64,000 nucleotides of DNA from an uncultured Candidatus Saccharibacteria bacterium (GTDB lineage: Bacteria; Patescibacteriota; Minisyncoccia; Phycocordibacterales; UBA918): the NCBI GenBank assembly GCA_964552045.1, contig CAZKFF010000006.1, positions 34,657 to 98,656 of the forward strand, read 5' to 3'. The notes below the pieces were generated by a model. That model was not told the DNA's origin. It was given only the letters and a program-made list of their open reading frames with translations, and searched no databases. The translations under genes were made by a program, and so were the position numbers. Positions 1 to 64,000 of this stretch are shown here, piece by piece. Every line of letters starts with the position of its first letter. Position 1 is the stretch's first letter.

Positions 1-467
1 ACTTCGAATGCTCCTGCAAGATTCTGCATCCGCTGTTCTTTGCGGAGCGTTGTCTGCGGGGAGGTATTGCGCGTTCGGTACAGCACATCGGTGTATACGG
101 TATGGCGGGCTTCTCCTCTGAGAGCCTGCCGGGCTACGGTCTCCACCTGGTTGTGTCCGCGCTGGCGCAGACGGGCACGCGACAGCGGAACGGGAATGAT
201 GACGAGCGAATCAGTCTGTGACGCCAACCAAGCTGAAAGCAGTGCTGCCAGAAGTCCGGCCGCCTGCGGGTGGTTGTGGTACTTGCACAGGTGAAGTGCT
301 GCGCGCATCTGAGGGTCTTTGAATGAGGAAAGTGCACTGATGTCGGGCAGAACAGTGTGGGCATGCAGTTTGAGCGCAAATTGCTCCTCTGTGCATGCAT
401 CGATGAGAAGCTCATCGTGTGATGGTGGAAACAAAAGCTGCAGCAGAGATGTCAAACGCACTTGCAT
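1..467 (-). CDS. comF: ComF/ComFC-family competence protein (phosphoribosyltransferase-type), partial. The 3' end runs off the window start. ATG on minus strand at 467.
   Basis: Manual minus-strand translation from 467: MQVRLTSLLQLLFPPSH...DSLVIIPVPLSRARLRQRGHNQVETVARQ, typical ComF N-terminal and PRTase-like segments. Not in the ORF track because there is no stop inside the window. Confidence 0.55.
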   Translation of the reverse strand, partial: MQVRLTSLLQLLFPPSHDELLIDACTEEQFALKLHAHTVLPDISALSSFKDPQMRAALHLCKYHNHPQAAGLLAALLSAWLASQTDSLVIIPVPLSRARLRQRGHNQVETVARQALRGEARHTVYTDVLYRTRNTSPQTTLRKEQRMQNLAGAFE

Positions 468-512
468 TGCTTTAAGTATACGATGAGATGATGCTAGAAT
501 GAGCACAAATAT

Positions 513-1601
513 ATGGCGATAGATCTTAAGAATGTTTTTTCATTTTTAAAAAAATCATCCAACCAGTCCCCCGATAAGGTGGTCGGTATAGATTTTGGCT
601 CTTCGTCGATCAAGGTTGCCGAGGTCGAACTTCGCGACGAAGTGCTTGCGCTGAACACGTACGGCGAGCTCCAACTTGGGCCGTATGCCGGGGTAGAGAT
701 GGGGAAAGCAGTGAAACTTCCCACGCCCAAGCGGACAGAGGCACTGATCGACATCATGCGCGAGTCGGGCATATCGGCAAAAAACGGTGTCATGGCTCTG
801 CCGTTGCTCGATAGTTTCGTGACGATCGTATCTCTTGAGATCAAAAAAGACGAAGATATTTCTGCACGGATACCTGTGGAAGCCCGAAAATACATCCCTG
901 TTCCGTTGACCGATGTGACGCTTGAATGGAGCGAATTGTCATCGGAGGAAGAAGAGGGATCCGCCCGTAAGGAAGTGCTCCTTGCTGCCATACAGAACGA
1001 TGCACTTGTTGATATGTCCAGTCTCCTCGGAGCAATACAAATGGTGTCACAACCATCTGAGATTGAGCTGTTCAGCACGCTCCGGGCGCTCACCAGGGAA
1101 TCCGACGACGCGATCGTGATCATAGACATGGGGGCACAGATGAGTAAGCTCTATATCTCGGAAGGAGGATTCCTCCGCCGTATCCATCGGGTGCGGGCAG
1201 GCGGTATGCATGCGACCGAAGCACTCGCACGCTTCCTGAACGTCCCATTGGAAGAGGCTGAGAACAGGAAACGCAACTATACGCCGGGAGTCGCATCGGC
1301 TGAAGAGATCAAGAAGATCGTCGCACAGACATTCGACCGCCCGCTCCAGGAGTTCAGAAGAGTGGTGAGTCAGTATGAACAGCACAGCGGCAAACAGAGC
1401 ACCCGCGTGGTCTTTACCGGCGGCAGCGCGCTCTTCCACGATTTCACCTCGTACGCGAGCTATGTCTTCGACAGGGAAGTGGAGCTTGCCAATCCGTTCA
1501 CCAAAGTAGGATACCCTGCATTCATGGAGGATAAGCTGCGCGAGATCGGTCCGGTGTTCGCAACAGCGCTCGGGGCCGCACTTCGGCCGTTTGAGCAGTA
1601 A
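513..1601 (+). CDS. pilM: Type IV pilus assembly ATPase-like protein PilM (actin-like fold)
   Basis: 362 aa; GIDFGSSSIKVAEV N-terminal actin-like motif; first gene of pilMNO-like operon. Confidence 0.85.
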   Translation: MAIDLKNVFSFLKKSSNQSPDKVVGIDFGSSSIKVAEVELRDEVLALNTYGELQLGPYAGVEMGKAVKLPTPKRTEALIDIMRESGISAKNGVMALPLLDSFVTIVSLEIKKDEDISARIPVEARKYIPVPLTDVTLEWSELSSEEEEGSARKEVLLAAIQNDALVDMSSLLGAIQMVSQPSEIELFSTLRALTRESDDAIVIIDMGAQMSKLYISEGGFLRRIHRVRAGGMHATEALARFLNVPLEEAENRKRNYTPGVASAEEIKKIVAQTFDRPLQEFRRVVSQYEQHSGKQSTRVVFTGGSALFHDFTSYASYVFDREVELANPFTKVGYPAFMEDKLREIGPVFATALGAALRPFEQ

Positions 1602-1656
1602 GCTGTCCACATAACGCGCAATAGGCAAATGCTGAAGTGCGTATAATAGTAATAGT

Positions 1657-2424
1657 ATGATTAACTCTCAAGGTACTTCCTTCATTCCTCAGCGTCCCAG
1701 CAAAGGGAAGGTCAACACGCGACGCGTCCGCAAGATCTACGTCCTTTCATATATAAGTTACATACTCTTCTTTGGAGCGGTGCTTGCAGCGTGTGGCGTA
1801 TTTTTTCTCAATTTATCGCTTGATGCGCAGCTTGAGAAGCAAAAGGAGCTGCTTTCCGCAGAGCGCGACCAGTTCAATCAGGGCGAGATCGAGAGCATCC
1901 GCGAACTGGAGAAGCGTATCAATCTCGCACAAGAAAGACTTGATAACCATATTTCAGTCTTCTCTATATTGGAAGCGCTTGAAAAAAGCGCGGTACAGTC
2001 AATTCTTTATGTACAGTTTGACTATAAGCGTCTCAATGATGGCGCGCCAGTTATTACTTTCGTAGGAAATACCGACCGGTTTGACAGCGTTCTCTTCCAG
2101 CGTGAGATGCTCGAGTCGAATCCTGTTCTTGCCGATAGTACATTCAGTGAGGTAGCGATGAATTCCCGCGAGCTCGAAAATCCGCCGTTTACGCAGAAAG
2201 TAGTCTCCTTCACCTTCGAAAAAGAAGTTGAAGAGGATCTTGTCCGGTACACGCCGCGTGAGGTGAATATTGTGCCTCCGGAAGAAGCGCAGCAGGTCCA
2301 GGATCAGAACGGCCAGCAGACAGCGGATGAGCCTGCGCAGACAGAACAGACACAGACAGAACAGACAACTGATGAAAACACGGAAGCGGAACTTGAGGAA
2401 GATACTAACGTCGAAGGAACATAA
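1657..2424 (+). CDS. pilN: PilN-like pilus assembly protein (N-terminal TM helix, coiled-coil, acidic Q/T/E-rich C-tail)
   Basis: Single TM segment (YISYILFFGAVLAACGVFFL), coiled-coil region, position directly after pilM. Confidence 0.6.
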   Translation: MINSQGTSFIPQRPSKGKVNTRRVRKIYVLSYISYILFFGAVLAACGVFFLNLSLDAQLEKQKELLSAERDQFNQGEIESIRELEKRINLAQERLDNHISVFSILEALEKSAVQSILYVQFDYKRLNDGAPVITFVGNTDRFDSVLFQREMLESNPVLADSTFSEVAMNSRELENPPFTQKVVSFTFEKEVEEDLVRYTPREVNIVPPEEAQQVQDQNGQQTADEPAQTEQTQTEQTTDENTEAELEEDTNVEGT

Positions 2425-2429
2425 AAGGT

Positions 2430-3062
2430 ATGGGATTCAAATTAATTGCACAACTTACGCTCATCGTTGCCGCTGTGGTCATTTTGCTGACCTTCATTCA
2501 GCCGTCGCTTTTGCAGATGAAGAGTACACAAGATGAGCTTTTCCAGTACAGCGAAGCGGTCTCTAAGGCATCGCAGTTTAATGCGCGTCTGCGAGAACTT
2601 ATCGGCATCCGCGATTCATTCGCACAGGAGGACATGGCGGCGCTCGAGAAATTCCTCCCCACAGAGATAGACTCCATAAATATCATGCGGGACATTGAGA
2701 CTGTCTTTAATAACAATAATGTCACTATCACCAGTCTGACTGCAGATGAACCAGTTGATCCCGTCACTGATATTGCCGTTGAGAGCCCTATCATTATTGA
2801 ATCCCAGCAGACAATGAACGGTCTTGCATATCAGGATTTCAAAGTCACCTTCGTTGGGACATATTGGCAGCTGCGCGATATTCTGTTCCAGACTGAGATG
2901 AACAATGCACTGCTTGAGGTCGTGGAACTCAGTTTCGGCGCGTCAAATCAGGATGACGCTGATGATGAGGGCGATACCCCGGTTGTCATTGAAGGTCAAG
3001 ACGGCATATATTCCTTCACCATCACGTATCGTACATACGCACTCCCGTTAACAAGCTTGTAG
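2430..3062 (+). CDS. pilO: PilO-like pilus assembly protein
   Basis: N-terminal TM helix plus periplasmic domain, synteny after pilN. Confidence 0.5.
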   Translation: MGFKLIAQLTLIVAAVVILLTFIQPSLLQMKSTQDELFQYSEAVSKASQFNARLRELIGIRDSFAQEDMAALEKFLPTEIDSINIMRDIETVFNNNNVTITSLTADEPVDPVTDIAVESPIIIESQQTMNGLAYQDFKVTFVGTYWQLRDILFQTEMNNALLEVVELSFGASNQDDADDEGDTPVVIEGQDGIYSFTITYRTYALPLTSL

Positions 3063-3071
3063 AGATCACCT

Positions 3072-3362
3072 ATGTCATCACTTTTACAAAATACAATAGT
3101 CATTGGAGGTATCCTTATACTCGGCGGCTTTGGATATTACCTGTACACCCAGAATACCGGACTTGATGTGTCCAACGGAACCATCAATTCTCAGGTTGCA
3201 GCTGAAACCGCTGATTTCCTGCAGCGGCTCAATGAGTTGAAGGCAATTGAACTCAATGGGGATATTTTTTCTGACCCGCGCTTCCTGTCGCTTCGGCAGT
3301 ATTCATCACCGGTTGCTCCAGAGGCGGTTGGCGGCGGTAATCCGTTCGATCTAAATAATTAA
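3072..3362 (+). CDS. Small membrane-anchored protein in pilus operon (PilP-like accessory?)
   Basis: 96 aa, N-terminal TM helix, tightly packed between pilO-like and pilB. Confidence 0.35.
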   Translation: MSSLLQNTIVIGGILILGGFGYYLYTQNTGLDVSNGTINSQVAAETADFLQRLNELKAIELNGDIFSDPRFLSLRQYSSPVAPEAVGGGNPFDLNN

Positions 3363-3366
3363 TTTC

Positions 3367-5166
3367 ATGGATGTACTGGGACGTTTACTCGAAAATGGAT
3401 CGCTTACTGAAACCGACGTACAAGCAATAGCATCTCTCATTGAAGAGAAAGAAATTTCATATGAAAAAGCGCTCCTGACCCATGGGGTGCCAAAGGAAGT
3501 CGTCCGGAAAGCTCTTGCGGAAGAGTTTGGCGTGGAAAGCTTCATTCTCGAAGAAGGGGGGACCATCAAGGAAGACGTTCTTAACTATATTCCTGAAGAA
3601 TCAGCACGGCACTATCGCATCATGCCGTTGAAGCTCGAGGATGGTGTGCTGCTGGTTGGAGCAAACGACCCGGAGAACCTCCAGGTGCGTGAAGTGCTCA
3701 ATTTCGTGAGCGTCAAGCATAATCTACCGTATAAGCTCGCTTTCATCCTTGATGAGGATATGGAGAAGTATCTTTCTTTCTATGATTCGCTCACGGGAGA
3801 AGTTGATGAGGCATTGGTGTCGCTCGACAGCGATCTCGATGGGGAGATCCTTGCGCAGCGTGAAGCACTCAACGATGAAGATAATCTTGATTATCTCAAA
3901 GAGGATGCCCCAGTAACAAAAATTGTTGCCACTATTTTGCGGTATGCAGTTGATGGCAGTGCCTCTGATATCCATATAGAACCGACGGGTGAGAAAGTGG
4001 TGGTCCGGTTTCGTGTTGATGGCATACTCTCAAAAAGCCTCGAGCTCCCGAAGAACGTACAGTCGGCTGTTGTCGCTCGGGTGAAGATCCTCTCCTCGAT
4101 ACGTCTTGACGAGCGTCGCAAACCGCAGGACGGTCGATTCTCTGCGAACTTCGACGGGCGCAAGATCGATTTTCGTGTTTCCATTCTTCCCACCAACCAC
4201 GGCGAAAAGGTGGTGATGCGTATCCTCGACAATGTCCGGGGCATCAATACGCTCGAAGAAACGGGCATCTCTCCGCATGACCTGCAGACCATACTTCGCA
4301 TGATCAAGGAACCATACGGCATCATCCTCATTTCAGGTCCTACCGGTTCAGGTAAGTCAACCACGCTTTACGCGATGCTCTCTTCAGTGGACCGGTTGAC
4401 CAAGAACGTGCTTTCGCTCGAAGACCCTATTGAATACAATATTCCCGGAGTGAGCCAGTCGCAGGTCCGCCCTGAGATCGGCTACACGTTTGCAAACGGA
4501 CTGCGCAGCGCTTTGCGTCAGGACCCCGATGTCATTATGGTGGGCGAGATCCGCGATAAGGAGACCGCGCAGCTGGCGATCCAGGCGGCGCTCACCGGAC
4601 ACCTCGTCTTGTCCACCATCCACACCAATAACTCCATCGGCGTGGTGCCGCGTCTGATCGACATGGGCGTCGACCCATACCTCATCGCTCCGACACTGAA
4701 ACTTGCGATCGCCCAGCGTCTTGCCCGGCGTCTGTGCCCGAACACGGGAAAGGAAACGCAGGTTGACCCTGCAATGCAGATGATGTTCGACAATGCGTTT
4801 GCAACGCTTCCTGAGAAATTCCACGACCGCATACCGAAGAGCACTACGGTCATGCACCCGGAACCGTCTCCCGGATGTGCGTCGGGCACCAAAGGCCGTG
4901 TTGCGGTCATGGAAGTGCTTGAGGTCAACACCGATATACAAGAACTCATACTCCGCGGCGGTTCAGAAGAGGAGATGTTCCTGGCTGCACGCAAGAATGG
5001 ATTTATAAGCATGCAGGAGGATGCCATTGTCAAGGCGCTCAATCATGTCATCCCCTACGAGGAGGTCAGCAATTTTGGTACGAAGGTAGGTCTTGAGAAC
5101 GTCATCGAGCAGAACGCGCAACCTGTCGATAACCAGAAGTCAAGGGAAGTCACCGATGAAGTATAA
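3367..5166 (+). CDS. pilB: Type IV pilus assembly (extension) ATPase PilB/GspE family
   Basis: 599 aa; GSPII_E N-terminal domain, Walker A GPTGSGKSTTLYAML, Asp/His boxes. Confidence 0.9.
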   Translation: MDVLGRLLENGSLTETDVQAIASLIEEKEISYEKALLTHGVPKEVVRKALAEEFGVESFILEEGGTIKEDVLNYIPEESARHYRIMPLKLEDGVLLVGANDPENLQVREVLNFVSVKHNLPYKLAFILDEDMEKYLSFYDSLTGEVDEALVSLDSDLDGEILAQREALNDEDNLDYLKEDAPVTKIVATILRYAVDGSASDIHIEPTGEKVVVRFRVDGILSKSLELPKNVQSAVVARVKILSSIRLDERRKPQDGRFSANFDGRKIDFRVSILPTNHGEKVVMRILDNVRGINTLEETGISPHDLQTILRMIKEPYGIILISGPTGSGKSTTLYAMLSSVDRLTKNVLSLEDPIEYNIPGVSQSQVRPEIGYTFANGLRSALRQDPDVIMVGEIRDKETAQLAIQAALTGHLVLSTIHTNNSIGVVPRLIDMGVDPYLIAPTLKLAIAQRLARRLCPNTGKETQVDPAMQMMFDNAFATLPEKFHDRIPKSTTVMHPEPSPGCASGTKGRVAVMEVLEVNTDIQELILRGGSEEEMFLAARKNGFISMQEDAIVKALNHVIPYEEVSNFGTKVGLENVIEQNAQPVDNQKSREVTDEV

Positions 5167-5542
5167 TACGGGGATGAAGATCCTTCTGGTTGATGACGAC
5201 ATTTTTCTGCGCGATATGTACGCAACCAAATTCTCTGAACACGGGGATGAAGTCGTCGGCGTACAGGGCGGGGAACAGGCACTCCAGGCTGTGAGCGAGG
5301 AAGCGTTCGATGTGGTTATCATGGACATGGTGATGCCGGGGATGACCGGTATCGATCTCCTGCAAGCGCTGCGCGGACTCGCTTTGCCCACACAGCCCAA
5401 ATGCATCGTGCTTTCCAACCAGGGTGAGGATATGGATATGGAGAAGGCGCGCGAGCAGGGCGCGATAGGATACATTATCAAGGCGGATTCAATCCCGAGC
5501 GAGGTGGTTGAAAAAGTACATCAGTTAGTTACACAACAATAA
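5156..5542 (+). CDS. Single-domain response regulator (CheY/PilH-like REC)
   Basis: MKYNTGMKILLVDDD..VVIMDMVMPGMTG..IIKAD: acidic pocket, phospho-Asp and conserved Lys. Start chosen at ATG 5156, overlapping the pilB end by 11 nt. Confidence 0.8.
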   Translation: MKYNTGMKILLVDDDIFLRDMYATKFSEHGDEVVGVQGGEQALQAVSEEAFDVVIMDMVMPGMTGIDLLQALRGLALPTQPKCIVLSNQGEDMDMEKAREQGAIGYIIKADSIPSEVVEKVHQLVTQQ

Positions 5543-5544
5543 TT

Positions 5545-6615
5545 ATGGCAACAGTAGACTACAAGCGAGAGCTCAAAGATCTTATAGACATCGTCGTCAG
5601 CGAGAACGGTTCAGACCTCCATCTGGCGACCAATTCGCATCCGATAGTTCGCGTTGCCGGTGCACTCATTCCGCTCCTGAAAAAGCCGATCCTTACCAAT
5701 ACTGATGTCGATGGCTTCGCCCGCGTGCTTATGAGCACTCAGAAGTATGAAGAATATACCAAGAACTTCGAAGTGGACTTTTCATACGCCAACGCCGACG
5801 GTGTCCGTTTCCGCGGCAACGGCTTTTTCAACACAGGAGTACAGTCGATCGCACTTCGATTGATCCCGAACGTCATCCGAACGCTTGAAGAGCTCGGCCT
5901 GCCGACCATCCTTGAGAGTTTCGTTCAGCGGCCGCAGGGATTCTTTTTGTGCGTTGGTCCGGTCGGACAGGGAAAGTCAACAACGCTCGCTGCCATGGTT
6001 GAGCTCATCAATCAGACGCGTGGTGGGCACATCGTCACCATTGAAGACCCAATTGAATATATCTATGAACCAAAGAAAGCGCTCATCGCGCAGCGTGAAG
6101 TGGGGGTCGATACGGTCAGTTTCGAAACGGCGCTCCATTCGGCGTTCCGCCAGGACATCAATGTGATTCTCGTCGGGGAAATGCGCAACTCGGAGACTAT
6201 CTCCACTGCGGTGACTGCTGCTGAAACCGGACACCTCGTCCTTTCAACACTCCACACGAACAATGCCGCGCAGACCATCGACCGTATCATCGACTCGTTC
6301 CCGGCAGGACAGCAGGACCAGATACGCGTACAGCTCGCAGGTTCGCTTGCCGGCATTTTCTCGCAGCGCCTCATCCCGAAGATATCTGGAGGCCTCGTTC
6401 CTGCGTTTGAGCTTCTTATAAACAACAGTGCAGTGGCTAACCTCATCCGTGAGAGCCGCACCCACGAGGTGCAGACGGTCATCGAAACCGGCCTCGAGCA
6501 CGGCATGATAGACATGAATCGTTCGCTCGCACAGCTTGTTAAGGACGGCATCATCACGGTCGAGAATGCATTTGCGTATTCGCCAAACCCGAAAGGTCTT
6601 GAACGCTTAATGTAA
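5545..6615 (+). CDS. pilT: Twitching motility (retraction) ATPase PilT
   Basis: 356 aa; GPVGQGKSTT Walker A, PilT-type C-terminal region; adjacent to pilB/pilC. Confidence 0.9.
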   Translation: MATVDYKRELKDLIDIVVSENGSDLHLATNSHPIVRVAGALIPLLKKPILTNTDVDGFARVLMSTQKYEEYTKNFEVDFSYANADGVRFRGNGFFNTGVQSIALRLIPNVIRTLEELGLPTILESFVQRPQGFFLCVGPVGQGKSTTLAAMVELINQTRGGHIVTIEDPIEYIYEPKKALIAQREVGVDTVSFETALHSAFRQDINVILVGEMRNSETISTAVTAAETGHLVLSTLHTNNAAQTIDRIIDSFPAGQQDQIRVQLAGSLAGIFSQRLIPKISGGLVPAFELLINNSAVANLIRESRTHEVQTVIETGLEHGMIDMNRSLAQLVKDGIITVENAFAYSPNPKGLERLM

Positions 6616-6620
6616 ACAAT

Positions 6621-7829
6621 ATGCTTTTCAAATACAAAGCCATAGACCAGCACAATGCATCGCGGGAAGGAACCGTTGAGGCCGTGAATGTTGAGGCTGC
6701 AATCTCGACCGTACAGAAAAGAGGGTACACGATCATTTCCATCGATCCGATTGAAGAGAAGACCAGTTTCTACAACATCGATATCAATTGGTTTCAGAAT
6801 ATCTCCAATAAGGATATCGTTATTCTCTCGCGGCAGATAGCCACGCTCTTCGAGGCGCAGGTCTCGGCTTTGCGCATCTTCCGTCTCCTTGCCTCGGAGT
6901 CGGAGAATCCGCAGCTGCGCATTGTGCTGACGGGCATCGGAGACGATCTGCAGGCCGGCAGCTCGATCTCGCGTGCTCTGTCGGTGCACCCGGAAGTGTT
7001 CTCGACGTTCTATATCAGCATGGTCCGGTCGGGAGAGGAGACCGGTTCCCTTGAGAAGTCCTTCATGTATCTGGCTGATTATCTGGACCGTTCGTATCAG
7101 ATCGCTTCAAAAGCGCGCAATGCACTCATCTATCCGGCATTCGTGGTCGGTACGTTCGTGCTGGTGATGGGGCTTATGTTCACCATGGTCATTCCGCGCA
7201 TCAGCCAGATCCTTGTGGATTCCGGACAAGAATTGCCGATCTATACCAAGATCGTCATGGCCATTTCATTCTTCTTCAGCCAGTACATCGCCTTCATCAT
7301 CGTACTGCTGGCCATTGGAGGCTTCTTCATTTGGAGGTTCAGCCGTACGGAGGTGGGAAGCCGAGCGTTCGATGAACTCAAGATATCGGTTCCGTACATT
7401 GGCACTCTCAACCGCAAGCTGTATCTCACGCGCATCTGTGACAACCTTTCGACCATGCTCGGCAGCGGTATCTCCATGGTGCAGGCTATTGAGGTCACTG
7501 CTGACGTCGTGGACAATGAGGTGTACAAGGAGATATTCAACTACGCGCTTTTGGAGATCAAAGGCGGGCGTTCGTTCGCCGATACTATATCAGAATATCC
7601 AGAGATACCCGGTGTGCTCGCGCAGATGGCAAAAGTGGGTGAGGAAACCGGTAATCTGCCAGAAATACTGCAGACACTCGCGAAGTTCTACCAGCGCGAA
7701 GTGGACAACGCGGTTGATACACTCATCGGCCTTATTGAACCGGTCATGATCGTCATGCTCGGACTCGGCGTCGGCGTGCTGCTTGCTTCAGTGTTGATGC
7801 CGATCTACAATCTTACCAATACCATCTAG
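6621..7829 (+). CDS. pilC: Type IV pilus platform protein PilC (GspF family)
   Basis: 402 aa; duplicated GspF domains, polytopic membrane protein. Confidence 0.9.
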   Translation: MLFKYKAIDQHNASREGTVEAVNVEAAISTVQKRGYTIISIDPIEEKTSFYNIDINWFQNISNKDIVILSRQIATLFEAQVSALRIFRLLASESENPQLRIVLTGIGDDLQAGSSISRALSVHPEVFSTFYISMVRSGEETGSLEKSFMYLADYLDRSYQIASKARNALIYPAFVVGTFVLVMGLMFTMVIPRISQILVDSGQELPIYTKIVMAISFFFSQYIAFIIVLLAIGGFFIWRFSRTEVGSRAFDELKISVPYIGTLNRKLYLTRICDNLSTMLGSGISMVQAIEVTADVVDNEVYKEIFNYALLEIKGGRSFADTISEYPEIPGVLAQMAKVGEETGNLPEILQTLAKFYQREVDNAVDTLIGLIEPVMIVMLGLGVGVLLASVLMPIYNLTNTI

Positions 7830-7959
7830 GTTTTTTCCACAAGGGAAGCAAAAAGCCCTCTCATGAGGCGTATACTATTATCAACCACACGTGTGGAGCG
7901 CACAGCAGCAATTCACTGGTGCGTGTACATAATCTTATTAGCCCAGTTTATAACTACGT

Positions 7960-8379
7960 ATGTTCAAAGGCATTTCAACACGAGGTTTTACGCTCATTGA
8001 GCTCCTTGTTGTTATCGCGATCATCGGCATTCTTGCTTCGGTGGTGCTTGCGTCACTGAGCACTGCGCGTGAGAAGGGTCTTGATGCGGCGATACAGTCA
8101 TCGGTCAATAACCTTCGTGCACAGGCTGAGATCTTCGGCAGTCAGACCAACGGTTCGGTCAACTATACCAACTTCTGCTCTGATTCGAATGTAACTCAGA
8201 TCACCAATGACATTGAATCAAAGAATGGTTCAGGCGCTGACTTCTGTAACTCAAGTGCAAGTGCGTGGGTGTACGCAGCGCAGCTGGTGGCAAACTCAGG
8301 CTACATCTGTGTAGACAGCACCGGCGTGTCAGAGATCAACACCGGAACGGTGATCTCCACAGGAACCTCTTGTCCATAA
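7960..8379 (+). CDS. pilA: Type IV major pilin (prepilin; class III signal peptide G|[10 protein letters not shown]-terminal Cys pair)
   Basis: [31 protein letters not shown]..; C-terminal C..C disulfide loop; terminator follows. Confidence 0.85.
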
Positions 8380-8398
8380 AACGGGCAGGGGGACGCTC

Positions 8399-8425
8399 AA
8401 AGACTCCTGCGGGAGTCTTTTTGCT
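8399..8425 (+). terminator. Rho-independent terminator after pilin 1
   Basis: aagactcctgcgggagtctt hairpin followed by a T-run. Confidence 0.7.
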
Positions 8426-8574
8426 TTTCCCCACAGGAAATCATTTCCCGCAGGTGTGGGCCGTATAATTGAGATAACCACGACAACGTGGAGCAGGTTG
8501 GTTTTTGAGACATGCAGCTGGTGTCTTAAGCGCTGAACCCTGTATTAAAAAAGTTTATACGTTTAGGTATTATT

Positions 8575-8991
8575 ATGATCAAACTTAGTTCAACACGAGG
8601 TTTTACGCTCATTGAGCTCCTTGTTGTTATCGCGATCATCGGCATTCTTGCTTCGGTGGTGCTTGCATCGCTCAATACCGCTCGGGAAAAGGGAACTGAT
8701 GCTGCAGTGCAGTCGTCAGTCAATAACGTCCGAGCACAGGCCGAGATCTTCGGCAGCCAGAGCGACGGTTCAGTCGATTACGACGGACTGTGTGCTGATG
8801 CAAACGTTACGCAGATCACCAATGACATTACTGCCAAGGTATCAGCGCCGTACTGCGCCGAAAACGACGATGACCAGTGGGTGTACGCAGCGCCGCTCAT
8901 GACCGGCGGATTCATCTGCGTTGACAGCACCGGAGTCTCAGAGACGACTGCAACAGGATCGGTTCCTTCAACAGGAACACAATGTCCATAA
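8575..8991 (+). CDS. pilA: Type IV major pilin paralog 2
   Basis: [31 protein letters not shown].. N-terminal region identical to pilin 1 at nt level for 76 nt; divergent C-terminal half. Confidence 0.85.
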   Translation: MIKLSSTRGFTLIELLVVIAIIGILASVVLASLNTAREKGTDAAVQSSVNNVRAQAEIFGSQSDGSVDYDGLCADANVTQITNDITAKVSAPYCAENDDDQWVYAAPLMTGGFICVDSTGVSETTATGSVPSTGTQCP

Positions 8992-9011
8992 ACGCAGCGC
9001 CTGACCAACAA

Positions 9012-9037
9012 AAAACTCCCGCACGGGAGTTTTTTGT
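9012..9037 (+). terminator. Rho-independent terminator after pilin 2
   Basis: aactcccgcacgggagtt hairpin followed by a T-run. Confidence 0.7.
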
Positions 9038-9077
9038 TGCACGGATTCCTGGTACGGTAGTGTACAATACATGCATC

Positions 9078-9902
9078 ATGGATATCCTCCCGCTGCCGCT
9101 ATCGCTCTCCATCGTAAGCATCTTCGGACTTATCATCGGCAGTTTCCTTGACGTGTTCGTTACCCGCTTTCATACGGGGAAATCGATCAATGGCCGTTCG
9201 CACTGCATGTCCTGCGGGCATACGCTTTCGTGGTATGAGCTTTTTCCGCTGCTGTCATACCTCATCCTCAGAGGTCGCTGCCGCAATTGCGGCGGGCATA
9301 TTCCGATACGTCTTCTTCTGATGGAACTTGCCACCTCCGCACTCTTTATTCTGGTGTTTCTTACTGCCGCGAATCCGGCCGAGCTTGGATTCGGCTTCGT
9401 GCTCATGTCACTGCTTATTGTCATTGCCGCGTATGACATGCACCATATGGTCATTCCCAATGAGTTTGTATTCGCTGTTTTCTGTGTATCGCTGCTGCAT
9501 ATGGCCGCCTTCTTTTTCGGAACATACGATGCTCCAGCATTGCTGCCGTTTTTCTTCGCGGCAGTGTGCGCAAGCGCCTTCTATGGTGCGCTGTGGCTCT
9601 TCTCGAAGGGGCGATGGATCGGTCTTGGTGATGTTAAGCTCGCCTTTCCACTGGGCTTGTTTCTGGTTCCACTGGAGGCGTTCTCCTTCATTGTGCTCTC
9701 ATTTTGGGTCGGAGCAGCAGTGAGTCTGCTTGTGCTTGCCGTGCAGCATCTTCTGTATAGTGGACAACACCGCTTACCAATTTTGCATGGACCGCTTACA
9801 ATGAAAAGCGAGGTGCCCTTCGCCCCGTTCATGATCGCCGCATTCATTCTCGTGTACTTCGGGCATGTACACGTCTTGGCGGTCATGACAGGTCTTTTCT
9901 AA
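9078..9902 (+). CDS. pilD: Prepilin peptidase PilD (A24 family) with N-terminal zinc-ribbon CxxC..CxxC
   Basis: MDILPL..CMSCGHTLSWYELFPLLSYLILRGRCRNCG..AAYDMHHMVIPNE..GLGDVKLA; start reassigned to ATG 9078 (ORF-track ORF begins inside pilin 2). Confidence 0.85.
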   Translation: MDILPLPLSLSIVSIFGLIIGSFLDVFVTRFHTGKSINGRSHCMSCGHTLSWYELFPLLSYLILRGRCRNCGGHIPIRLLLMELATSALFILVFLTAANPAELGFGFVLMSLLIVIAAYDMHHMVIPNEFVFAVFCVSLLHMAAFFFGTYDAPALLPFFFAAVCASAFYGALWLFSKGRWIGLGDVKLAFPLGLFLVPLEAFSFIVLSFWVGAAVSLLVLAVQHLLYSGQHRLPILHGPLTMKSEVPFAPFMIAAFILVYFGHVHVLAVMTGLF

Positions 9903-9904
9903 TC

Positions 9905-10537
9905 ATGTCGTCCTTACACTCAGGAAAGCAGCTGCATGCGCACAAGCGCGGCTTCACTGTTGTGGAGCTCATGGTCACGGTGACCATTGTGGTTCTGGTA
10001 ACCGGTATCGTCATGATCCGCTATTCGTCATTCAACAGCTCAGTGCTGCTCACGAGCCAGGCGTACATTACCGCATTCGACATCCGCGAAGCCCAGTCGC
10101 TTGCAGTGAGCGTGCGGGGAAATGCCAATGAATTCCGGGAGGAATATGGAATCTACATTACTATGAACACCCCTACGCAATATCAGCTTTTCCAGGATGA
10201 CGATGCCATCGGCGAGGCGTCGCCGGCGCAATACGCTCCGAGCGAGGCGATCGGAGCGCCGTTCAGGGTGGACTCTCGTTTTTCAATTGTAAACATCTGC
10301 GGGACGAACTCATCATCGCGGATGTGTTTTGTCGATGACCCAAAGACAACAGATGAAGTGATCAATAATAATTTCAGCGATATCGCTATTTCATTCAAAC
10401 GTCCGGACTTTGATGCTGCCTTCTATAATTCCTTCAGGTCGGATCTCCAGTCGGTCGAGATTCAGTACGGGAGTTCGAACAGTTCTATCCGCCGGACCGT
10501 CAAGATCTATACGAGCGGACAAATAACCATTGATTGA
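9905..10537 (+). CDS. Minor pilin / pseudopilin (prepilin-type N-terminal methylation motif)
   Basis: KRGFTVVELMVTVTIVVLV motif. Confidence 0.7.
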   Translation: MSSLHSGKQLHAHKRGFTVVELMVTVTIVVLVTGIVMIRYSSFNSSVLLTSQAYITAFDIREAQSLAVSVRGNANEFREEYGIYITMNTPTQYQLFQDDDAIGEASPAQYAPSEAIGAPFRVDSRFSIVNICGTNSSSRMCFVDDPKTTDEVINNNFSDIAISFKRPDFDAAFYNSFRSDLQSVEIQYGSSNSSIRRTVKIYTSGQITID

Positions 10538-11141
10538 TATGCATCAGGAATCGCCACAACTGCAGCACTACTACAAAGCCTCGGGTTTTTCGCTTATTGA
10601 GGTACTTGTTTCGCTTTCCTTATTCACTATTGTTATGACCGTCAGTGTGGGTGTGCTCATGGTACTTATTGATGCCAATGCCCGTGCGCAAAGTACGCAG
10701 GAGGTTATGACCAATCTCTCCTTTGCGCTCGACAGTATTACCCGCGAGATACGCACCGGCTCAGATTATTATTGTGGTGGGGTGAGTGAACTGCCGACCT
10801 CAGGCGAAGCCGCAATGAACTGTCCTTCAGGAAGTGAAGGACTTACCTTCAATGAAGGAGGGCAGAGTCTGACCGAAGACGCGAGCAGCCGGCGGATTGC
10901 GCTACGCCTCAATAACGAGTCGATCGAACGGCGGCTGGGAGATGGAACATGGACACCCATCACCTCTGAGGATATTACAGTCCATGAATTGCGGTTCATC
11001 GTTACCGGGGTAACGCGCTCGGATGCGGAGTCGCCGACGGTGACGCTCTACATCAAAGGCGAGGCCGGCAGTGAAGAGGATGGCACCGAAAGTGAATTCA
11101 GCGTGCAGACCACCGTCGTGCAACAGCTGTTGGATATATAG
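10530..11141 (+). CDS. Minor pilin (PilW/FimT-like)
   Basis: ASGFSLIEVLVSLSLFTIV prepilin motif. Confidence 0.7.
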   Translation: MIDMHQESPQLQHYYKASGFSLIEVLVSLSLFTIVMTVSVGVLMVLIDANARAQSTQEVMTNLSFALDSITREIRTGSDYYCGGVSELPTSGEAAMNCPSGSEGLTFNEGGQSLTEDASSRRIALRLNNESIERRLGDGTWTPITSEDITVHELRFIVTGVTRSDAESPTVTLYIKGEAGSEEDGTESEFSVQTTVVQQLLDI

Positions 11142-11146
11142 AGCAT

Positions 11147-11701
11147 ATGAGATACCAAACACATACAACAGGATATTCGCTCGTTGAGGTACTGGTCGCA
11201 ATATCTATTCTGATGCTCTCCATTGTCGGCCCCATGACCATCGCGGCAAAAAGCATGCAAAGTGCACAATACGCGCGCCAACAGAACACTGCATTTTTTC
11301 TCGCCCAGGAAGGAATTTCCGCTGCAAACACCATCAGGAACAATAGCAGCCTCGATGCATATCTGGACTCCGATATCAGCCCGTGGCTATGGGTCAATGA
11401 AGCGTCGCTCCAGCCGTGTTTTACTGCCACGGGGTGCGATATCGACTTCAGGGATGCAACGCTTCTCGACAATGTCGTCAGCTGCTCTTCGGATTGCACA
11501 TTGCGCTTCAATGAAGCTGCGAACAGGGCGGTGTACCAGCACGTGAGCGGGGATGCCACGCCGTACACCCGGGTGCTGCTTTTCGACTTCATCAATGGTG
11601 ACGAGGTGGCCGTCAAATCGACCGTGAGTTGGGGGACGACGCTTTTGGGCGGTACGCAGTCGGTTACGCTCAGCACCAGTTTATTTAATCTGTACAAATA
11701 G
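11147..11701 (+). CDS. Minor pilin (PilV-like)
   Basis: TGYSLVEVLVAISILMLSIV prepilin motif. Confidence 0.7.
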   Translation: MRYQTHTTGYSLVEVLVAISILMLSIVGPMTIAAKSMQSAQYARQQNTAFFLAQEGISAANTIRNNSSLDAYLDSDISPWLWVNEASLQPCFTATGCDIDFRDATLLDNVVSCSSDCTLRFNEAANRAVYQHVSGDATPYTRVLLFDFINGDEVAVKSTVSWGTTLLGGTQSVTLSTSLFNLYK

Positions 11702-11704
11702 ATC

Positions 11705-14345
<2,641 letters not shown>

Positions 14346-14381
14346 TTCTCCGGCTCGTCTTAAGAGAAGGGCTGTGCTATC

Positions 14382-14681
14382 ATGCCCCTCATGGAAAAAA
14401 AGGATATCGTACATCTGGCAAACCTTGCCCGCATACGCATAACCGATGAAGAAGCTGAGGCTCTGAAAGAGGAGATCGCGTCGGTACTCGCGTATGTCAG
14501 CGCCGTTGATGACATCACATCCGACAGCGGCATCACCAAAAAAGCGGGAGTACGCCACAATGTCTTCCGCGAAGACATTGTCACCAACGAGCCTGATGCG
14601 TACACACAAGCACTTTTGCGCGAGGCTCCGTCGAAGAAAGGCCGTCATTTGGCAGTTAAGAAGATATTGCAGCTCGACTAA
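14382..14681 (+). CDS. gatC: Asp/Glu-tRNA amidotransferase subunit C
   Basis: 99 aa, LANLARIRITDEEAEALKEEI typical GatC. Confidence 0.85.
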   Translation: MPLMEKKDIVHLANLARIRITDEEAEALKEEIASVLAYVSAVDDITSDSGITKKAGVRHNVFREDIVTNEPDAYTQALLREAPSKKGRHLAVKKILQLD

Positions 14682-14682
14682 T

Positions 14683-16092
14683 ATGACCATCGCAGAACTC
14701 ATAGAGAAATTCAAAGCAGGAAGCTATACGCCGGTTGATGCGGTGAAGGATGCGCGCGCATGCATCGCCCAAAAAGACGGCGAGATACATGCATTCCTCG
14801 ATGTCTTTGACGAGGCACTTGAAGAAGCTGAAGTTGCCGCACAGCGGTACGCAAACGATTCGGAGCTTCCGCCACTTCTCGGTGTCCCGCTTGCTGTCAA
14901 GAACAACATTCTCATAGAAGGGAAAAAAGCCACTGGCGGTTCGAAGATACTGGAGCATTATACGGCTACCTATGATGCCACCATCATCACACGTCTGAAA
15001 GCTGCAGGCGCGATCCTCATCGGCGCTACCAACCTCGACGAATTCGCAATGGGGTCATCAACAGAACATTCGGCGTTCGGCCCGACAAAGAATCCTCTCG
15101 ACACTTCCCGCGTGCCCGGCGGCTCTTCAGGCGGTTCTGCGGCGGCGGTGGCAATGGGCGCGGTACCTGCTGCGATCGGAACCGACACAGGAGGCTCTGT
15201 ACGTCAGCCGGCGAGTTTCTGCGGGCTGGTCGGTTTCAAACCGACCTACGGCGCCGTTTCCCGCTATGGGCTTATGGCGATGGGTTCCTCATTCGACCAG
15301 GCCGGTCCGCTAGCGCAGAGCGTTGCTGATGCTGAGCTCATACACAGCGTACTTTCCGGAGTAGATCAGATGGATGCGACCACTATCGCGCCCGACACCT
15401 ACCCGGCTGTTGCGCTCAAAGAAAAGTACACTATCGGCGTGCCGCAGGATTTTCTTGGGGAAGGAATTGATCCTGACGTCCGAAAACTCTTTGAAGACCA
15501 CATCACCTTCCTCAAAGCGGAAGGGCATGCTGTTGTGGATGTGAAGCTCCCTCTGTTTGAAAAAGGTCTTGCAGCATACTACATCTCTGTACCTGCGGAA
15601 GTATCATCCAATCTCGCCCGATATGACGGCATGCGCTATGGTCTCAAAGTTGAAGGGGAGTCGCTTCTTGATGTCTATGAGAAGACCCGTGCGGAAGGGT
15701 TCGGCCCCGAGGTGAAGCGGCGCATTCTGCTCGGAACGTACGTGCTCTCCTCCGGATACTATGATGCGTACTATGCCAAAGCTGAGGCAGCGCGCGAACT
15801 GATGCGCGAGGAACTCGCGGAGGTGTTCACCGGTGTGGATCTCGTGCTGATTCCTGCGACACCAACCCCTGCTTTCAGGCTTGGTGAGCTGCATGATCCG
15901 ATGTCGCTTTATAAGCAGGACATTTTCACGGTGCCGGTGAATCTTACCGGTGTGCCGGCGATCTCTGTGCCCGGGGGAACTGTTGAACGCGACGGAATCG
16001 CGCTTCCTGTTGGGGTACAATATATAGCACCACATGGTGGTGATGCACGACTCTTTGATATCGGCAAGAAGACCTATGACGCTCACAAGTAA
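14683..16092 (+). CDS. gatA: Asp/Glu-tRNA amidotransferase subunit A (amidase signature)
   Basis: Amidase signature GGSSGGSAAAVA, Ser-cisSer-Lys triad context; ATG 14683 is 2 nt after the gatC stop. Confidence 0.9.
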   Translation: MTIAELIEKFKAGSYTPVDAVKDARACIAQKDGEIHAFLDVFDEALEEAEVAAQRYANDSELPPLLGVPLAVKNNILIEGKKATGGSKILEHYTATYDATIITRLKAAGAILIGATNLDEFAMGSSTEHSAFGPTKNPLDTSRVPGGSSGGSAAAVAMGAVPAAIGTDTGGSVRQPASFCGLVGFKPTYGAVSRYGLMAMGSSFDQAGPLAQSVADAELIHSVLSGVDQMDATTIAPDTYPAVALKEKYTIGVPQDFLGEGIDPDVRKLFEDHITFLKAEGHAVVDVKLPLFEKGLAAYYISVPAEVSSNLARYDGMRYGLKVEGESLLDVYEKTRAEGFGPEVKRRILLGTYVLSSGYYDAYYAKAEAARELMREELAEVFTGVDLVLIPATPTPAFRLGELHDPMSLYKQDIFTVPVNLTGVPAISVPGGTVERDGIALPVGVQYIAPHGGDARLFDIGKKTYDAHK

Positions 16093-16125
16093 GCAAAAGA
16101 GGAGTGGCCAACGACACTGATCCCT

Positions 16126-16725
16126 ATGCTACCTGATAATGATATTGTCTATGATTGGTACAGCATTGATGCTGATTTCTTTCGGAATATATTTGATTTC
16201 TTCTTCGGCGGCGGCTTTTCCTTTGACGGTTTCGTAGAGTGGCTGTTCACGATCTGGACACTCTATTCCATACTTGCATTCATCATCTCAGGCCTATTCA
16301 TTTTCGGCATAGTCTATGCGTACATCCGCATCAATCAGATGAGCGAAGAGGAGGAGGAAAGGCTGCATGAGCAGGAACAGATGTGGAAGGAGCTCCACGG
16401 CGGCCGCATCGAGAATGAACGCTGGCAGAACGTGCAGCTGCACCTGCAATCCGGTAACCCTAACGACTGGAAACTTGCCATTATTGAGGCTGATGTCCTG
16501 CTCGAACGCATGCTTGATAAGGCCGGCTATGCAGGCAATACGGTGGGGGAGAAGCTCAAAAGCGCTTCAGCACGGTCGTTTGCAACGCTCGATGATGCCT
16601 GGCAGGCGCACCGGGTGCGCAATCAGATCGCCCACGGCGGCGCCGATTTTATTCTGACGCAGAAGGTTGCCCAAGAAACACTCGTCCTCTATGAGCGCGT
16701 CTTCAGGGAATTTGATGTCATATAA
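16126..16725 (+). CDS. Membrane-anchored hypothetical protein with C-terminal HEPN-like (DUF4145-like) domain
   Basis: TM segment (LFTIWTLYSILAFIISGLFIFGIVYAYI) then soluble domain containing HRVRNQIAHG (R-N-x3-H, HEPN-type motif). Confidence 0.5.
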   Translation: MLPDNDIVYDWYSIDADFFRNIFDFFFGGGFSFDGFVEWLFTIWTLYSILAFIISGLFIFGIVYAYIRINQMSEEEEERLHEQEQMWKELHGGRIENERWQNVQLHLQSGNPNDWKLAIIEADVLLERMLDKAGYAGNTVGEKLKSASARSFATLDDAWQAHRVRNQIAHGGADFILTQKVAQETLVLYERVFREFDVI

Positions 16726-16761
16726 AAAAATAACAGGAGAGCGAAGAGCTGTCCTGTCTGT

Positions 16762-16974
16762 TTAGTTTTTCTTGGGGGTATGTGCCTCCAAGAGCTGCAG
16801 GAAGTGCGTCAACGCTGCTTGTGCTTCTTGCAGTCGTCGCACCATCTTCCTGCTTGCGTCAGCGTACGCCCGCGGGAAGCTGGGGATGAGCTTGCCGTTG
16901 TCGGACATGGTGTCCACGTCGGTAAGTGAACGAGCCGCGACGTCGATCTTGGAGATCTGGATGGCTGCAGACAC
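16762..16974 (-). CDS. Hypothetical small protein (GTG start), weak
   Basis: 70-aa ORF with GTG start; its start overlaps the inverted tRNA-fMet fragment; no recognisable domain. Confidence 0.2.
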   Translation of the reverse strand: MSAAIQISKIDVAARSLTDVDTMSDNGKLIPSFPRAYADASRKMVRRLQEAQAALTHFLQLLEAHTPKKN

Positions 16975-16999
16975 CGGTTCGATTCCGGGCCTTTCGCAA
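16972..16999 (+). repeat. Inverted partial copy of the tRNA-fMet 3' end (T-arm plus acceptor)
   Basis: acaccggttcgattccgggcctttcgca vs tRNA 3' end CCCCGGTTCGATTCCGGGCCCCGCA; on the strand opposite the tRNA gene. Confidence 0.6.
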
Positions 17000-17043
17000 A
17001 GAAAAGAAAAAGACCTGCCAGTGGCAGGTCTTTTTCTTTTCTT
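16998..17043. terminator. Bidirectional terminator (gacctgccagtggcaggtc stem flanked by A/T runs on both sides)
   Basis: Perfect 8-bp stem with symmetric aaagaaaagaaaaa / tttttcttttctt flanks. Confidence 0.7.
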
Positions 17044-17044
17044 G

Positions 17045-17115
17045 TTGCGGGGCCCGGAATCGAACCGGGGTCTGGAGGTTATGAGCCTCCCGAGGTACCT
17101 CTCCTCTACCCCGCT
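17045..17115 (-). tRNA. tRNA-Met (CAU), initiator-like: A1·A72 mismatch, two of three G-C pairs in anticodon stem, 4-nt variable loop, CCA not encoded
   Basis: Manual fold: AGCGGGG-TA-GAGG-AGAGGTA-CCTC-G-GGAGG-CTCATAA-CCTCC-AGAC-CCCGG-TTCGATT-CCGGG-CCCCGCA-A. Confidence 0.7.
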
Positions 17116-17240
17116 ATATGTTTTTTACCTTCGCTATACGTCGCTCCACATGAGTCCTTTCGTTGTTGAACCGCAGAAAATCAAGGTAGGAAGACTATAC
17201 GCCATTTATATGAAGTATGCAAATCGATACGGCACATAAA

Positions 17241-17276
17241 GAATGCCGTGGCGCGCAAGGTTGCGCGTCACGGCAT
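17241..17276 (-). terminator. Terminator hairpin downstream of the E2-E1 operon
   Basis: gccgtgacgcgcaaccttgcgcgccacggc imperfect 14-bp stem followed by attcttt on the minus strand. Confidence 0.55.
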
Positions 17277-17318
17277 GTGCTTGAAAGATCGGTTGAGTCC
17301 TGGGCTCAGTCGGGTGGC

Positions 17319-17468
17319 TCACCCCAGCCGGGCGCGCGGTTCCTGCTCGGCGTCGGGCCTGGACTTCAGCGTGGACCCGGACCTGGCGTCGGCGGGCGCA
17401 CTGACGATCGAGGAAATATCGGTTACCTTACTGGCCCCAAGAGCGGCCATGCCTTCTTGCATGCGCAT
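17319..17468 (-). CDS. Candidate 49-aa Gly-terminated small protein downstream of E1 (speculative)
   Basis: AAGGAG 7 nt upstream of ATG (minus 17468); product MRMQEGMAALGASKVTDISSIVSAPADARSGSTLKSRPDAEQEPRARLG; lies in a ~70% GC segment and has low-complexity composition, so it could be spurious. Confidence 0.25.
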   Translation of the reverse strand: MRMQEGMAALGASKVTDISSIVSAPADARSGSTLKSRPDAEQEPRARLG

Positions 17469-17547
17469 CGCAGTTCTCCTTCTCGTGATCGGACTGATCA
17501 CTTCTCAACGATACGCCAGTACCCGGCAGCTCGTCAAGCATTCGCAG

Positions 17548-18243
17548 TTACCATACTGACGCCTTCAGTTCCCATGGGGAGAAGGTGAGCCGGAGATGGT
17601 TGGCGAACTCGTTGGTTTTGGCAACGTGGTGGATCATCTGCTGAACGGCCATGCTCGCGGTAATTGTCACCGCGGTGATCACCGACTGGTGTCCGCCGCA
17701 GCCTGCCTGGTCGTTCGCGTCCGCATCCGGGAACCAATATTCTTCCCAGATCGCGATGTGCTCCTCGTTGTTAGGGTCGAGGGTGAACACGATCGCGTTG
17801 CCTGCATCCATGCGCGTTTCGATGAGGAGCTCGACATCAGGATTCCTCCAGATGGAAGTTTCGCAGATGTTCTTGCGTGCCTGCATCGTATCGAGACAGG
17901 TGAACACCACGCCCGAAAGCGGGATACTTCCCTCTACGAACTGCGGATGGGCTCGGGCGGTATTGCCGCCGCTCCATGCTGCGAACTGCTGTGCGAGCGC
18001 CTCGACCTTCTTCTGGCCGATGTGCTCTGTGCTGTACGCCTGGTTGGCGATATTGTGCGGCTCTATGGCGTCGCCGTCATAGAGATCGAGTGTGTTTTGC
18101 GGATGCGTCCCGACGCCGAGCTTGGCAAGGTGGAGCGCCACATGGCTCCCGACACCCCCTGCGCCGATCAGGTGCAGGGGCTTGTTGAATGCATGCCGGT
18201 TAAAGAGCGTGTCGTGCCGCGTAGTATCAAGACCCATGGTCAT
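17548..18243 (-). CDS. E1-like adenylyltransferase (ThiF/MoeB/HesA family)
   Basis: 231 aa; LIGAGGVGSHVALHLAKLGVG Rossmann motif, DGDAIEPHNIANQ, C-terminal AGCGG; ATGA overlap with the upstream E2-like gene. Confidence 0.8.
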   Translation of the reverse strand: MTMGLDTTRHDTLFNRHAFNKPLHLIGAGGVGSHVALHLAKLGVGTHPQNTLDLYDGDAIEPHNIANQAYSTEHIGQKKVEALAQQFAAWSGGNTARAHPQFVEGSIPLSGVVFTCLDTMQARKNICETSIWRNPDVELLIETRMDAGNAIVFTLDPNNEEHIAIWEEYWFPDADANDQAGCGGHQSVITAVTITASMAVQQMIHHVAKTNEFANHLRLTFSPWELKASVW

Positions 18244-18905
18244 TGCCCCTCCTTCAGAGGCCAGTATTCGATGCGTGCATCGGGATATTGTCCTTCGTCG
18301 ACAGTATGGAGCGCCCTTACGAGCATCCGCACGGCCGGACTGATCTGGCCTTCGGTCAGATACTCATCGAGGATGTCCTTGCCGGAGGCCATGCAGAAGA
18401 TGTTCCGGCTGTTGATATGCGGGTGATGGTACGAGATCTCGATCTCGCCGCCCTCGAGCCTTTTGGACATCGGGGAGGTGATATTGCACAGGCGCACCAG
18501 CTTGTTCTTGCGGTTGATAAGTATGATGAACTCGCCGATACTGTGCTCCTTGCCGGTGCACGGGTCTGTTATGTAGACGTGCTTGGTACCGAGCATGAGC
18601 TCGAAGCTCTCTTCGCTCTCGCGAAAGGCGATATGCGTGATCTCCGGTATGCCCATGAGCTCCCGCAGGTCCTTGAGGATCATCGCGGGGTTGCCCCTGT
18701 TGATCCTGCTTTGGCAAAAGTGGACATAGTGCCGCGCGATCGCTTTGAACTCTGAGGTCTCTTCAACGGGGACCTTCTCTTCATGAAGCGGAGGGTTGTG
18801 CACTCGCTGCAGCCTTTGGAAGAAATTCTCCATTGAAGTCACTCCTACATGTGGTTGTACTGGTCTGAAGCGAGCATACGCCTCATGACAGAAATTGACA
18901 AGCAT
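18240..18905 (-). CDS. E2-like ubiquitin-conjugating (UBC-fold) protein, candidate catalytic Cys
   Basis: SYHHPHINSRNIFCMASGKDILDEY...ISPAV matches the UBC signature YHPNI-x4-G-x-IC-x-DIL...WSPAL; AAGGA SD before ATG 18905. Confidence 0.6.
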   Translation of the reverse strand: MLVNFCHEAYARFRPVQPHVGVTSMENFFQRLQRVHNPPLHEEKVPVEETSEFKAIARHYVHFCQSRINRGNPAMILKDLRELMGIPEITHIAFRESEESFELMLGTKHVYITDPCTGKEHSIGEFIILINRKNKLVRLCNITSPMSKRLEGGEIEISYHHPHINSRNIFCMASGKDILDEYLTEGQISPAVRMLVRALHTVDEGQYPDARIEYWPLKEGQ

Positions 18906-18954
18906 CAGTGATCCTTTAGCGGATGAGCCGTTTTTATGCTATAACAGCAGTCAT

Positions 18955-19653
18955 ATGCAATGTGTAATTCTCGCTGCCGGAAAAGGCACGCGTCTGCGTC
19001 CGCTTACAGAAAATCTGCCCAAACCGCTGGTGCAGGTCGCGGGTAAGACGCTTCTCGATCATATTGTTGAGGCGGTTCCGAGTTCGATCGATGAGCTCAT
19101 TATCGTGACCGGATATCTCGGACACATGATACAGGAGTATTGCGGGGAGGAATTCCACGGACGAAAAGTGACCTACGTGACCCAAGAAGAGCAGAACGGG
19201 ACAGCGAAGGCATTGTGGCTGTGCAAAGACCTTATCAAAGGACGCTTTCTGTTTTTGTTTGCTGACGATATCCACGGCAAGGAAGATTTGGCCCGCGCCA
19301 CTTCTTTCACCCGTTCGCTTCTGGTGGCTTCAGTTGCCAACCCGGAGAAGTTTGGCATCGTTGTCCGCAACCCCGACGGCACGCTCGGCTTGATGATCGA
19401 AAAGCCGGAGCATGCGCCAAGTAATTGTGCGTCAACCGGAGCAATGGTGCTTGATGAACATATTTTCAAATTCGAACCGCAGACGCCGGTAAAGGAGGAA
19501 TATTACCTCACCGAGGTCATTGAGCGGTATGCGCAGGACTACCCCATTGCTGTGGTTGAACAGAGCAAGTGGATCCCGATCGCCACGCCTGAGGATGTCG
19601 AGAAGGCCAACGCGCTCTTCAATATAGATACCGTTCCTCAGATGGAAGTGTAA
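18955..19653 (+). CDS. Sugar-phosphate nucleotidyltransferase (NTP_transferase family, short form)
   Basis: MQCVILAAGKGTRLRPLTENLPKPL signature G-x-G-T-R-L-x-P-L-T; 233 aa. Confidence 0.8.
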   Translation: MQCVILAAGKGTRLRPLTENLPKPLVQVAGKTLLDHIVEAVPSSIDELIIVTGYLGHMIQEYCGEEFHGRKVTYVTQEEQNGTAKALWLCKDLIKGRFLFLFADDIHGKEDLARATSFTRSLLVASVANPEKFGIVVRNPDGTLGLMIEKPEHAPSNCASTGAMVLDEHIFKFEPQTPVKEEYYLTEVIERYAQDYPIAVVEQSKWIPIATPEDVEKANALFNIDTVPQMEV

Positions 19654-20354
19654 TGAGCGTCACTATGCAATGCGTCATCATTTGTGCAGGCAAGGGGACA
19701 CGAATGCGTCCCTTAACGGATACCACCCCCAAGCCGATGATCAAGGTCTGCGGCAAGCCGATCTTGCAGCACGTTATCGAAGCGCTGCCGCAGGAGATAG
19801 ACGAGCTTATCCTGGTTGTCGGGTATCTGAAAGAACAGATCGAAGTCTTCTGTGGAGACACGTACCAGGGCAAGAAGGTACGCTATGTGACCCAGGAGAA
19901 TTTCGCCGGCGGCACGGGTGATGCGCTCTTGTGCGCCAAAGACCTGGTCCGGGGGAAGTTTATGTTCATGTTCGCGGACGACATTCACGGAAAAGAAGCA
20001 CTGTTGCAGCTGGTGCAATACGACAATGCGATTCTGAGCGCCTACTCGCATACCCCTGAGCGGTTTGGCGTTCTGGTGCAAAATATAGATGGCTCCCTTA
20101 AGGAAATACTCGAAAAGCCGGAGAACCCGCCGTCGAATCTCATCAACACAGGGGTTTTTGTTGCGGGAGAAGCACTCTTCAGTTACCAGGTGCCAGTCAG
20201 CAGCTCGGGCGAATTGTATGCAACGGATATGCTGACCGCGTATGCGAGTGATCACAAGCTCCAGGTCATAGAACAGGTGCAGTGGCTTCCGATCGGTTAC
20301 CCGGAACATATCACTGAGGCTGAGGCGATCCTGTGCCCGACACAGATTGATTGA
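19653..20354 (+). CDS. Sugar-phosphate nucleotidyltransferase paralog
   Basis: MQCVIICAGKGTRMRPLTDTTPKPM; tandem paralog of the previous gene; TAATG junction. Confidence 0.8.
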   Translation: MSVTMQCVIICAGKGTRMRPLTDTTPKPMIKVCGKPILQHVIEALPQEIDELILVVGYLKEQIEVFCGDTYQGKKVRYVTQENFAGGTGDALLCAKDLVRGKFMFMFADDIHGKEALLQLVQYDNAILSAYSHTPERFGVLVQNIDGSLKEILEKPENPPSNLINTGVFVAGEALFSYQVPVSSSGELYATDMLTAYASDHKLQVIEQVQWLPIGYPEHITEAEAILCPTQID

Positions 20355-20391
20355 ACAGCGTAAATATAGTACTCTGTTGCACACCCAAATA

Positions 20392-20466
20392 TGTCGATGT
20401 AGCTCAGTTGGTTAGAGCATCTCACTCATAAAGAGAAGGTCGCAGGTTCAATTCCCGCCATCGACA
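20392..20466 (+). tRNA. tRNA-Met (CAU) elongator-type (or tRNA-Ile2/lysidine)
   Basis: GTCGATG-TA-GCTC..GAGC-A-TCTCA-CTCATAA-AGAGA-AGGTC-GCAGG-TTCAATT-CCCGC-CATCGAC-A; close to E. coli elongator tRNA-Met. Confidence 0.75.
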
Positions 20467-20512
20467 CAAATACAAAAAGCCCCGACAAGGGCTTTTTGTA
20501 TTTGTGTCGATG
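20467..20512. terminator. Long perfect palindrome / bidirectional terminator that incorporates the tRNA 3' end
   Basis: tcgacacaaatacaaaaagcccc-gacaa-ggggctttttgtatttgtgtcga. Confidence 0.7.
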
Positions 20513-20638
20513 AAGAACAGTCTGGGAGACTGTTCGTCGGGAATTGAAGAGAGTGAGTATATCGCACGCAGCTTGCGAGTACGATACGAGCGACGGGGCA
20601 GCGAGTTCTTATGAGCTTTGAGAATTAGAACTGGCGCC

Positions 20639-20657
20639 ACTTCCCGCCATCGACACC
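20639..20657 (+). repeat. Direct partial copy of tRNA-Met 3' end (ttcccgccatcgacac)
   Basis: 16-nt identity with 20451-20466; followed by hairpin aaccgccgctgggcggtttt. Confidence 0.65.
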
Positions 20658-20699
20658 AAGAAACCGCCGCTGGGCGGTTTTCCACTGTCGCATAACCGC

Positions 20700-20745
20700 G
20701 CAGTATACAAAAAAGCCCCGTTCGGGGCTTTTTTGTATACTGCGC
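20700..20745. terminator. Palindromic bidirectional terminator adjoining tRNA-Asp
   Basis: ccgcgcagtatacaaaaaagccccgttcggggcttttttgtatactgcgcgg. Confidence 0.7.
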
Positions 20746-20816
20746 GGTAGACGGGACTTGAACCCGCAACCTCCCGCGTGACAGGCGGGTGCTCTAACCA
20801 GTTGAGCTACCACCGC
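20743..20816 (-). tRNA. tRNA-Asp (GUC)
   Basis: GCGGTGG..CCCGC-CTGTCAC-GCGGG..TTCAAGT..CTACCGC-G; G73 discriminator typical of Asp. Confidence 0.8.
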
Positions 20817-20878
20817 AGTGCGCAGAGTATAGCGGTTTTGCTCAATATTTGCAATTACTGCTGGTACAATACAAAGGT

Positions 20879-21484
20879 ATGCAATTCATCACTTCGTCCA
20901 GGGCCGTACTGGCGTTCAGCACAGCCTACCTCATCCTCGGCGGGCTTTATTTTCTTCAAGACCTGAACTTTGAATTTGTTATATATGTAGGAGTCATTGT
21001 CGCTGCATTTGGACTCTTATTCGGGACTCTACCGATAACAAAATTGCCCACTTCCATTCTCTGGCTTATCAGCATCTGGGGACTCCTTCACATACTCGGC
21101 GGATCGGTGCCGACCCCAGACGGCGTGCTGTTCGCATACCGCATCTATCCGTTCGTTGATCTCGGCGGGGAGTTCTATATTCTCAAATATGACCAGGTGG
21201 TACACGCATATCTCTACGGCGTTATGGCTGTGGTATTTTTTCATGTGCTTACCCGCACGATCAACGCCGCCGGCCCGGCGTGGATCATCGTGCTCCTTGC
21301 GGTGATGGCCGCTATGGGTGTATCAGCGCTCAACGAGATCATGGAATTCCTCATCGCCATATCGCTTGAGCGCAACGGCGTCGGCGGCTATGAGAATGCA
21401 ATGCTCGATCTCATCTTTAATTTCGGCGGGGCAGTTACGGGGATTGCTCTCCTGCTTCTCTTTAAGCACAATACACGGCAATGA
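20879..21484 (+). CDS. Polytopic membrane protein, hypothetical
   Basis: Multiple TM helices; start at ATG 20879 preferred (tacaat -10-like box and aaagg upstream). Confidence 0.5.
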   Translation: MQFITSSRAVLAFSTAYLILGGLYFLQDLNFEFVIYVGVIVAAFGLLFGTLPITKLPTSILWLISIWGLLHILGGSVPTPDGVLFAYRIYPFVDLGGEFYILKYDQVVHAYLYGVMAVVFFHVLTRTINAAGPAWIIVLLAVMAAMGVSALNEIMEFLIAISLERNGVGGYENAMLDLIFNFGGAVTGIALLLLFKHNTRQ

Positions 21485-21864
21485 CCGACGAAGCATTTTT
21501 GAAACTGGTCGATGCGGGCATTGATGCGCTGCGGGATGATGTCAGGGAAAGAATGGGCAACGTCGCCATCGTCATCGCAGACGAGCCGAGCATCGAGCAA
21601 AAAGAAGAGAACCGCATCAAGGACACCGATGTGCTTTTCGGACTGTATGAAGGCGTGCCGCAAACGGAGCGGGGAGTCGAGGACTTCCCGATGCTTCCCG
21701 ATAAGATAACCATTTTCAAGAATGCCATCCTGCACGCGTACAGCGATCCTGAAGATATCCGGCAGTGCGTGGAGAACACGGTCTGGCATGAGGTCGCCCA
21801 CCATTTTGGCATGGATGAGGATGAGGTGGCACGAGAGGAGTTCAGACGGGGAAAGACCCTGTAG
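21481..21864 (+). CDS. Zincin-like metallopeptidase (HExxH; DUF1025-like)
   Basis: WHEVAHHFG HExxH motif, 127 aa. Confidence 0.65.
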   Translation: MTDEAFLKLVDAGIDALRDDVRERMGNVAIVIADEPSIEQKEENRIKDTDVLFGLYEGVPQTERGVEDFPMLPDKITIFKNAILHAYSDPEDIRQCVENTVWHEVAHHFGMDEDEVAREEFRRGKTL

Positions 21865-22164
21865 CTATGCTTCGGGAGTTTCTTTCCGGCCACCATTTCT
21901 GAGTTCGAAGAACAAGAGTACTCCGCCTCCAAGCGCACCGGCAAAGCCAAGCGGTACGCTGTAGAACACAAGCCAGCCGAACATCCCCATAAGCGAGAGC
22001 AGTCCTCCTATGTCGCCAAAGATGGTTGGACACATAGAGGTGCCCGACTCATCGAGTTGACATCCGAACAGAGACGCCGCAAGACCAGCCAGCAGGACGC
22101 TTGCCAGAGGAAGGATCGCAGTTATGATGCTGAGTATGAGGATTCCTATGGCTGCTTTTTTCAT
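21865..22164 (-). CDS. Small membrane/secreted hypothetical protein
   Basis: MKKAAIGILILSIITAILPLASVLLAG signal/TM; Gly-rich C-terminal half. Confidence 0.45.
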   Translation of the reverse strand: MKKAAIGILILSIITAILPLASVLLAGLAASLFGCQLDESGTSMCPTIFGDIGGLLSLMGMFGWLVFYSVPLGFAGALGGGVLLFFELRNGGRKETPEA

Positions 22165-22203
22165 GATGTGTAATGCGCTACTGCTAATAAATCTTGCGAT
22201 TTG

Positions 22204-22276
22204 AGCCACCTCGCAGGATCGAACTGCGGACCTTTGCGTTACGAATGCAATGCTCTACCAACTGAGCTAAGGTGGC
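22204..22276 (-). tRNA. tRNA-Thr (CGU)
   Basis: GCCACCT..TTGCA-TTCGTAA-CGCAA..CGCAG-TTCGATC-CTGCG-AGGTGGC-T; A31·C39 mismatch. Confidence 0.65.
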
Positions 22277-22468
22277 GTGGCCTCTATCCTAGTATATGAG
22301 CACTTTGTTTTCAATGTATTATTTGGTATTCTTCCTGCGTCAGTTTGCAGCTACGAGTTCCACCTCTCTGCAAGCCGGCAGTGGCCACCGCGGTAGGACA
22401 ACGCCCATACAATGCGTTCGTTCAGCCAGGGTCTGCGACCGTTCTCCCCAGCGGTGGCCACTCTCTTC

Positions 22469-22541
22469 GCCAATGTAGCTCAGTTGGTAGAGCACGCCCA
22501 TGGTAAGGGCGAGGTCATCAGTTCAATCCTGATCATTGGCT
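22469..22541 (+). tRNA. tRNA-Thr (GGU)
   Basis: GCCAATG..CGCCC-ATGGTAA-GGGCG..ATCAG-TTCAATC-CTGAT-CATTGGC-T. Confidence 0.8.
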
Positions 22542-22546
22542 CACTA

Positions 22547-22572
22547 TGCAAACCCCGTAAGGGGTTTTTGCA
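22547..22572 (+). terminator. Terminator hairpin after tRNA-Thr
   Basis: gcaaaccccgtaaggggtttttgc. Confidence 0.7.
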
Positions 22573-22690
22573 TATATGCCAGTGATCGCACATCTGTTTC
22601 TTTAGAAACAGGAGCAAGGATTGAAAAGCTTTTGAGATATTTCTGGAGTGCGCGACAGAAATAACCAAAAGGTGTACTGAAACGGTACGT

Positions 22691-22714
22691 TTCAATCCTG
22701 ATCATTGGCTCACT
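22691..22714 (+). repeat. Direct partial copy of tRNA-Thr(GGU) 3' end (24 nt identical)
   Basis: ttcaatcctgatcattggctcact = 22521-22544; followed by hairpin aaaagcccgcgagggctttt. Confidence 0.7.
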
Positions 22715-22763
22715 CCAAAAGCCCGCGAGGGCTTTTGCTTGTTATTTGCTATACTGCTGGTGC

Positions 22764-23186
22764 ATGGAGGTCATACGCCTGACAGTGGAAAATATTGGAG
22801 CGCATCTGCAGGACTGCCTTCGCTTGCAGCGCCAGCTCATTAAGCCGGAAGAAACACCGAGTGAAGCCCTTTTTATGCGTACTGCGGAAGATGATCGCAC
22901 GTACATGCTCGGCCTTATAGAGGATGAGCACCTGGTGGGGCTCGGCGTAGTCGGATGCCTTGTTCACCCGGCGCACATTACTGCACATATTGACAATGTG
23001 GTCGTCGACGCTGCATACCGCGGACGCGGTTATTTTACGGTCATCATGGGCGCGCTTGAAGCGCAGGCAGCGCACTGGGGAGCTGACGAAGTAACGCTCA
23101 CCTGCTCACGCCCCGCAGTGCAGCCTTTGTACCTCAGACGAGACTATAAAGAGCGGGACACTACATGCTATAAAAAGAAGATCTAA
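22764..23186 (+). CDS. GNAT family N-acetyltransferase
   Basis: [34 protein letters not shown] acetyl-CoA binding motif. Confidence 0.7.
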
Positions 23187-24061
23187 TGCCTGAGGATATT
23201 CAAAAACGCATTGATGAGATTGAACATGCAATGCTGCAGAATGATTTTTGGAAGGACCCGCAGAAAGCCCAGGCTCTGTTCAAAGAGCTCGAAGAGCTGA
23301 AGGACGCAAAAGCGGGCAAGGGCAAATATGACCGGAGCAACGCAGTCATCACGATTGTTGCGGGGGCCGGAGGGGACGATGCGGAAGACTTCGCACGCAT
23401 GCTCGCGCACATGTATCAAAAGTATGCTCAGAAACGCGGGTGGGGCGTTTTTGAGCTTGATGCCAATGCCAATGACCATAACGGCTATCGCAACGTCACG
23501 TTTGAAGTGAGCGGCAAAGAGGCATACGGGACACTGCAGCATGAGTCCGGCGTGCACCGTCTGGTGCGCATATCGCCGTTTAACAGTAACGGCAAGCGGC
23601 AGACCTCATTCGTGCTGGTTGAAGTCTCTCCGCAAGTGCAGAGCGCAGGCGAGGTCGGTATTGCAGAGGAAGACATTGAGGTGAGCTTTGCGCGCTCGGG
23701 AGGCGCGGGAGGGCAGAACGTGAACAAGCGGGAGACCGCGGTGCGCATTGTGCATATCCCGACGAACATCTCGGTCAATGTCTCAAGCGAGCGCAGCCAG
23801 ATGCAGAACCGGGAGCGGGCGCTCGCGCTCCTTGCCGGCAAGGTGTTCGCATTCCGCGAGGTGCAGCGCAAGCGCGAACTGCAGGGGCTTTCTGTTGAGA
23901 AAACGCTCAAAATAGAATGGGGAAGCCAGATCCGTTCGTATGTGCTCCATCCATACCAAATGGTCAAAGATCACCGCACCAACACCGAAACAGCGAAGAT
24001 CGACGCGGTTTTGAACGGGGATATACAGCTATTTCTAGACGCGAGTGCGGAACTAAAGTAA
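23186..24061 (+). CDS. prfB: Peptide chain release factor 2, N-terminally short, no programmed frameshift site
   Basis: SPF motif ([15 protein letters not shown]) and GGQ ([11 protein letters not shown]); 291 aa. Confidence 0.85.
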
Positions 24062-24156
24062 AATGGGAAGCGTTGGTTATGAGTGTCGCCGCAGAGACGA
24101 TCTTCGCGTGTACGGGAAGGGTGGACAATGGCAACAGTGCATAACATTTTGTTTTT

Positions 24157-24837
24157 ATGATCTACTTCGATAATGTATCGAAACTGTACAACGGCGGTTC
24201 AATAGCACTTCAGGGTGTATCGTTCCAGGTTGCTCCGAAGGAGTTCGTATCCATCGTTGGACATTCAGGAGCGGGCAAGACCACGCTTCTGAAAATGCTC
24301 ATTGCTGAGGACAGGCCGACCGAGGGCCAGGTTTTCTTTGAATCACTCGACATACACAAGATACCCCGCACAAAACTTCCTAAATACCGGCGCAAGATCG
24401 GAACTGTCTTTCAGGACTTCAAACTGCTTCCGCACATGACCGCCTATGAGAACATCGCGTTTGCGATGGAAGCCAATGGCCGCTCCGACGAGGAGATCAA
24501 GGAGAATGTGCCACAGGCGCTCGCTCTGGTTGACCTTGAGGACAAGATATGGAATTTCCCCGGCGAGCTCTCCGGAGGAGAGAAGCAGCGTGTGGCGATC
24601 GCTCGTGCGATCGTCAACCAGCCGGACATCATCATTGCCGATGAGCCGACAGGGAACCTCGATCCGATCGCTACCTATGAAGTGGTACAGATACTCAAGA
24701 AGATCAATGACCTCGGTACGACAGTGATCATGACCACGCACAACAAGGGGGTCATTGATGAGCTTGAGCGCCGCGTCATTACCATGGACGAGGGCCGCAT
24801 CGTCCGCGACGACCAGGAAGGCAAATATGTTTTGTAA
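24157..24837 (+). CDS. ftsE: Cell-division ABC ATPase FtsE
   Basis: Walker [24 protein letters not shown] signature, followed by ftsX. Confidence 0.9.
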
Positions 24838-24866
24838 ACGGGGATAATTTCAAGTATTAATTTTTT

Positions 24867-25787
24867 ATGTGGACAGCAACCAAGCGCGTAATACGATCAG
24901 GTTTTGTGGGGTTTTGGCGCAATGCGTTCGTTTCCATTGCCGCTATTTTTGTGATGACTGTGGCGCTGTTTGTGGTCGGGTCTACCATGATGATCGACAA
25001 GCTCCTTGATGTCTCGCTTGAGAATATCCAGAGCAAGGTCGACATCAATGTTTACTTCGTCACCACAGCTGAACAGTCGGATATCGACGCGCTGCGATCC
25101 TCGCTTGAGGCGCTTCCGGACGTTGCAGAAGTGACGTTCACCTCGCGCGAAGACGCACTCGCTGCGTTCTCGGAGCGGCACAAGAATGACGAGACAATCA
25201 TGCAGGGACTTGAGGAGCTCGGCGACAATCCGCTCGGTGCATCGCTTTCGATCCGCGCCAAGCAGACATCCCAGTACGAAGGCATAGCCCAGTTCTTAAG
25301 TGACCAGCAGGCCGCTGAAGACCCCCAGCGTCCGCTCATCGACGAGGTCAACTTCGTGAAGAACAAGGATGCTATTGATAAGCTTACGAACATCATCAAC
25401 GCCGTCGAGCGCTCCACGTGGGTGACGATGATCGTGCTTGTGGCGGCATCGGTGCTGATCACTTTCAATACCATCCGGCTTGCGATCTATACCTCGCGCG
25501 AGGAGATCGCGGTCATGCGTCTGGTTGGAGCAAGCAATACCTTCATTCGGGGACCTTTCATGCTCCAGGGGATCATGTACGGGATCGCCGCGGGAGTCGT
25601 GGCGCTCCTCGTCCTCTATCCGCTTATTCTATGGATCGGGCCTGAGACGCAGTCATTCTTCCAGTTCAATCTCTTCGACTATTTCGTATCTGATTTCCCG
25701 CGCATATTCGGCATCATTGTCGGCAGCGGCATTGTGCTCGGCATAGCATCGAGCATACTCGCCGTAGCGCGATATCTGCACGTTTAG
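24867..25787 (+). CDS. ftsX: Cell-division permease FtsX
   Basis: N-terminal TM, periplasmic domain, 3 C-terminal TM helices; synteny with ftsE. Confidence 0.85.
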   Translation: MWTATKRVIRSGFVGFWRNAFVSIAAIFVMTVALFVVGSTMMIDKLLDVSLENIQSKVDINVYFVTTAEQSDIDALRSSLEALPDVAEVTFTSREDALAAFSERHKNDETIMQGLEELGDNPLGASLSIRAKQTSQYEGIAQFLSDQQAAEDPQRPLIDEVNFVKNKDAIDKLTNIINAVERSTWVTMIVLVAASVLITFNTIRLAIYTSREEIAVMRLVGASNTFIRGPFMLQGIMYGIAAGVVALLVLYPLILWIGPETQSFFQFNLFDYFVSDFPRIFGIIVGSGIVLGIASSILAVARYLHV

Positions 25788-25803
25788 AAGTAAGTACAGC
25801 ATA

Positions 25804-27465
<1,662 letters not shown>

Positions 27466-27473
27466 TATCCAGT

Positions 27474-27752
27474 ATGTTTCAAGGGAATTGGACCTGCAGC
27501 ACCTGCGGCAAACCCATAACCGAACTGCCGTTCGAGCCGAGAAATGCCGCCGGGCTTACGTGCAGGGAGTGTTACGCAAAGGGGAAGGAAGGCCAGAGTG
27601 GAAATGCACAAGGTCAGACCGACCGCCCAAAGGTGGAAGGCAACTGGCAATGCAGCGGATGCGGCGCCACCATTACGAGCCTGCCGTTCACTCCACGCGA
27701 CACATCAAACCTTCTGTGCATCGACTGCTATAAACAGCGAAAAGCGGGATAA
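27474..27752 (+). CDS. Tandem zinc-ribbon small protein (two GNWxCSxCG..LPF.PR...L.C..CY repeats)
   Basis: Internal duplication at protein and nt level, 4 Cys per repeat. Confidence 0.5.
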   Translation: MFQGNWTCSTCGKPITELPFEPRNAAGLTCRECYAKGKEGQSGNAQGQTDRPKVEGNWQCSGCGATITSLPFTPRDTSNLLCIDCYKQRKAG

Positions 27753-27755
27753 AAA

Positions 27756-27800
27756 GAGCACATAAAAAGCACCGGTGCAGACTGGTGCTTTTTATGTGCT
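27756..27800. terminator. Bidirectional terminator, 17-bp perfect stem
   Basis: agcacataaaaagcacc-ggtgcagact-ggtgctttttatgtgct. Confidence 0.75.
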
Positions 27801-27811
27801 CAGAGCATTAC

Positions 27812-28183
27812 TCACGCCTCAACCTCCGCAGTGAAACCGCCATAGGCCAGACGCTTCATATCGAACGGCATCGGCATATCTGTTCCGGCATACTTTTCAT
27901 CAAAGTGCGCCATCACTTTCTTGTTGATCGCGTTTCGTTCTGCCTTGGACTTAAACACGATAAAGGAGAACCAAACCTCCTCGTTTTCTTTTGCTTTCGC
28001 CATCTTGGGGAATGTGAAGGATACGTGCGGGGGTGTCATATCCTCAGCCCGGCATTCTTTATATTCGAGCGCACCGAACTGCATCCACACACCCGCTGCT
28101 TCCTTCGCCATCTTTTTGTACGCTGCTTTGTTTTCCTTGGGTATCACCATTACAAAACCATCGACGTATGTTGCCATATGCAT
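27812..28183 (-). CDS. DUF1428 family protein (YbaA-like)
   Basis: ..KSKAERNAINKKVMAHFDEKY.. family-typical; 123 aa. Confidence 0.55.
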   Translation of the reverse strand: MHMATYVDGFVMVIPKENKAAYKKMAKEAAGVWMQFGALEYKECRAEDMTPPHVSFTFPKMAKAKENEEVWFSFIVFKSKAERNAINKKVMAHFDEKYAGTDMPMPFDMKRLAYGGFTAEVEA

Positions 28184-28312
28184 GTGCTATGTTGATAATG
28201 AGCATAGTGTACCAGACATGCGTCTGAGGTATGCATGAAGAAATGCATCAACGGGAGCCTCCCCTGGACCGCGAAATTGTGCTATTCTGGTGCCCGCTGC
28301 AGCTGCATATTT

Positions 28313-28383
28313 TGGGGTATCGTCTAATGGTAGGACATCAGGTTTTGGTCCTGAGTATCGAGGTTCGAATCCTTGTACCCCAG
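28313..28383 (+). tRNA. tRNA-Gln (UUG)
   Basis: TGGGGTA-TC-GTCT..GGAC-A-TCAGG-TTTTGGT-CCTGA-GTAT-CGAGG-TTCGAAT-CCTTG-TACCCCA-G; close to E. coli tRNA-Gln. Confidence 0.8.
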
Positions 28384-29126
28384 CTCGTACTAAAAAACGC
28401 CAGTCTTGTACTGGTGTTTTTTAGTGCGTACAGCGGAAGGGTAGAGGATGAGAAAAGGTTGCCAGCTATTTTGAAAAAATAGCGACAACCTGTACAGATT
28501 CTGTAAGAATCGAATCCTTGTACCCCAGCTGTTAAGAAAAAACTCCCGACGAGGGAGTTTTTTCTGTTTACAAGCTGGAGGTCAGCATACATTATTATCG
28601 TAAAGAAACCGCCCCCACGGGGAGGGCGGTTGTTGCATGGCCTAGTTGAGGGGGTCCACGTGGAGACCACTTTCCCGTCGATGATGACCTGATTCGGAAA
28701 ACGATCGAAGACGCAGCCCTTTCGCGCCGCGCACGCCTCCTCAGGAGTCAGCATGCGTGACGGACGCGAGAAGTGGCCGAGCTCGGACGTCTGCAGTACC
28801 ACGAGGACTGTCAACAGGTCCTGGCACCTGACGCGTTCCCCGGTGTCGCTTTGCGCGATAAGGAGGAACAGGTAGCTCCCCGCCGGCGCTTTGAGCACCG
28901 CGGTGTCGCTTGTCTTAGTGTCCTCCGGCAGATCGATGAGGCTGCTCACCCAGAGGTGGGTGGCGCCGGAGGTTTCCCAGACGACCGTGATCTCCTCGCC
29001 TACTTCCGCGCGCGAGGGTTCGATGACGATCGAGCAGGAAAGTGATGCGGGTTCCTGTGCCGATGCCGTTGTGTACGGCAGAACGGCGACGAAGAGGGCG
29101 ATCAGAAACAGAGCGGTATGACGCAT
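28338..29126 (-). CDS. Secreted hypothetical protein (signal peptide MRHTALFLIALFVAVLPYTTASA); 3' end uncertain
   Basis: ORF has no in-frame stop until 28338 and so reads through a terminator-like hairpin (28598-28632), the tRNA-Gln fragment and the tRNA-Gln gene. The real C-terminus is probably near 28620 (frameshift or pseudogene possible). Confidence 0.35.
   Translation of the reverse strand: MRHTALFLIALFVAVLPYTTASAQEPASLSCSIVIEPSRAEVGEEITVVWETSGATHLWVSSLIDLPEDTKTSDTAVLKAPAGSYLFLLIAQSDTGERVRCQDLLTVLVVLQTSELGHFSRPSRMLTPEEACAARKGCVFDRFPNQVIIDGKVVSTWTPSTRPCNNRPPRGGGFFTIIMYADLQLVNRKNSLVGSFFLTAGVQGFDSYRICTGCRYFFKIAGNLFSSSTLPLYALKNTSTRLAFFSTSWGTRIRTSILRTKT
28510..28530 (+). repeat. Direct partial copy of tRNA-Gln 3' end (21 nt identical)
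   Basis: tcgaatccttgtaccccagct = 28365-28385; followed by hairpin aaaaaactcccgacgagggagtttttt. Confidence 0.7.
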
Positions 29127-29274
29127 GTGATGGCCTCAGCGTGTTGATGGAAGATCGTGACTACCGATCGCTACTGTAACATGAAAACCTGTTTTGTAAA
29201 TAGAATCTCCGACGACCCGAAGTTGTTCCAGGCCGGCAACAGAAAACCCACCGGGGTAGATTTTCCGTGGTGGG

Positions 29275-29538
29275 TCAGTGAACAAGCGAAGGTATGCCGA
29301 TCTCGCTTACGATGAGAAATACTGGCACCTCACTGCTCTTGATCGGCACTGCCAGCTGATTACGGTGATCGTAGAACATGCTGCAGGGCTCGCCGAGAAC
29401 GACGGTACTGCCCATTTCGAGGTAGTCGCCTGTTCTGGCCAGTTGCTTGCCGCAGACAATCCGGAAAGTCCGGACATCTTGCGGAATGGTGATCTCTTTC
29501 TCCATTTCTGCCTCCGTTAGCTCAGAGCATATAACCAT
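29275..29538 (-). CDS. Hypothetical small protein
   Basis: 87-aa ORF followed on the minus strand by hairpin cccaccgg..gtggtggg with a T-run; no known domain recognised. Confidence 0.3.
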   Translation of the reverse strand: MVICSELTEAEMEKEITIPQDVRTFRIVCGKQLARTGDYLEMGSTVVLGEPCSMFYDHRNQLAVPIKSSEVPVFLIVSEIGIPSLVH

Positions 29539-29618
29539 CCGTGTTCTTTCCTGTCAATAGCGAACAAGCGCACCTGTCACCGCTGATTTTGCATGCATGT
29601 GAGTGTACAATCGGAGCA

Positions 29619-30248
29619 ATGGAAGGAGATCATGCAAGATTCCTGGTAGATGCATCGGCTATATTTCTTTTTGGTTCTGTCTGGTTTGGCGCATGCGTCT
29701 TCCTTTGGGTGAAGAAAGAAAAGCGCTTCGTCTATCTGCTGTTCTTCACGCTATTTTGCATCTACCTCTATAAGGTTCTCGATCATACCCTGTTCCAATT
29801 CCAATCGCTGCTTCTTTTGAGGTACTTTATCCCGGACCTCATGCTCAGGGGACTCCCTGCTGAAGAAAGCGTGAATCTTGTTCCGCTTGTGACGCTCACC
29901 TTCGAAGACCTCCGGACCTCACTTCTTAATATCCTGCTCCTGATGCCGTTCGGATTCGGGTTGCCGTTTGTAACGGGTCTTCGTATGAAACAGGCAGTCA
30001 TCGCTGGAGCGATCTTCAGCATCTGTATCGAGCTGTTGCAGTTCCTGTCAGGATTTGCGGCAGATGTGACGTTCCGGATCGCCGACATCAATGACGTGAT
30101 CTTCAATACCGCCGGTGCGGCACTCGGCTACATGCTTTTTATCGCATTCGTGCGGGTCTGCCGCCGCGCATTCAGCAAGGGGTGGGTGCAAGAAAATCCG
30201 ATCCTGCAGCATATAACGCAACGGCCGCAGGCAGATGCACATCGTTAA
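29619..30248 (+). CDS. VanZ-like family membrane protein
   Basis: RIADINDVIFNTAGAALGY C-terminal VanZ signature; 4 TM helices. Confidence 0.6.
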   Translation: MEGDHARFLVDASAIFLFGSVWFGACVFLWVKKEKRFVYLLFFTLFCIYLYKVLDHTLFQFQSLLLLRYFIPDLMLRGLPAEESVNLVPLVTLTFEDLRTSLLNILLLMPFGFGLPFVTGLRMKQAVIAGAIFSICIELLQFLSGFAADVTFRIADINDVIFNTAGAALGYMLFIAFVRVCRRAFSKGWVQENPILQHITQRPQADAHR

Positions 30249-30294
30249 CCACTGCCTCCTTAACAGGCGCGTACAGGAACGGTACTATACACCC

Positions 30295-30870
30295 ATGAAA
30301 AACAACACTGCGAGTACAAAGAAATTGTCCGGAGAAGAGCGGGTGGCACTGCTCGGCATCCTCAGGGAGCGTTTTGAAAAAAACATGAGCCGGCATAAAG
30401 GCCTCGTGTGGGAAGCGGTGGAGGCGAAGCTCAAAGTAAGCCCCAAGAAACTCTGGTCGCTTTCTGAGATGGAAAGAACCGGCGGCGAGCCGGATGTCAT
30501 AGGCAAAGATAGGAAAACGGGAGAGTTCGTCTTCTGCGACTGTTCGGAAGAAAGCCCCAAGGGACGCCGCAGCGCTTGTTATGACCGAGCGGCACAGACC
30601 TCACGGAAAGAGCACGCGCCGGAACGCAATGCGGTTGATATGGCTTCAGGGATGGGCATACAGCTTTTGACAGAGGAACAGTACCGCGCACTGCAGAAGC
30701 TCGGTGCTTTCGATTTGAAGACCTCAAGCTGGGTGGCGACTCCCGCTCCTATCAGAAAACTCGGCGGCGCGCTCTATTGCGACCGCCGCTACGATACGGT
30801 CTTTACGTACCACAACGGTGCGGAGTCGTACTATGCCGCGCGGGGATTCCGCGGGGAGCTGCGGGTCTGA
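30295..30870 (+). CDS. DUF4256-like hypothetical protein
   Basis: ..MERTGGEPDVIGKD..FCDCSEESPKGRRSACYD.. recalled family resemblance only. Confidence 0.45.
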   Translation: MKNNTASTKKLSGEERVALLGILRERFEKNMSRHKGLVWEAVEAKLKVSPKKLWSLSEMERTGGEPDVIGKDRKTGEFVFCDCSEESPKGRRSACYDRAAQTSRKEHAPERNAVDMASGMGIQLLTEEQYRALQKLGAFDLKTSSWVATPAPIRKLGGALYCDRRYDTVFTYHNGAESYYAARGFRGELRV

Positions 30871-31028
30871 TACGAACTGAGTGTCTGATAGGCGCTGCTC
30901 ATTTTACGCCCCAAAATAAGGCTATTATGAATATTCTATGAAGTAAGAGACGACCTAGTGATACGTCACTAGGAAGGCAGGTCGACATGATTAGACGTTA
31001 AACTTACAAGCTTAACAACTAAAAACAT

Positions 31029-32378
31029 ATGATCTTAGAGAGTATAGCATCATCTCTACTTGCCTCAGTGCTCGCCTTGACCTCGTTTGGCGGCGCTGTC
31101 GATTCGATCAAGTCTGCAATACCGCACGCGTCCGCGCAGGTGGAACAGTCGGCGGATATACAGCTTAATCGGGATCGAAACTCGTGGAATGATTGGAGAG
31201 GAACCAGAGCAGTTATACAGGACATAGACCCGGAGGAAGGCTCTACCGGAACCACCGTCACCCTTACCGGAAAGCGATTCGGTGACGATAATATTGTCCG
31301 GTTCGGCAAAGGAGCAATAGACAACCCGACCGTTTCTGATGACGGTACTACGCTCACCTTTGTCGTTCCTGAAGAGATGGGACGATACTGCCCGCCGTGG
31401 CGCTTCTGTACGGAAATAGCGTTTGACGTAGACCCGGGCACGTACAACGTCCGCGTGCAGGACGGACAGAGAACAAGCAATACAGTGCAGTTTGAGGTGA
31501 CCGAAGGAACCACTACTCCGCAGGAACCGCTCACTATCAGCGGAATAGACGGACCCTCAATGCTCGCTGCAGGAGAGGAGGGAACTTGGAAAGTGGACGT
31601 AGAGAGCAACGGCGAGGGCAATCTCCAATACTCAGTGAAATGGGGAGATGAGGGCTGGAGTCCGTTCCGACTCTTCGGTGCGGATGAAATGGTGCAGTCA
31701 TCGGCGATCTTCACGCACACCTATGCGAACGAAGGAACCTACTATCCTGAGTTTATGGTGACAGATGAAGACGGCAATGAGGTGTCGGCAACAACCACCG
31801 TTGTGGTGGGCGATGATGAGGACACAGCGGTGCCGTACATCACAAAACTCGTGCCCGCTTCAGCAGAAGCTGGAGAGACTGTGACGATTACCGGTCAGGG
31901 CTTCGATGAAGACAGTACGGTCGCTGTGGGAACTACCTCGGCTGTGAACGTGGATGTTGCAAGCAGCACGCAGATCACGTTCGAAGCTCCCGATCTCACA
32001 CTCGCAACCTATGCAGTGACCGTAACCGACAATGATGGCACCAGCAATACGGCAGACCTGCAGATCGTCGACAATGGAAAGGTTTCGATCTCTGGAGTTG
32101 ACGCACCAGTGAAACTTACTGTCGGTGAAGCGGGATCATGGACGGTCCATGCCGCAACCAATACTTCCGGAAACCTCATGTATTCTGTGGACTGGGGAGA
32201 GGAAGACCTGATGATGGCGCGCATGCTGTCTGATGACGAGATGACGCAGGCATCCGCTTCATTCACCCACACGTACAGCACTGAAGGCACATATTACCCG
32301 AAGTTCACCGTGACTGATGAGGAAGGACACACAGCTTCGGTAAGTGCATCAGTTGTCGTGGTAGACAGCAACGAATAG
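31029..32378 (+). CDS. Secreted/surface protein with duplicated (IPT/TIG + PKD-like) modules
   Basis: Two repeats of GxTVTxTGxxF (IPT) and two of ISGxDxP...W..FTHTYxxEGTYYPxFxVTDExG (PKD-like). Confidence 0.65.
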   Translation: MILESIASSLLASVLALTSFGGAVDSIKSAIPHASAQVEQSADIQLNRDRNSWNDWRGTRAVIQDIDPEEGSTGTTVTLTGKRFGDDNIVRFGKGAIDNPTVSDDGTTLTFVVPEEMGRYCPPWRFCTEIAFDVDPGTYNVRVQDGQRTSNTVQFEVTEGTTTPQEPLTISGIDGPSMLAAGEEGTWKVDVESNGEGNLQYSVKWGDEGWSPFRLFGADEMVQSSAIFTHTYANEGTYYPEFMVTDEDGNEVSATTTVVVGDDEDTAVPYITKLVPASAEAGETVTITGQGFDEDSTVAVGTTSAVNVDVASSTQITFEAPDLTLATYAVTVTDNDGTSNTADLQIVDNGKVSISGVDAPVKLTVGEAGSWTVHAATNTSGNLMYSVDWGEEDLMMARMLSDDEMTQASASFTHTYSTEGTYYPKFTVTDEEGHTASVSASVVVVDSNE

Positions 32379-32508
32379 TTGCCTGAGCCGCAGGCATGCA
32401 CGAGAACAGGAAGCGTATTGCTTCCTGTTCTTTGTATGGTGTACACGGCAGGCAGCAGCTTCGTTTGTGCAGAGAGGATGTTATGATAGCCTGCTCACAC
32501 TTATATTT

Positions 32509-33912
32509 ATGACTGAATCAATACATCATCAGGAGGGACGCGTCCTTACACACGGGAATATCCGCAGGCAGCTCTGGTCACTTGCATGGCCCATCATGCT
32601 GTCGATCTTCTTTTATACGCTCTACAACATCGTGGACGCGTTTTGGGTAAGCAAGCTTTCGGCTGAGGCGATCGCGGCGGTGAGCATCTCCCAGATATCG
32701 CTCTTTATCATGGTTTCGCTCAGCATGGGCATCACCGCAGGGTCGGGAGTTTTGATGGCGATGCATATTGGAGCAAATGAAAAAGAGGAAGCAGAACGCG
32801 TGCTCGGTCAGTCATTCCTCCTCTCTGCGGTTGTCGGATTGGCATTCACCATTATTGCGTTGTTGTCCCGGAACGAGCTCCTCGTGCTTTCAGGCGCGAC
32901 CGGAACCATTTTAGAGCCGGCACTTGAATACTTCGTGGTCACCGCTGCCGGTTCAATGTTGCTGTTTTTGATGATGACCGTCAACTTTGCCTTTAACGCG
33001 CAGGGGGATACATTCAGCCTCACCAAACTGTTCGCTATTTCAGCGCTCGTCAATGCCGCGCTTGACCCGCTTATGATCTTCGGATGGCTCGGATTTCCAG
33101 CCCTCGGCATCTCCGGCGCCGCATACGCAACGCTCATTTCGCAGGCGATCTTTCTGGTGATGGCGTACCGGAAACTCGCAAGCCCTGACATGATGGTGCG
33201 CTTCTATTTCCGCAATCTGACATTTGTCTGGGAATCGGTACAGAAAGTTCTCAATATCGGCATTCCCGCGTCACTTACGCAGGTGATCAACCCAATTGGA
33301 GTGGCTGCGCTCATGTTCATTGTCGCTCTCGGATTCCAAGAGGCGGGCACGATCGCGTTCAGTATCGGTTCACGGGTTGAGTTCTTCGCATTTCTGCCGG
33401 CGATCGGCTTCGGCTTCGGTGCGATGTCGCTCATTGGCCAGAACATCGGCGCAGGGGACATTGCCCGTGCGCGCGAAGCGTTCCGCACATCGCTTCTATA
33501 CGGCGCGGGCGCATCCGCCGGGTTCGGCGTGCTCTGCATGCTGCTGGCGGTGCCGATCACCCGTATCTTCACGACCGATCCTTTGGTGACCGAATATTCA
33601 CTTTCATACATCTGGGTAGTCGCCTGCAGCTATGCCTTCATGTCGGCTTCGATGGTCGAGGCGAGCGCGTTCCAGGCGATCGGCCGTTCCTGGCCGGGAT
33701 TCTGGATCCTTTTCATCCGTTTCATTGGTGTATCCCTGCCGCTTGCCTATGTGCTCACGCAGATCTTCGTACTGCCGCTATGGGGCGTGTGGCTCGGGAT
33801 CGTTGCGGGGAATGTTGTCGCATCGCTTGTCGGGTACGTATGGATCACTCACACGCTGCGGAAGTTCGATGCCGACGACGCTCCGGTGCACGCGGAGGTA
33901 CCTGCACTGTAG
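32509..33912 (+). CDS. MATE family efflux transporter
   Basis: 12-TM; RRQLWSLAWPIMLSIFFYTLYNIVDAFWVSKLS typical MATE N-terminus. Confidence 0.85.
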   Translation: MTESIHHQEGRVLTHGNIRRQLWSLAWPIMLSIFFYTLYNIVDAFWVSKLSAEAIAAVSISQISLFIMVSLSMGITAGSGVLMAMHIGANEKEEAERVLGQSFLLSAVVGLAFTIIALLSRNELLVLSGATGTILEPALEYFVVTAAGSMLLFLMMTVNFAFNAQGDTFSLTKLFAISALVNAALDPLMIFGWLGFPALGISGAAYATLISQAIFLVMAYRKLASPDMMVRFYFRNLTFVWESVQKVLNIGIPASLTQVINPIGVAALMFIVALGFQEAGTIAFSIGSRVEFFAFLPAIGFGFGAMSLIGQNIGAGDIARAREAFRTSLLYGAGASAGFGVLCMLLAVPITRIFTTDPLVTEYSLSYIWVVACSYAFMSASMVEASAFQAIGRSWPGFWILFIRFIGVSLPLAYVLTQIFVLPLWGVWLGIVAGNVVASLVGYVWITHTLRKFDADDAPVHAEVPAL

Positions 33913-33967
33913 ACCACCGCGATGTGCTACTATAGCCCGAGTACCAGCTCTCACACAGGAGGCCATT

Positions 33968-34336
33968 GTGCCGCTTTTTGTTGACCAGGCATTCATCGCT
34001 CATGCCGGAAGCCGTCTTCCATTCAAGATCGAGTGCGATGCGCTCACTGATGAGGACATCGAAACGCTCGCAAAGATAATCGGGGGCACGCATCTCTTCG
34101 GAAAAGTGCATGGCGTTCCGCAGGGCGGTATGCGCCTGGCTGCCGCGTTGCAGAAGCATTGCCTGAACTACGGCCAGACGCTCATTGTCGATGATGTGCT
34201 CACCACAGGCACCTCCATGGAGGAAGCCCGCCGGCAGATCGGTGGGCCGTCGCAGGGAGTCGTCATCTTCGCACGTGGAAACTGTCCCTCTTGGATTAAG
34301 CCGATATTCCAGCTTTCGCCATGGGCGGGACCATGA
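33968..34336 (+). CDS. Small phosphoribosyltransferase-fold protein (GTG start)
   Basis: TLIVDDVLTTGTSM PRPP-binding motif; AGGAGG 6 nt before GTG 33968; ORF-track N-terminus overlaps MATE and is GC-rich nonsense. Confidence 0.5.
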   Translation: MPLFVDQAFIAHAGSRLPFKIECDALTDEDIETLAKIIGGTHLFGKVHGVPQGGMRLAAALQKHCLNYGQTLIVDDVLTTGTSMEEARRQIGGPSQGVVIFARGNCPSWIKPIFQLSPWAGP

Positions 34337-34403
34337 AGATCTTCACAGCCGCACGCGCACGCGCGTGCGGCTGTTCTCCTCACTGCGCTCTGTCTGTGTG
34401 TAT

Positions 34404-35351
34404 ATGTACTATACTAAAGTCATGCTTACGAATCTTTTTATCTTCGCGGCAGCTCTTTTGATGATCGGTCGCGGCGCGACGCTTGCGACGAGGTATGCAG
34501 GCAAATTCGCACAGAGCCTTAATCTCTCAAAGTACACGGTCGGATTCCTGATCATCGCCGTCATATCGATCCTTCCGGAGACCTTTGTTGCCATAAATGC
34601 CGCACTACGTGATGTGCCGGCAGTGGGACTCGGTATGCTGCTCGGCTCTAACGTTGCCGACCTCACGCTCATCTTCGCGCTCGTGGTGCTCTTGTCGGGA
34701 AGAAGCCTCCATGTCGAACAGAAGATCCTGAAGACCCACGTGCTGTATCCGCTTATCCTTCTGGTTCCCATAGTGCTCGGTCTTGACGGACATTTCTCAC
34801 GTCTTGAGGGGGCGACGCTTATTCTGCTCGGGTGCATCTTTTATTATCTGGCGCTGAAGAGCGAGGAACGTTCAGACGATCTGGAGATCCGCAAGAAGGA
34901 CAGGGTCGTGAATATGCTTATGCTTCTGTTCAGCCTGGGTATTCTTTTGGCAGGCGCATACTTCATCGTATCCTCAACCGCCGCATTGGGAGCGGCACTT
35001 GGCGTCAGCCCGGTTATTATTGGCATGCTTGTGGTTGCGCTTGGCACTACTATGCCTGAGCTCTTCTTCGCGGTGAAATCGGTGAAACAGCATAATGATT
35101 CACTTGCTGTCGGCGACCTGCTTGGCGTTGTGCTTGCTGACGCGACCATCGTCATCGGCATTCTTGCGCTTCTCAATCCGTTCAGTTTTCCCAAGACCAC
35201 GATCTATATCGGCGGCGTGTTTATGGTCGCTGCGTCGTTCATCCTGTTCAACTTCATGCGCTCGGGGAAAATGGTCACCCGAAAGGAGGCGTTATCGCTT
35301 GTTGTATTTTGGGCGACATTCATACTCGTTGAGTTTATTGCCGGCACGTAG
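34404..35351 (+). CDS. Ca2+/cation antiporter (CaCA; YrbG-like)
   Basis: Duplicated alpha-repeats SILPETFVAI and GTTMPELFFAV; ~10 TM. Confidence 0.8.
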   Translation: MYYTKVMLTNLFIFAAALLMIGRGATLATRYAGKFAQSLNLSKYTVGFLIIAVISILPETFVAINAALRDVPAVGLGMLLGSNVADLTLIFALVVLLSGRSLHVEQKILKTHVLYPLILLVPIVLGLDGHFSRLEGATLILLGCIFYYLALKSEERSDDLEIRKKDRVVNMLMLLFSLGILLAGAYFIVSSTAALGAALGVSPVIIGMLVVALGTTMPELFFAVKSVKQHNDSLAVGDLLGVVLADATIVIGILALLNPFSFPKTTIYIGGVFMVAASFILFNFMRSGKMVTRKEALSLVVFWATFILVEFIAGT

Positions 35352-35528
35352 AGAACAGGCCACACGAAAACCCGGCTCCCACACTGAACGGACCGGGTAT
35401 GTTTGATGCCGTCGTGCGGCGTTGCTGTTCCGAACGATCATCCAGTGCATGCGTGTCTTCACTGGGGACTCATGAAGGTTCGGTACTATCACCGAACACA
35501 GCCTATTATCAGTTTAGCTATCTATATT

Positions 35529-35732
35529 ATGAGCGAAAAAGACAGCCTTACTGTTCCGCATCTGCGTCACTTTATGAGCGGCATTCCTTATCCCGCTACC
35601 CAGCAGGAAATAATCACGTATGCCCGCAACAAGGGAGGCAGCAACGGGATCATACATGCGTTGGAGCAGCTGCCGAAAAAAACCTATGCCCATGAGGAAG
35701 AAGTGCTTGCTTCTCTATCGTTAACCGCTTAA
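35529..35732 (+). CDS. DUF2795 family small protein
   Basis: ..SGIPYPATQQEIITYARNKGGSNGIIHALEQLPKKTY.. family-typical. Confidence 0.55.
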   Translation: MSEKDSLTVPHLRHFMSGIPYPATQQEIITYARNKGGSNGIIHALEQLPKKTYAHEEEVLASLSLTA

Positions 35733-35734
35733 AC

Positions 35735-36211
35735 ATGAGAGTTATGAAAATTCCAAAACATCTGCCGCAGTTTGCCAGGACATCGGCGCTCCTCATTGTC
35801 GCGGGGAAGCAGGATGCTGCGCTGTACACGGTTTCGGACGGTATCATAGAGAGGATCGACGCATTCAAGATTCCCAAACCCCGGTACTCCGACAAGGAAG
35901 GCCGGTTCGGTGTGCGCGCAAAAGGCGGCAGTGTCACCGGAGGAGTACTTGAGTTGCGGGATGAAGACATCATCCGCGATTTCATCAGGGAACTTAAATC
36001 CAGACTCAAATCCGCTCCAGCGTTCGAATATCTGTACATCTTTGCGCCAGCTGATACCAAGAACAAAATAGCTGCGGCGCTGCCGAAAAATTGGAAAGGA
36101 AAGATAAGCGGGACCATTGTCGGCAATTACTATTATCGCCCGCCGCTGTTTGTGCTTGAAAAGATAGCTGCGGAGATGGAAAAAGAGAATCAGCCTGAGC
36201 AGGCAAAATGA
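35735..36211 (+). CDS. Host-attachment-protein-like (baeRF-family-like) hypothetical
   Basis: MKIPK...ALLIVAGKQDAALYTV N-terminal pattern; recollection-based. Confidence 0.45.
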   Translation: MRVMKIPKHLPQFARTSALLIVAGKQDAALYTVSDGIIERIDAFKIPKPRYSDKEGRFGVRAKGGSVTGGVLELRDEDIIRDFIRELKSRLKSAPAFEYLYIFAPADTKNKIAAALPKNWKGKISGTIVGNYYYRPPLFVLEKIAAEMEKENQPEQAK

Positions 36212-36250
36212 AACCGCCTGGCCTGCAAAGAATGCAGACGCAGGCGGTAT
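36212..36250. terminator. Bidirectional nested hairpin terminator
   Basis: ccgcctggcctgcaaagaatgcagacgcaggcgg. Confidence 0.6.
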
Positions 36251-36287
36251 GGAGGGTGCTGCAGAGCGTGCAACGCGCGTCGACGGA

Positions 36288-36452
36288 TCAGCTCGCGAGG
36301 TTGACGACGACGGCGTCGAGTCCGATTTCGTCGGGGGCGGCATCGGCGGTCGGCAGGTCGCGGCAGGCGTCCTTGAGGCCGGCATGGCTCAGCGAATCGA
36401 CAGTAATGAGCTCGGTCTGGTGCCGGAGGTGCGACGTGATGGAACGTTTCAT
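36288..36452 (-). CDS. Hypothetical small protein (54 aa) in a GC-rich segment
   Basis: AGGAAGG SD 9 nt upstream of ATG; MKRSITSHLRHQTELITVDSL...; no domain recognised. Confidence 0.3.
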   Translation of the reverse strand: MKRSITSHLRHQTELITVDSLSHAGLKDACRDLPTADAAPDEIGLDAVVVNLAS

Positions 36453-36741
36453 TTCGAAAAGTCCTTCCTTTGAAATGCAGCCAGCCTTCGGCTGCGTGCG
36501 AATCGCCCCGATCCCTAAGGGTAGGCGACTATTGGAGTGTACTCCCAAAACTCAGCAATTGCAATGCGGAGGACAAGAAGGGTTGATAAAGCTCATCAAT
36601 ATAATCTCTTGATTTTCAGTTGTATTTTTTTACGGATGTGCTTTAATAGCGGCAAACAAAGCATAGCTCCTCTTGAGAATTCTCTCAAAAAGAAGTAGAT
36701 CAGGCGTGGTGAAGTTTTGTTATATAAGTAAACAAAATAAG

Positions 36742-36939
36742 ATGACAGGTAAAATTGCACGTGTTACAGACCGAGGTTTCGGTTTCATTACTCCAGACAG
36801 CGGCGAGAAGGATGTATTCTTCCACGCTAAGGACCTTAACGGCGTTGAATTCAACGACCTTAAGGAGGGAGAGACTGTGACATTTGAGATCGTAGATGGC
36901 CCTAAGGGTCCAGCTGCGGCAAATGTAGCTCGCGCGTAA
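36742..36939 (+). CDS. cspA: Cold-shock protein (CspA family)
   Basis: MTGKIARVTDRGFGFITPDSGEKDVFFHAKDL RNP1/RNP2 motifs; long AT-rich 5' leader. Confidence 0.9.
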   Translation: MTGKIARVTDRGFGFITPDSGEKDVFFHAKDLNGVEFNDLKEGETVTFEIVDGPKGPAAANVARA

Positions 36940-36940
36940 G

Positions 36941-36990
36941 TGCGACATAAGAAAAGGCCGGGGCTTCGCCCCGGCCTTTTCTTATGTCGC
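36941..36990. terminator. Bidirectional terminator (long palindrome)
   Basis: gcgacataagaaaaggccggggc-ttcg-ccccggccttttcttatgtcgc. Confidence 0.75.
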
Positions 36991-37713
36991 ATACGGGTCT
37001 TTCTGCGCATACACTGCAATAGTGCGCCGTTTCCGCGCCTTGCCTCTGGAAACATGCTTGTGCGACGGATAGGTCTTGTGGACAATAAATTTCTCGCCGA
37101 GGAAATCCACAAGTTCTTCCTCGCTGTAGACGTATTCCTGCACACCGATGACCGGGTGGATATATGCATTCTCTTCGTCGGCGGGATTTTCAGAGATGAG
37201 CCGTTTGGTATGGAGATCTTTATCCCGCAGGAATGTCTTCATGAAAAGATACCCGCCCGGCTTCAGAATGCGATGTATCTCATCGCGCAAAAGTGTACGC
37301 TCGTCTTTCTTGAGGAAGTGGGAGCTCATCATATCGAGCGCGAGCATTTGGGTCTCATCTAAAATATCGAACCTTCCTGCGATAGATCGTACTTCATACG
37401 AAAGATTAAGGCCCTCTGAGAGTCGCTGTGCTTCCTTGATCGCCGCTGCGGAGGAGTCGTAGCCGATCCCGCGCATGCCGTACGTTCGCGCGAGGTATAC
37501 AAGATTCCTCCCATTACCGCATCCGAGATCGACAACCGAAGAGAGTGGGTTCAGAAGCGAGAGTTTCGTCTGGCGTTCGAGCCACCGGGTGAACTTCTCG
37601 AGATCATCGCTTGCGTCCGTTGAAAGCGCCAAGTGCTCGGCCTTGGTATATTCCTGGTCCCAAAACGCGGTACCGTGCCGGTTTCGTTTGTTGTTTTTGA
37701 CATGGCGTGCCAT
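36982..37713 (-). CDS. Class I SAM-dependent methyltransferase
   Basis: VVDLGCGNGRN motif I. Confidence 0.8.
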   Translation of the reverse strand: MARHVKNNKRNRHGTAFWDQEYTKAEHLALSTDASDDLEKFTRWLERQTKLSLLNPLSSVVDLGCGNGRNLVYLARTYGMRGIGYDSSAAAIKEAQRLSEGLNLSYEVRSIAGRFDILDETQMLALDMMSSHFLKKDERTLLRDEIHRILKPGGYLFMKTFLRDKDLHTKRLISENPADEENAYIHPVIGVQEYVYSEEELVDFLGEKFIVHKTYPSHKHVSRGKARKRRTIAVYAQKDPYAT

Positions 37714-37773
37714 ATGCCCGCATTAGAGCACACATCTTGCGTGTTTTGCAAATTGCCGTATGCTCACAGTGAC

Positions 37774-38520
37774 ATGGACGACCGATACATATATATCTAT
37801 GGCAAGCATGCGGTGATCGAAGCGCTCACATTCCGAAGCGACGTGGTCGCTGAAGTTTTCCTGCGGGAGGATGTCGCAGGAGAGGTTCGCGGCAAACTTT
37901 TGTCCTCAGTGAAAAAAGTGCAGTCCTTCAAAGGAGACGCCGTGCCGCGCGGAGTCGATAAACATGCGGTCCACCAGGGTTTTATAGCAAAGATAGATAG
38001 GGAACGGCTCGTGCTCTCTTTTGATGATTTCAGAACACAGTTGTCTGTGGAGAATACTACAGCTTTGGCGCTTCTCGGGGAGGTGCAGGATCCACACAAT
38101 GTCGGCGCAATCGTACGGTCAGCCGCCGCGTTCGGGCTTTCCGGCGTACTGATCCCGAAGCACCGCCAGGCAGGCGTGACTGGTACGGTCGTGAAGGTCT
38201 CCGCAGGGATGGCGTTCAAGGTGCCGCTTGTTGAAGTGCCGAATGTGAATCGTGCAATAGAGAGCCTGAAAAAGAACGGCTTCTTCGTCTACGGGCTCGA
38301 CGCAGGAGGAGAAACCGCGCTTCCCGAGGAGGATTTCCGCAAGCCGACGGTGTTTGTCCTCGGCAACGAAGGCGAGGGCATCAGGCAGAAGACGCGCGAA
38401 CACTGCGATTCCATACTCAGCATCCCCATGCACAAACGGACGGAATCGCTCAATGCCTCAGCGTCTGCTGCAGTCGCCTTCTATGCATGGAGCGTTGCGC
38501 ATCCTGACGCACTCCCATAA
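37774..38520 (+). CDS. SpoU/TrmH-family RNA 2'-O-methyltransferase (RlmB-like)
   Basis: IYGKHAVIEAL N-terminal and SPOUT motifs (LVLGNEGEGI, SLNASASAAVAFY). Confidence 0.85.
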   Translation: MDDRYIYIYGKHAVIEALTFRSDVVAEVFLREDVAGEVRGKLLSSVKKVQSFKGDAVPRGVDKHAVHQGFIAKIDRERLVLSFDDFRTQLSVENTTALALLGEVQDPHNVGAIVRSAAAFGLSGVLIPKHRQAGVTGTVVKVSAGMAFKVPLVEVPNVNRAIESLKKNGFFVYGLDAGGETALPEEDFRKPTVFVLGNEGEGIRQKTREHCDSILSIPMHKRTESLNASASAAVAFYAWSVAHPDALP

Positions 38521-38572
38521 GCACAGATGCGAGCACGCATCAGCTCTGCTCTGGTATACTGAACGGATAGGT

Positions 38573-38977
38573 ATGCCGGATTTTACGATCATCAACGAAA
38601 TTGCCGTCATCGGATGCACGTTCCTGATGCTCGCTATCAGCACTATCTGGTATTCGTCGTATATGTTCGGATCGCTATGGAAGAAGCATGCTCCTTCCAT
38701 AACTGCGCCTGAACATGGAGCATTGCGGAGGATCCTTTTTGCCGCTATCGCGTATGCGGTCATGCTTTCACTCCTTGCCTATCTGCTTGCACTCTCTCCG
38801 CTCCTTCAGCTCTCGTCCTTCGTCGCTTCACTCTGCGTATTTTTGTTTGCTGCCGCATTTCTTGCAGCGCTGTGTATAGAGCAAGGGAGATCGCACATAT
38901 ATTTCCTCATACAGGCAGGCTTCTTTTTTCTTTTTATTGTCGGCGGAGCGTTTGTCATCCAGTATTGGCCTTGGTAA
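38573..38977 (+). CDS. DUF1761 family membrane protein
   Basis: ..ISTIWYSSYMFGSLWKK.. family-typical, 4 TM. Confidence 0.55.
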   Translation: MPDFTIINEIAVIGCTFLMLAISTIWYSSYMFGSLWKKHAPSITAPEHGALRRILFAAIAYAVMLSLLAYLLALSPLLQLSSFVASLCVFLFAAAFLAALCIEQGRSHIYFLIQAGFFFLFIVGGAFVIQYWPW

Positions 38978-38981
38978 AGAT

Positions 38982-39488
38982 ATGCGATTTTTAGTTGAAA
39001 CAGTAGTATTGATCATATGTGCAGCCACTGCGTTCATCCTCTATCAAAACTATTGGGATGATCTGCGGTACGCGCTGTTTGCTGATGAGCCCGTGCATAC
39101 GATCTATCTTGCATCCGCTGCCCTTGAAGTCACCGTCGCTGATGATACCGAAGAACGTATACAGGGATTAAGCGGTGTGCCGAAACTGGACGATCTTGAA
39201 GGGAAACTCTTTATATTTGATGCGGATGCAAAGCACGGCATCTGGATGAAAGACATGCTTTTTCCGCTCGATATCTTGTGGATAGACAAGAATTTGAAAG
39301 TTGTGCACATCGTCGAGAATGCTACTCCTGATTCCTATCCGCAGACGATCTTCGCTCCTCCGGTTGAGGCGCGGTTTGTCCTTGAGATGAATGCTTTCTT
39401 TGTCTCATCACTCAAGATAAAAGTCGGCGATACGCTCACGCTGCCTCCATCACTGATACCTGAGGATATAAAACGGGATTTGCAATAG
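38982..39488 (+). CDS. DUF192 (COG1430) domain protein with N-terminal TM
   Basis: ..KHGIWMKDMLFPLDILWIDKNLKVVHI.. family-typical. Confidence 0.7.
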   Translation: MRFLVETVVLIICAATAFILYQNYWDDLRYALFADEPVHTIYLASAALEVTVADDTEERIQGLSGVPKLDDLEGKLFIFDADAKHGIWMKDMLFPLDILWIDKNLKVVHIVENATPDSYPQTIFAPPVEARFVLEMNAFFVSSLKIKVGDTLTLPPSLIPEDIKRDLQ

Positions 39489-39511
39489 TGCTCATTGTGT
39501 TGCATAATACT

Positions 39512-39932
39512 CCCGCGCAGATGATCGCCTCTGTTCTTGAACAGGGGAGGAAAGTCCGGACACGTTTTCGTGCGAAAGCAGGTCAAAAAAAGTAGCGGGT
39601 AACTCCCGTCCTTCGGCAACGCTCCATGCGTTCTTGAAGCGAGGTGCGAGCAGAGACGCCCGAAGCGAAAGCAAACGGGCATCCCGATTGGGATGAGCTC
39701 TCCTGGCAACAGGAGAGGTGAAACGGCTAAATCCTTACTCGCGTGCAAGGCCGCGCCCGGCCGCATTTTTGGAAAGACAGCCGTTTTCTTCCCAAAAATG
39801 CGGCCGGGAGAGCCGCAAGAGCTGTCTGGCAACAGGCAGCCCAGGTATATGATCATCCCAGGTATCTTTCGATCCTGGACAGAATCCGGCTTATCGCGTG
39901 AAGAATCGCCCCAGTTCTGGGGCTTTTCTTTT
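39512..39932 (+). ncRNA. rnpB: RNase P RNA (bacterial type A-like, reduced, with an extended helix insertion)
   Basis: GGAGGAAAGTCCGGAC (P4 5' strand), GCAAAC, GAGAGGTGAAACGGC, ACAGAATCCGGCTTATCG (P4 3' strand); terminator gccccagttctggggcttttc; boundaries approximate. Confidence 0.75.
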
Positions 39933-40019
39933 GCACGGAACAGCAGCTTCTCCCATTGGTACTGACTGAGTACATGCTATTCTATACATATTACAAAGGA
40001 GGTAAACCCGTGTTTAAAC

Positions 40020-42503
40020 ATGCAGGAAACTATATTACTCAAGCAGGATGCATCGAAAGATCCGATCGAACAAATACTGTTAAGCATATCCCAGAACATC
40101 ATTGCCATCGTGTTCGGTATTCTGCCGCTCTTTTTTATCCCCGTTCCGTACATGCCATTTGATTATGGCAAAACGATCTTTGTCATCGTCGGCGTACTGC
40201 TTGCGGTGATATTCTTCAGTTTGTCGGTGCTTCGTTCAGGCAGGGTATCGCTTGCTGCTCCGCTTGCGCTATGGGGATTGTGGGGGGTTGCGCTTGCAAC
40301 CGTATTATCCGCCGTCCTCTCAGGAGATATGCGCGATGCTTTCATTGGTGACGATATCGGTGTCCATACGAGTGTGTTTGTTGTGCTCCTTGCATCTGTC
40401 GCGACCATTACGCTCCTTATCGGACAGACAAAGGCAAGCATCATGCGTCTCTATGTGCTCTTAACCGGAAGCGCCATTGTGCTCGGCGTATTCCACCTGC
40501 TGCGGTTGTTCTTCGGGCCGGACATGCTTTCGCTTGGCATTTTGCGGGATTTGGTTGCAACGCCGATCGGTGGATGGAATGACCTGGCGCTGTTTTTCGG
40601 CCTCTCAATTCTGGTTGCGCTTGTCGCATTCGAACAATTGCCGCTGACCCGACCAGGAAAAGCATTGTTTGCTGCAGTTATCATCTTCTCGCTTGCTATG
40701 CTTGGAGTGGTCAATTTCTATGCAGTCTGGATCGTGCTCGGCCTTGTAAGCCTTGTGCTTTTGATGTACAGCCTCACCAAGGATCGGTTTTCAGAGAAGA
40801 CTATGATGCTCGAAGGAAAAAAGAGCACAACTGTGCTTCCGGTCATTCTCACTGCTCTGGTATTTATTGTTTCGCTTATGTTCATCATCGGAAGCGGACC
40901 TATCGGAAGCATGATCTCCAAGGCAACAGGTATTTCATACATCGAGGTCAGACCATCGTTCTCTGCGACAATGGAGATAACACGGAACGTGTTCAAGGAA
41001 AATGCCTTCGTCGGCATCGGACCCAATAAGTTTGTTGATGCGTGGCGTCTTTACAAAGACCCGGCGATCAATGAGACGGTCTTCTGGGCGACTGACTTCA
41101 GGGGAGCAAGCGGCTATCTCACGACGTTCTTTGCAACAACCGGTATCGTGGGAATCGCTGCATGGCTCGTGTTCCTTTTCCTCTTCCTTTTCGCAGGATT
41201 CCGTATGCTGTTTAAGGCAACGCGTGAGGATACGTTCTGGTACTTCATCGGAAGCTCCTCGTTTGTTGCTGCCGCATATTTGTGGTGCATGTCATTCGTA
41301 TACGTGCCCGGGGCGACGATCCTGCTTCTTGCCGCCATCCTGACGAGCGTCATGTTTGCAGCATACAGCGCGACAGTTCCATCCCGGGTGTTCGCATTCT
41401 CGATTGCGGCAAACAAGCGCGCCGGCATCCTACTTGTTGGATTTGTCATGGTGGTCATCGTCGGCGCTTCGAGCGCTTTGTATTACACCATTCGCCATTA
41501 CTCAGGGGTGTATACGTACAGCAAAGCGCTTTCCGCATCTCAGGTTGCTGGTGCCGATCTTTCACAGATAGAATCGGACATTGTCTCGGCGTACGGACTT
41601 TCGCGGAATGAATCATATGCGCTGCAGCTCGCCTCATATCAGCTCGCAAAGATCAATACGTTTGTCGCACTGCCAGAGCTCTCAGAGGAGCAGCAGGCGC
41701 AATTCCAGGGAAGCGTTCAGAACGGCATTGATGCAGCCATGCTTGCGGCAAACCAGGACCCGACCGATTCGCTCAACTGGTCAACGCTCGGAAGCATATA
41801 TAGCGTACTTGCAGCTGCTTCTGTAGAGGGGGCACAGGATAAGGCACAAGAAGCGTTTGCGCAGGCACGATCATTCGATCCGGTCAACCCACTTTATGCG
41901 CTCCTTGAGGCGCAGCTCGCTTCCCGCACGGGTGACTTGGCAGCCGCCCGTACAAAGGCGCAGGAGGCAGTGACGCTCAAGAGCAATTATACCGATGCAC
42001 TTTTCTTCCTTGCACAGATAGATATCGCTGAAGGAAAGACAAGCGACGCCATTGCCACTACCCGTGCTATCACATCACTTGAACCGAACAATCCGGCGCG
42101 GCACTATCAGCTCGGCGTTCTGCTTTCTGCAAATGGTGATACTGACGGTGCGATTGATGCGTTCAGAAAAGCGGTGCAGCTTGATACCAACTATGCCAAC
42201 GCCCGATACTTCCTTGCGCTCTCACTCGCACAGAGGGGAGATACTGCGGGCGCCATTGCTGAACTTCAGGCTGTGCTCGCACTCAATCCGGGCAACACAG
42301 AAGTAGAGGCGCTCATTGCACAGCTGCAGTCCGGAGAGCCGCTTACGGTCGCGCCTGAATCAACCGAGCAAGTGGATGAGCCTGAAACGGTCAACGCTGA
42401 AGATGATGCAATTACAACCACAGAAACCCCTGACACATCGCTCGTCTCTCCGGTGAATGTCATCGACGGCGAAGAGGAGACTGCTGAAGAAGCACAGCAA
42501 TAA
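40020..42503 (+). CDS. O-antigen ligase/polymerase-like (Wzy_C) membrane protein fused to C-terminal TPR repeats
   Basis: About 12 TM with large loop, then TPR-like repeats (YANARYFLALSLAQRGDTAGAIAELQAVLALNP) and an acidic tail. Confidence 0.7.
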   Translation: MQETILLKQDASKDPIEQILLSISQNIIAIVFGILPLFFIPVPYMPFDYGKTIFVIVGVLLAVIFFSLSVLRSGRVSLAAPLALWGLWGVALATVLSAVLSGDMRDAFIGDDIGVHTSVFVVLLASVATITLLIGQTKASIMRLYVLLTGSAIVLGVFHLLRLFFGPDMLSLGILRDLVATPIGGWNDLALFFGLSILVALVAFEQLPLTRPGKALFAAVIIFSLAMLGVVNFYAVWIVLGLVSLVLLMYSLTKDRFSEKTMMLEGKKSTTVLPVILTALVFIVSLMFIIGSGPIGSMISKATGISYIEVRPSFSATMEITRNVFKENAFVGIGPNKFVDAWRLYKDPAINETVFWATDFRGASGYLTTFFATTGIVGIAAWLVFLFLFLFAGFRMLFKATREDTFWYFIGSSSFVAAAYLWCMSFVYVPGATILLLAAILTSVMFAAYSATVPSRVFAFSIAANKRAGILLVGFVMVVIVGASSALYYTIRHYSGVYTYSKALSASQVAGADLSQIESDIVSAYGLSRNESYALQLASYQLAKINTFVALPELSEEQQAQFQGSVQNGIDAAMLAANQDPTDSLNWSTLGSIYSVLAAASVEGAQDKAQEAFAQARSFDPVNPLYALLEAQLASRTGDLAAARTKAQEAVTLKSNYTDALFFLAQIDIAEGKTSDAIATTRAITSLEPNNPARHYQLGVLLSANGDTDGAIDAFRKAVQLDTNYANARYFLALSLAQRGDTAGAIAELQAVLALNPGNTEVEALIAQLQSGEPLTVAPESTEQVDEPETVNAEDDAITTTETPDTSLVSPVNVIDGEEETAEEAQQ

Positions 42504-42512
42504 GCCTCTGCC

Positions 42513-44189
42513 ATGGTAAAGCGGATGTTTGAGATCGTCTATAAGGAGGTACGCGGCCTGCATCAGGCTGCGTATGTGCTTGGGCTGTTCACCTTCGGTT
42601 CGCAGCTTCTGGCGTTGGTGCGCGACCGCATGCTTGCCCATGAGTTCGGAGCCGGTGTTGAACTTGACCTGTACTATGCCGCATTCCGGATACCCGATCT
42701 CCTGTATGTACTGTTCGCATCTACTTTGTCGGTATATGTACTCATTCCCTTTGTTGCGAGCCGCATCCAAGGTGAAGACGCGTCTGCGGCCCGCCAGCTT
42801 CTGAGCCAGGTATTCAGCGTCTTCCTTGTTGTCTATACGGTTCTGGCGCTTCTTCTGGCGCTCTGTGCGCCGTTCATCCTCCCGCTTTTGTTCCCTGGTA
42901 TGGCAGGGCATGGGCAGGAGCTTGTGACACTGACGCGGATATTGCTCCTCCAGCCGCTTTTGCTCGGCGTTTCAAGTCTCTTCGGCGTAGTGACGCAGCT
43001 TGGACACCGGTTTGTACTTTATGCGATCAGCCCGCTCATCTATAACGTCGGCATCATCGCCGGTATTATCTTTTTCTATCCTTCCATCGGACTCAGCGGA
43101 TTGGCGCTCGGAGTGGTGTGCGGAGCGCTCGGCCACATGCTCGTCCAGCAGCCCTTGGTCCGTAAGAGCAATCTTTCATTCGGATTCACCACCGCTGTGT
43201 CATTTCCGCTCATCAGACAGGTGCTCAGTGTATCGGTGCCGCGCGCGGTCACACTCGCCATGCATCAGATCGTTCTGCTCGTTTTGATCGGGATCGCGAG
43301 CCTCATGACCGTCGGCTCGGTCTCTGTGTTTCAACTGGCGTACAATCTGCAGTCAGTTCCGCTTGCGGTTATTGGCGCAAGCTATTCCATTGCCGCGTTT
43401 CCGTTCCTTGCCGACCTGTTTGCACAGAAAAAAATGGATGCATTTCGGCTTCACATTGTAACGGCGTTGCGCCATATTATCTTTTGGTCAGTCCCGGCAA
43501 TAGGCCTTGTCATTGTGCTTCGCGCGCAGCTGGTCCGCGTGGTGCTCGGCAGTGGCGCCTTCGATTGGGGAGATACGCGCCTGACGGCTGCAACGCTTGC
43601 GCTTTTGTCTCTGTCGCTGTTTGCGCAGGCGATCAATCTGCTTATCGTCAGAACATTCTATGCCGGAGGCAACACGCGGACGCCGTTTGTGGTCACCTGC
43701 GCCGGTTCTGCCTGTGCGGTTGTGCTGACATTCTGCATATACGGACTGTATGTCACATACCCGGGGTTTGTGGACGCGCTGGGGTCGCTTTTACGCATCG
43801 AAGCAGTGCCTGGTTCTGAAGTGGTGGTTGTTGCGCTTTCGTACAGTGTCGCCATGTGCGGGCAGACGCTTGTACTATTCCTGTGCGCGGTGCGCAGCTT
43901 TTCCATACCGCTCGGGTGGCTGTCGGCCAATTTCAGCAGGTCATTCGCCGCAGCGGTCGTTGGCTCGCTGTGCGCATACGCCACACTCAATTTCTTCGTT
44001 GAAGGCATCAATGAAGCAACTTTCCTCGGTATTCTCATCCAGGGAGCACTCGGCGGCGGGATCGGTGTGAGCGGGGTGATCCTCACGTATCATCTGCTCC
44101 GCTCGCCTGAGCTTCGGGAGATCTACAAGGCATCTCATCGGCGTATATTCAAAACGGATGTCGTTGCGCCGCAGGAGGATGTACTGTAA
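42513..44189 (+). CDS. murJ: Lipid II flippase MurJ (MviN family)
   Basis: 14-TM MOP-superfamily protein; conserved N-terminal region AFRIPDLLYVLFASTL. Confidence 0.85.
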   Translation: MVKRMFEIVYKEVRGLHQAAYVLGLFTFGSQLLALVRDRMLAHEFGAGVELDLYYAAFRIPDLLYVLFASTLSVYVLIPFVASRIQGEDASAARQLLSQVFSVFLVVYTVLALLLALCAPFILPLLFPGMAGHGQELVTLTRILLLQPLLLGVSSLFGVVTQLGHRFVLYAISPLIYNVGIIAGIIFFYPSIGLSGLALGVVCGALGHMLVQQPLVRKSNLSFGFTTAVSFPLIRQVLSVSVPRAVTLAMHQIVLLVLIGIASLMTVGSVSVFQLAYNLQSVPLAVIGASYSIAAFPFLADLFAQKKMDAFRLHIVTALRHIIFWSVPAIGLVIVLRAQLVRVVLGSGAFDWGDTRLTAATLALLSLSLFAQAINLLIVRTFYAGGNTRTPFVVTCAGSACAVVLTFCIYGLYVTYPGFVDALGSLLRIEAVPGSEVVVVALSYSVAMCGQTLVLFLCAVRSFSIPLGWLSANFSRSFAAAVVGSLCAYATLNFFVEGINEATFLGILIQGALGGGIGVSGVILTYHLLRSPELREIYKASHRRIFKTDVVAPQEDVL

Positions 44190-44204
44190 AGTACGCGGAC
44201 TGTT

Positions 44205-45992
44205 ATGAAGCCGCAGATAAGAAATTTCAGCATCATAGCCCATATTGACCATGGGAAGAGCACACTTGCTGACCGTATGCTCGAAGAGACGAAGACCGTC
44301 GAGGCGCGCCTGATGAAGGAACAGGTGCTCGATTCGATGGACCTGGAGCGCGAACGCGGTATCACCATAAAGATGCAGCCAGTACGCATGGCGCATACCT
44401 ACAAAGGTGCGTCGTACGAGCTCAATCTCATTGATACGCCGGGGCATATCGACTTTTCATACGAAGTATCCCGCGCCCTCAATGCAGTTGAGGGTGTGCT
44501 TCTGCTTGTTGATAGCACACAGGGGGTACAGGCGCAGACTCTGAGTGTCCTGCAGATGGCGAAGGATCAGCATCTTACCATCATTCCCGTGCTCACCAAG
44601 GTCGATGTCCCGCACGCCCGTATTGACGAGGTCGGACACGAGCTGCAAACGCTCCTCGGATGTGAGGAGTCATCCATTCTTCGCGTATCGGGGAAGACGG
44701 GGGAGGGGGTCGCCTCATTGCTTGACGCGATCTGTGAGCGCGTACCCGCACCGGAGCTGAAGGAAGACGCCCCTTTACGCGGCCTTGTTTTCGATTTCCA
44801 GTACTCAAACCACCGGGGCATCATCGTCTATCTGCGCATTTTCGATGGGGCGGTCAAGAAGGGTGACCAGCTGAAGTTCGCAGTGAGCGGAAAGACCTTC
44901 CAGGCGCTTGAGGTCGGCATGCTCGCCCCAAGTGAGGTGCCGGTCGGATCGCTTACCTCCGGCGAGATTGGCTATGTTGTAACCGGCATCAAAGAACCGG
45001 GAGTAGCCTCGGTAGGAGATACTATTATTTTTGAAAAGAGCGCTTCAGAGCCGCTTCCCGGGTACAAAGAAGCGCGGCCGGTGGTATGGGCGTCAGTGTT
45101 TCCTGAGAGCCAGGATGACTTCACCATCCTTCGCCAGGCGCTTGACCGGCTGAAGCTTTCGGACTCATCACTGTCGTATGAAGAAGAGTCTTCGGGAGTG
45201 CTCGGTCGGGGGTTCCGATGCGGCTTTTTGGGCATGCTCCATCTTGAGATCATCACCGAGCGTCTGCGGCGGGAATTCAATGTTGAACTGATCATCACGG
45301 CGCCATCCATTTCATATGAGATAACCGACCCCGAACATGGTGTTGAGGAGATATATGCCGCGTCTCGCTTTCCGGATTTTCATGACAAGGTAACAGTGCG
45401 CGAGCCATGGATACTTGCGCAGATCATCATGCCGCCCGACTATATGGGGAACGTCATGACGCTCTTGTACGACCATGAAGCGACCGTGCTGGAGACAGAG
45501 GTGTTCGGGGATGGTCGAACACTTTTGACTGCGGAAATGCCGCTGCGTGAGCTGATGCGCGGCTTCTTTGATAAACTCAAGAACGCTTCAAGCGGCTATG
45601 CATCACTCTCGTACGAGATCGCGGAGATGCGTCCGGCATCGGTCGCCCGGCTTGATGTGTTCGTCGCCGAAGAGCTTGTACCGGCCTTCTCACGGGTTGT
45701 CGGCATCCGCAGAGCGGAGACCGAAGCGAAAGCGGTCGTTGAAAAACTCTACAATACGCTGCCGCGCCAGATGTTCGTCGTTAAGATACAGGCGAAAACG
45801 CTCGGACGCATCGTAGCGTCCCGCTCGCTGTCTGCGATGAAGAAGGATGTGACCGGGTACCTGTACGGCGGCGATATCACTCGCAAGATGAAGCTGCGCG
45901 AGAAGCAGAAGAAGGGGAAGAAACGGATGCTCGCCTACGGTAAGGTCAATATTCCTCCTGAGGTATTCATGAAAATGGTAAAAGAAGACTAA
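44205..45992 (+). CDS. lepA: Elongation factor 4 (LepA)
   Basis: NFSIIAHIDHGKSTLADR G1 motif and LepA C-terminal domain. Confidence 0.95.
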   Translation: MKPQIRNFSIIAHIDHGKSTLADRMLEETKTVEARLMKEQVLDSMDLERERGITIKMQPVRMAHTYKGASYELNLIDTPGHIDFSYEVSRALNAVEGVLLLVDSTQGVQAQTLSVLQMAKDQHLTIIPVLTKVDVPHARIDEVGHELQTLLGCEESSILRVSGKTGEGVASLLDAICERVPAPELKEDAPLRGLVFDFQYSNHRGIIVYLRIFDGAVKKGDQLKFAVSGKTFQALEVGMLAPSEVPVGSLTSGEIGYVVTGIKEPGVASVGDTIIFEKSASEPLPGYKEARPVVWASVFPESQDDFTILRQALDRLKLSDSSLSYEEESSGVLGRGFRCGFLGMLHLEIITERLRREFNVELIITAPSISYEITDPEHGVEEIYAASRFPDFHDKVTVREPWILAQIIMPPDYMGNVMTLLYDHEATVLETEVFGDGRTLLTAEMPLRELMRGFFDKLKNASSGYASLSYEIAEMRPASVARLDVFVAEELVPAFSRVVGIRRAETEAKAVVEKLYNTLPRQMFVVKIQAKTLGRIVASRSLSAMKKDVTGYLYGGDITRKMKLREKQKKGKKRMLAYGKVNIPPEVFMKMVKED

Positions 45993-46106
45993 ATGTCTTC
46001 TTTTACGACTTTGACTGATATTTCTGGAAGAATGAACAGAAATATCGACAAAGTGTACAGCTCCTGTAAGGAGGAAGAGCGACGGCCGCTGTAAGCGGAA
46101 GAAGAC

Positions 46107-46140
46107 CAAAAAAGAGCCGGACGCAGGTCCGGCTCTTTTC
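46107..46140. terminator. Bidirectional terminator
   Basis: aaaaaagagccggacgcaggtccggctcttttcc. Confidence 0.7.
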
Positions 46141-46263
46141 CTAGAAGAAGCTTCCGCTTCCGCCGGAATAGGCGAAGATCATGCTGAGTATAATGAGTAT
46201 GGCAATGGTTATCCAGACCCATTTAATGGTTGATTTGGTCCGTTTGTGGAAAAGAAAGCTCAT
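46141..46263 (-). CDS. Candidate 40-aa single-TM miniprotein
   Basis: MSFLFHKRTKSTIKWVWITIAILIILSMIFAYSGGSGSFF; stop abuts the terminator; below the ORF-track length threshold. Confidence 0.3.
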   Translation of the reverse strand: MSFLFHKRTKSTIKWVWITIAILIILSMIFAYSGGSGSFF

Positions 46264-46310
46264 GAAGCAGTACGTTATCGTTTCATTAAAGAATGATAAG
46301 ATAATACCAT

Positions 46311-46676
46311 ATGGCGAGCTTTGGAAAAAAGAAGAGATTCACAGAGTATCTGTACTCCAAACCAAGCCTTTTTCTTCTGGGCATCCTCATTATTTTCCTC
46401 AGCATCGCGGTGTACGCCCGGTTTACCGTGGAGCGTGAGATGGCAGCACGGCAATACGAAACCGAACAGAAGAAAGCGGAGCTTTTGGAACGAAAAGGGG
46501 AATTGCAGGAACGCGTGGAGTATCTCTCAGGAGAGCGGGGCATTGAGGAAGAGATACGGAAGCATTTTGATGTTGCAAAAGAGGGGGAACAGGTGGTGAT
46601 CATTGTCGGAGAGGAGAAAGAAGAAGCACCGCAACCACCGGTCGCACCCCCGAAACCCTGGTACCAATTTTGGTAA
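46311..46676 (+). CDS. Septum formation initiator (FtsB/DivIC-like)
   Basis: N-terminal TM plus coiled-coil (ELLERKGELQERVEYL), Pro-rich tail. Confidence 0.6.
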   Translation: MASFGKKKRFTEYLYSKPSLFLLGILIIFLSIAVYARFTVEREMAARQYETEQKKAELLERKGELQERVEYLSGERGIEEEIRKHFDVAKEGEQVVIIVGEEKEEAPQPPVAPPKPWYQFW

Positions 46677-46724
46677 AAAACCAGTGCGTGCTTCCTTTTT
46701 TGAAGGATGGTATACTATAGCCCT

Positions 46725-46961
46725 ATGGAAAAAACAGTAACAATTTACAGTACTCCTGTGTGCCATTTTTGTCAGGCAGCAAAGGAGTACTTTAAGGAGA
46801 ACAATGTCTCATACACTGAATTCGATGTTGCTTCGGACCAGGCAAAACGCCAGGAGATGATCGAAATGACCGGGCAAATGGGTGTGCCAGTCATCCGTAT
46901 CGACAATGATGTTGTCGTCGGGTTTGATGAAGACAAGGTCAAGGAGCTTTTGACCGTATAA
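46725..46961 (+). CDS. Glutaredoxin-like protein (NrdH/YruB type, CHFC active site)
   Basis: TIYSTPVCHFCQAAKEYF thioredoxin-fold motif. Confidence 0.7.
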   Translation: MEKTVTIYSTPVCHFCQAAKEYFKENNVSYTEFDVASDQAKRQEMIEMTGQMGVPVIRIDNDVVVGFDEDKVKELLTV

Positions 46962-47037
46962 TCCCTCAAAAAAGACCAAAAAGAGGACATATCCCCCGTG
47001 GGAATATGTCCTCTTTTTGTGGTACAGTAACCGACAC

Positions 47038-47109
47038 GCTTTCATAGTTCAATGGATAGAACAACTCCGTCCTAAGGAGGAAATCCTGGTTCGATTCCGG
47101 GTGAGAGCA
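47038..47109 (+). tRNA. tRNA-Arg (CCU)
   Basis: GCTTTCA..ACTCC-GTCCTAA-GGAGG..CCTGG-TTCGATT-CCGGG-TGAGAGC-A. Confidence 0.7.
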
Positions 47110-47110
47110 C

Positions 47111-47152
47111 AAAACGAGAAAAAGCTCCCTGCGGAGCTTTTTCTCGTTTTGT
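47111..47152. terminator. Bidirectional terminator, 18-bp perfect stem
   Basis: aaaacgagaaaaagctcc-ctgc-ggagctttttctcgtttt. Confidence 0.75.
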
Positions 47153-47359
47153 GAAGCGGAGACATGTTTTTTGCTCTTCCTTGAGCAAAAACGGTCGAGC
47201 TGGGGCAGCACATACTTATGAGCGTAAGCGAATTAGTGATCTGCGCCAACAAGGTTGCGAGTACTTAGGATCTGAAGAGTAAAGCACTGGATCATTCCTA
47301 GTAACTCATGGCCACACGCATCTACAAAGACCAAAATAACGTCTGCTATAATAATCCCC

Positions 47360-47662
47360 ATGGAAAATGAAAATGCTCATGTGGAGCTTAAACAGCTGAT
47401 CCTGGAAAACACTGCATTGATCAAGGAGAATAACAGACTTTTGCGCAAGATCCACCGCAATGGGCTCATGGAATTCTGGACCCGGGTCGTATGGTATATC
47501 CTGCTCATTGGATTGCCGTTCGCACTCTATTTCTATGTGCTCGAGCCGTACTTTACGGCCATGGGTTCCTCGTACGAGACGTTCAGTGCGGGTATGCAGG
47601 AGATACCCGGCTGGAAGCAATTCACTGAGACTGTTGAAGCCATCAAGGCAGGGGAACGATAG
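47360..47662 (+). CDS. Hypothetical coiled-coil/TM protein
   Basis: 100-aa ORF, one TM helix; copy 1 of the TTAGTAACTC(G/A)TG motif lies 60 nt upstream. Confidence 0.45.
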   Translation: MENENAHVELKQLILENTALIKENNRLLRKIHRNGLMEFWTRVVWYILLIGLPFALYFYVLEPYFTAMGSSYETFSAGMQEIPGWKQFTETVEAIKAGER

Positions 47663-47722
47663 CATTTGAAAAAAGCTCAAAAATGGGTACAATAGCACGG
47701 CTATATGGAAGTATAGTCCGAC

Positions 47723-47795
47723 GCTCAGATAGCTCAGTTGGTAGAGCATTCCCCTGAAGAGGGAAGGGTCGTCAGTTCGAGCCTGACTCTGAGCA
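47723..47795 (+). tRNA. tRNA-Phe (GAA)
   Basis: GCTCAGA..TTCCC-CTGAAGA-GGGAA..GTCAG-TTCGAGC-CTGAC-TCTGAGC-A. Confidence 0.85.
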
Positions 47796-47799
47796 CAAC

Positions 47800-47848
47800 G
47801 ACAGAACAGAAAACACCCATTCTTAAGAATGGGTGTTTTCTGTTCTAG
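47800..47848. terminator. Long palindromic terminator
   Basis: cagaacagaaaacacccattcttaagaatgggtgttttctgttctag. Confidence 0.75.
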
Positions 47849-47959
47849 CAAGCAAAAGGCTTTGCTTGCGTGCCGTTGTGCTGACCGCAGCGATGCCGGA
47901 GGCGAGCGAGGTGGGGTCGAGAGTACTTGCTAGAATTGGAGCTTTGCGAACAATTATAG

Positions 47960-48058
47960 TTAGTAACTCGTGACCACCAATAATGAGAAAATTGCTTAGA
48001 AACTCGTGTCGAGCCTGTTTTTTGCTTAGTAACTCGTGACCGCGCCTGATTCTGAGCT
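47960..48058 (+). repeat. Three tandem-ish copies of motif TTAGTAACTCGTGACC plus degenerate tRNA-Phe 3' fragments
   Basis: Motif copies at 47960-47975, 47995-48010, 48026-48041; gcgcctgattctgagct (48042-48058) and tcgagcctg (48009-48017) match the tRNA-Phe 3' end. Confidence 0.6.
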
Positions 48059-48071
48059 GTATAATTCGGTT

Positions 48072-48509
48072 ATGAGTGAAATTTATCTGCTCCGTCATGG
48101 TGCGTACGAAGAAGGAGAATCGACTTTAAATAGTAGAGGGATTAAACAGATAAAAACTGTTATTGAATATCTCAGAGAAGCAGTTTCTAAACTTGAAATT
48201 TTTTCTTCATCCGGACCACGAGCGATTCAGACGGCTCACCTTATTGCCGATGAGTTCCAGATATCAGTACAAGTAGTATCTTGGCTAAACAAAACTGTTG
48301 ATTTCCAAAAATTAGATTTAGAGTCAAAAGTATCTGAGAGTACTAATTTAAATCAAGTGTTACTTGTAACTAGTGGGGAATTTATTCATAACTACATCGA
48401 AAATTTTTTCGCATTGAATCAAGTCCAAAATCCTCTGAAACCACTTGTTAAAGGTGAAGTGATACTCTGTAAATTAAGTAAACAGGATTTTTTTGTCAGA
48501 TATTTTTAA
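48072..48509 (+). CDS. Histidine-phosphatase-superfamily protein (SixA/PGAM-like)
   Basis: IYLLRHGAYEEGE (RHG catalytic motif); gene is markedly AT-rich relative to its flanks. Confidence 0.6.
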   Translation: MSEIYLLRHGAYEEGESTLNSRGIKQIKTVIEYLREAVSKLEIFSSSGPRAIQTAHLIADEFQISVQVVSWLNKTVDFQKLDLESKVSESTNLNQVLLVTSGEFIHNYIENFFALNQVQNPLKPLVKGEVILCKLSKQDFFVRYF

Positions 48510-48538
48510 TTTTAAAAACCACCTTTCGGTGGTCCTTG

Positions 48539-49087
48539 TTACTTCAACGGTGCGTGTGGCTTCACTTTGAGCCGTGTGCTGCGTCCTTTATCAACTTTTG
48601 GCAACCGTATTTCGAGGAGCCCATGTTTTTCCTGCGCCTCCGCCTCATCAATGACAACTTCTTCAGGAAGAAGAAGTGTACGGGAGAATGAGCCCCAGAA
48701 CAGCTCTCGATGATAATAGTCATCATTTGATGCCTCTTTGTATTCTTCGCGTGAGCCTTTGATGGTCACCATGTCGCGCGTGATCGCAATATCAAGGTCG
48801 TCAGGGGAAACGCCGGCCACAAGTGCGCGGATAACAATAGCATCACCCGTCTGGTACATATCAACTGGGAGCTCACCATCCTGATTCTCATCATCGTCCG
48901 GACCCTCCTGTCCGTGCCACTCGGATTCGTCCTCGTACTGGGAGGCGGACTCTTCCTCACCGAACTCATGCTCATCATCAAGGACGTCATCGTATGCGTC
49001 GGCTTTGACTGAACCGGTGAGCCGTTCTAGAAATGATGGTTTTTTCATGTTATTTAATGATGTGCTGCGCATTATGCCGCGCTTCAA
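48539..49087 (-). CDS. Hsp20/alpha-crystallin family small heat-shock protein
   Basis: Alpha-crystallin domain (..DAIVIRALVAGVSPDDLDIAITRDMVTIKG..LLEIRLPK); start may be ATG 49048 (MKKPSF). Confidence 0.75.
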   Translation of the reverse strand: MKRGIMRSTSLNNMKKPSFLERLTGSVKADAYDDVLDDEHEFGEEESASQYEDESEWHGQEGPDDDENQDGELPVDMYQTGDAIVIRALVAGVSPDDLDIAITRDMVTIKGSREEYKEASNDDYYHRELFWGSFSRTLLLPEEVVIDEAEAQEKHGLLEIRLPKVDKGRSTRLKVKPHAPLK

Positions 49088-49754
49088 GGATCTTCACCTT
49101 CTCAAAGATGAGGAAGAGGACGATGATGCCCATCCATACGAAGAGAAACACGCCTAAAATGGTTTCTCCGCTTGCATCCATTATAAAAAAGTTAAATAGT
49201 GCATGCAATACAATGCCGATGAACAACCCCAATGAACCGAGCGCGAGTTTCGCAGCGCTGCTTTTGAAGAACGCCAGTGCCAGAAATGCGCCCACCGTGC
49301 CTGAGGCGAGTACATGGAGAAGCGTTGCGCCGACAAACCGGAAAAAGCCGGTGAGAGCTGAACCGGTAAAGTCGCCTGTGGTGAGCGGATTGAAAATGAA
49401 CAGGGCGTTCTCCAGGGCAGCAAATCCAAGCGCTATGGTAATCATATAGATGATGACATCAACTGGCTCGTCCACCGCTTTGTTCCAAAGGATCATGAGC
49501 AATGCCGCCGCGTATTTCAGTACCTCCTCGATAATGACCCATATGAAAATAAGGTTTTCTCCATAATATGAATCGAGTGCCAGTTTTTGGAGCGGGAGTG
49601 CCAGCGGTACCACCATCATGCCGCCGATGAATGCAAGGGCGATCAAAAGATACGGCTCAGGGCGTTCCTTGTCTTCGCGGAGCCAGAACCAGAGCCAGAA
49701 AAGGGCGGGCACCAAGCCGCCGAGGAATGCTATCGCAAAATTCGTCGATTCCAT
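49050..49754 (-). CDS. PrsW-family intramembrane metalloprotease
   Basis: EEVLKYAA (EExxK), FAALENALF, HALFN motifs; 7-8 TM. Confidence 0.7.
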   Translation of the reverse strand: MESTNFAIAFLGGLVPALFWLWFWLREDKERPEPYLLIALAFIGGMMVVPLALPLQKLALDSYYGENLIFIWVIIEEVLKYAAALLMILWNKAVDEPVDVIIYMITIALGFAALENALFIFNPLTTGDFTGSALTGFFRFVGATLLHVLASGTVGAFLALAFFKSSAAKLALGSLGLFIGIVLHALFNFFIMDASGETILGVFLFVWMGIIVLFLIFEKVKILEARHNAQHIIK

Positions 49755-49811
49755 CGCCTCATTGTATCAGCAAAGCACCGCAGACTCTCGTCTGCGGTGC
49801 TTTGCTGTGCA

Positions 49812-52031
49812 TTAGCCTTTGGGCCACGGCGCGACCATGAGCAGTTCAGAATCCTTCATGTGGGAAGGCAATTCTTTCCAGATAGCCTCGGTCACATACG
49901 GCATGAACGGATGCAGTAATTTCAGAGACGTCGTGAGGCAGATGCTCAGTGTCTGCTGTCGGCTTGCTTTGGCCGCTGCATCGTTCCCGTTGAGAATCTC
50001 TTTCGACTCCTCCAGAACCTTGTCTGCGAGCTCGTGCCAGACATAATGATATGTCTTTTCTCCTGCGAGGTAGAGATTGAATTTTTCAATATCATCTGAG
50101 ATATCGTTCACCGTACCAGCAAGCGCACTGAGTATCTCCTGATCGCGGGCGGAAGCCGAGGTTTCTTTAGACGGATCAACGTCTGCTGTATTGGTAAGGA
50201 TGAACCGGCTGATATTCCAGATCTTGTTCGCAAAGTTTTTATAGCCTTTGACCTTGTTCTCCGAGAGCGGCACATCATTTCCCGGAGCAGCGCCGATCAC
50301 GAGGGAAAGCCGGGTAGCATCAGCGCCATATTTTTCGATCATGGTAAGCGGATCAATAGTGTTGCCGAGCGATTTGCTCATCTTGCGATTTTTCTCATCA
50401 CGGACGAGTCCATGTAGGTACACGTTCTTAAACGGCACTTGCCCGAGGTGATAGGTGCTCATAAGTATCATACGCGCCACCCAGAAGAAGAGGATATCGT
50501 ACCCGGTTTCGAGTACGGTTGTCGGGTGGTAGGTCTTTAGGTCGTCTGTCTGTTCCGGCCAGCCGAGCGTTGAAAAGGTCCAGAGTCCCGAGGAGAACCA
50601 GGTGTCGAGCGTATCAGCGTCCTGTACCCAGCCTTCGCCTGCAGGCACTTCAACGCCGCAATAGAGCTCCTCGCCTCTGTACCATACGGGAATACGGTGT
50701 CCAAACCAGATCTGGCGGGAGATGCACCAGTCATTGAGGTTAGTGATCCAATTGAAATACACGCGCTTGAAGCGTTCAGGGAATATATCGGTGCCGCCAT
50801 TCTCAACAGCTGCGGTCATGAGCTCTTTGAGCGTCACCTCAGCTCCGGAAGGGACACCGGGGATTTCTGAGTGCTTCAGGATAAATTTCTTATTGACATT
50901 GATCCACCACTGGAGCTTCGGGAGCGGCTCAATGATGCCGCCGGTCCGTTCCGCGGTCGCAACGTTCTGTGTGATGGTCTCTTCCTTCTCGAGCAGATTT
51001 TCTTCGCGCAGATAGGCGACAACCGCTTCGCGCGCATCGTTCACTTTCAGTCCAAAGAGGCGTCCCTCGACGGTCATCTTTGCATATTCGTTGATCACCT
51101 GCGGGCGTTGCGCAATTGAGTGCCGGTCTGCCATATCCCAGTCGATCTTGCTGTGTGCTGGGGTCACTCCCAGAGCGCCCGTTCCGAATTCTGGATCAAC
51201 TTCTTTATCCGCGATGACCGTGACTGTGATCGGCACGTCGCAGAAGGTAAGTGAGAAGGTCTGTCCGATATATTGCTGGTATCGTTCGTCATCGGGGTGA
51301 ACTGCTACAGCGGTGTCGCCAACCTTTGTCTCGGGGCGTGAGGTTGAAATGGCTATAGGGAAGTCTGCACTGTATGTAAACGTGTAGAGTTTCGACTGGC
51401 GTTCCTCGTAGACGATCTCGTCGTCTGAAATGGTCGTCTGTCCCTTCGGGTCCCAGTTGACGATACGGTTACCGCGATAGATGAGGCCATCGTTGTACAT
51501 GCTCACAAAAGCAGTCATAACTGCCTTGTAACGGGTATCATCGAGTGTGTAGGCATAACGCGACCAGTCCAATGATGAACCCATGCGGCGAGTTTGATTA
51601 AGGATCGTGTCCTTGCTCTGTTCGGCGAATTCGCTTACTCGGCGCAAAAGTTCCTCGCGGCCGAGATCGTGCCGGCTTTTGCCTTCGCTTTTGAGTATCT
51701 CTTTTTCCACCTTTGATTGCGTTGCGATTGCAGCCGAGTCAGTACCCGGGATCCAAAGCGTTTTTTTGCCATTCATACGGTTGTAGCGAACGAGGAGATC
51801 TTCAATAGCCAGCATCGCCGCATGACCCATATGGAGCGTTCCCGTCACATTCGGCGGCGGAAGAACGATGGTGAATGGTTCGGCATCACGCTGTGCAATA
51901 CCTTTTTCAATGCAGACATCGGGATTAAAGAACCCGCTTTCCTCCCAGCGTTTGTAGAGAGCATCTTCATGCTCTGCAGGATCAAAGGGCTTTAAAAATA
52001 CCTCGGGAATAGTGCTTTTTTCATCGCTCAT
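49812..52031 (-). CDS. valS: Valine-tRNA ligase (short form lacking C-terminal coiled-coil)
   Basis: PPPNVTGTLHMGHA (HIGH) and KMSKSLGN (KMSKS). Confidence 0.9.
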   Translation of the reverse strand: MSDEKSTIPEVFLKPFDPAEHEDALYKRWEESGFFNPDVCIEKGIAQRDAEPFTIVLPPPNVTGTLHMGHAAMLAIEDLLVRYNRMNGKKTLWIPGTDSAAIATQSKVEKEILKSEGKSRHDLGREELLRRVSEFAEQSKDTILNQTRRMGSSLDWSRYAYTLDDTRYKAVMTAFVSMYNDGLIYRGNRIVNWDPKGQTTISDDEIVYEERQSKLYTFTYSADFPIAISTSRPETKVGDTAVAVHPDDERYQQYIGQTFSLTFCDVPITVTVIADKEVDPEFGTGALGVTPAHSKIDWDMADRHSIAQRPQVINEYAKMTVEGRLFGLKVNDAREAVVAYLREENLLEKEETITQNVATAERTGGIIEPLPKLQWWINVNKKFILKHSEIPGVPSGAEVTLKELMTAAVENGGTDIFPERFKRVYFNWITNLNDWCISRQIWFGHRIPVWYRGEELYCGVEVPAGEGWVQDADTLDTWFSSGLWTFSTLGWPEQTDDLKTYHPTTVLETGYDILFFWVARMILMSTYHLGQVPFKNVYLHGLVRDEKNRKMSKSLGNTIDPLTMIEKYGADATRLSLVIGAAPGNDVPLSENKVKGYKNFANKIWNISRFILTNTADVDPSKETSASARDQEILSALAGTVNDISDDIEKFNLYLAGEKTYHYVWHELADKVLEESKEILNGNDAAAKASRQQTLSICLTTSLKLLHPFMPYVTEAIWKELPSHMKDSELLMVAPWPKG

Positions 52032-52076
52032 GATAAAAGCGATAGTAGCACGAAAAAATCCCTTATTGAAGGGCTT

Positions 52077-53258
52077 TTAAAGCGACTTGTTGCCGTCTGC
52101 TTTGATGAGGGCTATTGCTCCAGCAGTGCTTGCATGTTCCTTGTGGGCGTGTCCGGCAAGCGCGATCATAATGCTGTTGTCGGTTGAGAGCTTCGGCTGC
52201 GGAATATAGACCTCGACATCCGGATGTGAGGTGAGCAATTCGCTTTGGAAGGTGCGGCGGATGTATTCATTGGCACTGACTCCGCCGCCGATGATGAGCG
52301 TTGCAGCTCCGTATTGGGTGAGCGCATCTCTGGTCTTTTTCAAAAGCACCTCAGCGACAGTATCCTCGAAATCGCGGCAGAGCGCTTTTACTTCGTCTTC
52401 AGTCAGTTCCTTTCCTTCAATCGCATACCGCACGGATGTTTTGAGTCCCGAAAAAGAAAAGTTGAGGTCGTGTGAATTGAGCATCGGCCGTGGGAGGTCA
52501 TGCTTGTACGGTGGCAGGTTCCGTTCGCGGGCCTCTTTTGCTTTTTTGCTTATTTCTGGTCCGCCGGGATAGGGAAGCCCCAGCATACGAGCAACCTTGT
52601 CAAATGCTTCGCCGACCGCATCGTCTTTGGTCTGTCCGACTTTTTCATACGCCACCCAATCTTTGAGCAGAACCAGTTCCGTGTGTCCACCTGAAATAAG
52701 GAGCGCGAGCGCGGGAAATGAAACGGGTGCAAGCGCATTGTCCTCGACAACGTCGAAAAGAGAAGCCAGGATATGGCCTTCCATGTGATTGATGGGCACC
52801 ACCGGTGCCTTCAGGATCGCGCCGAGCGCTTTGGCGAAGTTGATTCCAACCCATAAGGCCGGTTCAAGCCCTGGTCCTGAAGTGACTGCAATAAGGTCGA
52901 TCCTCGGTATCTCGTATGTCTCAAAAAACTCTATAAGCTCCACGGCCAGCCCTTCTTCACGTTCAAGAGTCTTTTCGAGTTTTTCTCTGAGCGGCGCATC
53001 AAGCGATTGCTCGGTCGCTGATAAAAGTTCCGCCTCTTGCAGTGCCTGCTTCAACATGGGTACGACAGTTTTGATGTGCTCGCGCTTAGCGAGCGCAGGG
53101 AACACACCCCCGTATTCCTTATGGGTTTCAATTTGTGAATAGAGCGCATTGCCGATGATTTCGTAGGTGGCGTCAGGAAATTCACCCGTTGCCTCAACAA
53201 CGCTCACTGCTGTCTCATCGCAGGATGTCTCTATGCTCAAAATACGCATAAAAAGCAC
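52077..53258 (-). CDS. tsaD: tRNA N6-adenosine threonylcarbamoyltransferase TsaD
   Basis: MRILSIETSCDETAVSVV N-terminus, Kae1/TsaD family; ~50 aa insertion relative to typical length. Confidence 0.9.
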   Translation of the reverse strand: MLFMRILSIETSCDETAVSVVEATGEFPDATYEIIGNALYSQIETHKEYGGVFPALAKREHIKTVVPMLKQALQEAELLSATEQSLDAPLREKLEKTLEREEGLAVELIEFFETYEIPRIDLIAVTSGPGLEPALWVGINFAKALGAILKAPVVPINHMEGHILASLFDVVEDNALAPVSFPALALLISGGHTELVLLKDWVAYEKVGQTKDDAVGEAFDKVARMLGLPYPGGPEISKKAKEARERNLPPYKHDLPRPMLNSHDLNFSFSGLKTSVRYAIEGKELTEDEVKALCRDFEDTVAEVLLKKTRDALTQYGAATLIIGGGVSANEYIRRTFQSELLTSHPDVEVYIPQPKLSTDNSIMIALAGHAHKEHASTAGAIALIKADGNKSL

Positions 53259-53269
53259 TCTACCTTATT

Positions 53270-54124
53270 TTAGAGAAAAGTGAATGGAAGATCGCTAAAC
53301 GACTCTACACGTATACTTGAAGCGTTCTTATGTCCGCCGCCGCCGTACTTTTCGGCCATTGCTCGTACATCAACATCCCCGTTGCTCCGCAGCGAGCAGT
53401 GCACCTGCCCGTCGTAGCGGTAGTATACGATGGCCATTTCGATACCGCCCTCCGTGCCGTTAAGGTTTGACAGTTCGTGTGCGACTATCGAACGGTATAT
53501 GCGCGCGCAGTTCACTGCATATATCTCATGCCCTTCAAACAGCACCTTCTCGCGGAATCCGAGAAGTTTCTGCACGAGCTTGTCCTCAAACCCGGCAATG
53601 GCAGCTCCGTGCGATATGAACTTATTAAAAAGCTCCCGGTCCTCGAGATTTTTATTAAGCTGATCCCACGTTTCAAAATCCTGGGTATATTCTCCGAGTG
53701 CCGCGCCGAACTCCCGGTTGAATTCCATCCTGAATCTCCAGAGGTCGTGGTCCTCGATGTACAGCAACAGCTTCGGCACTTCGGTTTCCGGATGGAAATA
53801 CTGCCATGCAAGCACCGCCCCGGAATGGTTCATGTCAAAGACATTGCCCTCAAACGAGGTCACCGCTTCTCTTGCAGTTTCGTGATGATCAATGACGACA
53901 ACGGACTTGTTGTGATGCCGGAGTAGCTCGAGATCAGGCTTCTTGTAGCTGTAATCGACGATGTATATTTCTTTGCCCTGGAGTCCTTCGGGAACCGGAT
54001 CCTGGGTCTTGCGGGGGATATAGCTCGCGGCATCGCCAAATTTCTTCCAGGCTGCGTAGGCTGCGCCAAATCCGTCGCGGCACTGGTCATGGTAGATGAC
54101 CACGATCTTCTTTAAATTTTGCAT
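53270..54124 (-). CDS. DHH-family phosphoesterase (NrnA-like oligoribonuclease/pAp phosphatase)
   Basis: VIDHHE (DHH) and GGGH (DHHA1) motifs. Confidence 0.8.
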   Translation of the reverse strand: MQNLKKIVVIYHDQCRDGFGAAYAAWKKFGDAASYIPRKTQDPVPEGLQGKEIYIVDYSYKKPDLELLRHHNKSVVVIDHHETAREAVTSFEGNVFDMNHSGAVLAWQYFHPETEVPKLLLYIEDHDLWRFRMEFNREFGAALGEYTQDFETWDQLNKNLEDRELFNKFISHGAAIAGFEDKLVQKLLGFREKVLFEGHEIYAVNCARIYRSIVAHELSNLNGTEGGIEMAIVYYRYDGQVHCSLRSNGDVDVRAMAEKYGGGGHKNASSIRVESFSDLPFTFL

Positions 54125-54387
54125 GGAAAGAAGTATAGCATTTCAGGGCTTGATTCACGGCGATTATGAAGTAGTCACAAGTTACTAATTATTTAAGTCC
54201 AAGTATTCCTTAAATAATAAGTACTCGCGACCCCGCCTCGCTCATACATATCGCTGCAACTCGCACCTATTTTCAATCGCGAAGCGATTGACCTGCCACG
54301 CGCAGCGCGCGTGGTGATACTAACTTTCTGCGTACGCATTGGAGATTGATTGCGCCTCGGGTGCGTGCTCCGCTAACGCTCCGCACG

Positions 54388-54479
54388 CCGCAAACCCAAA
54401 AATCCCTTACCTTCAAAAAGCGGATGGGGGGTGCAGGGGGGAGCCGCCAAAAAGTTGAAAGGGATTTTTGGGTTTGCGG
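54388..54479. repeat. Large imperfect hairpin (20-bp stem, ~50-nt loop) within a GC-rich hairpin-dense block 54273-54720
   Basis: ccgcaaacccaaaaatccct ... agggatttttgggtttgcgg; additional perfect hairpins at 54582-54612, 54640-54657, 54682-54710. Confidence 0.6.
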
Positions 54480-54742
54480 CGCACGAGGTGAGCGGAGGCG
54501 TCTCATCAGAGCGCCGGAGCGAGTTGAATAAACACACCAAAACACAACGTAACGGTCTTTGACCGATTTCAGCATGGGCAGCCCGCAGGGCTGCCCATGC
54601 TGATGTGACTGAACTAGAGCCATTTTCTTCTGCGTCGCCTGCGGCGACGACCAAAACCGTGTTGAAAAAACGAGGCAAACACAATGGGCGGCACTTTGTG
54701 CCGCCCATGCGTCCGTCGGTCAAAAACCGATGAGTTCTATAT

Positions 54743-54818
54743 TGGTGCGCGATACAGGACTTGAACCTGTGACCCCCACAATGTCAATGTGATGCTCTAC
54801 CAGCTGAGCTAACCGCGC
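54743..54818 (-). tRNA. tRNA-Val (GAC), CCA encoded
   Basis: GCGCGGT-TA-GCTC..TCACA-TTGACAT-TGTGG-GGGTC-ACAGG-TTCAAGT-CCTGT-ATCGCGC-A-CCA. Confidence 0.8.
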
Positions 54819-54885
54819 GCGTGCGTGGGCCACTATACCAGATTGGAGCAGTTGAGGAAAGATATATCGTCTTGCCAATTCTGAT

Positions 54886-55776
54886 ATGATGAGTGGCATG
54901 AAAAATCCGTTCGAGGCACGTATCCGGTCGAAACTAGAGGAAAAACAGAACGAGGATGTCATTGATGTGCTTATCAGTGAATTCCCAGAGCCACTACGGG
55001 CCCGTCTCGAGACGGAGATTGAAGGTCTTGATGCGCAGGGCGCTGAGGATCTCCTTATGAACAAGCTCATCGCCCGGCGCGAAGCGCTGGTTGAATGGCG
55101 TCTGGAGGATCTCTCTAAGATGGTCGAGGTCACACACGATGTCCCGCTTGGAGTGCTCACAAGCATCGAGCGTTCAACTGAAGAGGGCGCTGAGAATCTG
55201 CTCGGCGAAGGCATGAATGGACGGGTGTATGAAAGTGTCAGGAAGGATTTTGCCTGCTATAAGGTGCTCTTCCTCGAACGGGCGCGGCAGCTGCAGCTCA
55301 ATATAATCCGCGAAGCGACACTGCAACATAATATCAATGAAGTGCTCAAGTCCGAGTCTGATATCGCACATGCACCGGAGGTTCTTGGTTTTGTTGAGCA
55401 TCCTGAGGTCATGGCGATCATGATGAACAAGGTCAAAGGGGCTTCTATGCTCCAGATATTCGAGGGCAAAGCTGAACTGCCCGCGAGTTTCGACATTGAC
55501 CTCTTTTTCGATAAGCTCGAGCGCGCGGTGCTGCTCATGAACGAGCGGGGGTATTATCACCGTGACTTGACAAATAATTCAGGAAATGTCATGGTTGATG
55601 AGGAGGGAAATCCATGGATCGTTGATTTCGGGTCGGCTATAAAGGCCCTGCATCCTACCGACGATCCGCAGGTCTTCCAATTGACTCCTGGGGGAAGATA
55701 CATGCTAGCGTCAGACCTTTCCGGAGTCCAAGGACTCAAAAGAAAGGTCGCAGAGTATTTACGAACTAAGGAGTAA
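54886..55776 (+). CDS. Eukaryotic-like protein kinase fold protein (HRDLxxxN catalytic loop, DFG) with N-terminal helical domain
   Basis: GMNGRVYE (Gly-loop-like), YHRDLTNNSGNVMV, IVDFGSA. Confidence 0.6.
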   Translation: MMSGMKNPFEARIRSKLEEKQNEDVIDVLISEFPEPLRARLETEIEGLDAQGAEDLLMNKLIARREALVEWRLEDLSKMVEVTHDVPLGVLTSIERSTEEGAENLLGEGMNGRVYESVRKDFACYKVLFLERARQLQLNIIREATLQHNINEVLKSESDIAHAPEVLGFVEHPEVMAIMMNKVKGASMLQIFEGKAELPASFDIDLFFDKLERAVLLMNERGYYHRDLTNNSGNVMVDEEGNPWIVDFGSAIKALHPTDDPQVFQLTPGGRYMLASDLSGVQGLKRKVAEYLRTKE

Positions 55777-55783
55777 CAGTACT

Positions 55784-56005
55784 ATGGATGGAATGAACGA
55801 ACGAATGGGATTGTTTCCCGCGTTGCTTGATCCGGCACGGAAGGCAGCCGCACGGCTGCTTGCCGAAAACCTGACCATGGCTCCCATAGAGGACAAGGCC
55901 GACTTCATGGTTGCGCCTGAAGGAGAGATCGATGAGAATCTCATATACTTCCGGTTCGAATACGAAGGGATGCGGTTCGTCATCTTCGAAAAGCCGGTTG
56001 TATAA
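55784..56005 (+). CDS. Hypothetical small protein
   Basis: 73-aa ORF with AAGGAG upstream; no domain recognised. Confidence 0.3.
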   Translation: MDGMNERMGLFPALLDPARKAAARLLAENLTMAPIEDKADFMVAPEGEIDENLIYFRFEYEGMRFVIFEKPVV

Positions 56006-56081
56006 CTTAAGGATGATCTGTGGCGGGGTCATCCTTTTTTATATGTGTTGAAATTCTATATTGGAGGAGTACAGTGTTTCG

Positions 56082-56648
56082 ATGATCCTGTATCCCACTG
56101 AAACACTCTATGCGCTTGGGGTGAACGCTCTTGATGCTGGTGAACTTTCACGGCTGTTTCAGCTTAAAGACCGCAACAGAAGCAAGGCGGCATCATGGCT
56201 CGTGCGGTCGCTTGACGATATTGCACGCTATGCTGATGTGCCGCCGCTTGCAGAAAAGATCGCTGAGCGGTTTCTTCCGGGGTCGCTCACGCTTGTCCTG
56301 AAAGCCCATATGAACATCTCAGATGAGTGTGTTGCGAAAGACCGTACGGTGGGTTTCAGGATATCGAGTGACCCGTTTGCCCGAAATCTGATCGCAGACT
56401 ATATGGCAGCGCACCATGCTCCGCTTACCTGTACGAGCGCCAATATAAGCGGTGCGCCGACGCTGCCGACGGTAGGTGAGATACTGCAGCAATTTGGCGA
56501 ACATGCGCACATGATCGAAAAAGTGATCGATGACGGTCCGCGGAAAGGTCTTGCCTCCACCATTGTCCGCATTATTGGTGACGATGTCTCGATCCTGCGC
56601 GAGGGTGCGCTTTCCGAACAGGATATACGCGAAGCACTGCGTGAGTAA
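56082..56648 (+). CDS. tsaC: L-threonylcarbamoyladenylate synthase TsaC/YrdC
   Basis: ILYPTETLYALG and TSANISG motifs; GGAGGAG 12 nt before ATG 56082. Confidence 0.85.
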   Translation: MILYPTETLYALGVNALDAGELSRLFQLKDRNRSKAASWLVRSLDDIARYADVPPLAEKIAERFLPGSLTLVLKAHMNISDECVAKDRTVGFRISSDPFARNLIADYMAAHHAPLTCTSANISGAPTLPTVGEILQQFGEHAHMIEKVIDDGPRKGLASTIVRIIGDDVSILREGALSEQDIREALRE

Positions 56649-56697
56649 GAAAGGAGTCTTCAACACGTCTACGGTTATCTGGTGTATTGTACGAGCT

Positions 56698-58491
56698 ATG
56701 GAACGACCGCAAGAACTCATATCCTCCGATATGTACCGGAAGGAACATATACCGAATACTCCAGTTCGGTTTGCTTTTTTTTCTGTTAAGCAAAACGGTC
56801 TTTTAGGTATTCTCGCGATTTTGTGCGTGACCTTGGCACAGTTGTGCGGAGTGCTTTTGCCGTTTGTACTCAAAAAGATCATCGATGCCGCGAATGCTCC
56901 TGCCGCGGGCGGAACAGAGGGAGTGTTCTTTTGGGTGATCATGTTTCCGGTGCTCACCTTCGCGATGTTCATTCTCTACCGGCTGAGCGGTTTTATCGGC
57001 ATGCAATGGCTCACCCGTACTGAAGCGTTCAGCTATAAAATACTCTTCGGACACCTTTCTCAGCATAGTCATACATACTTCAGCAACCGTTTTGCAGGTT
57101 CGGTAAGCAATAAGCTGGCTCATGCAGCAGAAGGCACATTCCGTCTTATCGAAGGTTTTTTGTGGGGCCATTACGGAGCATTCCTGAGTTTGATTGCTTC
57201 GGGTGTGCTGATCTTCATGACAAACTTTTGGGTGGGCGTTATTTATGTGGCTCTCATAGCGGTGCTGATCCCAGCGAATCTCTGGCTGGCAAGATACCGT
57301 CGTCCGTTTGTTGTTGAGTATGCCGCCCAAAAAACCGCACTGCGCGGCAGAGCAGTTGATGTCATCACCAACATAGGTGCGATGCGTCAATTTTCACGCA
57401 GACTGTTTGAATTCGGAACACTCAGCGATTCTATAGAGAAGATGCGTCTTGCTGATCTCAAACAATGGAGGCTGAGCGAATTGGCACTGTTGTTCAACAA
57501 TATCATCATCGGCGGGTCCATCACGCTGATGCTTGTTGTGATGTATCAGCGCTGGGACGAAGGGCTCGTGACTTCCGGAGATTTCATCCTCGTGCTCACC
57601 CTTTTGATGAGTCTTTCGGGTACGCTCGTATTTATAGGAAATGCCATGACTCATTTCATCCGTTTGTACGGGGAGGTCGAAGAAGGACTTGATGAAATAC
57701 TCATCACTCATGAGGTGGTCGACAAAGAGGACGCCCAAAAACTTGCAGTGACCAATGGAGTCATCTCCTGGAAGGACGTGAAGTTCGAATACGGTGGAAA
57801 AGCGGTGTTTGAACATTTCAATCTGGAAGTGGACGCCGGACAGCGTCTCGGACTGGTGGGACACAGCGGTGCAGGGAAGACGACGTTTGTATCGCTGCTG
57901 TTGCGCCAGCACGATGTACAGGGGGGTTCAATCGCAATTGACGGACAGAATATTGCCGAAGTGACCCAGGATTCGCTGCGCGAACATATTTCTGTTGTCC
58001 CGCAAGAGCCAATGTTGTTCCACCGTTCGATCCGGGAAAATATTGTCTATGGGAACATTGATGCGACTCAGGAACAAATAGAAATTGCCGCACAAAATGC
58101 CCAGGCTCATGAATTCATCATGTCACTTCAGGACGGGTATGACACTATGGTGGGCGAACGGGGCATCAAGCTCTCCGGAGGACAGAAGCAGCGCATAGCG
58201 ATTGCGCGCGCCATGCTCAAGAATGCGCCGATTCTGGTCCTCGACGAGGCAACCTCCGCACTCGACAGTGAGAGCGAAGTGGAGATTCAGAAGGCACTCC
58301 ATGCGCTCATGGAAGGAAAGACGGTGATTGCAATAGCGCATCGTCTGTCCACGCTCCGGGAAATGGACAGGATCATTGTGCTCCAGGAGGGCAAGATTAT
58401 CGAGGATGGCGACCATGCTGCGCTCGCTCGTGCAGACGGCACGTACGCACGCTTGTGGAAGCATCAGGCAGGAGGTTTTTTGCAGGAGTAA
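56698..58491 (+). CDS. ABC exporter, fused permease-ATPase (MsbA/ABCB-like)
   Basis: 6-TM domain then Walker [24 protein letters not shown], Walker B ILVLDEATSALD; start uncertain (56698 or 56731). Confidence 0.85.
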   Translation: MERPQELISSDMYRKEHIPNTPVRFAFFSVKQNGLLGILAILCVTLAQLCGVLLPFVLKKIIDAANAPAAGGTEGVFFWVIMFPVLTFAMFILYRLSGFIGMQWLTRTEAFSYKILFGHLSQHSHTYFSNRFAGSVSNKLAHAAEGTFRLIEGFLWGHYGAFLSLIASGVLIFMTNFWVGVIYVALIAVLIPANLWLARYRRPFVVEYAAQKTALRGRAVDVITNIGAMRQFSRRLFEFGTLSDSIEKMRLADLKQWRLSELALLFNNIIIGGSITLMLVVMYQRWDEGLVTSGDFILVLTLLMSLSGTLVFIGNAMTHFIRLYGEVEEGLDEILITHEVVDKEDAQKLAVTNGVISWKDVKFEYGGKAVFEHFNLEVDAGQRLGLVGHSGAGKTTFVSLLLRQHDVQGGSIAIDGQNIAEVTQDSLREHISVVPQEPMLFHRSIRENIVYGNIDATQEQIEIAAQNAQAHEFIMSLQDGYDTMVGERGIKLSGGQKQRIAIARAMLKNAPILVLDEATSALDSESEVEIQKALHALMEGKTVIAIAHRLSTLREMDRIIVLQEGKIIEDGDHAALARADGTYARLWKHQAGGFLQE

Positions 58492-58557
58492 GCATATAGA
58501 TTGAGTTTGTAACTCCTGTAGTACTTCCGTAGTATCATAGGAGAATACTCAAGAAAT

Positions 58558-60372
58558 ATGTGCGGCATCTTCGGATATGTGGGACAACGGACGGCGGAGC
58601 CTCTTCTGGTGGAGGGATTGCGGACGCTTGAATACCGCGGCTACGACTCCGCGGGTATCTTTGTCCCCGGGTACGGGGCGGTGAAGGCGGTCGGGCCCAT
58701 AGACAATCTCGTTGCAGCGATCACACAGACCATCGGCGGCACCTCAGGCATTGCGCATACGCGCTGGGCCACGCATGGGGAGCCGACACAAAAGAATGCG
58801 CACCCGCATCGGGACGCAAGCGGACAGATCTGGATGGTGCACAACGGCATTATTGAAAATTACCGGACATTGAAAGAAGGGTTGCGCGCACGGGGGATCT
58901 CGTTTGAGTCGGATACTGATACTGAGGTGCTCGTGAAGCTCATCGGAACGCTCTACTCAGGCGATCTTAAGGCAGCCGTGCTCTCGGCACTTCGCATGGT
59001 CAGCGGCACATATGGCCTTGCGGTCATGAGCGAACGCGAACCCGGCGTGATCGTCGTCGGACGCATGGGCAGTCCGATCGTACTCGGCATCGGCACCGAG
59101 GGTCATTTTGTCTCTTCCGATCCTTCGGCGCTTCTTGCGCATACCAAGGACGTTGTGTACCTCGATGACGGAGAAATTGCGGTCATCACCAAAGATGCGT
59201 ACAGCATCAGCTCACTGGAGGGACAGCTGCGGCAGAAAGCTCCTGAAAAAGTGGCGTGGGATCTGGAATTGGCCCAAAAGCAGGGATATGAGCACTTTAT
59301 GCAGAAGGAGATATTTGAAGCGCCTGAGGTCATCGAGAATACCATCCGGGGGAGGCTCCTCTTAGACAAGGGCCGGGCAAAGCTCGGAGGCCTCGAAAGC
59401 GTGCTCGATGCGCTTGCTTCGCTCAACCGCCTGCAGATAGTGGGCTGCGGTTCTGCGTATTACGCCGGGCATGTCGGACGATATCTGCTTGAGGAATACG
59501 CTGGACTGCCCACAGAGGTCGAGCTTGCGAGCGAATACCGCTATAAACGTAATCTGCCCGACAAGAAGAGCGCGGTCCTTGCCGTGTCACAGTCCGGCGA
59601 GACAGCCGACACGCTCGCTTCGGTCAGATCGGCGCAAAAGCAGGGACTCCTAACGCTCGGCATCATCAACGCCGTTGGATCGACTATTGCCCGGGAAACC
59701 GATGCTGGTGTGTACAATCATGCCGGGCCCGAGGTTGCGGTCGCCTCGACAAAAGCATTCATCTCGCAGTTGACGGTTTTCATCCTTTTGACGCTCCTTA
59801 TCGGACGCGAACGGGGCATGTCACAGCAGGACGGAATGGACATTGCCCAAGCGCTTGCATCGCTGCCTGATGTGCTGCGGGGGGTGCTTGCGCATGCAGA
59901 CGAGATCAGAAGCATGGCGGTAAAGTATGCAGCTTCCAAAGATATGATATTTATCGGGAGGAAGTTTCATACACCGATCGCGTATGAGGGATCGCTCAAA
60001 CTCAAGGAAGTGGCGTATATCCATGCTGAGGCATACGCGGGCGGGGAGCTCAAGCATGGGCCGATCGCTATGCTTGATGCCGATTTTCCGGTTGTCGCGC
60101 TTGCTCCCCAAGATGACGTCTATGAAAAGATGATCTCGAACATTGAGGAGGTCAGAGCGCGCAAAGCGCCAGTCTTAGCATTTGGCACAGTAGGCGATTC
60201 CCATCTGTCGTCTTTGGCATCAGATACTATTTTCATGCCCAAGGTGCACCCGATCATCCAGCCGATTATTTCAACCGTGCTGCTCCATCTTTTTGCATAC
60301 TATGTCGGGACTGCTCGGGAGCTCAATGTCGATCGTCCGCGCAATCTCGCGAAATCCGTCACGGTTGAGTAG
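58558..60372 (+). CDS. glmS: Glutamine-fructose-6-phosphate aminotransferase
   Basis: MCGIFGY N-terminal Cys, two SIS domains, C-terminal ..VDRPRNLAKSVTVE. Confidence 0.95.
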   Translation: MCGIFGYVGQRTAEPLLVEGLRTLEYRGYDSAGIFVPGYGAVKAVGPIDNLVAAITQTIGGTSGIAHTRWATHGEPTQKNAHPHRDASGQIWMVHNGIIENYRTLKEGLRARGISFESDTDTEVLVKLIGTLYSGDLKAAVLSALRMVSGTYGLAVMSEREPGVIVVGRMGSPIVLGIGTEGHFVSSDPSALLAHTKDVVYLDDGEIAVITKDAYSISSLEGQLRQKAPEKVAWDLELAQKQGYEHFMQKEIFEAPEVIENTIRGRLLLDKGRAKLGGLESVLDALASLNRLQIVGCGSAYYAGHVGRYLLEEYAGLPTEVELASEYRYKRNLPDKKSAVLAVSQSGETADTLASVRSAQKQGLLTLGIINAVGSTIARETDAGVYNHAGPEVAVASTKAFISQLTVFILLTLLIGRERGMSQQDGMDIAQALASLPDVLRGVLAHADEIRSMAVKYAASKDMIFIGRKFHTPIAYEGSLKLKEVAYIHAEAYAGGELKHGPIAMLDADFPVVALAPQDDVYEKMISNIEEVRARKAPVLAFGTVGDSHLSSLASDTIFMPKVHPIIQPIISTVLLHLFAYYVGTARELNVDRPRNLAKSVTVE

Positions 60373-60390
60373 CACCGCCTGGCGGTATAG

Positions 60391-60786
60391 TCAGTTGACC
60401 CTATCGGTGAATACGAACGTCCGGTTGGCGCTGAAGTTCCAGAAAACGACGATAACGAGGGTCAGCATTTTTGCATAGATGTAGTAGAGCCCGAAGTAAT
60501 CTATGAAGAGCCGCAAAAACACGAGCGTGAGGATGAGGCCGACGAGCGCCACCAAAAGAAAGAACAGATACTGTTGCTTTATTTTGCGCGATGTGTCTTT
60601 GAAGGTGAAGCATTTGTTGAGTATGTAGCCGTTGAGCGAAGCAACGATAAGCGATACGGCAGCAGCCGGGTAGACGGGGAACTGGAAGAATTCCACGAGC
60701 ACATAGAGGATACCCACATCAATTGAAGAGCTGATAGCGCCGACAATACAAAAAGCGACAAACGAACTCAGCAACAATCTGGACAT
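60391..60786 (-). CDS. GtrA-family membrane protein (polysaccharide synthesis/flippase-associated)
   Basis: 4 TM, GtrA-like; start reassigned to ATG 60786 (MSRLLLSS). Confidence 0.65.
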
Positions 60787-60835
60787 CCATGTAGTATATA
60801 CTAGGGTATGCGCTTCGTGCATGTCCCTACAGACA

Positions 60836-62389
60836 ATGACTGAACAAACCCCGAAAACTAAAAAAGCGGTGATCATCGGAGCCGGACCCGCGGGACTCAC
60901 TGCCGCACTGGAGCTGCTCCGTCATACGGATATCGTACCTATCGTTCTCGAAAAAAGTGATTCGCTCGGCGGCATCTCCCGCACCGTGCAGTTTGGGGAG
61001 AATCGGATGGACATCGGCGGCCACCGTTTCTTCTCAAAGTCAGACAAAGTGGTGTCCTGGTGGCTTGATGTGCTGCCGCTCCAGAAGGGAAGCGACCAGA
61101 ACAGTGCGCTTTCGTATCAGAACAGGACGCATGTACTTGCAGACGCTCCGACAGCAGCAGACGGGAATACCGACGATGTCATGCTTGTGCGCCGGAGAAA
61201 GTCGCGTATCTTCTACGATGGCAAGTTCTATGATTATCCGGTTGTGCTTTCGTGGGCAACACTGCGGAATCTCGGCTTCATTAAAATGGTGAAGATAGCA
61301 TACAGCTATGCCAAGAGCCTTCTTTTCCCCATACGGGAGGAAAAGACACTCGAGGATTTTTTTATCAACCGCTTCGGATACGAACTCTATCTGACCTTCT
61401 TCAAGACCTATACTGAGAAAGTGTGGGGATTGCCGTGCACCCAGCTCGGCGTTGACTGGGGCAGGCAGCGGGTCAAAAGCCTTTCGGTCGGGAAAGCTGT
61501 CCTTAACAGCTTCCTCCGCCTGTTTCGGAAAGCGAACATTAGTCAAAAGAACGTTGAGACATCACTCATTGAGTATTTCTTATACCCGAAATATGGCCCC
61601 GGGCATCTCTGGGAGGTGGTGGCCGGTACCGTGAAGGAAAAGGGCGGCACGCTCATCACCAACGCCGAGGTGGTGAAGGTCGAAAATAGCGATGCACGCG
61701 TCAGTTCCGTTACCTACCGTACTACCGCAACGGGAGAGGAGCACACGCTTGAGGCTGATTATTTCTTCTCCACCATGCCGATCCCTGAACTGTTCGCAGC
61801 GTTCACGCACACGCCGAGCCAGGAGGCGTACGACGTCGCGCGCCGTCTGGCCTTCCGTGATTTCGTCACCGTCGGCGTACTGCTCGAGGATGTCCGTCTG
61901 CGCGAGCTTACGGACAACTGGATCTATATCCATGACCCGGAAGTGCAGGTGGGGCGCATCCAGCTGTTCCGCAACTGGAGTCCGTACATGGTACAGACCC
62001 AAGACGCGCACGTGCTCGGCATGGAATATTTCTGCAATGAGACTGATCCGCTGTGGCACATGTCCGATGAAGCCATTGCCGCATTAGCCTCGCGTGAGCT
62101 TGCGCATATAGGCCTTGCGACAGAAAAGCCCCTTGCATACCACGTGGAAAAGGTACCCAAGGCGTACCCGGTCTATGCGGGAGCGTACTCACATTTCGAT
62201 AGTGTGAAAAAATATCTCAACGGCATCGCCAATCTGTATCCCATTGGCCGCAACGGCATGCACCGATACAATAACCAGGACCATTCCATGCTCACTGCCA
62301 TGGCCTCAGTGGAGGCCATCTTGGGAACCTATCCCAAGGAAAAGGTCTGGGATATAAACACGGAAGAGGATTATCATGAAGAGAAATAA
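60836..62389 (+). CDS. FAD/NAD(P)-binding oxidoreductase (amine-oxidase/UDP-galactopyranose-mutase-like)
   Basis: [16 protein letters not shown] dinucleotide-binding motif; glycan-cluster context. Confidence 0.65.
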
Positions 62390-63947
62390 TGCGATCGTTC
62401 TGGGCATATGCATTGTCGTGACGCTGTTTTCGCTGAGCTTCAGATGGGAATCCATCGTAACGCCGCGCGCATTCGACTACGAGTGGCATACTTCAACGGT
62501 GCTCCGGCATCTGGAGATATGGTATGAGGACGGCGGGTTCACGCATCATTTTGTGCCGGCAGTGACTTATTCCGGAGCAGCGAACAAGCACATCAACAAT
62601 CATTCCTCAATCGAAGTCGGGCGTATGGGCTACAGCGACGGAGCGGGAAATTACTACTATGTGTCGTACCCTCCTTTTGCGTACCTGGCTCCGTATGCAC
62701 TGTTTGCCGCAACCGGGATTGAACCCAATATCGTCGGGCTGCGTCTCTTCAATATCCTCGTGCAGATAGCAACTGCAGGTCTGCTTCTGTTCCTGCTCTA
62801 CAGGATGACCAAAAATCCTTACGTCGGACTTATCGGTTACTGTCTCTACCTCTTCACCGGCATATCGCTGTATATGCACACAGTGAACTATATGTCAGAC
62901 ATGTTCGTGCAGGTCCTGTTCGTGCTTGCGGGCCTCCTGTTCTATGAGATTGTGACTGCCAAAGGACAGGAGCAAACAGGGAAGTATATCGCTCTGGGTG
63001 CTACGCTGGCGCTGGCCGTGTACAGTGAATGGATCGGTCTCTTCATGTGCGCGGCGGTCTTCTTCTTTGCGGTCGCACGCACGCGTGAACGATACGCTCG
63101 TCCCTTTTTGTTGATGAGCATGAGTATACCTGTGGTCGTGCTCGCAGTCACTGTGCTCCAGTACGCGTCGGTTGCAGATCTCGGCTCCTTCTTTTCAGTG
63201 ATGACCGACCGGTATCTGCACGGGTATGTGCCTGCAGACACTGCGGAAGGAAGCGTCCCCCACCTGCTTGCAGCTTTGGGAAAGAATTATCTGAAATGGT
63301 TCAGTCCGCTTCTGACGTCACTCTTTCTTTTTGTGGGCTTGTTGTGGATCGGCGGCAGAAAAGCAGACAGGGAGTCTGTGATGTCGCTGCGGTTTGCCGT
63401 GCCGGTATTGTATTTCTTTACGCTGCCGGTACTCCTCCATCACGTAGTATTCCTCGATTGGTCTGCGTTTGAGATACATTTTTACTCAGTCTTGAAGACC
63501 GTCCCGCTGTTCTGCGTGCTCATCCCGCTTCTTCTGTATAAACTCTGGCTTTTAGAAACCCCGCGGCAACTGCTTATCCGTGTCATTGCAGCCTGTCTGT
63601 TCTTCGTGGTCATTGCCGGGTCGCTTACTATCTATGCTATGGATCTCCGCTCGCGCTTCACTGCCGATCGGTTCGAGTACTGCAATATGGGCGAAGCGAT
63701 ACGCGACCGGACAGCGCCGGACGAGGTTGCATTTCTGGCCCCCGTCGATCCTGAACGGTTCAATGACATCATCTCTTCGGTTGTGATCCTCTGCGCGCAC
63801 CGCAACGTTGCCCTCTATGAGGACAGAGAGCAGGCGAGCGAACTCATGCGCAAGAATGGCACGACCAAAGGCGTACTCTTCATGATCGATCACCGCAAGA
63901 ACGTGATCGAATTCGTCAAATCAGAGAAAATAACCGCTGTGCAATAG
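62376..63947 (+). CDS. GT-C fold membrane glycosyltransferase (ArnT/PMT-like)
   Basis: Polytopic, ~12 TM, large protein in a cluster with GtrA and the FAD oxidoreductase. Confidence 0.55.
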
Positions 63948-64000
63948 CGCGGCAAACGCTAGCATTTTCCAGTTTTTTTGGTACTATATGGCGCACGTTT

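Follow-up and report, generated by a model that had tools for sequence, protein, structure and literature searches.

A three-gene operon of an uncultured bacterium suggests a stripped-down form of protein tagging that uses a glycine-ending peptide of about 50 residues instead of a ubiquitin-like protein

In a 64-kb stretch of DNA from an uncultured bacterium (64,000 nucleotides, here called the window), three genes follow one another on the minus strand. The first (18240..18833) encodes an E2-like (UBC-fold) protein of 197 residues, plus stop codon, with an HPH motif at residues 137-139 and a candidate catalytic cysteine, Cys147 (codon 18393-18395; Cys171 when counted in the longer frame of 221 residues discussed below). 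The second (17548..18243) encodes a minimal, single-domain E1 adenylyltransferase of the ThiF type with 231 residues, including Cys182 (codon 17698-17700), and the third (17319..17468) a low-complexity protein of 49 residues, MRMQEGMAALGASKVTDISSIVSAPADARSGSTLKSRPDAEQEPRARLG, which is a candidate modifier or E1 substrate and ends at Gly49 (codon 17322-17324). The initial annotation had delimited the two larger open reading frames correctly (18240..18905, 221 residues, and 17548..18243, 231 residues, both minus strand), and they indeed share an ATGA stop/start overlap at 18240..18243, with the Shine-Dalgarno sequence GAAGGAGG placed within the end of the E2-like gene ahead of the E1 start. The E2-like and E1 genes are translationally coupled via this overlap, and in every related locus they either overlap or lie 0-3 nt apart. 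The 221-residue length of the longest E2-like frame is counted from its first ATG, at 18905, which is probably unused: since all homologues begin with M-x-N-F-F and a GTAGGAG Shine-Dalgarno sequence precedes the ATG at 18833 by 7 nt, we rejected the upstream start and consider 18833 to be the most likely one.

The divergent intergenic region that separates the cassette from the first of two NTP-transferase genes (18834..18954) contains a minus-strand -35/-10 pair of the sigma-70 type (18901..18873; TTGTCA-17-TATGCT), which is a promoter-like match to the consensus only. At the distal end, RNA folding predicts a GC-rich hairpin with a U-rich tract on its 3' side (17232..17280, minus strand; dG -33.8 kcal/mol, z -3.95 versus shuffled sequences), probably the intrinsic terminator of a three-gene operon; a scan with a strict terminator consensus did not call it. 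This hairpin, which had been assigned to the end of the E1 gene, is real but lies 3' of the third gene and not directly after the E1 gene.

The motif HPHINSRNIFC, from which a UBC-type active site had been proposed for the first protein, is found at 18393-18425 (minus strand), and the proposed likeness holds for the cysteine and the HP motif, both of which fall on their E2 equivalents. The third residue, however, makes the motif HPH and not HPN, and the additional resemblance of ISPAVRMLV to the E2 segment WSPAL was dismissed, as ISPAV is not conserved in the family. When the family profile is aligned with eukaryotic E2s (94 columns; hhalign probability 85.5%, E 5.7e-6), IGEF pairs with GGxF, HPH with HPN and Cys with Cys; H139 aligns with the Asn of HPN and C147 with C85 of UBE2D2, yielding the motif HPH-x7-C in which the Asn is replaced by His. 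These residues are kept in nearly all of 159 relatives (P138 in 155, H139 in 152 and C147 in 156). The protein exhibits the architecture of the UBC/E2 fold, that is, an N-terminal helix, a four-stranded antiparallel meander and C-terminal helices, and places its cysteine about eight residues past the HPN-equivalent motif, as is typical for E2s. We thus conclude that the product of 18240..18833 is a distant UBC/E2-fold protein with Cys147 as candidate catalytic residue. It matches neither the canonical UBC family (Pfam UQ_con, PF00179) nor the Pfam Prok-E2 families, nor indeed any Pfam family at E <= 1, and it has no match in NCBIfam, PADLOC or PHROGs; a sequence search of the PDB yielded a chance match only, and a Foldseek search of the PDB with its model yielded no significant match. 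The family to which it belongs comprises 403 clusters at 50% identity with the signature IGxF...N...HPHxxxxGxxC...WP, is common to bacterial and huge-phage operons, and has no entry in any of these four collections. Many of its standalone members carry their own ...GGxxA tails past the WP motif.

That the 231-residue protein is a ThiF/E1 adenylyltransferase, as initially proposed, is borne out by a Pfam ThiF (PF00899) score of 66.3 bits, well above the gathering cut-off of 28.1, for a full adenylation domain covering residues 24-217. The Rossmann motif GAGGVGS spans residues 27-33, and the adenylation residues (DGD/HN..NQ/K79/D118) include the ribose-binding acidic residue, the lysine and the Mg-binding aspartate that, along with GxGxxG, are expected for the E1/ThiF/MoeB superfamily; at the position of the Arg in the NLxRQ motif of ThiF and MoeB, however, the protein carries Asn (HNIANQ). 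Cys182 is invariant in 47/47 homologues, together with G27, G29, G32, D56, D58, N64, Q68, K79, D118 and R144. The AlphaFold model is of high confidence (pLDDT 91.7, pTM 0.90), with residues 180-182 as its sole internal low-confidence segment, and locates Cys182 in a flexible loop directly before helix 188-207, the last long helix. An AGCGG motif that had been described as C-terminal is present (17692-17706, minus strand), but comprises residues 180-184 of 231 and belongs to this very loop. Cys182 is a candidate thioester-forming residue on a flexible crossover-type loop; its position corresponds to that of ThiF Cys184, immediately ahead of the GVxGxxxG-type helix.

A profile search of the PDB with this E1 returned ThiF first (1.6e-12), then UBA5, UBA1/6, MccB, BubCD and Cap2, and a Foldseek search with its model likewise ThiF (TM 0.70-0.74, probability 1.00), then BubCD, Cap2, PaaA and UBA5. 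ThiF, of similar size and likewise a single domain, is thus the closest solved structure and sequence relative. One may ask, then, if the operon encodes a sulfur-carrier system comparable to ThiS/ThiF, MoaD/MoeB or TtuB/TtuC, in which the small protein is thiocarboxylated for cofactor synthesis or tRNA thiolation; the candidate substrate does end in Gly, and the best NCBIfam match is also to ThiF (PRK08644). We consider this very improbable. All NCBIfam equivalog scores are far below their cut-offs (PRK08644, 58 vs 159 bits; adenyl_thiF, 42 vs 275; moeB, 18 vs 377), so that the protein is not the housekeeping ThiF or MoeB against which the initial annotation had cautioned. In contrast to the ThiF/ThiS and MoeB/MoaD pairs, the cassette is devoid of a CxxC zinc site and of biosynthetic neighbours, genes for a rhodanese domain, cysteine desulfurase, ThiG/ThiH or MoaE are missing from the operon, and the carrier candidate, a low-complexity protein of 49 residues, is probably no beta-grasp protein and ends in LG instead of GG. 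The pair moreover includes an E2-fold protein, and we know of no role for an E2-fold partner with an invariant Cys in the known sulfur-carrier pathways.

The presence of MccB and PaaA among the sequence and structure neighbours points to another pathway type. ThiF-like enzymes adenylate peptides in natural-product pathways, as for microcin C and pantocin A. They are widespread in RiPP clusters (PMC12250964), and the operon indeed encodes a short, precursor-like peptide beside its adenylyltransferase. The second protein would then be a tailoring enzyme or scaffold rather than an E2. Yet only ~20 residues of the E1 precede the Rossmann motif, and the alignments cover merely the adenylation domains (MccB 108-200, PaaA 121-205); the N-terminal peptide-clamp or RRE domain of these enzymes is therefore missing. 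Considering also that the partner combines an invariant Cys with a UBC fold, and that the conserved module is limited to three genes across contexts and includes no exporter, immunity gene or protease, a RiPP-type pathway appears quite improbable.

The initial annotation had guessed that the small Gly-terminated frame downstream of the E1 gene might participate, and comparison of related loci strongly reinforces this guess: among nine loci examined that lack a gene for a JAB peptidase, spread over four genomic contexts, all nine encode such a small protein directly 3' of the E1 gene. Eight of the nine proteins terminate exactly at Gly, preceded by Leu or Gln, with the conserved tail EP-x-x-[RS]-L-G, and an AGGAG-type Shine-Dalgarno sequence is located 6-9 nt upstream of the start in 8/9 loci. 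The exception is locus L023, where the protein ends in ...KVTNA and no clear Shine-Dalgarno sequence is seen. Substitutions fall mostly on third codon positions (14/9/30 for the three positions in comparison with locus L009), and gene callers recognized the frame on other assemblies. Conservation at the codon level thus supports the 49-residue frame as a real gene. Taken together, the ATGA overlap, the small gene in all nine loci with its own Shine-Dalgarno sequence and coding-type substitutions, and the terminator that follows it link the three genes, and we give roughly an even chance to the view that E2-like protein, E1 and mini-protein constitute a pared-down ubiquitin-type conjugation pathway encoded by one operon.

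Disorder-promoting residues make up 69% of the 49-residue protein, which contains no aromatic residue at all, and its counterparts in the JAB-less loci are similar (46-57 residues, 61-73% disorder-promoting, no aromatics). Judged by length and composition only, the protein is probably disordered, and the same features argue against a beta-grasp fold, for which it appears both too short and too low in complexity. Uversky charge-hydropathy plots were discarded, since the low net charge of the small proteins renders them uninformative. The most conserved internal element, V-D-[IV]-S-x-[LIF], is located in the middle of the protein and not at its C-terminus.

More distant relatives of both enzymes occur in operons that encode a long E2-like protein, a JAMM/JAB peptidase, a ThiF-like E1, a beta-grasp ubiquitin-like protein (Ubl) and sometimes a ClpB-like ATPase. 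These operons, which apparently represent an uncatalogued family, were encountered in metagenomes, in one MAG of Planktothrix and on huge-phage contigs, and one member is annotated as 'Patescibacteria group bacterium'. Pfam searches with ten long-form members, and Pfam and PADLOC searches with the long-form E2-like, JAB and Ubl proteins, returned nothing useful, so that the JAB assignment rests on the E...HxHx7SxxD motif read in the sequences. Several features are shared with the window cassette: the long-form E1s are homologous to the window E1 at 32-41% identity (35-40% for those found in operons with a JAMM-motif peptidase and a beta-grasp Ubl) and keep its invariant loop Cys at the same place, the E2-like domains are homologous (shared signature IGxF...N...[HA]PH[IV]xxxGxxC...WP), and in both types of operon the E2-like gene is located upstream of the E1 gene, with the modifier directly downstream in loci L020 and L022. 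There are also differences. Whereas the long-form E2-like domain forms the C-terminus of proteins of 450-765 residues, that of the window stands alone with its 197 residues; the long-form operons encode a JAMM-motif peptidase and the window cassette does not; and the long-form modifier is a beta-grasp protein of 77-105 residues with a C-terminal extension, whereas the candidate modifier of the window is of low complexity and ends at Gly. The conserved Gly of the long-form Ubls is indeed followed by 2-4 extra residues (AG|AYSA, KG|NDV and KG|NR). Comparison of the two types of operon suggests that the window cassette is a derivative without JAB gene, with a low-complexity mini-protein at the position of the Ubl.

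As an alternative, the pair may be a genuine E1/E2-like couple that acts on a true Ubl or, as in CBASS, on the C-terminus of another protein whose gene lies elsewhere, with the small protein serving as a regulator, an adaptor or a target. The visible genome amounts to only 64 kb, the small protein of L023 lacks the terminal Gly, the most conserved internal element is mid-protein rather than C-terminal, and the ...GGxxA tails of many standalone E2-like proteins hint at other possible substrates. We nevertheless regard this alternative as unlikely, though it is the one among the rival readings to be taken most seriously. The small gene is found at the Ubl position in every JAB-less locus, with the conserved Gly-ending tail in all but one, and the entire 64-kb window contains neither a JAMM motif nor a relative of the Ubls, which extends the earlier remark that no JAB or beta-grasp gene lies near the pair. 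Furthermore, the presence or absence of the JAB gene tracks the need of the downstream protein for C-terminal trimming, which favours the small protein as the modifier.

The cassette had originally been described as a possible defence system in an island next to tRNA-fMet, and parts of this description are correct: the two genes upstream do encode NTP-transferases, as the predicted sugar nucleotidyltransferases, and the inverted copy of the tRNA 3' end is real, consisting of 56 nt of the tRNA 3' half. A neighbouring membrane gene that had been called 'HEPN-like' has no match in Pfam. The island itself was rejected based on conserved synteny, given that the cassette is flanked by NTP-transferases, tRNA-Met, GatCA, LigA and pilin genes, an order that is preserved in relatives with no more than 38-47% identity to the window in the E2-like protein. 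In other lineages the triad resides in three further housekeeping contexts, including one between ribosomal-protein and AlaRS genes and one beside FtsX and CTP synthase. The NTP-transferases were rejected as part of the module, being adjacent in one lineage only and absent in L013, L021 and L023. Scanning a collection of genomes retrieved one related MAG, while two scans of metagenomes retrieved nothing. Genes identical to those of the window occur in samples of the SRR118438xx series.

Several observations could still be read in favour of antiphage defence of the Bil, Bub or CBASS type on a mobile element integrated at the tRNA-Met gene. Bil and CBASS Cap2 have been shown to be defensive and Bub has been suggested to be so (PMC10557695, PMC11601596). 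PADLOC models of Cap2-type E1-E2 proteins match the E1, albeit partially (~65-85 residues of the Rossmann region), as does, weakly and partially, that of BilD; the inverted tRNA copy lies nearby; and some of the distant long-form relatives are accompanied by ClpB-like ATPases or located on phage contigs. Against this stand the preserved order of flanks and tRNA, the housekeeping contexts in other lineages, the unremarkable GC content, and the fact that no integrase, neighbouring defence gene or compositional anomaly was found in the 64-kb window. In addition, no PADLOC model matches the E2-like protein, and the cassette is without the components that define Bil, Bub and CBASS. Mobile defence hence appears rather improbable. 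The retention of flanks and tRNA at such low E2-like identity points instead to vertical inheritance, and such inheritance at housekeeping loci makes a constitutive cellular role, in protein turnover or regulation, more likely than mobile antiphage defence.

Comparison with known systems reveals where the cassette departs from each of them. Bil (BilABCD) and Bub (BubABCDE) reportedly represent classes 6c, 6d and 6e of Iyer 2006. In Bil, the E1 BilD has a multidomain IAD-AAD-CYS architecture, and a beta-grasp Ubl and a JAB peptidase are always present, while Bub is devoid of catalytic cysteines, relying on Tyr and Ser oxyesters, and always includes the DUF6527 protease BubE (PMC10557695, PMC11601596). 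The window cassette belongs to neither: it does not encode the set of BilA Ubl, BilB E2, BilC JAB and BilD E1, its E1 is a single domain of 231 residues, both of its cysteines are retained, and a DUF6527 gene (6E) is found neither in its operon nor in any related locus. The resemblance to type II CBASS is closer. The E1 domains of Cap2 rank high among the structural neighbours of the minimal ThiF-like adenylation domain (TM about 0.67-0.75), and Cap2 attaches a non-Ubl protein via that protein's C-terminus (PMC10557695). As in the pathway proposed below, cysteine-based E1/E2 chemistry there acts on a substrate without beta-grasp fold, of which a flexible C-terminal tail is recognized (PMC10557695). 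Yet Cap2 is an E2-E1 fusion, whereas the window encodes separate proteins; the CD-NTase, the effector and the Cap3 JAB of CBASS are all lacking, with NTP-transferases, tRNA and GatCA as neighbours; and the CBASS substrate is the CD-NTase C-terminus, whereas the candidate here is a dedicated peptide in a housekeeping context outside any defence island. The cassette is thus not a type II Cap2/Cap3 system either. Finally, the small candidate tag, compositionally disordered and encoded beside its ligation machinery, is reminiscent of Pup, to which it is nearer in composition than to beta-grasp Ubls. Attachment of Pup proceeds through the side chain of its C-terminal Glu and is catalysed by a glutamine-synthetase-like ligase, without E1 or E2. 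In contrast to Pup/PafA (and UBact), the enzymes of the window belong to ubiquitin-type E1/E2 families, and the peptide has no sequence similarity to Pup.

Whereas the layout of the genes, the protein folds, the conservation of catalytic residues, the linkage within the triad and the synteny have been shown above, we infer the chemical steps, the identity of the substrate and the targets of a possible E1-to-E2 thioester relay that conjugates the 49-residue peptide through its C-terminal glycine; the chances that the relay operates in this manner appear about balanced. The E1, which is presumably homodimeric as are ThiF, UBA5 and Cap2, would bind ATP-Mg and the ...EPRARLG tail, recognizing the tag by its C-terminus as Cap2 does with the CD-NTase tail, and would adenylate Gly49. 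The peptide would then be transferred as a thioester to Cys182 of the flexible crossover-type loop, and handed over to Cys147 of the UBC-fold protein, where HPH takes the place of the canonical HPN. The E2-like protein would finally pass it on to target proteins without an E3, the accepting nucleophile most likely being a lysine. Since the tag already ends in glycine, a JAB-type processing peptidase would not be needed, and the operon encodes none. The 49-residue protein would in this manner combine the character of a disordered, Pup-like tag with the chemistry of ubiquitin.

We suggest that the locus represents a new form of protein tagging, stripped down to the point that a Gly-ending peptide of about 50 residues likely takes the place of a ubiquitin-like protein. 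It is then tempting to speculate, if tentatively and with less confidence than for the operon or the relay, that a disordered ...RLG peptide is attached to cellular proteins by an E1-E2 cascade devoid of any beta-grasp protein, that this constitutes a vertically inherited housekeeping system in uncultured bacteria, probably Patescibacteria, and that it evolved by JAB loss and Ubl replacement from the larger, uncatalogued operon family described above, in which huge phages share. Our literature search found no description of such a cassette in CPR/Patescibacteria, nor of a disordered E1/E2 modifier. To our knowledge, what every characterized E1/E2 conjugation system attaches is a beta-grasp Ubl, except in CBASS, where it is a large enzyme, and all characterized bacterial ones include a peptidase and have been linked to phage defence. 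The present cassette departs on each of these points, having no peptidase, no recognizable Ubl, a conserved Gly-ending mini-protein in its stead, and a home in housekeeping loci of reduced genomes. Its analysis also exposes an E2-fold family, with its 403 clusters, that joins bacterial and huge-phage operons. If the proposed pathway is true, the ubiquitin fold would be dispensable for E1/E2 chemistry, the cassette would be the smallest natural system in which to dissect E1-E2 transfer and with which to engineer peptide tagging, and protein tagging would turn out to be a core function of a bacterial radiation that is poorly understood.

The cassette comprises three genes on the minus strand. 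The ORF scan yields both frames claimed in the initial annotation, an E2-like gene (18240..18905, minus strand; 221 aa from its first ATG) joined by an ATGA overlap to the start of an E1 gene (17548..18243, minus strand; 231 aa), and both quoted motifs are found in the sequence, HPHINSRNIFC in the E2-like protein (18393-18425, minus strand) and AGCGG in the E1 (17692-17706, minus strand). A Shine-Dalgarno sequence, GAAGGAGG, lies within the 3' end of the E2-like gene. Although the 221-aa frame exists, the probable start codon is the ATG at 18833, giving 197 aa, because M-x-N-F-F opens every database homologue there and GTAGGAG lies 7 nt upstream of this ATG. The third gene, recognized as an ORF with homologues (17319..17468, minus strand), encodes MRMQEGMAALGASKVTDISSIVSAPADARSGSTLKSRPDAEQEPRARLG. 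The hairpin initially pointed out is indeed strong (RNA folding: dG -33.8 kcal/mol, z -3.95), its position being downstream of this third gene, and the transcription unit hence consists of the E2-like, E1 and small-protein genes.

As proposed from the sequence, the 231-aa protein is unambiguously assigned to the ThiF/E1 superfamily of adenylyltransferases (Pfam PF00899, 66 bits versus a cut-off of 28). Its AlphaFold model is confident (pLDDT 91.7, pTM 0.90) and structurally nearest to ThiF (TM 0.70-0.74), the E1 domains of BubCD and Cap2, PaaA and UBA5, while a profile built from 23 homologues matches, in the PDB, ThiF, UBA5, the active adenylation domains of UBA1 and UBA6, MccB, PaaA, BubCD and Cap2. 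Since the scores are far under the cut-offs of all NCBIfam equivalogs (ThiF, MoeB, TcdA, SAMP E1, 6A-MBL Cap2, PRTRC ThiF), the enzyme is the orthologue of none that has been named. Assignment of the cassette to a sulfur carrier pathway appears extremely unlikely, considering that (i) these scores are too low, (ii) sulfur-transfer partners are absent and (iii) the E2-like protein would be left without a role. Invariant in an alignment of 47 homologues are G27, G29, G32, D56, D58, N64, Q68, K79, D118, R123, R144 and Cys182. The latter is located in the sole low-confidence internal segment of the model (180-182), with a long helix (188-207) directly after it; judging from the sequence pattern, it presumably sits where Cys184 of ThiF and Cys187 of MoeB are found, a loop position which we take to be also the insertion point of the CYS domains in larger E1s. 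Only ~20 residues precede the Rossmann motif, so that the E1 is devoid of the peptide-clamp or RRE domain present in the RiPP enzymes MccB and PaaA. That the cassette represents a RiPP pathway is very unlikely: besides the missing RRE domain, an exporter is absent and the partner protein has a UBC fold.

This partner, the E2-like protein, has no match in Pfam, NCBIfam, PADLOC, PHROGs or PDB sequences, and a word-indexed search retrieves a mere dozen relatives. A profile search run exhaustively against 1.84 billion cluster representatives delineates a family of 403 (E <= 1e-3), mostly standalone proteins of 160-210 aa along with some of 440-765 aa in which the domain is C-terminal or nearly so; one long-form member is annotated 'Patescibacteria group bacterium'. 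Conservation counted over 159 aligned members (G100, 159/159; N117, 144/159; H137, 128/159, with Ala in 23; P138, 155/159; H139, 152/159; G144, 130/159; C147, 156/159; W191, 151/159; P192, 147/159) defines the signature IGxF...N...[HA]PH[IV]xxxGxxC...WP. A small profile aligned with UBE2D2 in the active-site segment only (E 2.6e-4); the 159-sequence profile aligns with five eukaryotic E2s over 94 columns (85.5% probability, E 5.7e-6), pairing IGEF with the GGxF strand, HPH with HPN and Cys147 with the catalytic Cys. The UBC signature initially recognized is thus upheld for HPH and the Cys, but the likeness of ISPAV to WSPAL was rejected, being unconserved in the family. The AlphaFold model of the E2-like protein (11 input sequences; pLDDT 83.3, pTM 0.77) favours a UBC fold; against it stands the Foldseek comparison, which gave no significant match, the best being the UEV domain of TSG101 at E 0.3. 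We conclude that the E2-like protein genuinely has a UBC fold, though a highly diverged one, that its candidate active site is intact, with His in place of the HPN Asn of E2s, and that it is a member of an uncatalogued E2-fold family. In many standalone members (e.g. P0070, P0092, P0105, P0110, P0120 and P0125) a short ...GG-x-[DN]-A tail such as WPLAKNQGGRDA follows WP, through which E2-like proteins might themselves be processed or conjugated; at the related locus L023 (3005-3589) the co-encoded small protein likewise ends in ...NA.

Participation of a small Gly-terminated downstream ORF, originally a guess, has gained support. Gene callers annotate a 49-50-aa product ~80 nt past the E1 on other assemblies, and a homologue lies 3' of the E1 in all nine readable loci devoid of a JAB peptidase (the window, L006, L009, L011, L013, L017, L018, L021 and L023). 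An AGGAG-type Shine-Dalgarno sequence is present 6-9 nt upstream in eight of these, L023 having no clear one, and differences between orthologues cluster at codon position 3 (14/9/30 for the window versus L009), which identifies the ORF as a real gene. Of the nine proteins, eight end exactly in ...[RS]-[LQ]-G, the conserved tail being E-P-x-x-[RS]-L-G; the L023 protein retains the internal V-D-V-S-N-F core and ends in ...KVTNA. With 46-57 residues and zero aromatics, they consist to 61-73% of Ala/Gly/Ser/Pro/Gln/Glu/Lys/Arg, compared with 41-52% for the beta-grasp Ubls of related operons and 58% for Pup.

The proposed island and defence context found no support in the comparison of loci. The order at the window locus (two divergent NTP-transferases, E2-like, E1, small ORF, tRNA-Met, a ~200-aa protein, GatA, GatC, LigA, pilins) is repeated in L006, L011 and L017, tRNA-Met included, with E2-like proteins 38-47% identical to that of the window. 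Elsewhere the triad occupies other housekeeping contexts, namely between AlaRS and a cluster of FtsA-like and ribosomal-protein genes (L013), beside Sua5 (L021), or beside FtsX and CTP synthase (L023), and solely the three cassette genes are constant. The cassette has a GC content of 0.58-0.60, its surroundings one of 0.50-0.58, and the other window genes are housekeeping ones (PilB, LigA, GatCA, CTP synthase, a class I aminoacyl-tRNA synthetase (tRNA-synt_1), a GlmS-type amidotransferase). Conserved synteny speaks against a mobile defence system, which we regard as decidedly unlikely. Further evidence for such synteny is that L017 shares the arrangement at 20393-22542, where four more tRNAs (Met, Asp, Thr-CGT, Thr-GGT) are interleaved with the gene of a DUF2238 membrane protein and a small gene (21481-21864) whose L017 counterpart is recorded as Zincin_1. 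The two sugar nucleotidyltransferases noted upstream are confirmed as tandem paralogues (18955-20354, plus strand; Pfam NTP_transferase, 119 and 99 bits); kept beside the cassette in the window's own lineage only, they probably do not belong to the module.

The tRNA-Met (17044-17115, minus strand) has the C1-A72 acceptor-stem mismatch typical of bacterial initiator tRNAs. The reported inverted copy of its 3' end is seen as a 56-nt inverted repeat (arms 16965-17020 and 17022-17077, 86% complementary), made up of the tRNA 3' half and a GC hairpin with A/T flanks, GACCTGCCA/TGGCAGGTC, that probably acts as a terminator in both directions; six-frame translations suggest a comparable inverted partial tRNA copy in L011. 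The adjacent gene (16126-16725, plus strand), described as membrane HEPN-like, encodes a 199-aa protein that has a hydrophobic segment near its N-terminus and carries, at the C-terminal end, ...AHRVRNQIAHGG, a stretch fitting the HEPN pattern Rx4-6H, but the protein has zero Pfam matches at E <= 0.001; counterparts of 201-209 aa lie beside GatA in L006, L011 and L017. Finally, a bacterial class A RNase P RNA (39508-39909, plus strand) scores 105.8 bits, barely over the gathering score of 100, which suggests that it is divergent.

Fuller, long-form operons contain E1 homologues at 32-41% identity, together with JAB proteins that are assigned by motif, Pfam detecting none of them. In L020, the E2-like domain forms the C-terminal part of a 535-aa protein, a protein of 276 aa matches the JAMM motif exactly (HSHx7SxxD), and an E1 is encoded together with a 77-aa ThiS-like protein ending in ...VAG/AYSA (the slash follows the conserved Gly); L022 comprises an E2-like protein, a 333-aa JAB, an E1 and an 85-aa Ubl ending in ...KG/NDV. 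The seven-gene cluster L015 of a Planktothrix MAG (DATNPN010000029.1, 1632-9139) includes a 105-aa Ubl (...KG/NR), a protein of 614 aa whose C-terminal domain is E2-like, an E2-like paralogue of 229 aa that lacks the HPH motif (possibly inactive and UEV-like), a 433-aa JAB, an E1 and a 796-aa double-AAA+ ClpB-like ATPase. Such an ATPase also accompanies JAB and E1 in L019, hinting at tagging coupled to unfolding. The long form is likewise present on huge-phage contigs from IMG/VR. L025 (193 kb; 2924-7626) encodes E2-like paralogues of 473 and 458 aa together with a JAMM-motif protein of 369 aa and a ThiF-like E1 of 233 aa; in L024 (488 kb; 454-4615) the E2-like domain is internal to a 584-aa protein, and the JAB-like protein and the E1 are 537 and 256 aa long. 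Pfam, PADLOC and PHROGs hold zero models for the counterparts of these E2-like and JAB proteins that were scanned from other loci.

Operons with a JAB have a beta-grasp modifier that continues past its Gly; at loci lacking a JAB, the gene in the modifier position encodes a mini-protein already ending at Gly (8/9 loci; ...KVTNA in L023). This covariation is the strongest argument for the small protein being the E1 substrate. That it is instead a regulator or target, with the true Ubl encoded elsewhere, we consider rather unlikely; the lack of a nearby Ubl or JAB gene extends to all 64 kb, in which motif and relative searches found zero JAMM motifs, zero relatives of the family's JAB or Ubl and zero second copies of components. 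With the small protein as modifier, the E1 would adenylate its Gly49 in an ATP-dependent manner, a thioester would form on Cys182 of the E1 and be passed by transthioesterification to Cys147 of the E2-like protein, and transfer onto target nucleophiles might then proceed without E3 or peptidase. Action of E1/E2 on a C-terminal tail other than that of a Ubl has a precedent in Cap2, which acts on CD-NTase (PMC10557695), and bacterial systems vary, Bil having a multidomain E1 and Bub forming oxyesters without cysteines (PMC11601596). A JAB-less triad without beta-grasp protein is absent from the operon classes 6a-6e listed by Iyer et al. 2006 (PMC1779556), and we found no description of such an arrangement in the literature. 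Of the original interpretation, the E1 and E2 identities and the involvement of the Gly-terminated ORF are retained, but not the island or defence role, and the cassette appears to represent a minimal type of E1-E2 conjugation system in which the modifier is a short disordered peptide.

Follow-up and report, generated by a model that had tools for sequence, protein, structure and literature searches.

Integration at tRNA 3′ ends by tyrosine or serine recombinases leaves attL/attR repeats, and the units described here share with these a direct repeat running from T-loop to 3′ end, an intact tRNA, tandem accretion at the same tRNA and polymorphic sites. They differ in that the insert is 100-190 nt long, lacks a gene, is conserved, structured and covarying, and contains an extra inverted copy of the target, and in that one unit type follows a protein gene, where the arms vary along with the local sequence. 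Small structured intergenic repeats and MITEs (REP/BIME/REPIN, pneumococcal BOX, Neisseria Correia, Rickettsia RPE) carry element-owned terminal inverted repeats which are the same in every copy, and their target duplications are short and of fixed length. Like these, the units are small, non-coding, multi-copy, modular and hairpin-forming, occupy 3′ regions inside transcription units, fall into discrete subfamilies and have a patchy distribution in related genomes; unlike them, they have arms made from the target, which differ per target and measure 12-27 nt.

CTX-phi attP(+), recombined by XerCD, and integron attC have stems built around an invariant recombinase core (dif-like or R/L boxes). 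The units resemble both in that a stem reproduces the double-stranded target, with one arm continuous and the other bearing extrahelical elements, in that the inverted copy adjoins the regenerated direct copy after integration, and in forming arrays, but their stem sequence is whatever the target offers, no recombinase is linked to them and their loops look RNA-like. Attenuators and riboswitch expression platforms use mutually exclusive helices (1:2 versus 2:3), and the inverted segment of the units similarly has a choice of two identical pairing partners, one on each side, with a structured domain between; however, the units lie at the 3′ end of the RNA that would be regulated rather than in a leader, and neither ligand, terminator competition, Rfam match nor downstream regulated gene could be identified. 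Template switching (quasi-palindrome) creates and maintains hairpins and expands inverted-repeat arms (PMC8794818, PMC13100816). Like the units, its products include perfect reverse-complement copies of adjacent sequence, made in a single event, and it can keep paired arms matched without stepwise compensation, but template switching is a process rather than an element, and accounts for neither cassettes, strand bias nor the three-copy order. In archaeal split, permuted and non-canonically interrupted tRNAs the 3′ part is supplied separately (PMC3978253, PMC4090602); in the predicted read-through fold of the units the tRNA body is similarly completed by a 3′ segment, set apart from it by an extended structured insert close to the T-loop, although the tRNA gene preceding a unit is whole and has its own terminator, the organism is a bacterium and no bulge-helix-bulge or splicing is implied.

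Anatomy of the units behind tRNA genes and lepA

In the stretch of DNA analysed (the window, 64,000 nucleotides), we confirmed the exact 3′-end copies which a sequence-only reading had reported downstream of tRNA-Met, tRNA-Thr(GGU) and tRNA-Gln (16, 24 and 21 nt, at offsets of 127-175 nt), together with a hairpin and T-tract 3′ of both tRNA and copy at all three; 21 of the 24 nt at tRNA-Thr(GGU) lie within the tRNA, the other 3 nt of identity being trailer. ARAGORN counted nine tRNAs in the window instead of ten, and the spacers, said to have no obvious common sequence, proved related, those of Thr and Gln matching one covariance model with 83 and 76 bits.

Units measure ~100-190 nt and separate a gene, nearly always a tRNA and once lepA, from its original terminator, starting at the gene's 3′ end. 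Their order is X, terminator hairpin or 5-nt loop, X′, conserved cassette (module A or B), X again, original terminator, where X is the final 12-27 nt of the upstream gene and X′ its Watson-Crick inverted copy, often split by a hairpin, P2. Module A consists of P4 and P5, and module B is an alternative cassette. The features at the three tRNAs are:

20393-20467, +, tRNA-Met(CAU), no encoded CCA (ARAGORN; Rfam 68.9 bits); its final ~20 nt form segment X
20459-20512, +, perfect palindrome with 24-nt arms, read from the sequence: tRNA 3′ end, first terminator hairpin, then X′ = GTGTCGATG (20504-20512)
20515-20535, +, Met hairpin P2, GAACAGTC-TGGGA-GACTGTTC
20536-20548, +, Met second antisense segment t1′ = GTCGGGAATTGAA, complementary to T-loop and T-stem 3′ strand
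20589-20639, +, Met module B cassette core (..CGGGGCAGCGAGTTCTTA..TTAGAACTGGCGCC; nhmmer profile, E=2e-6), nearly identical to the L006 cassette
20641-20656, +, tRNA-Met direct copy (DR), 16/16, 3′ arm of the unit's closing helix
20661-20680, +, Met terminator after DR
22469-22542, +, tRNA-Thr(GGU) (ARAGORN)
22546-22573, +, Thr first terminator
22578-22587, +, Thr X′ segment t2′ = GCCAGTGATC
22588-22615, +, Thr hairpin P2
22616-22625, +, Thr X′ segment t1′ = AAGGATTGAA
22629-22693, +, Thr module A cassette (covariance model R1 match 22614-22702, 83 bits; covariation)
22629-22671, +, Thr long hairpin P4, apical GGAGTGCGCGACAG
22679-22693, +, Thr P5, GAAACG-GTA-CGTTTC, its 3′ strand taking in the T-loop TTC of the copy
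22691-22714, +, tRNA-Thr direct copy, 24/24 including 3 trailer nt
22716-22737, +, Thr terminator after copy, abutting the -10 box of the downstream gene
28313-28384, +, tRNA-Gln(UUG) (ARAGORN)
28386-28511, +, Gln unit, terminator to P5 (R1 match 28443-28520, 76 bits)
28386-28431, +, Gln first terminator
28439-28449, +, Gln weak X′ = GGGTAGAGGAT
28457-28490, +, Gln module A P4, subtype GGTTGCC..GACAACC
28497-28511, +, Gln P5
28510-28530, +, tRNA-Gln direct copy, 21/21, followed by a terminator (28537-28563)

The unit behind lepA has the same architecture and no tRNA-like sequence:

45978-46139, +, non-tRNA unit behind lepA (R1 match 45995-46083, 54 bits)
45978-45989, +, X, the last four lepA codons, GTAAAAGAAGAC
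between X and X′, +, loop TAAAT, containing the stop codon
45995-46006, +, X′ = GTCTTCTTTTAC
46008-46054, +, module A P4
46060-46073, +, P5
46086-98, +, second P5-like hairpin
46099-46106, +, direct copy AAGAAGAC
46108-46139, +, terminator

The lepA unit, at least, is no assembly artefact, since it is base-for-base the same in two other assemblies (L146 and L147). Four lepA lineages have four different X, each with matching X′ and copy, and across lineages with LepA proteins 84-89% identical the unit is orthologous and structurally maintained, with compensatory changes in P4 and X/X′, X:X′ pairing that is 12/12 Watson-Crick in three lineages and a stop codon which, in the lineages compared, always lies within the hairpin loop.

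Filled and empty orthologous sites exist among relatives, in agreement with the earlier view of the tRNA 3′-end copies as insertion-associated duplications, and the terminator after the copy sits where the sole terminator of empty sites sits. At lepA two empty sites were found, and L155 equals L151 plus an insert of ~94 nt with a 13-nt duplication. The clean insertion boundary is given by lepA alone, because no strain-level filled/empty pair was found at the tRNA sites and the window's best relatives are 75-77% identical in anchor proteins. The sequence-only reading had held that conservation of sequence and position would argue for function; this applies in part, through the orthologous, maintained lepA unit.

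Covariation, prevalence and exchange of cassettes

Segment t1′ had at most two mismatches to its own tRNA in 25 of 29 units (null 17%), and t2′ in 14 of 29 (null 8%). X′ complements X rather than repeating the tRNA 5′ strand: it has A for Asp G6.U67 and T for fMet C1.A72. In P3, P4 and P5, 92% of cells were paired, against 34-50% when slid, and cassette helix pairs with double changes amounted to 25/30 and 29/30 (0/500 shuffles), bearing in mind that covariance-model-fitted alignments lean toward the model structure and that the sequences are mutually related. Covariance model matches comprised 27 strong and 37 module A, while module B gave 43. Among non-Watson-Crick cells G:T exceeded A:C (32 versus 12, p=0.004), the cassette loops were strand-asymmetric and 63-69% purine, and a GA..GA motif was present on the module strand of 13/27 units, compared with 0/27 for the reverse complement. 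P4 contains few G.U pairs (~2-3%) and numerous X:X′ arms have Watson-Crick pairs throughout, as would be expected equally of templating at the DNA level and of selection on RNA.

An exact copy of at least 13 nt of the tRNA's own 3′ tail was present within 450 nt downstream in 32 of 202 tRNAs (window plus 80 related loci), compared with 7/742 when tails were matched to another tRNA's downstream region and 3/198 in the own upstream region (Fisher p=2e-16). An independent metagenome set gave 28 of 141, so that overall 16-20% of sampled tRNAs show the pattern versus ~1% of controls. The pattern is lineage-wide in Paceibacteria (CPR), a group of tiny-genome bacteria. TRNA-adjacent units were on the same strand as the tRNA in 65 of 67 cases and on the opposite strand in two (p=3e-17), one unit being inverted relative to its tRNA.

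Cassettes swap between otherwise identical frames, and units form arrays. L090 and L096 share one identical frame with different modules, and the L106 array contains three P4 subtypes, the DR-terminator-X′-P2 blocks between them being 100% identical. P4 subtypes are discrete, spread over different tRNAs and genomes irrespective of host phylogeny, and hardly differ even where the pyrG of the genomes compared is only 72-76% identical. We found no candidate gene or recombinase linked to the units, and none of them contained an integrase remnant; searches of viral, phage and plasmid sequences were negative, and nothing similar appeared in Rfam or in phage and plasmid collections. We know of no enzyme or mechanism which makes an inverted and a direct target copy in one step.

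Proposed target-templated inserts and alternative explanations

Our tentative reading, to which we give as a whole a probability of about 40%, is that the units are a previously undescribed family of small, modular, non-coding structured inserts, templated on their targets and tolerated or used as 3′-trailer RNA. The inserted DNA would acquire its arms from the target, possibly in a target-primed or guided insertion step, or alternatively through replication template switching, which is known to generate and homogenise inverted repeats. Transcribed through read-through from the upstream gene, the unit would act as an RNA in which X′ may clamp the real gene 3′ end into a long hairpin, while the downstream copy would substitute for that end by pairing with the tRNA 5′ acceptor strand. 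The tRNA body would thereby still be completable, which would explain why wobbles are tolerated in X′ but the copy keeps its full identity with the tRNA end.

That the unit is transcribed, that read-through passes the first terminator and that the RNA adopts the swapped fold are predictions. In modelled read-through RNAs (tRNA plus unit), the domain-swap fold, with X′ on the real tRNA end and the copy paired with the tRNA 5′ strand, is the MFE structure in 40/42 units and beats the native fold in stability in 42/42 (by a median of -9.0 kcal/mol), judging from an energy model that leaves out co-transcriptional kinetics, modifications and the tertiary structure of the tRNA. Scrambling X′ brings the median to -4.2 kcal/mol (37/42 paired comparisons, Wilcoxon p=6e-7), the model preferring the swap by ~4 kcal/mol even then. 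The idea of compensation is limited to tRNAs, as the lepA copy cannot substitute for anything. Target-templated inserts could be purely selfish and self-compensating, or co-opted for 3′-end protection, processing or quality control.

It is unlikely, if worth serious attention, that the units are instead non-mobile and vertically inherited, a cis-regulatory switch of three strands (X, X′ and the copy of X) which, from the 3′ trailer, would govern how the preceding tRNA or mRNA is matured, stabilised or terminated, the cassette serving as sensor or protein-binding platform and patchiness arising from loss and gene conversion. The covarying helices, conserved purine-rich loops, same-strand bias, placement upstream of a terminator and lepA orthology with its looped stop codon would all be expected of such an RNA, and two mutually exclusive pairings exist in silico. 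However, P4 subtypes cross tRNAs and genomes regardless of phylogeny, empty sites are clean with target duplication upon insertion, tandem arrays mix cassette subtypes, one unit is inverted, and nothing regulated or sensed was identifiable.

A rather improbable alternative is that of miniature integrative elements moving as folded single-stranded DNA, in which the X′:X stem would mimic the double-stranded target and a host tyrosine recombinase would recombine it with the chromosomal copy, much as in CTX-phi attP(+)/XerCD or at integron attC sites, while the hairpin of the first terminator would form the closed base of a dumbbell-like circle. A single step would then account for the direct copy with the inverted copy beside it and for an uninterrupted 3′ arm opposite a 5′ arm broken by bulged hairpins, as well as tandem arrays, fixed orientation and single-strand-specific pairing, and the palindromes extending through the first terminator fit. 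Nevertheless, arm sequences are unrelated between targets and follow local variants in the four lepA lineages, which a sequence-specific recombinase core would not predict; moreover, neither a linked recombinase, circular junctions nor viral, phage or plasmid relatives were found, and GA loops rich in purines are rather a hallmark of RNA.

Improbable, too, is a functionless, immobile by-product of template switching, a mechanism known elsewhere (PMC8794818, PMC13100816), which at stable hairpins (terminators, cassettes) would extend palindromes by copying the neighbouring gene end first inverted and then direct. Perfect arms such as those at tRNA-Met and lepA, the cassette-free frames at tRNA-fMet and tRNA-Asp and a window genome rich in very long palindromes are as expected from such a process, but it leaves unexplained the conserved cassettes, covariation, conserved unpaired motifs, 65:2 strand bias, and the X-X′-cassette-X order with its persistence across deep Paceibacteria with streamlined genomes.

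There is little likelihood that the copy is a free tRNA 3′ fragment serving as decoy for an RNase, CCA-adding enzyme or tRNA-targeting toxin. It does reproduce the tRNA end through the discriminator plus 1-3 further nt, and CCA follows the tRNA-Met copy, though absent from the gene; this CCA is not general (Thr, Gln), and all predicted folds show the copy paired along its whole length with no free end, its T-loop part pairing with P5 and t1′ and hence offering no T-arm mimic, while the lepA unit is not tRNA-like at all.

The att-like scars of mostly deleted tyrosine-integrase elements proposed in the sequence-only reading are rejected as scarcely credible: the repeats do span T-loop to just beyond the tRNA end as in classical attL/attR, but the spacers are intact, homologous, structured and covarying rather than decaying and free of integrase remnants, tyrosine-integrase integration yields no inverted copy, and a T-arm-reading recombinase cannot account for lepA. 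The related proposal that tRNA ends are integration hot spots in this lineage held, with genuine islands at the same tRNAs (L009, L016; possibly L041). These have their own degenerate attR and lie between the tRNA and a pre-existing unit; the one at tRNA-Gln (L009, 4.7 kb, encoding a large serine recombinase) is located upstream of intact units.

Partial, decayed and rearranged units at other tRNAs

The weaker or inverted copies claimed at tRNA-fMet and tRNA-Phe are real, and further traces were found at other tRNAs in the window:

16974-17043, -, tRNA-fMet trailer: terminator (16999-17043), then inverted copy (16974-16999)
20696-20747, -, tRNA-Asp 3′ end, terminator and 7-8-nt inverted copy (extended palindrome)
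47108-47300, +, tRNA-Arg trailer (module B by nhmmer, E=5e-7)
47108-47153, +, tRNA-Arg terminator palindrome, extending 3 nt into the tRNA
47195-47249, +, tRNA-Arg module B cassette; a second B-like hairpin is also present
47801-48057, +, tRNA-Phe trailer (module B by nhmmer, E=7e-17)
47801-47846, +, tRNA-Phe terminator
47848-47869, +, tRNA-Phe P2
47873-47884, +, tRNA-Phe inverted copy CCGTTGTGCTGA
47906-47976, +, tRNA-Phe module B
48009-48017 and 48045-48057, +, tRNA-Phe direct copy in two pieces, TCGAGCCTG and CCTGATTCTGAGC
54172-54241, -, module B cassette ~500 nt downstream of tRNA-Val (nhmmer, E=1.4e-7)

The tRNA-fMet trailer, with an interrupted inverted copy of 26 nt (18 nt exact) and neither cassette nor direct copy, represents a partial or truncated frame; L006 and L017 have complete fMet units. 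The tRNA-Asp trailer (20696-20747) has no cassette; Asp units are common in relatives. No direct copy is recognisable in the tRNA-Arg trailer (47108-47300), which is a decayed unit, and the tRNA-Phe trailer is a rearranged one, a duplicated module-B 3′ arm preceding each piece of the copy. The cassette downstream of tRNA-Val, the only tRNA in the window with encoded CCA, is surrounded by very long hairpins and followed by a weak T-arm-like remnant.

Anatomy of the units behind tRNA genes and lepA

Duplicates of tRNA 3' ends are present downstream of tRNA-Met, tRNA-Thr(GGU) and tRNA-Gln, as the sequence-only reading of the window had described, with copies that start 174, 149 and 126 nt past the tRNA ends called by ARAGORN (175, 150 and 127 had been claimed) and a T-tract hairpin after both tRNA and copy in all three cases. 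The inverted copy behind tRNA-fMet (16974-16999) and the imperfect copy behind tRNA-Phe (48045-48057) proved equally real. The surrounding housekeeping genes (prfB, ftsE, ftsX, pyrG, lepA) belong to a chromosome of the Patescibacteria/Paceibacteria with a G+C content of 52%, and the nearest public counterpart of its pyrG has 77% protein identity. ARAGORN finds nine tRNA genes here, one fewer than the ten previously counted in the 64 kb. The tRNA genes upstream of the duplicates are complete (57-70 bits against the Rfam tRNA model), and every one has a terminator of its own.

When aligned side by side and folded, the units show a common architecture. Read from 5' to 3', a unit begins with the last nucleotides of the upstream gene (X), behind which lies the first terminator hairpin. 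Next come t2', which repeats the acceptor 3' strand in inverted form, in many units a hairpin of variable stem with the loop YGGGR (P2), and t1' (GGAnTCGAA), which does the same for the 3' strand of T-loop and T-stem. The cassette, a direct copy of X and a second terminator complete the unit; t2' and t1' together make up X', the inverted copy of X. Four units of the window are the following.

20393-20680 (+), tRNA-Met unit, module B cassette; copy at 20641-20656, 16/16 nt identical
22469-22737 (+), tRNA-Thr(GGU) unit, module A cassette; copy at 22691-22714, 24/24 nt identical
28313-28563 (+), tRNA-Gln unit, module A cassette; copy at 28510-28530, 21/21 nt identical
45978-46139 (+), lepA unit, module A cassette

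Two mismatches or fewer to the own tRNA were found for t1' in 25/29 units and for t2' in 14/29, against 17% and 8%, respectively, when other tRNAs served as the null. The X' segments are Watson-Crick complements of the tRNA 3' strand and not copies of the 5' strand, as seen where G6.U67 of tRNA-Asp gives A in X' and C1.A72 of tRNA-fMet gives T. At several tRNAs the first terminator and the inverted copies form a single long perfect palindrome, with arms of 24 nt at tRNA-Met. The 3' strand of a unit is one unbroken stretch of ~27 nt that pairs successively with three 5' segments, with hairpins branching between them.

The main cassettes are of at least two types. Module A consists of a long hairpin, P4, and a short one, P5 (GAAAC-TGTAA-GTTTC), with TAC..GA..GTA invariant, and the 3' strand of P5 takes in the first T-loop bases of the copy. 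Module B, with helices such as GGGGTCGAGAGTACTTAG..CTTAGTAACTCGTGACC, also left relics behind tRNA-Arg, tRNA-Phe and tRNA-Val in the window, and a third type, module C, occurs only in relatives, at tRNA-Gln(CUG) of three of the loci compared with the window (L040, L044 and L059). The spacers, of 100-215 nt and without a gene-sized ORF, had been thought to share no obvious sequence; they are in fact related, since covarying helices and conserved motifs recur in their interiors at different tRNAs and in different genomes.

Several further features of the tRNA genes and their downstream regions were noted. Eight of the nine tRNA genes in the window lack an encoded CCA, C directly following the discriminator base in each of these, and only tRNA-Val (54743-54818) encodes it in full. 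CCA does follow the copy of the tRNA-Met end (20641-20659), although the gene has ACAA. Behind tRNA-Arg (47255-47300) and tRNA-Phe (47985-48045), the module B 3' arm (TTAGTAACTCGTGACC and variants) recurs several times by itself, which suggests local partial duplications of cassette arms. Downstream of tRNA-Val, ~650 nt (54080-54745, -) are unusually dense in hairpins, with a palindrome whose arms of ~30 nt (CGCCGCAAACCCAAAAATCCCTT...AAGGGATTTTTGGGTTTGCGGCG) enclose a loop of ~45 nt, and several more long GC-rich hairpins. In relatives, the intact tRNA-Gln is preceded, at a distance of 18-29 nt, by a partial copy of itself (about positions 19-53) that passes directly into a P2-like hairpin, then module A, then the 3' strand of T-loop and T-stem (L012 8330-8478, L006 16410-16554, L139 18120-18212), an arrangement that looks like a cassette within the T-loop of a tRNA pseudogene. 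Four tRNA-Met genes of relatives (L020 6669-6743, L028 3565-3639, L065 323-397, L106 1660-1734) have a non-canonical T-loop, ATCGTTC or ATCATTC, in which positions 54 and 58 are apparently exchanged (A54/T58); in their units the P5 5' strand (GATCC), t1' (..ACGAT) and the copy all carry the matching variant.

Prevalence, covariation and strandedness

We searched 80 pyrG neighbourhoods from related species, together with the window, for exact copies of at least 13 nt of a tRNA's own 3' tail within 450 nt downstream. Such copies follow 32/202 tRNAs, compared with 7/742 when the tail was sought downstream of another tRNA and 3/198 when it was sought in the tRNA's own upstream region (Fisher p=2e-16). 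The excess was replicated in a second, independent set of 63 metagenome loci (28/141 tRNAs), and the pattern is not confined to the genome of the window. The tRNAs that carry tail copies in these sets are Met, fMet, Thr(GGU), Gln, Asp and Trp, and occupancy is patchy, the same syntenic tRNA being occupied in some lineages and not in others. The relatives compared are all metagenome-assembled; the closest pyrG was 77% identical in the genome scan and 75% in the metagenome scan, and neither returned a close relative of the window or a strain-level pair of filled and empty tRNA sites. L146 and L147 are of the same strain as the window and identical to it at lepA, and the loci L115 and L116 differ solely by a 1-nt indel in the copy.

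The core of module A, aligned from ten sequences, has 92.3% of its cells paired, against 36-50% with the register slid, and two-sided changes in 25/30 pairs, values reached by 0/500 shuffles. P4, which is unrelated to the tRNA sequence, covaries at 13/15 pairs. A covariance model built from this alignment gave 27 strong matches in the first 1.22 Mb searched and 37 in the next 0.51 Mb. In 32 model-aligned matches, double changes affect 29/30 pairs and 92% of cells are paired against 34-47% when slid (again 0/500 shuffles), figures to be read with the mutual relatedness of the sequences and the bias of model-fitted alignments towards the model structure in mind. Over the 1.73 Mb, module A has 64 matches and module B 43. 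For module B, the MAFFT alignment lacked the quality that a formal test requires (its consensus fold has 9 pairs at -2.6 kcal/mol), and a sequence profile and inspection by eye were used instead: 27/43 profile matches lie within 450 nt downstream of a same-strand tRNA, and the lower helix shows compensatory changes (GAGAGTAC/GTAACTCG versus GACAGCAC/GTGACTGG).

Just downstream of tRNA 3' ends, 65 modules lie on the tRNA strand and 2 on the opposite one (p=3e-17). Non-Watson-Crick cells in the cassette helices are G:T more often than A:C (32 versus 12, p=0.004), unpaired regions are 63-69% purine and just 10-11% C, and 13/27 units have an apical GA..GA motif (e.g. GGAGCGAAGCGAAC) on the module strand, against 0/27 on the reverse complement. 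Therefore, the pairing that matters is that of a single-stranded molecule with the orientation of the upstream gene, which would most naturally be RNA, single-stranded DNA also being compatible. G.U pairs are rare in P4, and in the X':X arms G.U and A.C are about equally frequent (15 versus 13).

Target-tracking arms and turnover

The covariance model also hit 45995-46083, directly past the stop codon of lepA, where a module A unit follows the same rule as the tRNA units although the sequence is not that of a tRNA. X' is followed by P4, P5, the direct copy and the terminator. We retrieved lepA neighbourhoods from relatives and compared their units.

Table. Arms of lepA units in four lineages; LepA identity is relative to the window.
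Locus; LepA identity; X; loop; X'; copy
Window; 100%; GTAAAAGAAGAC (last four codons); TAAAT; GTCTTCTTTTAC (perfect inverted copy); AAGAAGAC
L148; 89%; TTAAGGAAGGAG; ACTAA; CTCCTTCCTTAA; GGAAGGAAGG
L153; 85%; ATCAAGGATGAC; TAAAC; GTCATCCTTGAT; AAAGATGAT (degenerate; a second unit follows)
L155; 84%; AAGGATGAC; TAAAT; GTCATCTTT; AAGGATGACTAAA

Since X' and the copies follow the local gene ends in all four lineages, the upstream sequence, coding sequence included, either templates the arms or is what they are kept matched to, and a recombinase that reads T-arms cannot account for the units. Two relatives, L151 and L154, have no unit at lepA. The comparison with empty sites that the sequence-only reading had proposed can be made here: the filled site of L155 equals the empty site of L151 plus an insert of ~94 nt directly past the stop codon, 13 nt being duplicated. 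The window, L148 and L155 share one P4 subtype, with compensatory changes in the stems, and L153 has the GGTTGCC subtype, found elsewhere at tRNAs. A small convergent ORF (~40 aa, hydrophobic; 46140-46270, -) between lepA and a DivIC-like gene is kept in all relatives (L146, L148, L151, L154 and L155), with or without a lepA unit.

The P4 subtypes GGTTGCC..GACAACC, CTTTTGAG..CCAAAAG and CCTGATT..AATCAGG occur at differing tRNAs in differing genomes, and are near-identical across genomes whose pyrG is just 72-76% identical. L106 has three units behind tRNA-Asp with three distinct P4 subtypes, between which a block of ~85 nt (copy, terminator, X' and P2) repeats with 100% identity, and in the tRNA-Thr unit of L011 the module is inverted between the same arms. 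L090 and L096 are 99.4% identical through tRNA-Asp, first terminator, X', P2 and t1', and then change abruptly to module B and module A, respectively. A simple cassette swap was rejected here, because the right flank is merely 87% identical; the pair is a recombination mosaic with its breakpoint at ..CTTGAA. These subfamilies, arrays, empty sites and cassette exchanges point to the turnover of a mobile or at least recombining element, and not to a static gene. The terminator behind the Thr(GGU) copy adjoins the downstream -10 box, as the sole terminator does at empty sites, which suggests that the inserted DNA comprises the first terminator, X', the cassette and one copy of X.

Predicted folds and possible origins

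In order to examine the RNA form, we folded full read-through transcripts of the three tRNA units of the window. In the predicted minimum free energy (MFE) structures, X' pairs with the real tRNA 3' end, lengthening the first terminator hairpin, and the downstream copy forms 7/7 pairs with the 5' acceptor strand of the tRNA, whose D and anticodon arms are preserved. The swapped fold is predicted to be more stable than the native one in 42/42 non-redundant tRNA-plus-unit cases, by a median of -9.0 kcal/mol under an energy model that omits tertiary structure and kinetics, and the MFE builds the acceptor stem from the copy in 40/42. With X' scrambled the swap is still favoured (median -4.2 kcal/mol), which weakens the energy argument for the swap; only ~5 kcal/mol can be ascribed to X' (37/42 paired comparisons, Wilcoxon p=6e-7). 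Over the whole segment from the T-loop to the discriminator the copy matches the tRNA end exactly, whereas X' tolerates wobbles and mismatches, possibly because in the swapped read-through RNA the copy would have to serve as the 3' part of the tRNA.

Beyond the architecture, prevalence, covariation, strand bias, filled and empty sites, target-tracking arms and cassette exchange established by these comparisons, our leading reading, to which we give a probability of about 0.4, is that the units are small structured inserts with target-templated arms. The unit would be transcribed together with the upstream gene, and the spare 3' end would render the insert harmless or useful. Template switching during replication creates and homogenises hairpin arms (PMC8794818, PMC13100816), and could plausibly keep X' perfectly matched.

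A more far-reaching proposal, which we regard as possible but doubtful, is that the units form a previously unknown class of Paceibacteria (CPR) elements, small structured cassettes that insert themselves at tRNA gene 3' ends, occasionally at those of mRNAs, writing an antisense and a spare sense copy of the last 12-27 nt; in RNA, the antisense arm would capture the real tRNA end and the spare copy would complete the tRNA. Such a class would represent a self-compensating insertion or a device co-opted for tRNA 3'-end maturation or quality control, and would point either to a novel mechanism of target-templated insertion or to a tRNA put together in a novel way, with a spare part from downstream.

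That the units are a purely vertical cis-regulatory three-strand switch is unlikely, yet it is the most probable of the rivals; the alternative pairings predicted for X' speak for it and the turnover of the cassettes against it. A still less probable origin is a mini-integrative element of folded single-stranded DNA, of the CTX-phi or attC kind. CTX-phi attP and integron attC sites resemble the units in that a hairpin stem reproduces a double-stranded target, as the predicted X':X helix of ~20 bp with its bulged hairpins does, but they have a fixed recombinase-binding core, whereas the stems of the units are unrelated between targets and follow the lepA variants. We consider it slightly less probable again that palindrome extension left a functionless by-product, a proposal that the perfect palindromes at several tRNAs favour but that leaves the covarying helices of the cassettes unexplained.

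Other known families were compared. MITE/REP-like elements are small, non-coding, multi-copy and hairpin-forming, as the units are, but have conserved element-specific terminal inverted repeats, whereas the arms of the units are the local gene end and differ among the Met, Thr, Gln, Asp, Trp and lepA sites. In tRNA-like structures (the tRNA-like domain of tmRNA, YrlA, viral TLS) the acceptor stem is stacked on the T-arm and the T-loop is free; the units lack this, the T-loop bases of the copy being paired with P5 and t1', with covariation, and the T-stem 5' strand being missing beside the copy. A free decoy, with the copy acting on its own, is very improbable for a segment paired in this way. 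Group I and archaeal bulge-helix-bulge introns interrupt the tRNA gene and have to be taken out before a tRNA results, unlike the units, which lie behind complete tRNAs, and Rfam scans gave no group I match. No Rfam 15 model matched the units at gathering threshold over the whole window, and permissive scans of 16.8-28.7 kb and 45.9-48.15 kb yielded only sub-threshold generic hairpins; otherwise the Rfam scans returned tRNAs, RNase P RNA and generic hairpin noise. The most conserved motif of module A had two chance hits in IMG/VR, inside coding sequence and with no tRNA nearby, blastn against phage and plasmid collections gave no match to the units, and nothing relevant was found in the literature on CPR structured RNAs, tRNA-linked elements and Patescibacteria tRNA introns. 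Small peptides were discounted because the ORFs in the spacers are short and, by eye, non-conserved, and a primer-binding site for tRNA-primed reverse transcription because X' lacks a preceding TGG, which would complement CCA. Self-cleaving ribozymes, retrons, T-boxes, Y RNAs, HEARO and omega RNAs were set aside for want of Rfam support and linked protein genes and for wrong size or topology. The units fit none of the tested families, at least one defining feature failing in each.

The weakest account, that the units are scars of decayed islands, can be dismissed almost entirely. The att-like reading proposed earlier stands in so far as direct tRNA 3' repeats (16-24 nt) flank inserted DNA, but no remnant of an integrase or element gene lies between the repeats, the units contain no genes, and the interiors, which a decayed remnant would leave unconstrained and unrelated between sites, are conserved in helices and motifs. 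Real islands do occur at these ends. In L009 (12199-16990), a 4.7-kb island separates tRNA-Gln from a pair of typical units, its insertion lying exactly between them. The island has a degenerate attR of its own (TTCGTCCCAGACAGCCAGC) in front of the first unit and carries the gene of a 500-aa large serine recombinase, the ORF of which extends into the tRNA on the opposite strand. In L016 (between 11797 and 19508), a 7.7-kb insertion lies likewise exactly between tRNA-Gln and structured units, so the small units are separate entities that were there before the islands. Another kind of tRNA-end duplication was seen in L041 (519-2640), where a single ABC-transporter gene (594 aa) lies between 37-nt direct repeats of the 3' part of tRNA-Thr(CGU), with neither structured unit nor recombinase.

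If the leading reading of target-templated inserts holds, about one fifth of the sampled tRNA genes in a large and little-understood bacterial radiation would precede an uncharacterised structured element, and a strongly covarying structural family, of RNA or DNA, would be added to those known. It would pose the puzzle of how inverted and direct copies of a target arise and stay matched, even against coding sequence, and raises the possibility that a spare 3' segment located downstream can complete a tRNA body. In CPR genomes, partial tRNA repeats are not automatically to be taken for prophage or island boundaries, and predictions of tRNAs, terminators and islands in these genomes should allow for such units, which the covariance model from this analysis offers a means of annotating.

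Two further features of the window were recorded. The RF2 (prfB) ORF (23186-24061, +), which directly adjoins a GNAT acetyltransferase ORF (22746-23186), has just 291 aa, and because its PCRF match begins at profile position 94, the N-terminal part is missing or in another frame; a programmed +1 frameshift is usual in prfB. Rfam additionally detected a bacterial type A RNase P RNA (39508-39909, +), whose score of 105.8 bits against a gathering score of 100 marks it as divergent, as is frequent in CPR genomes.
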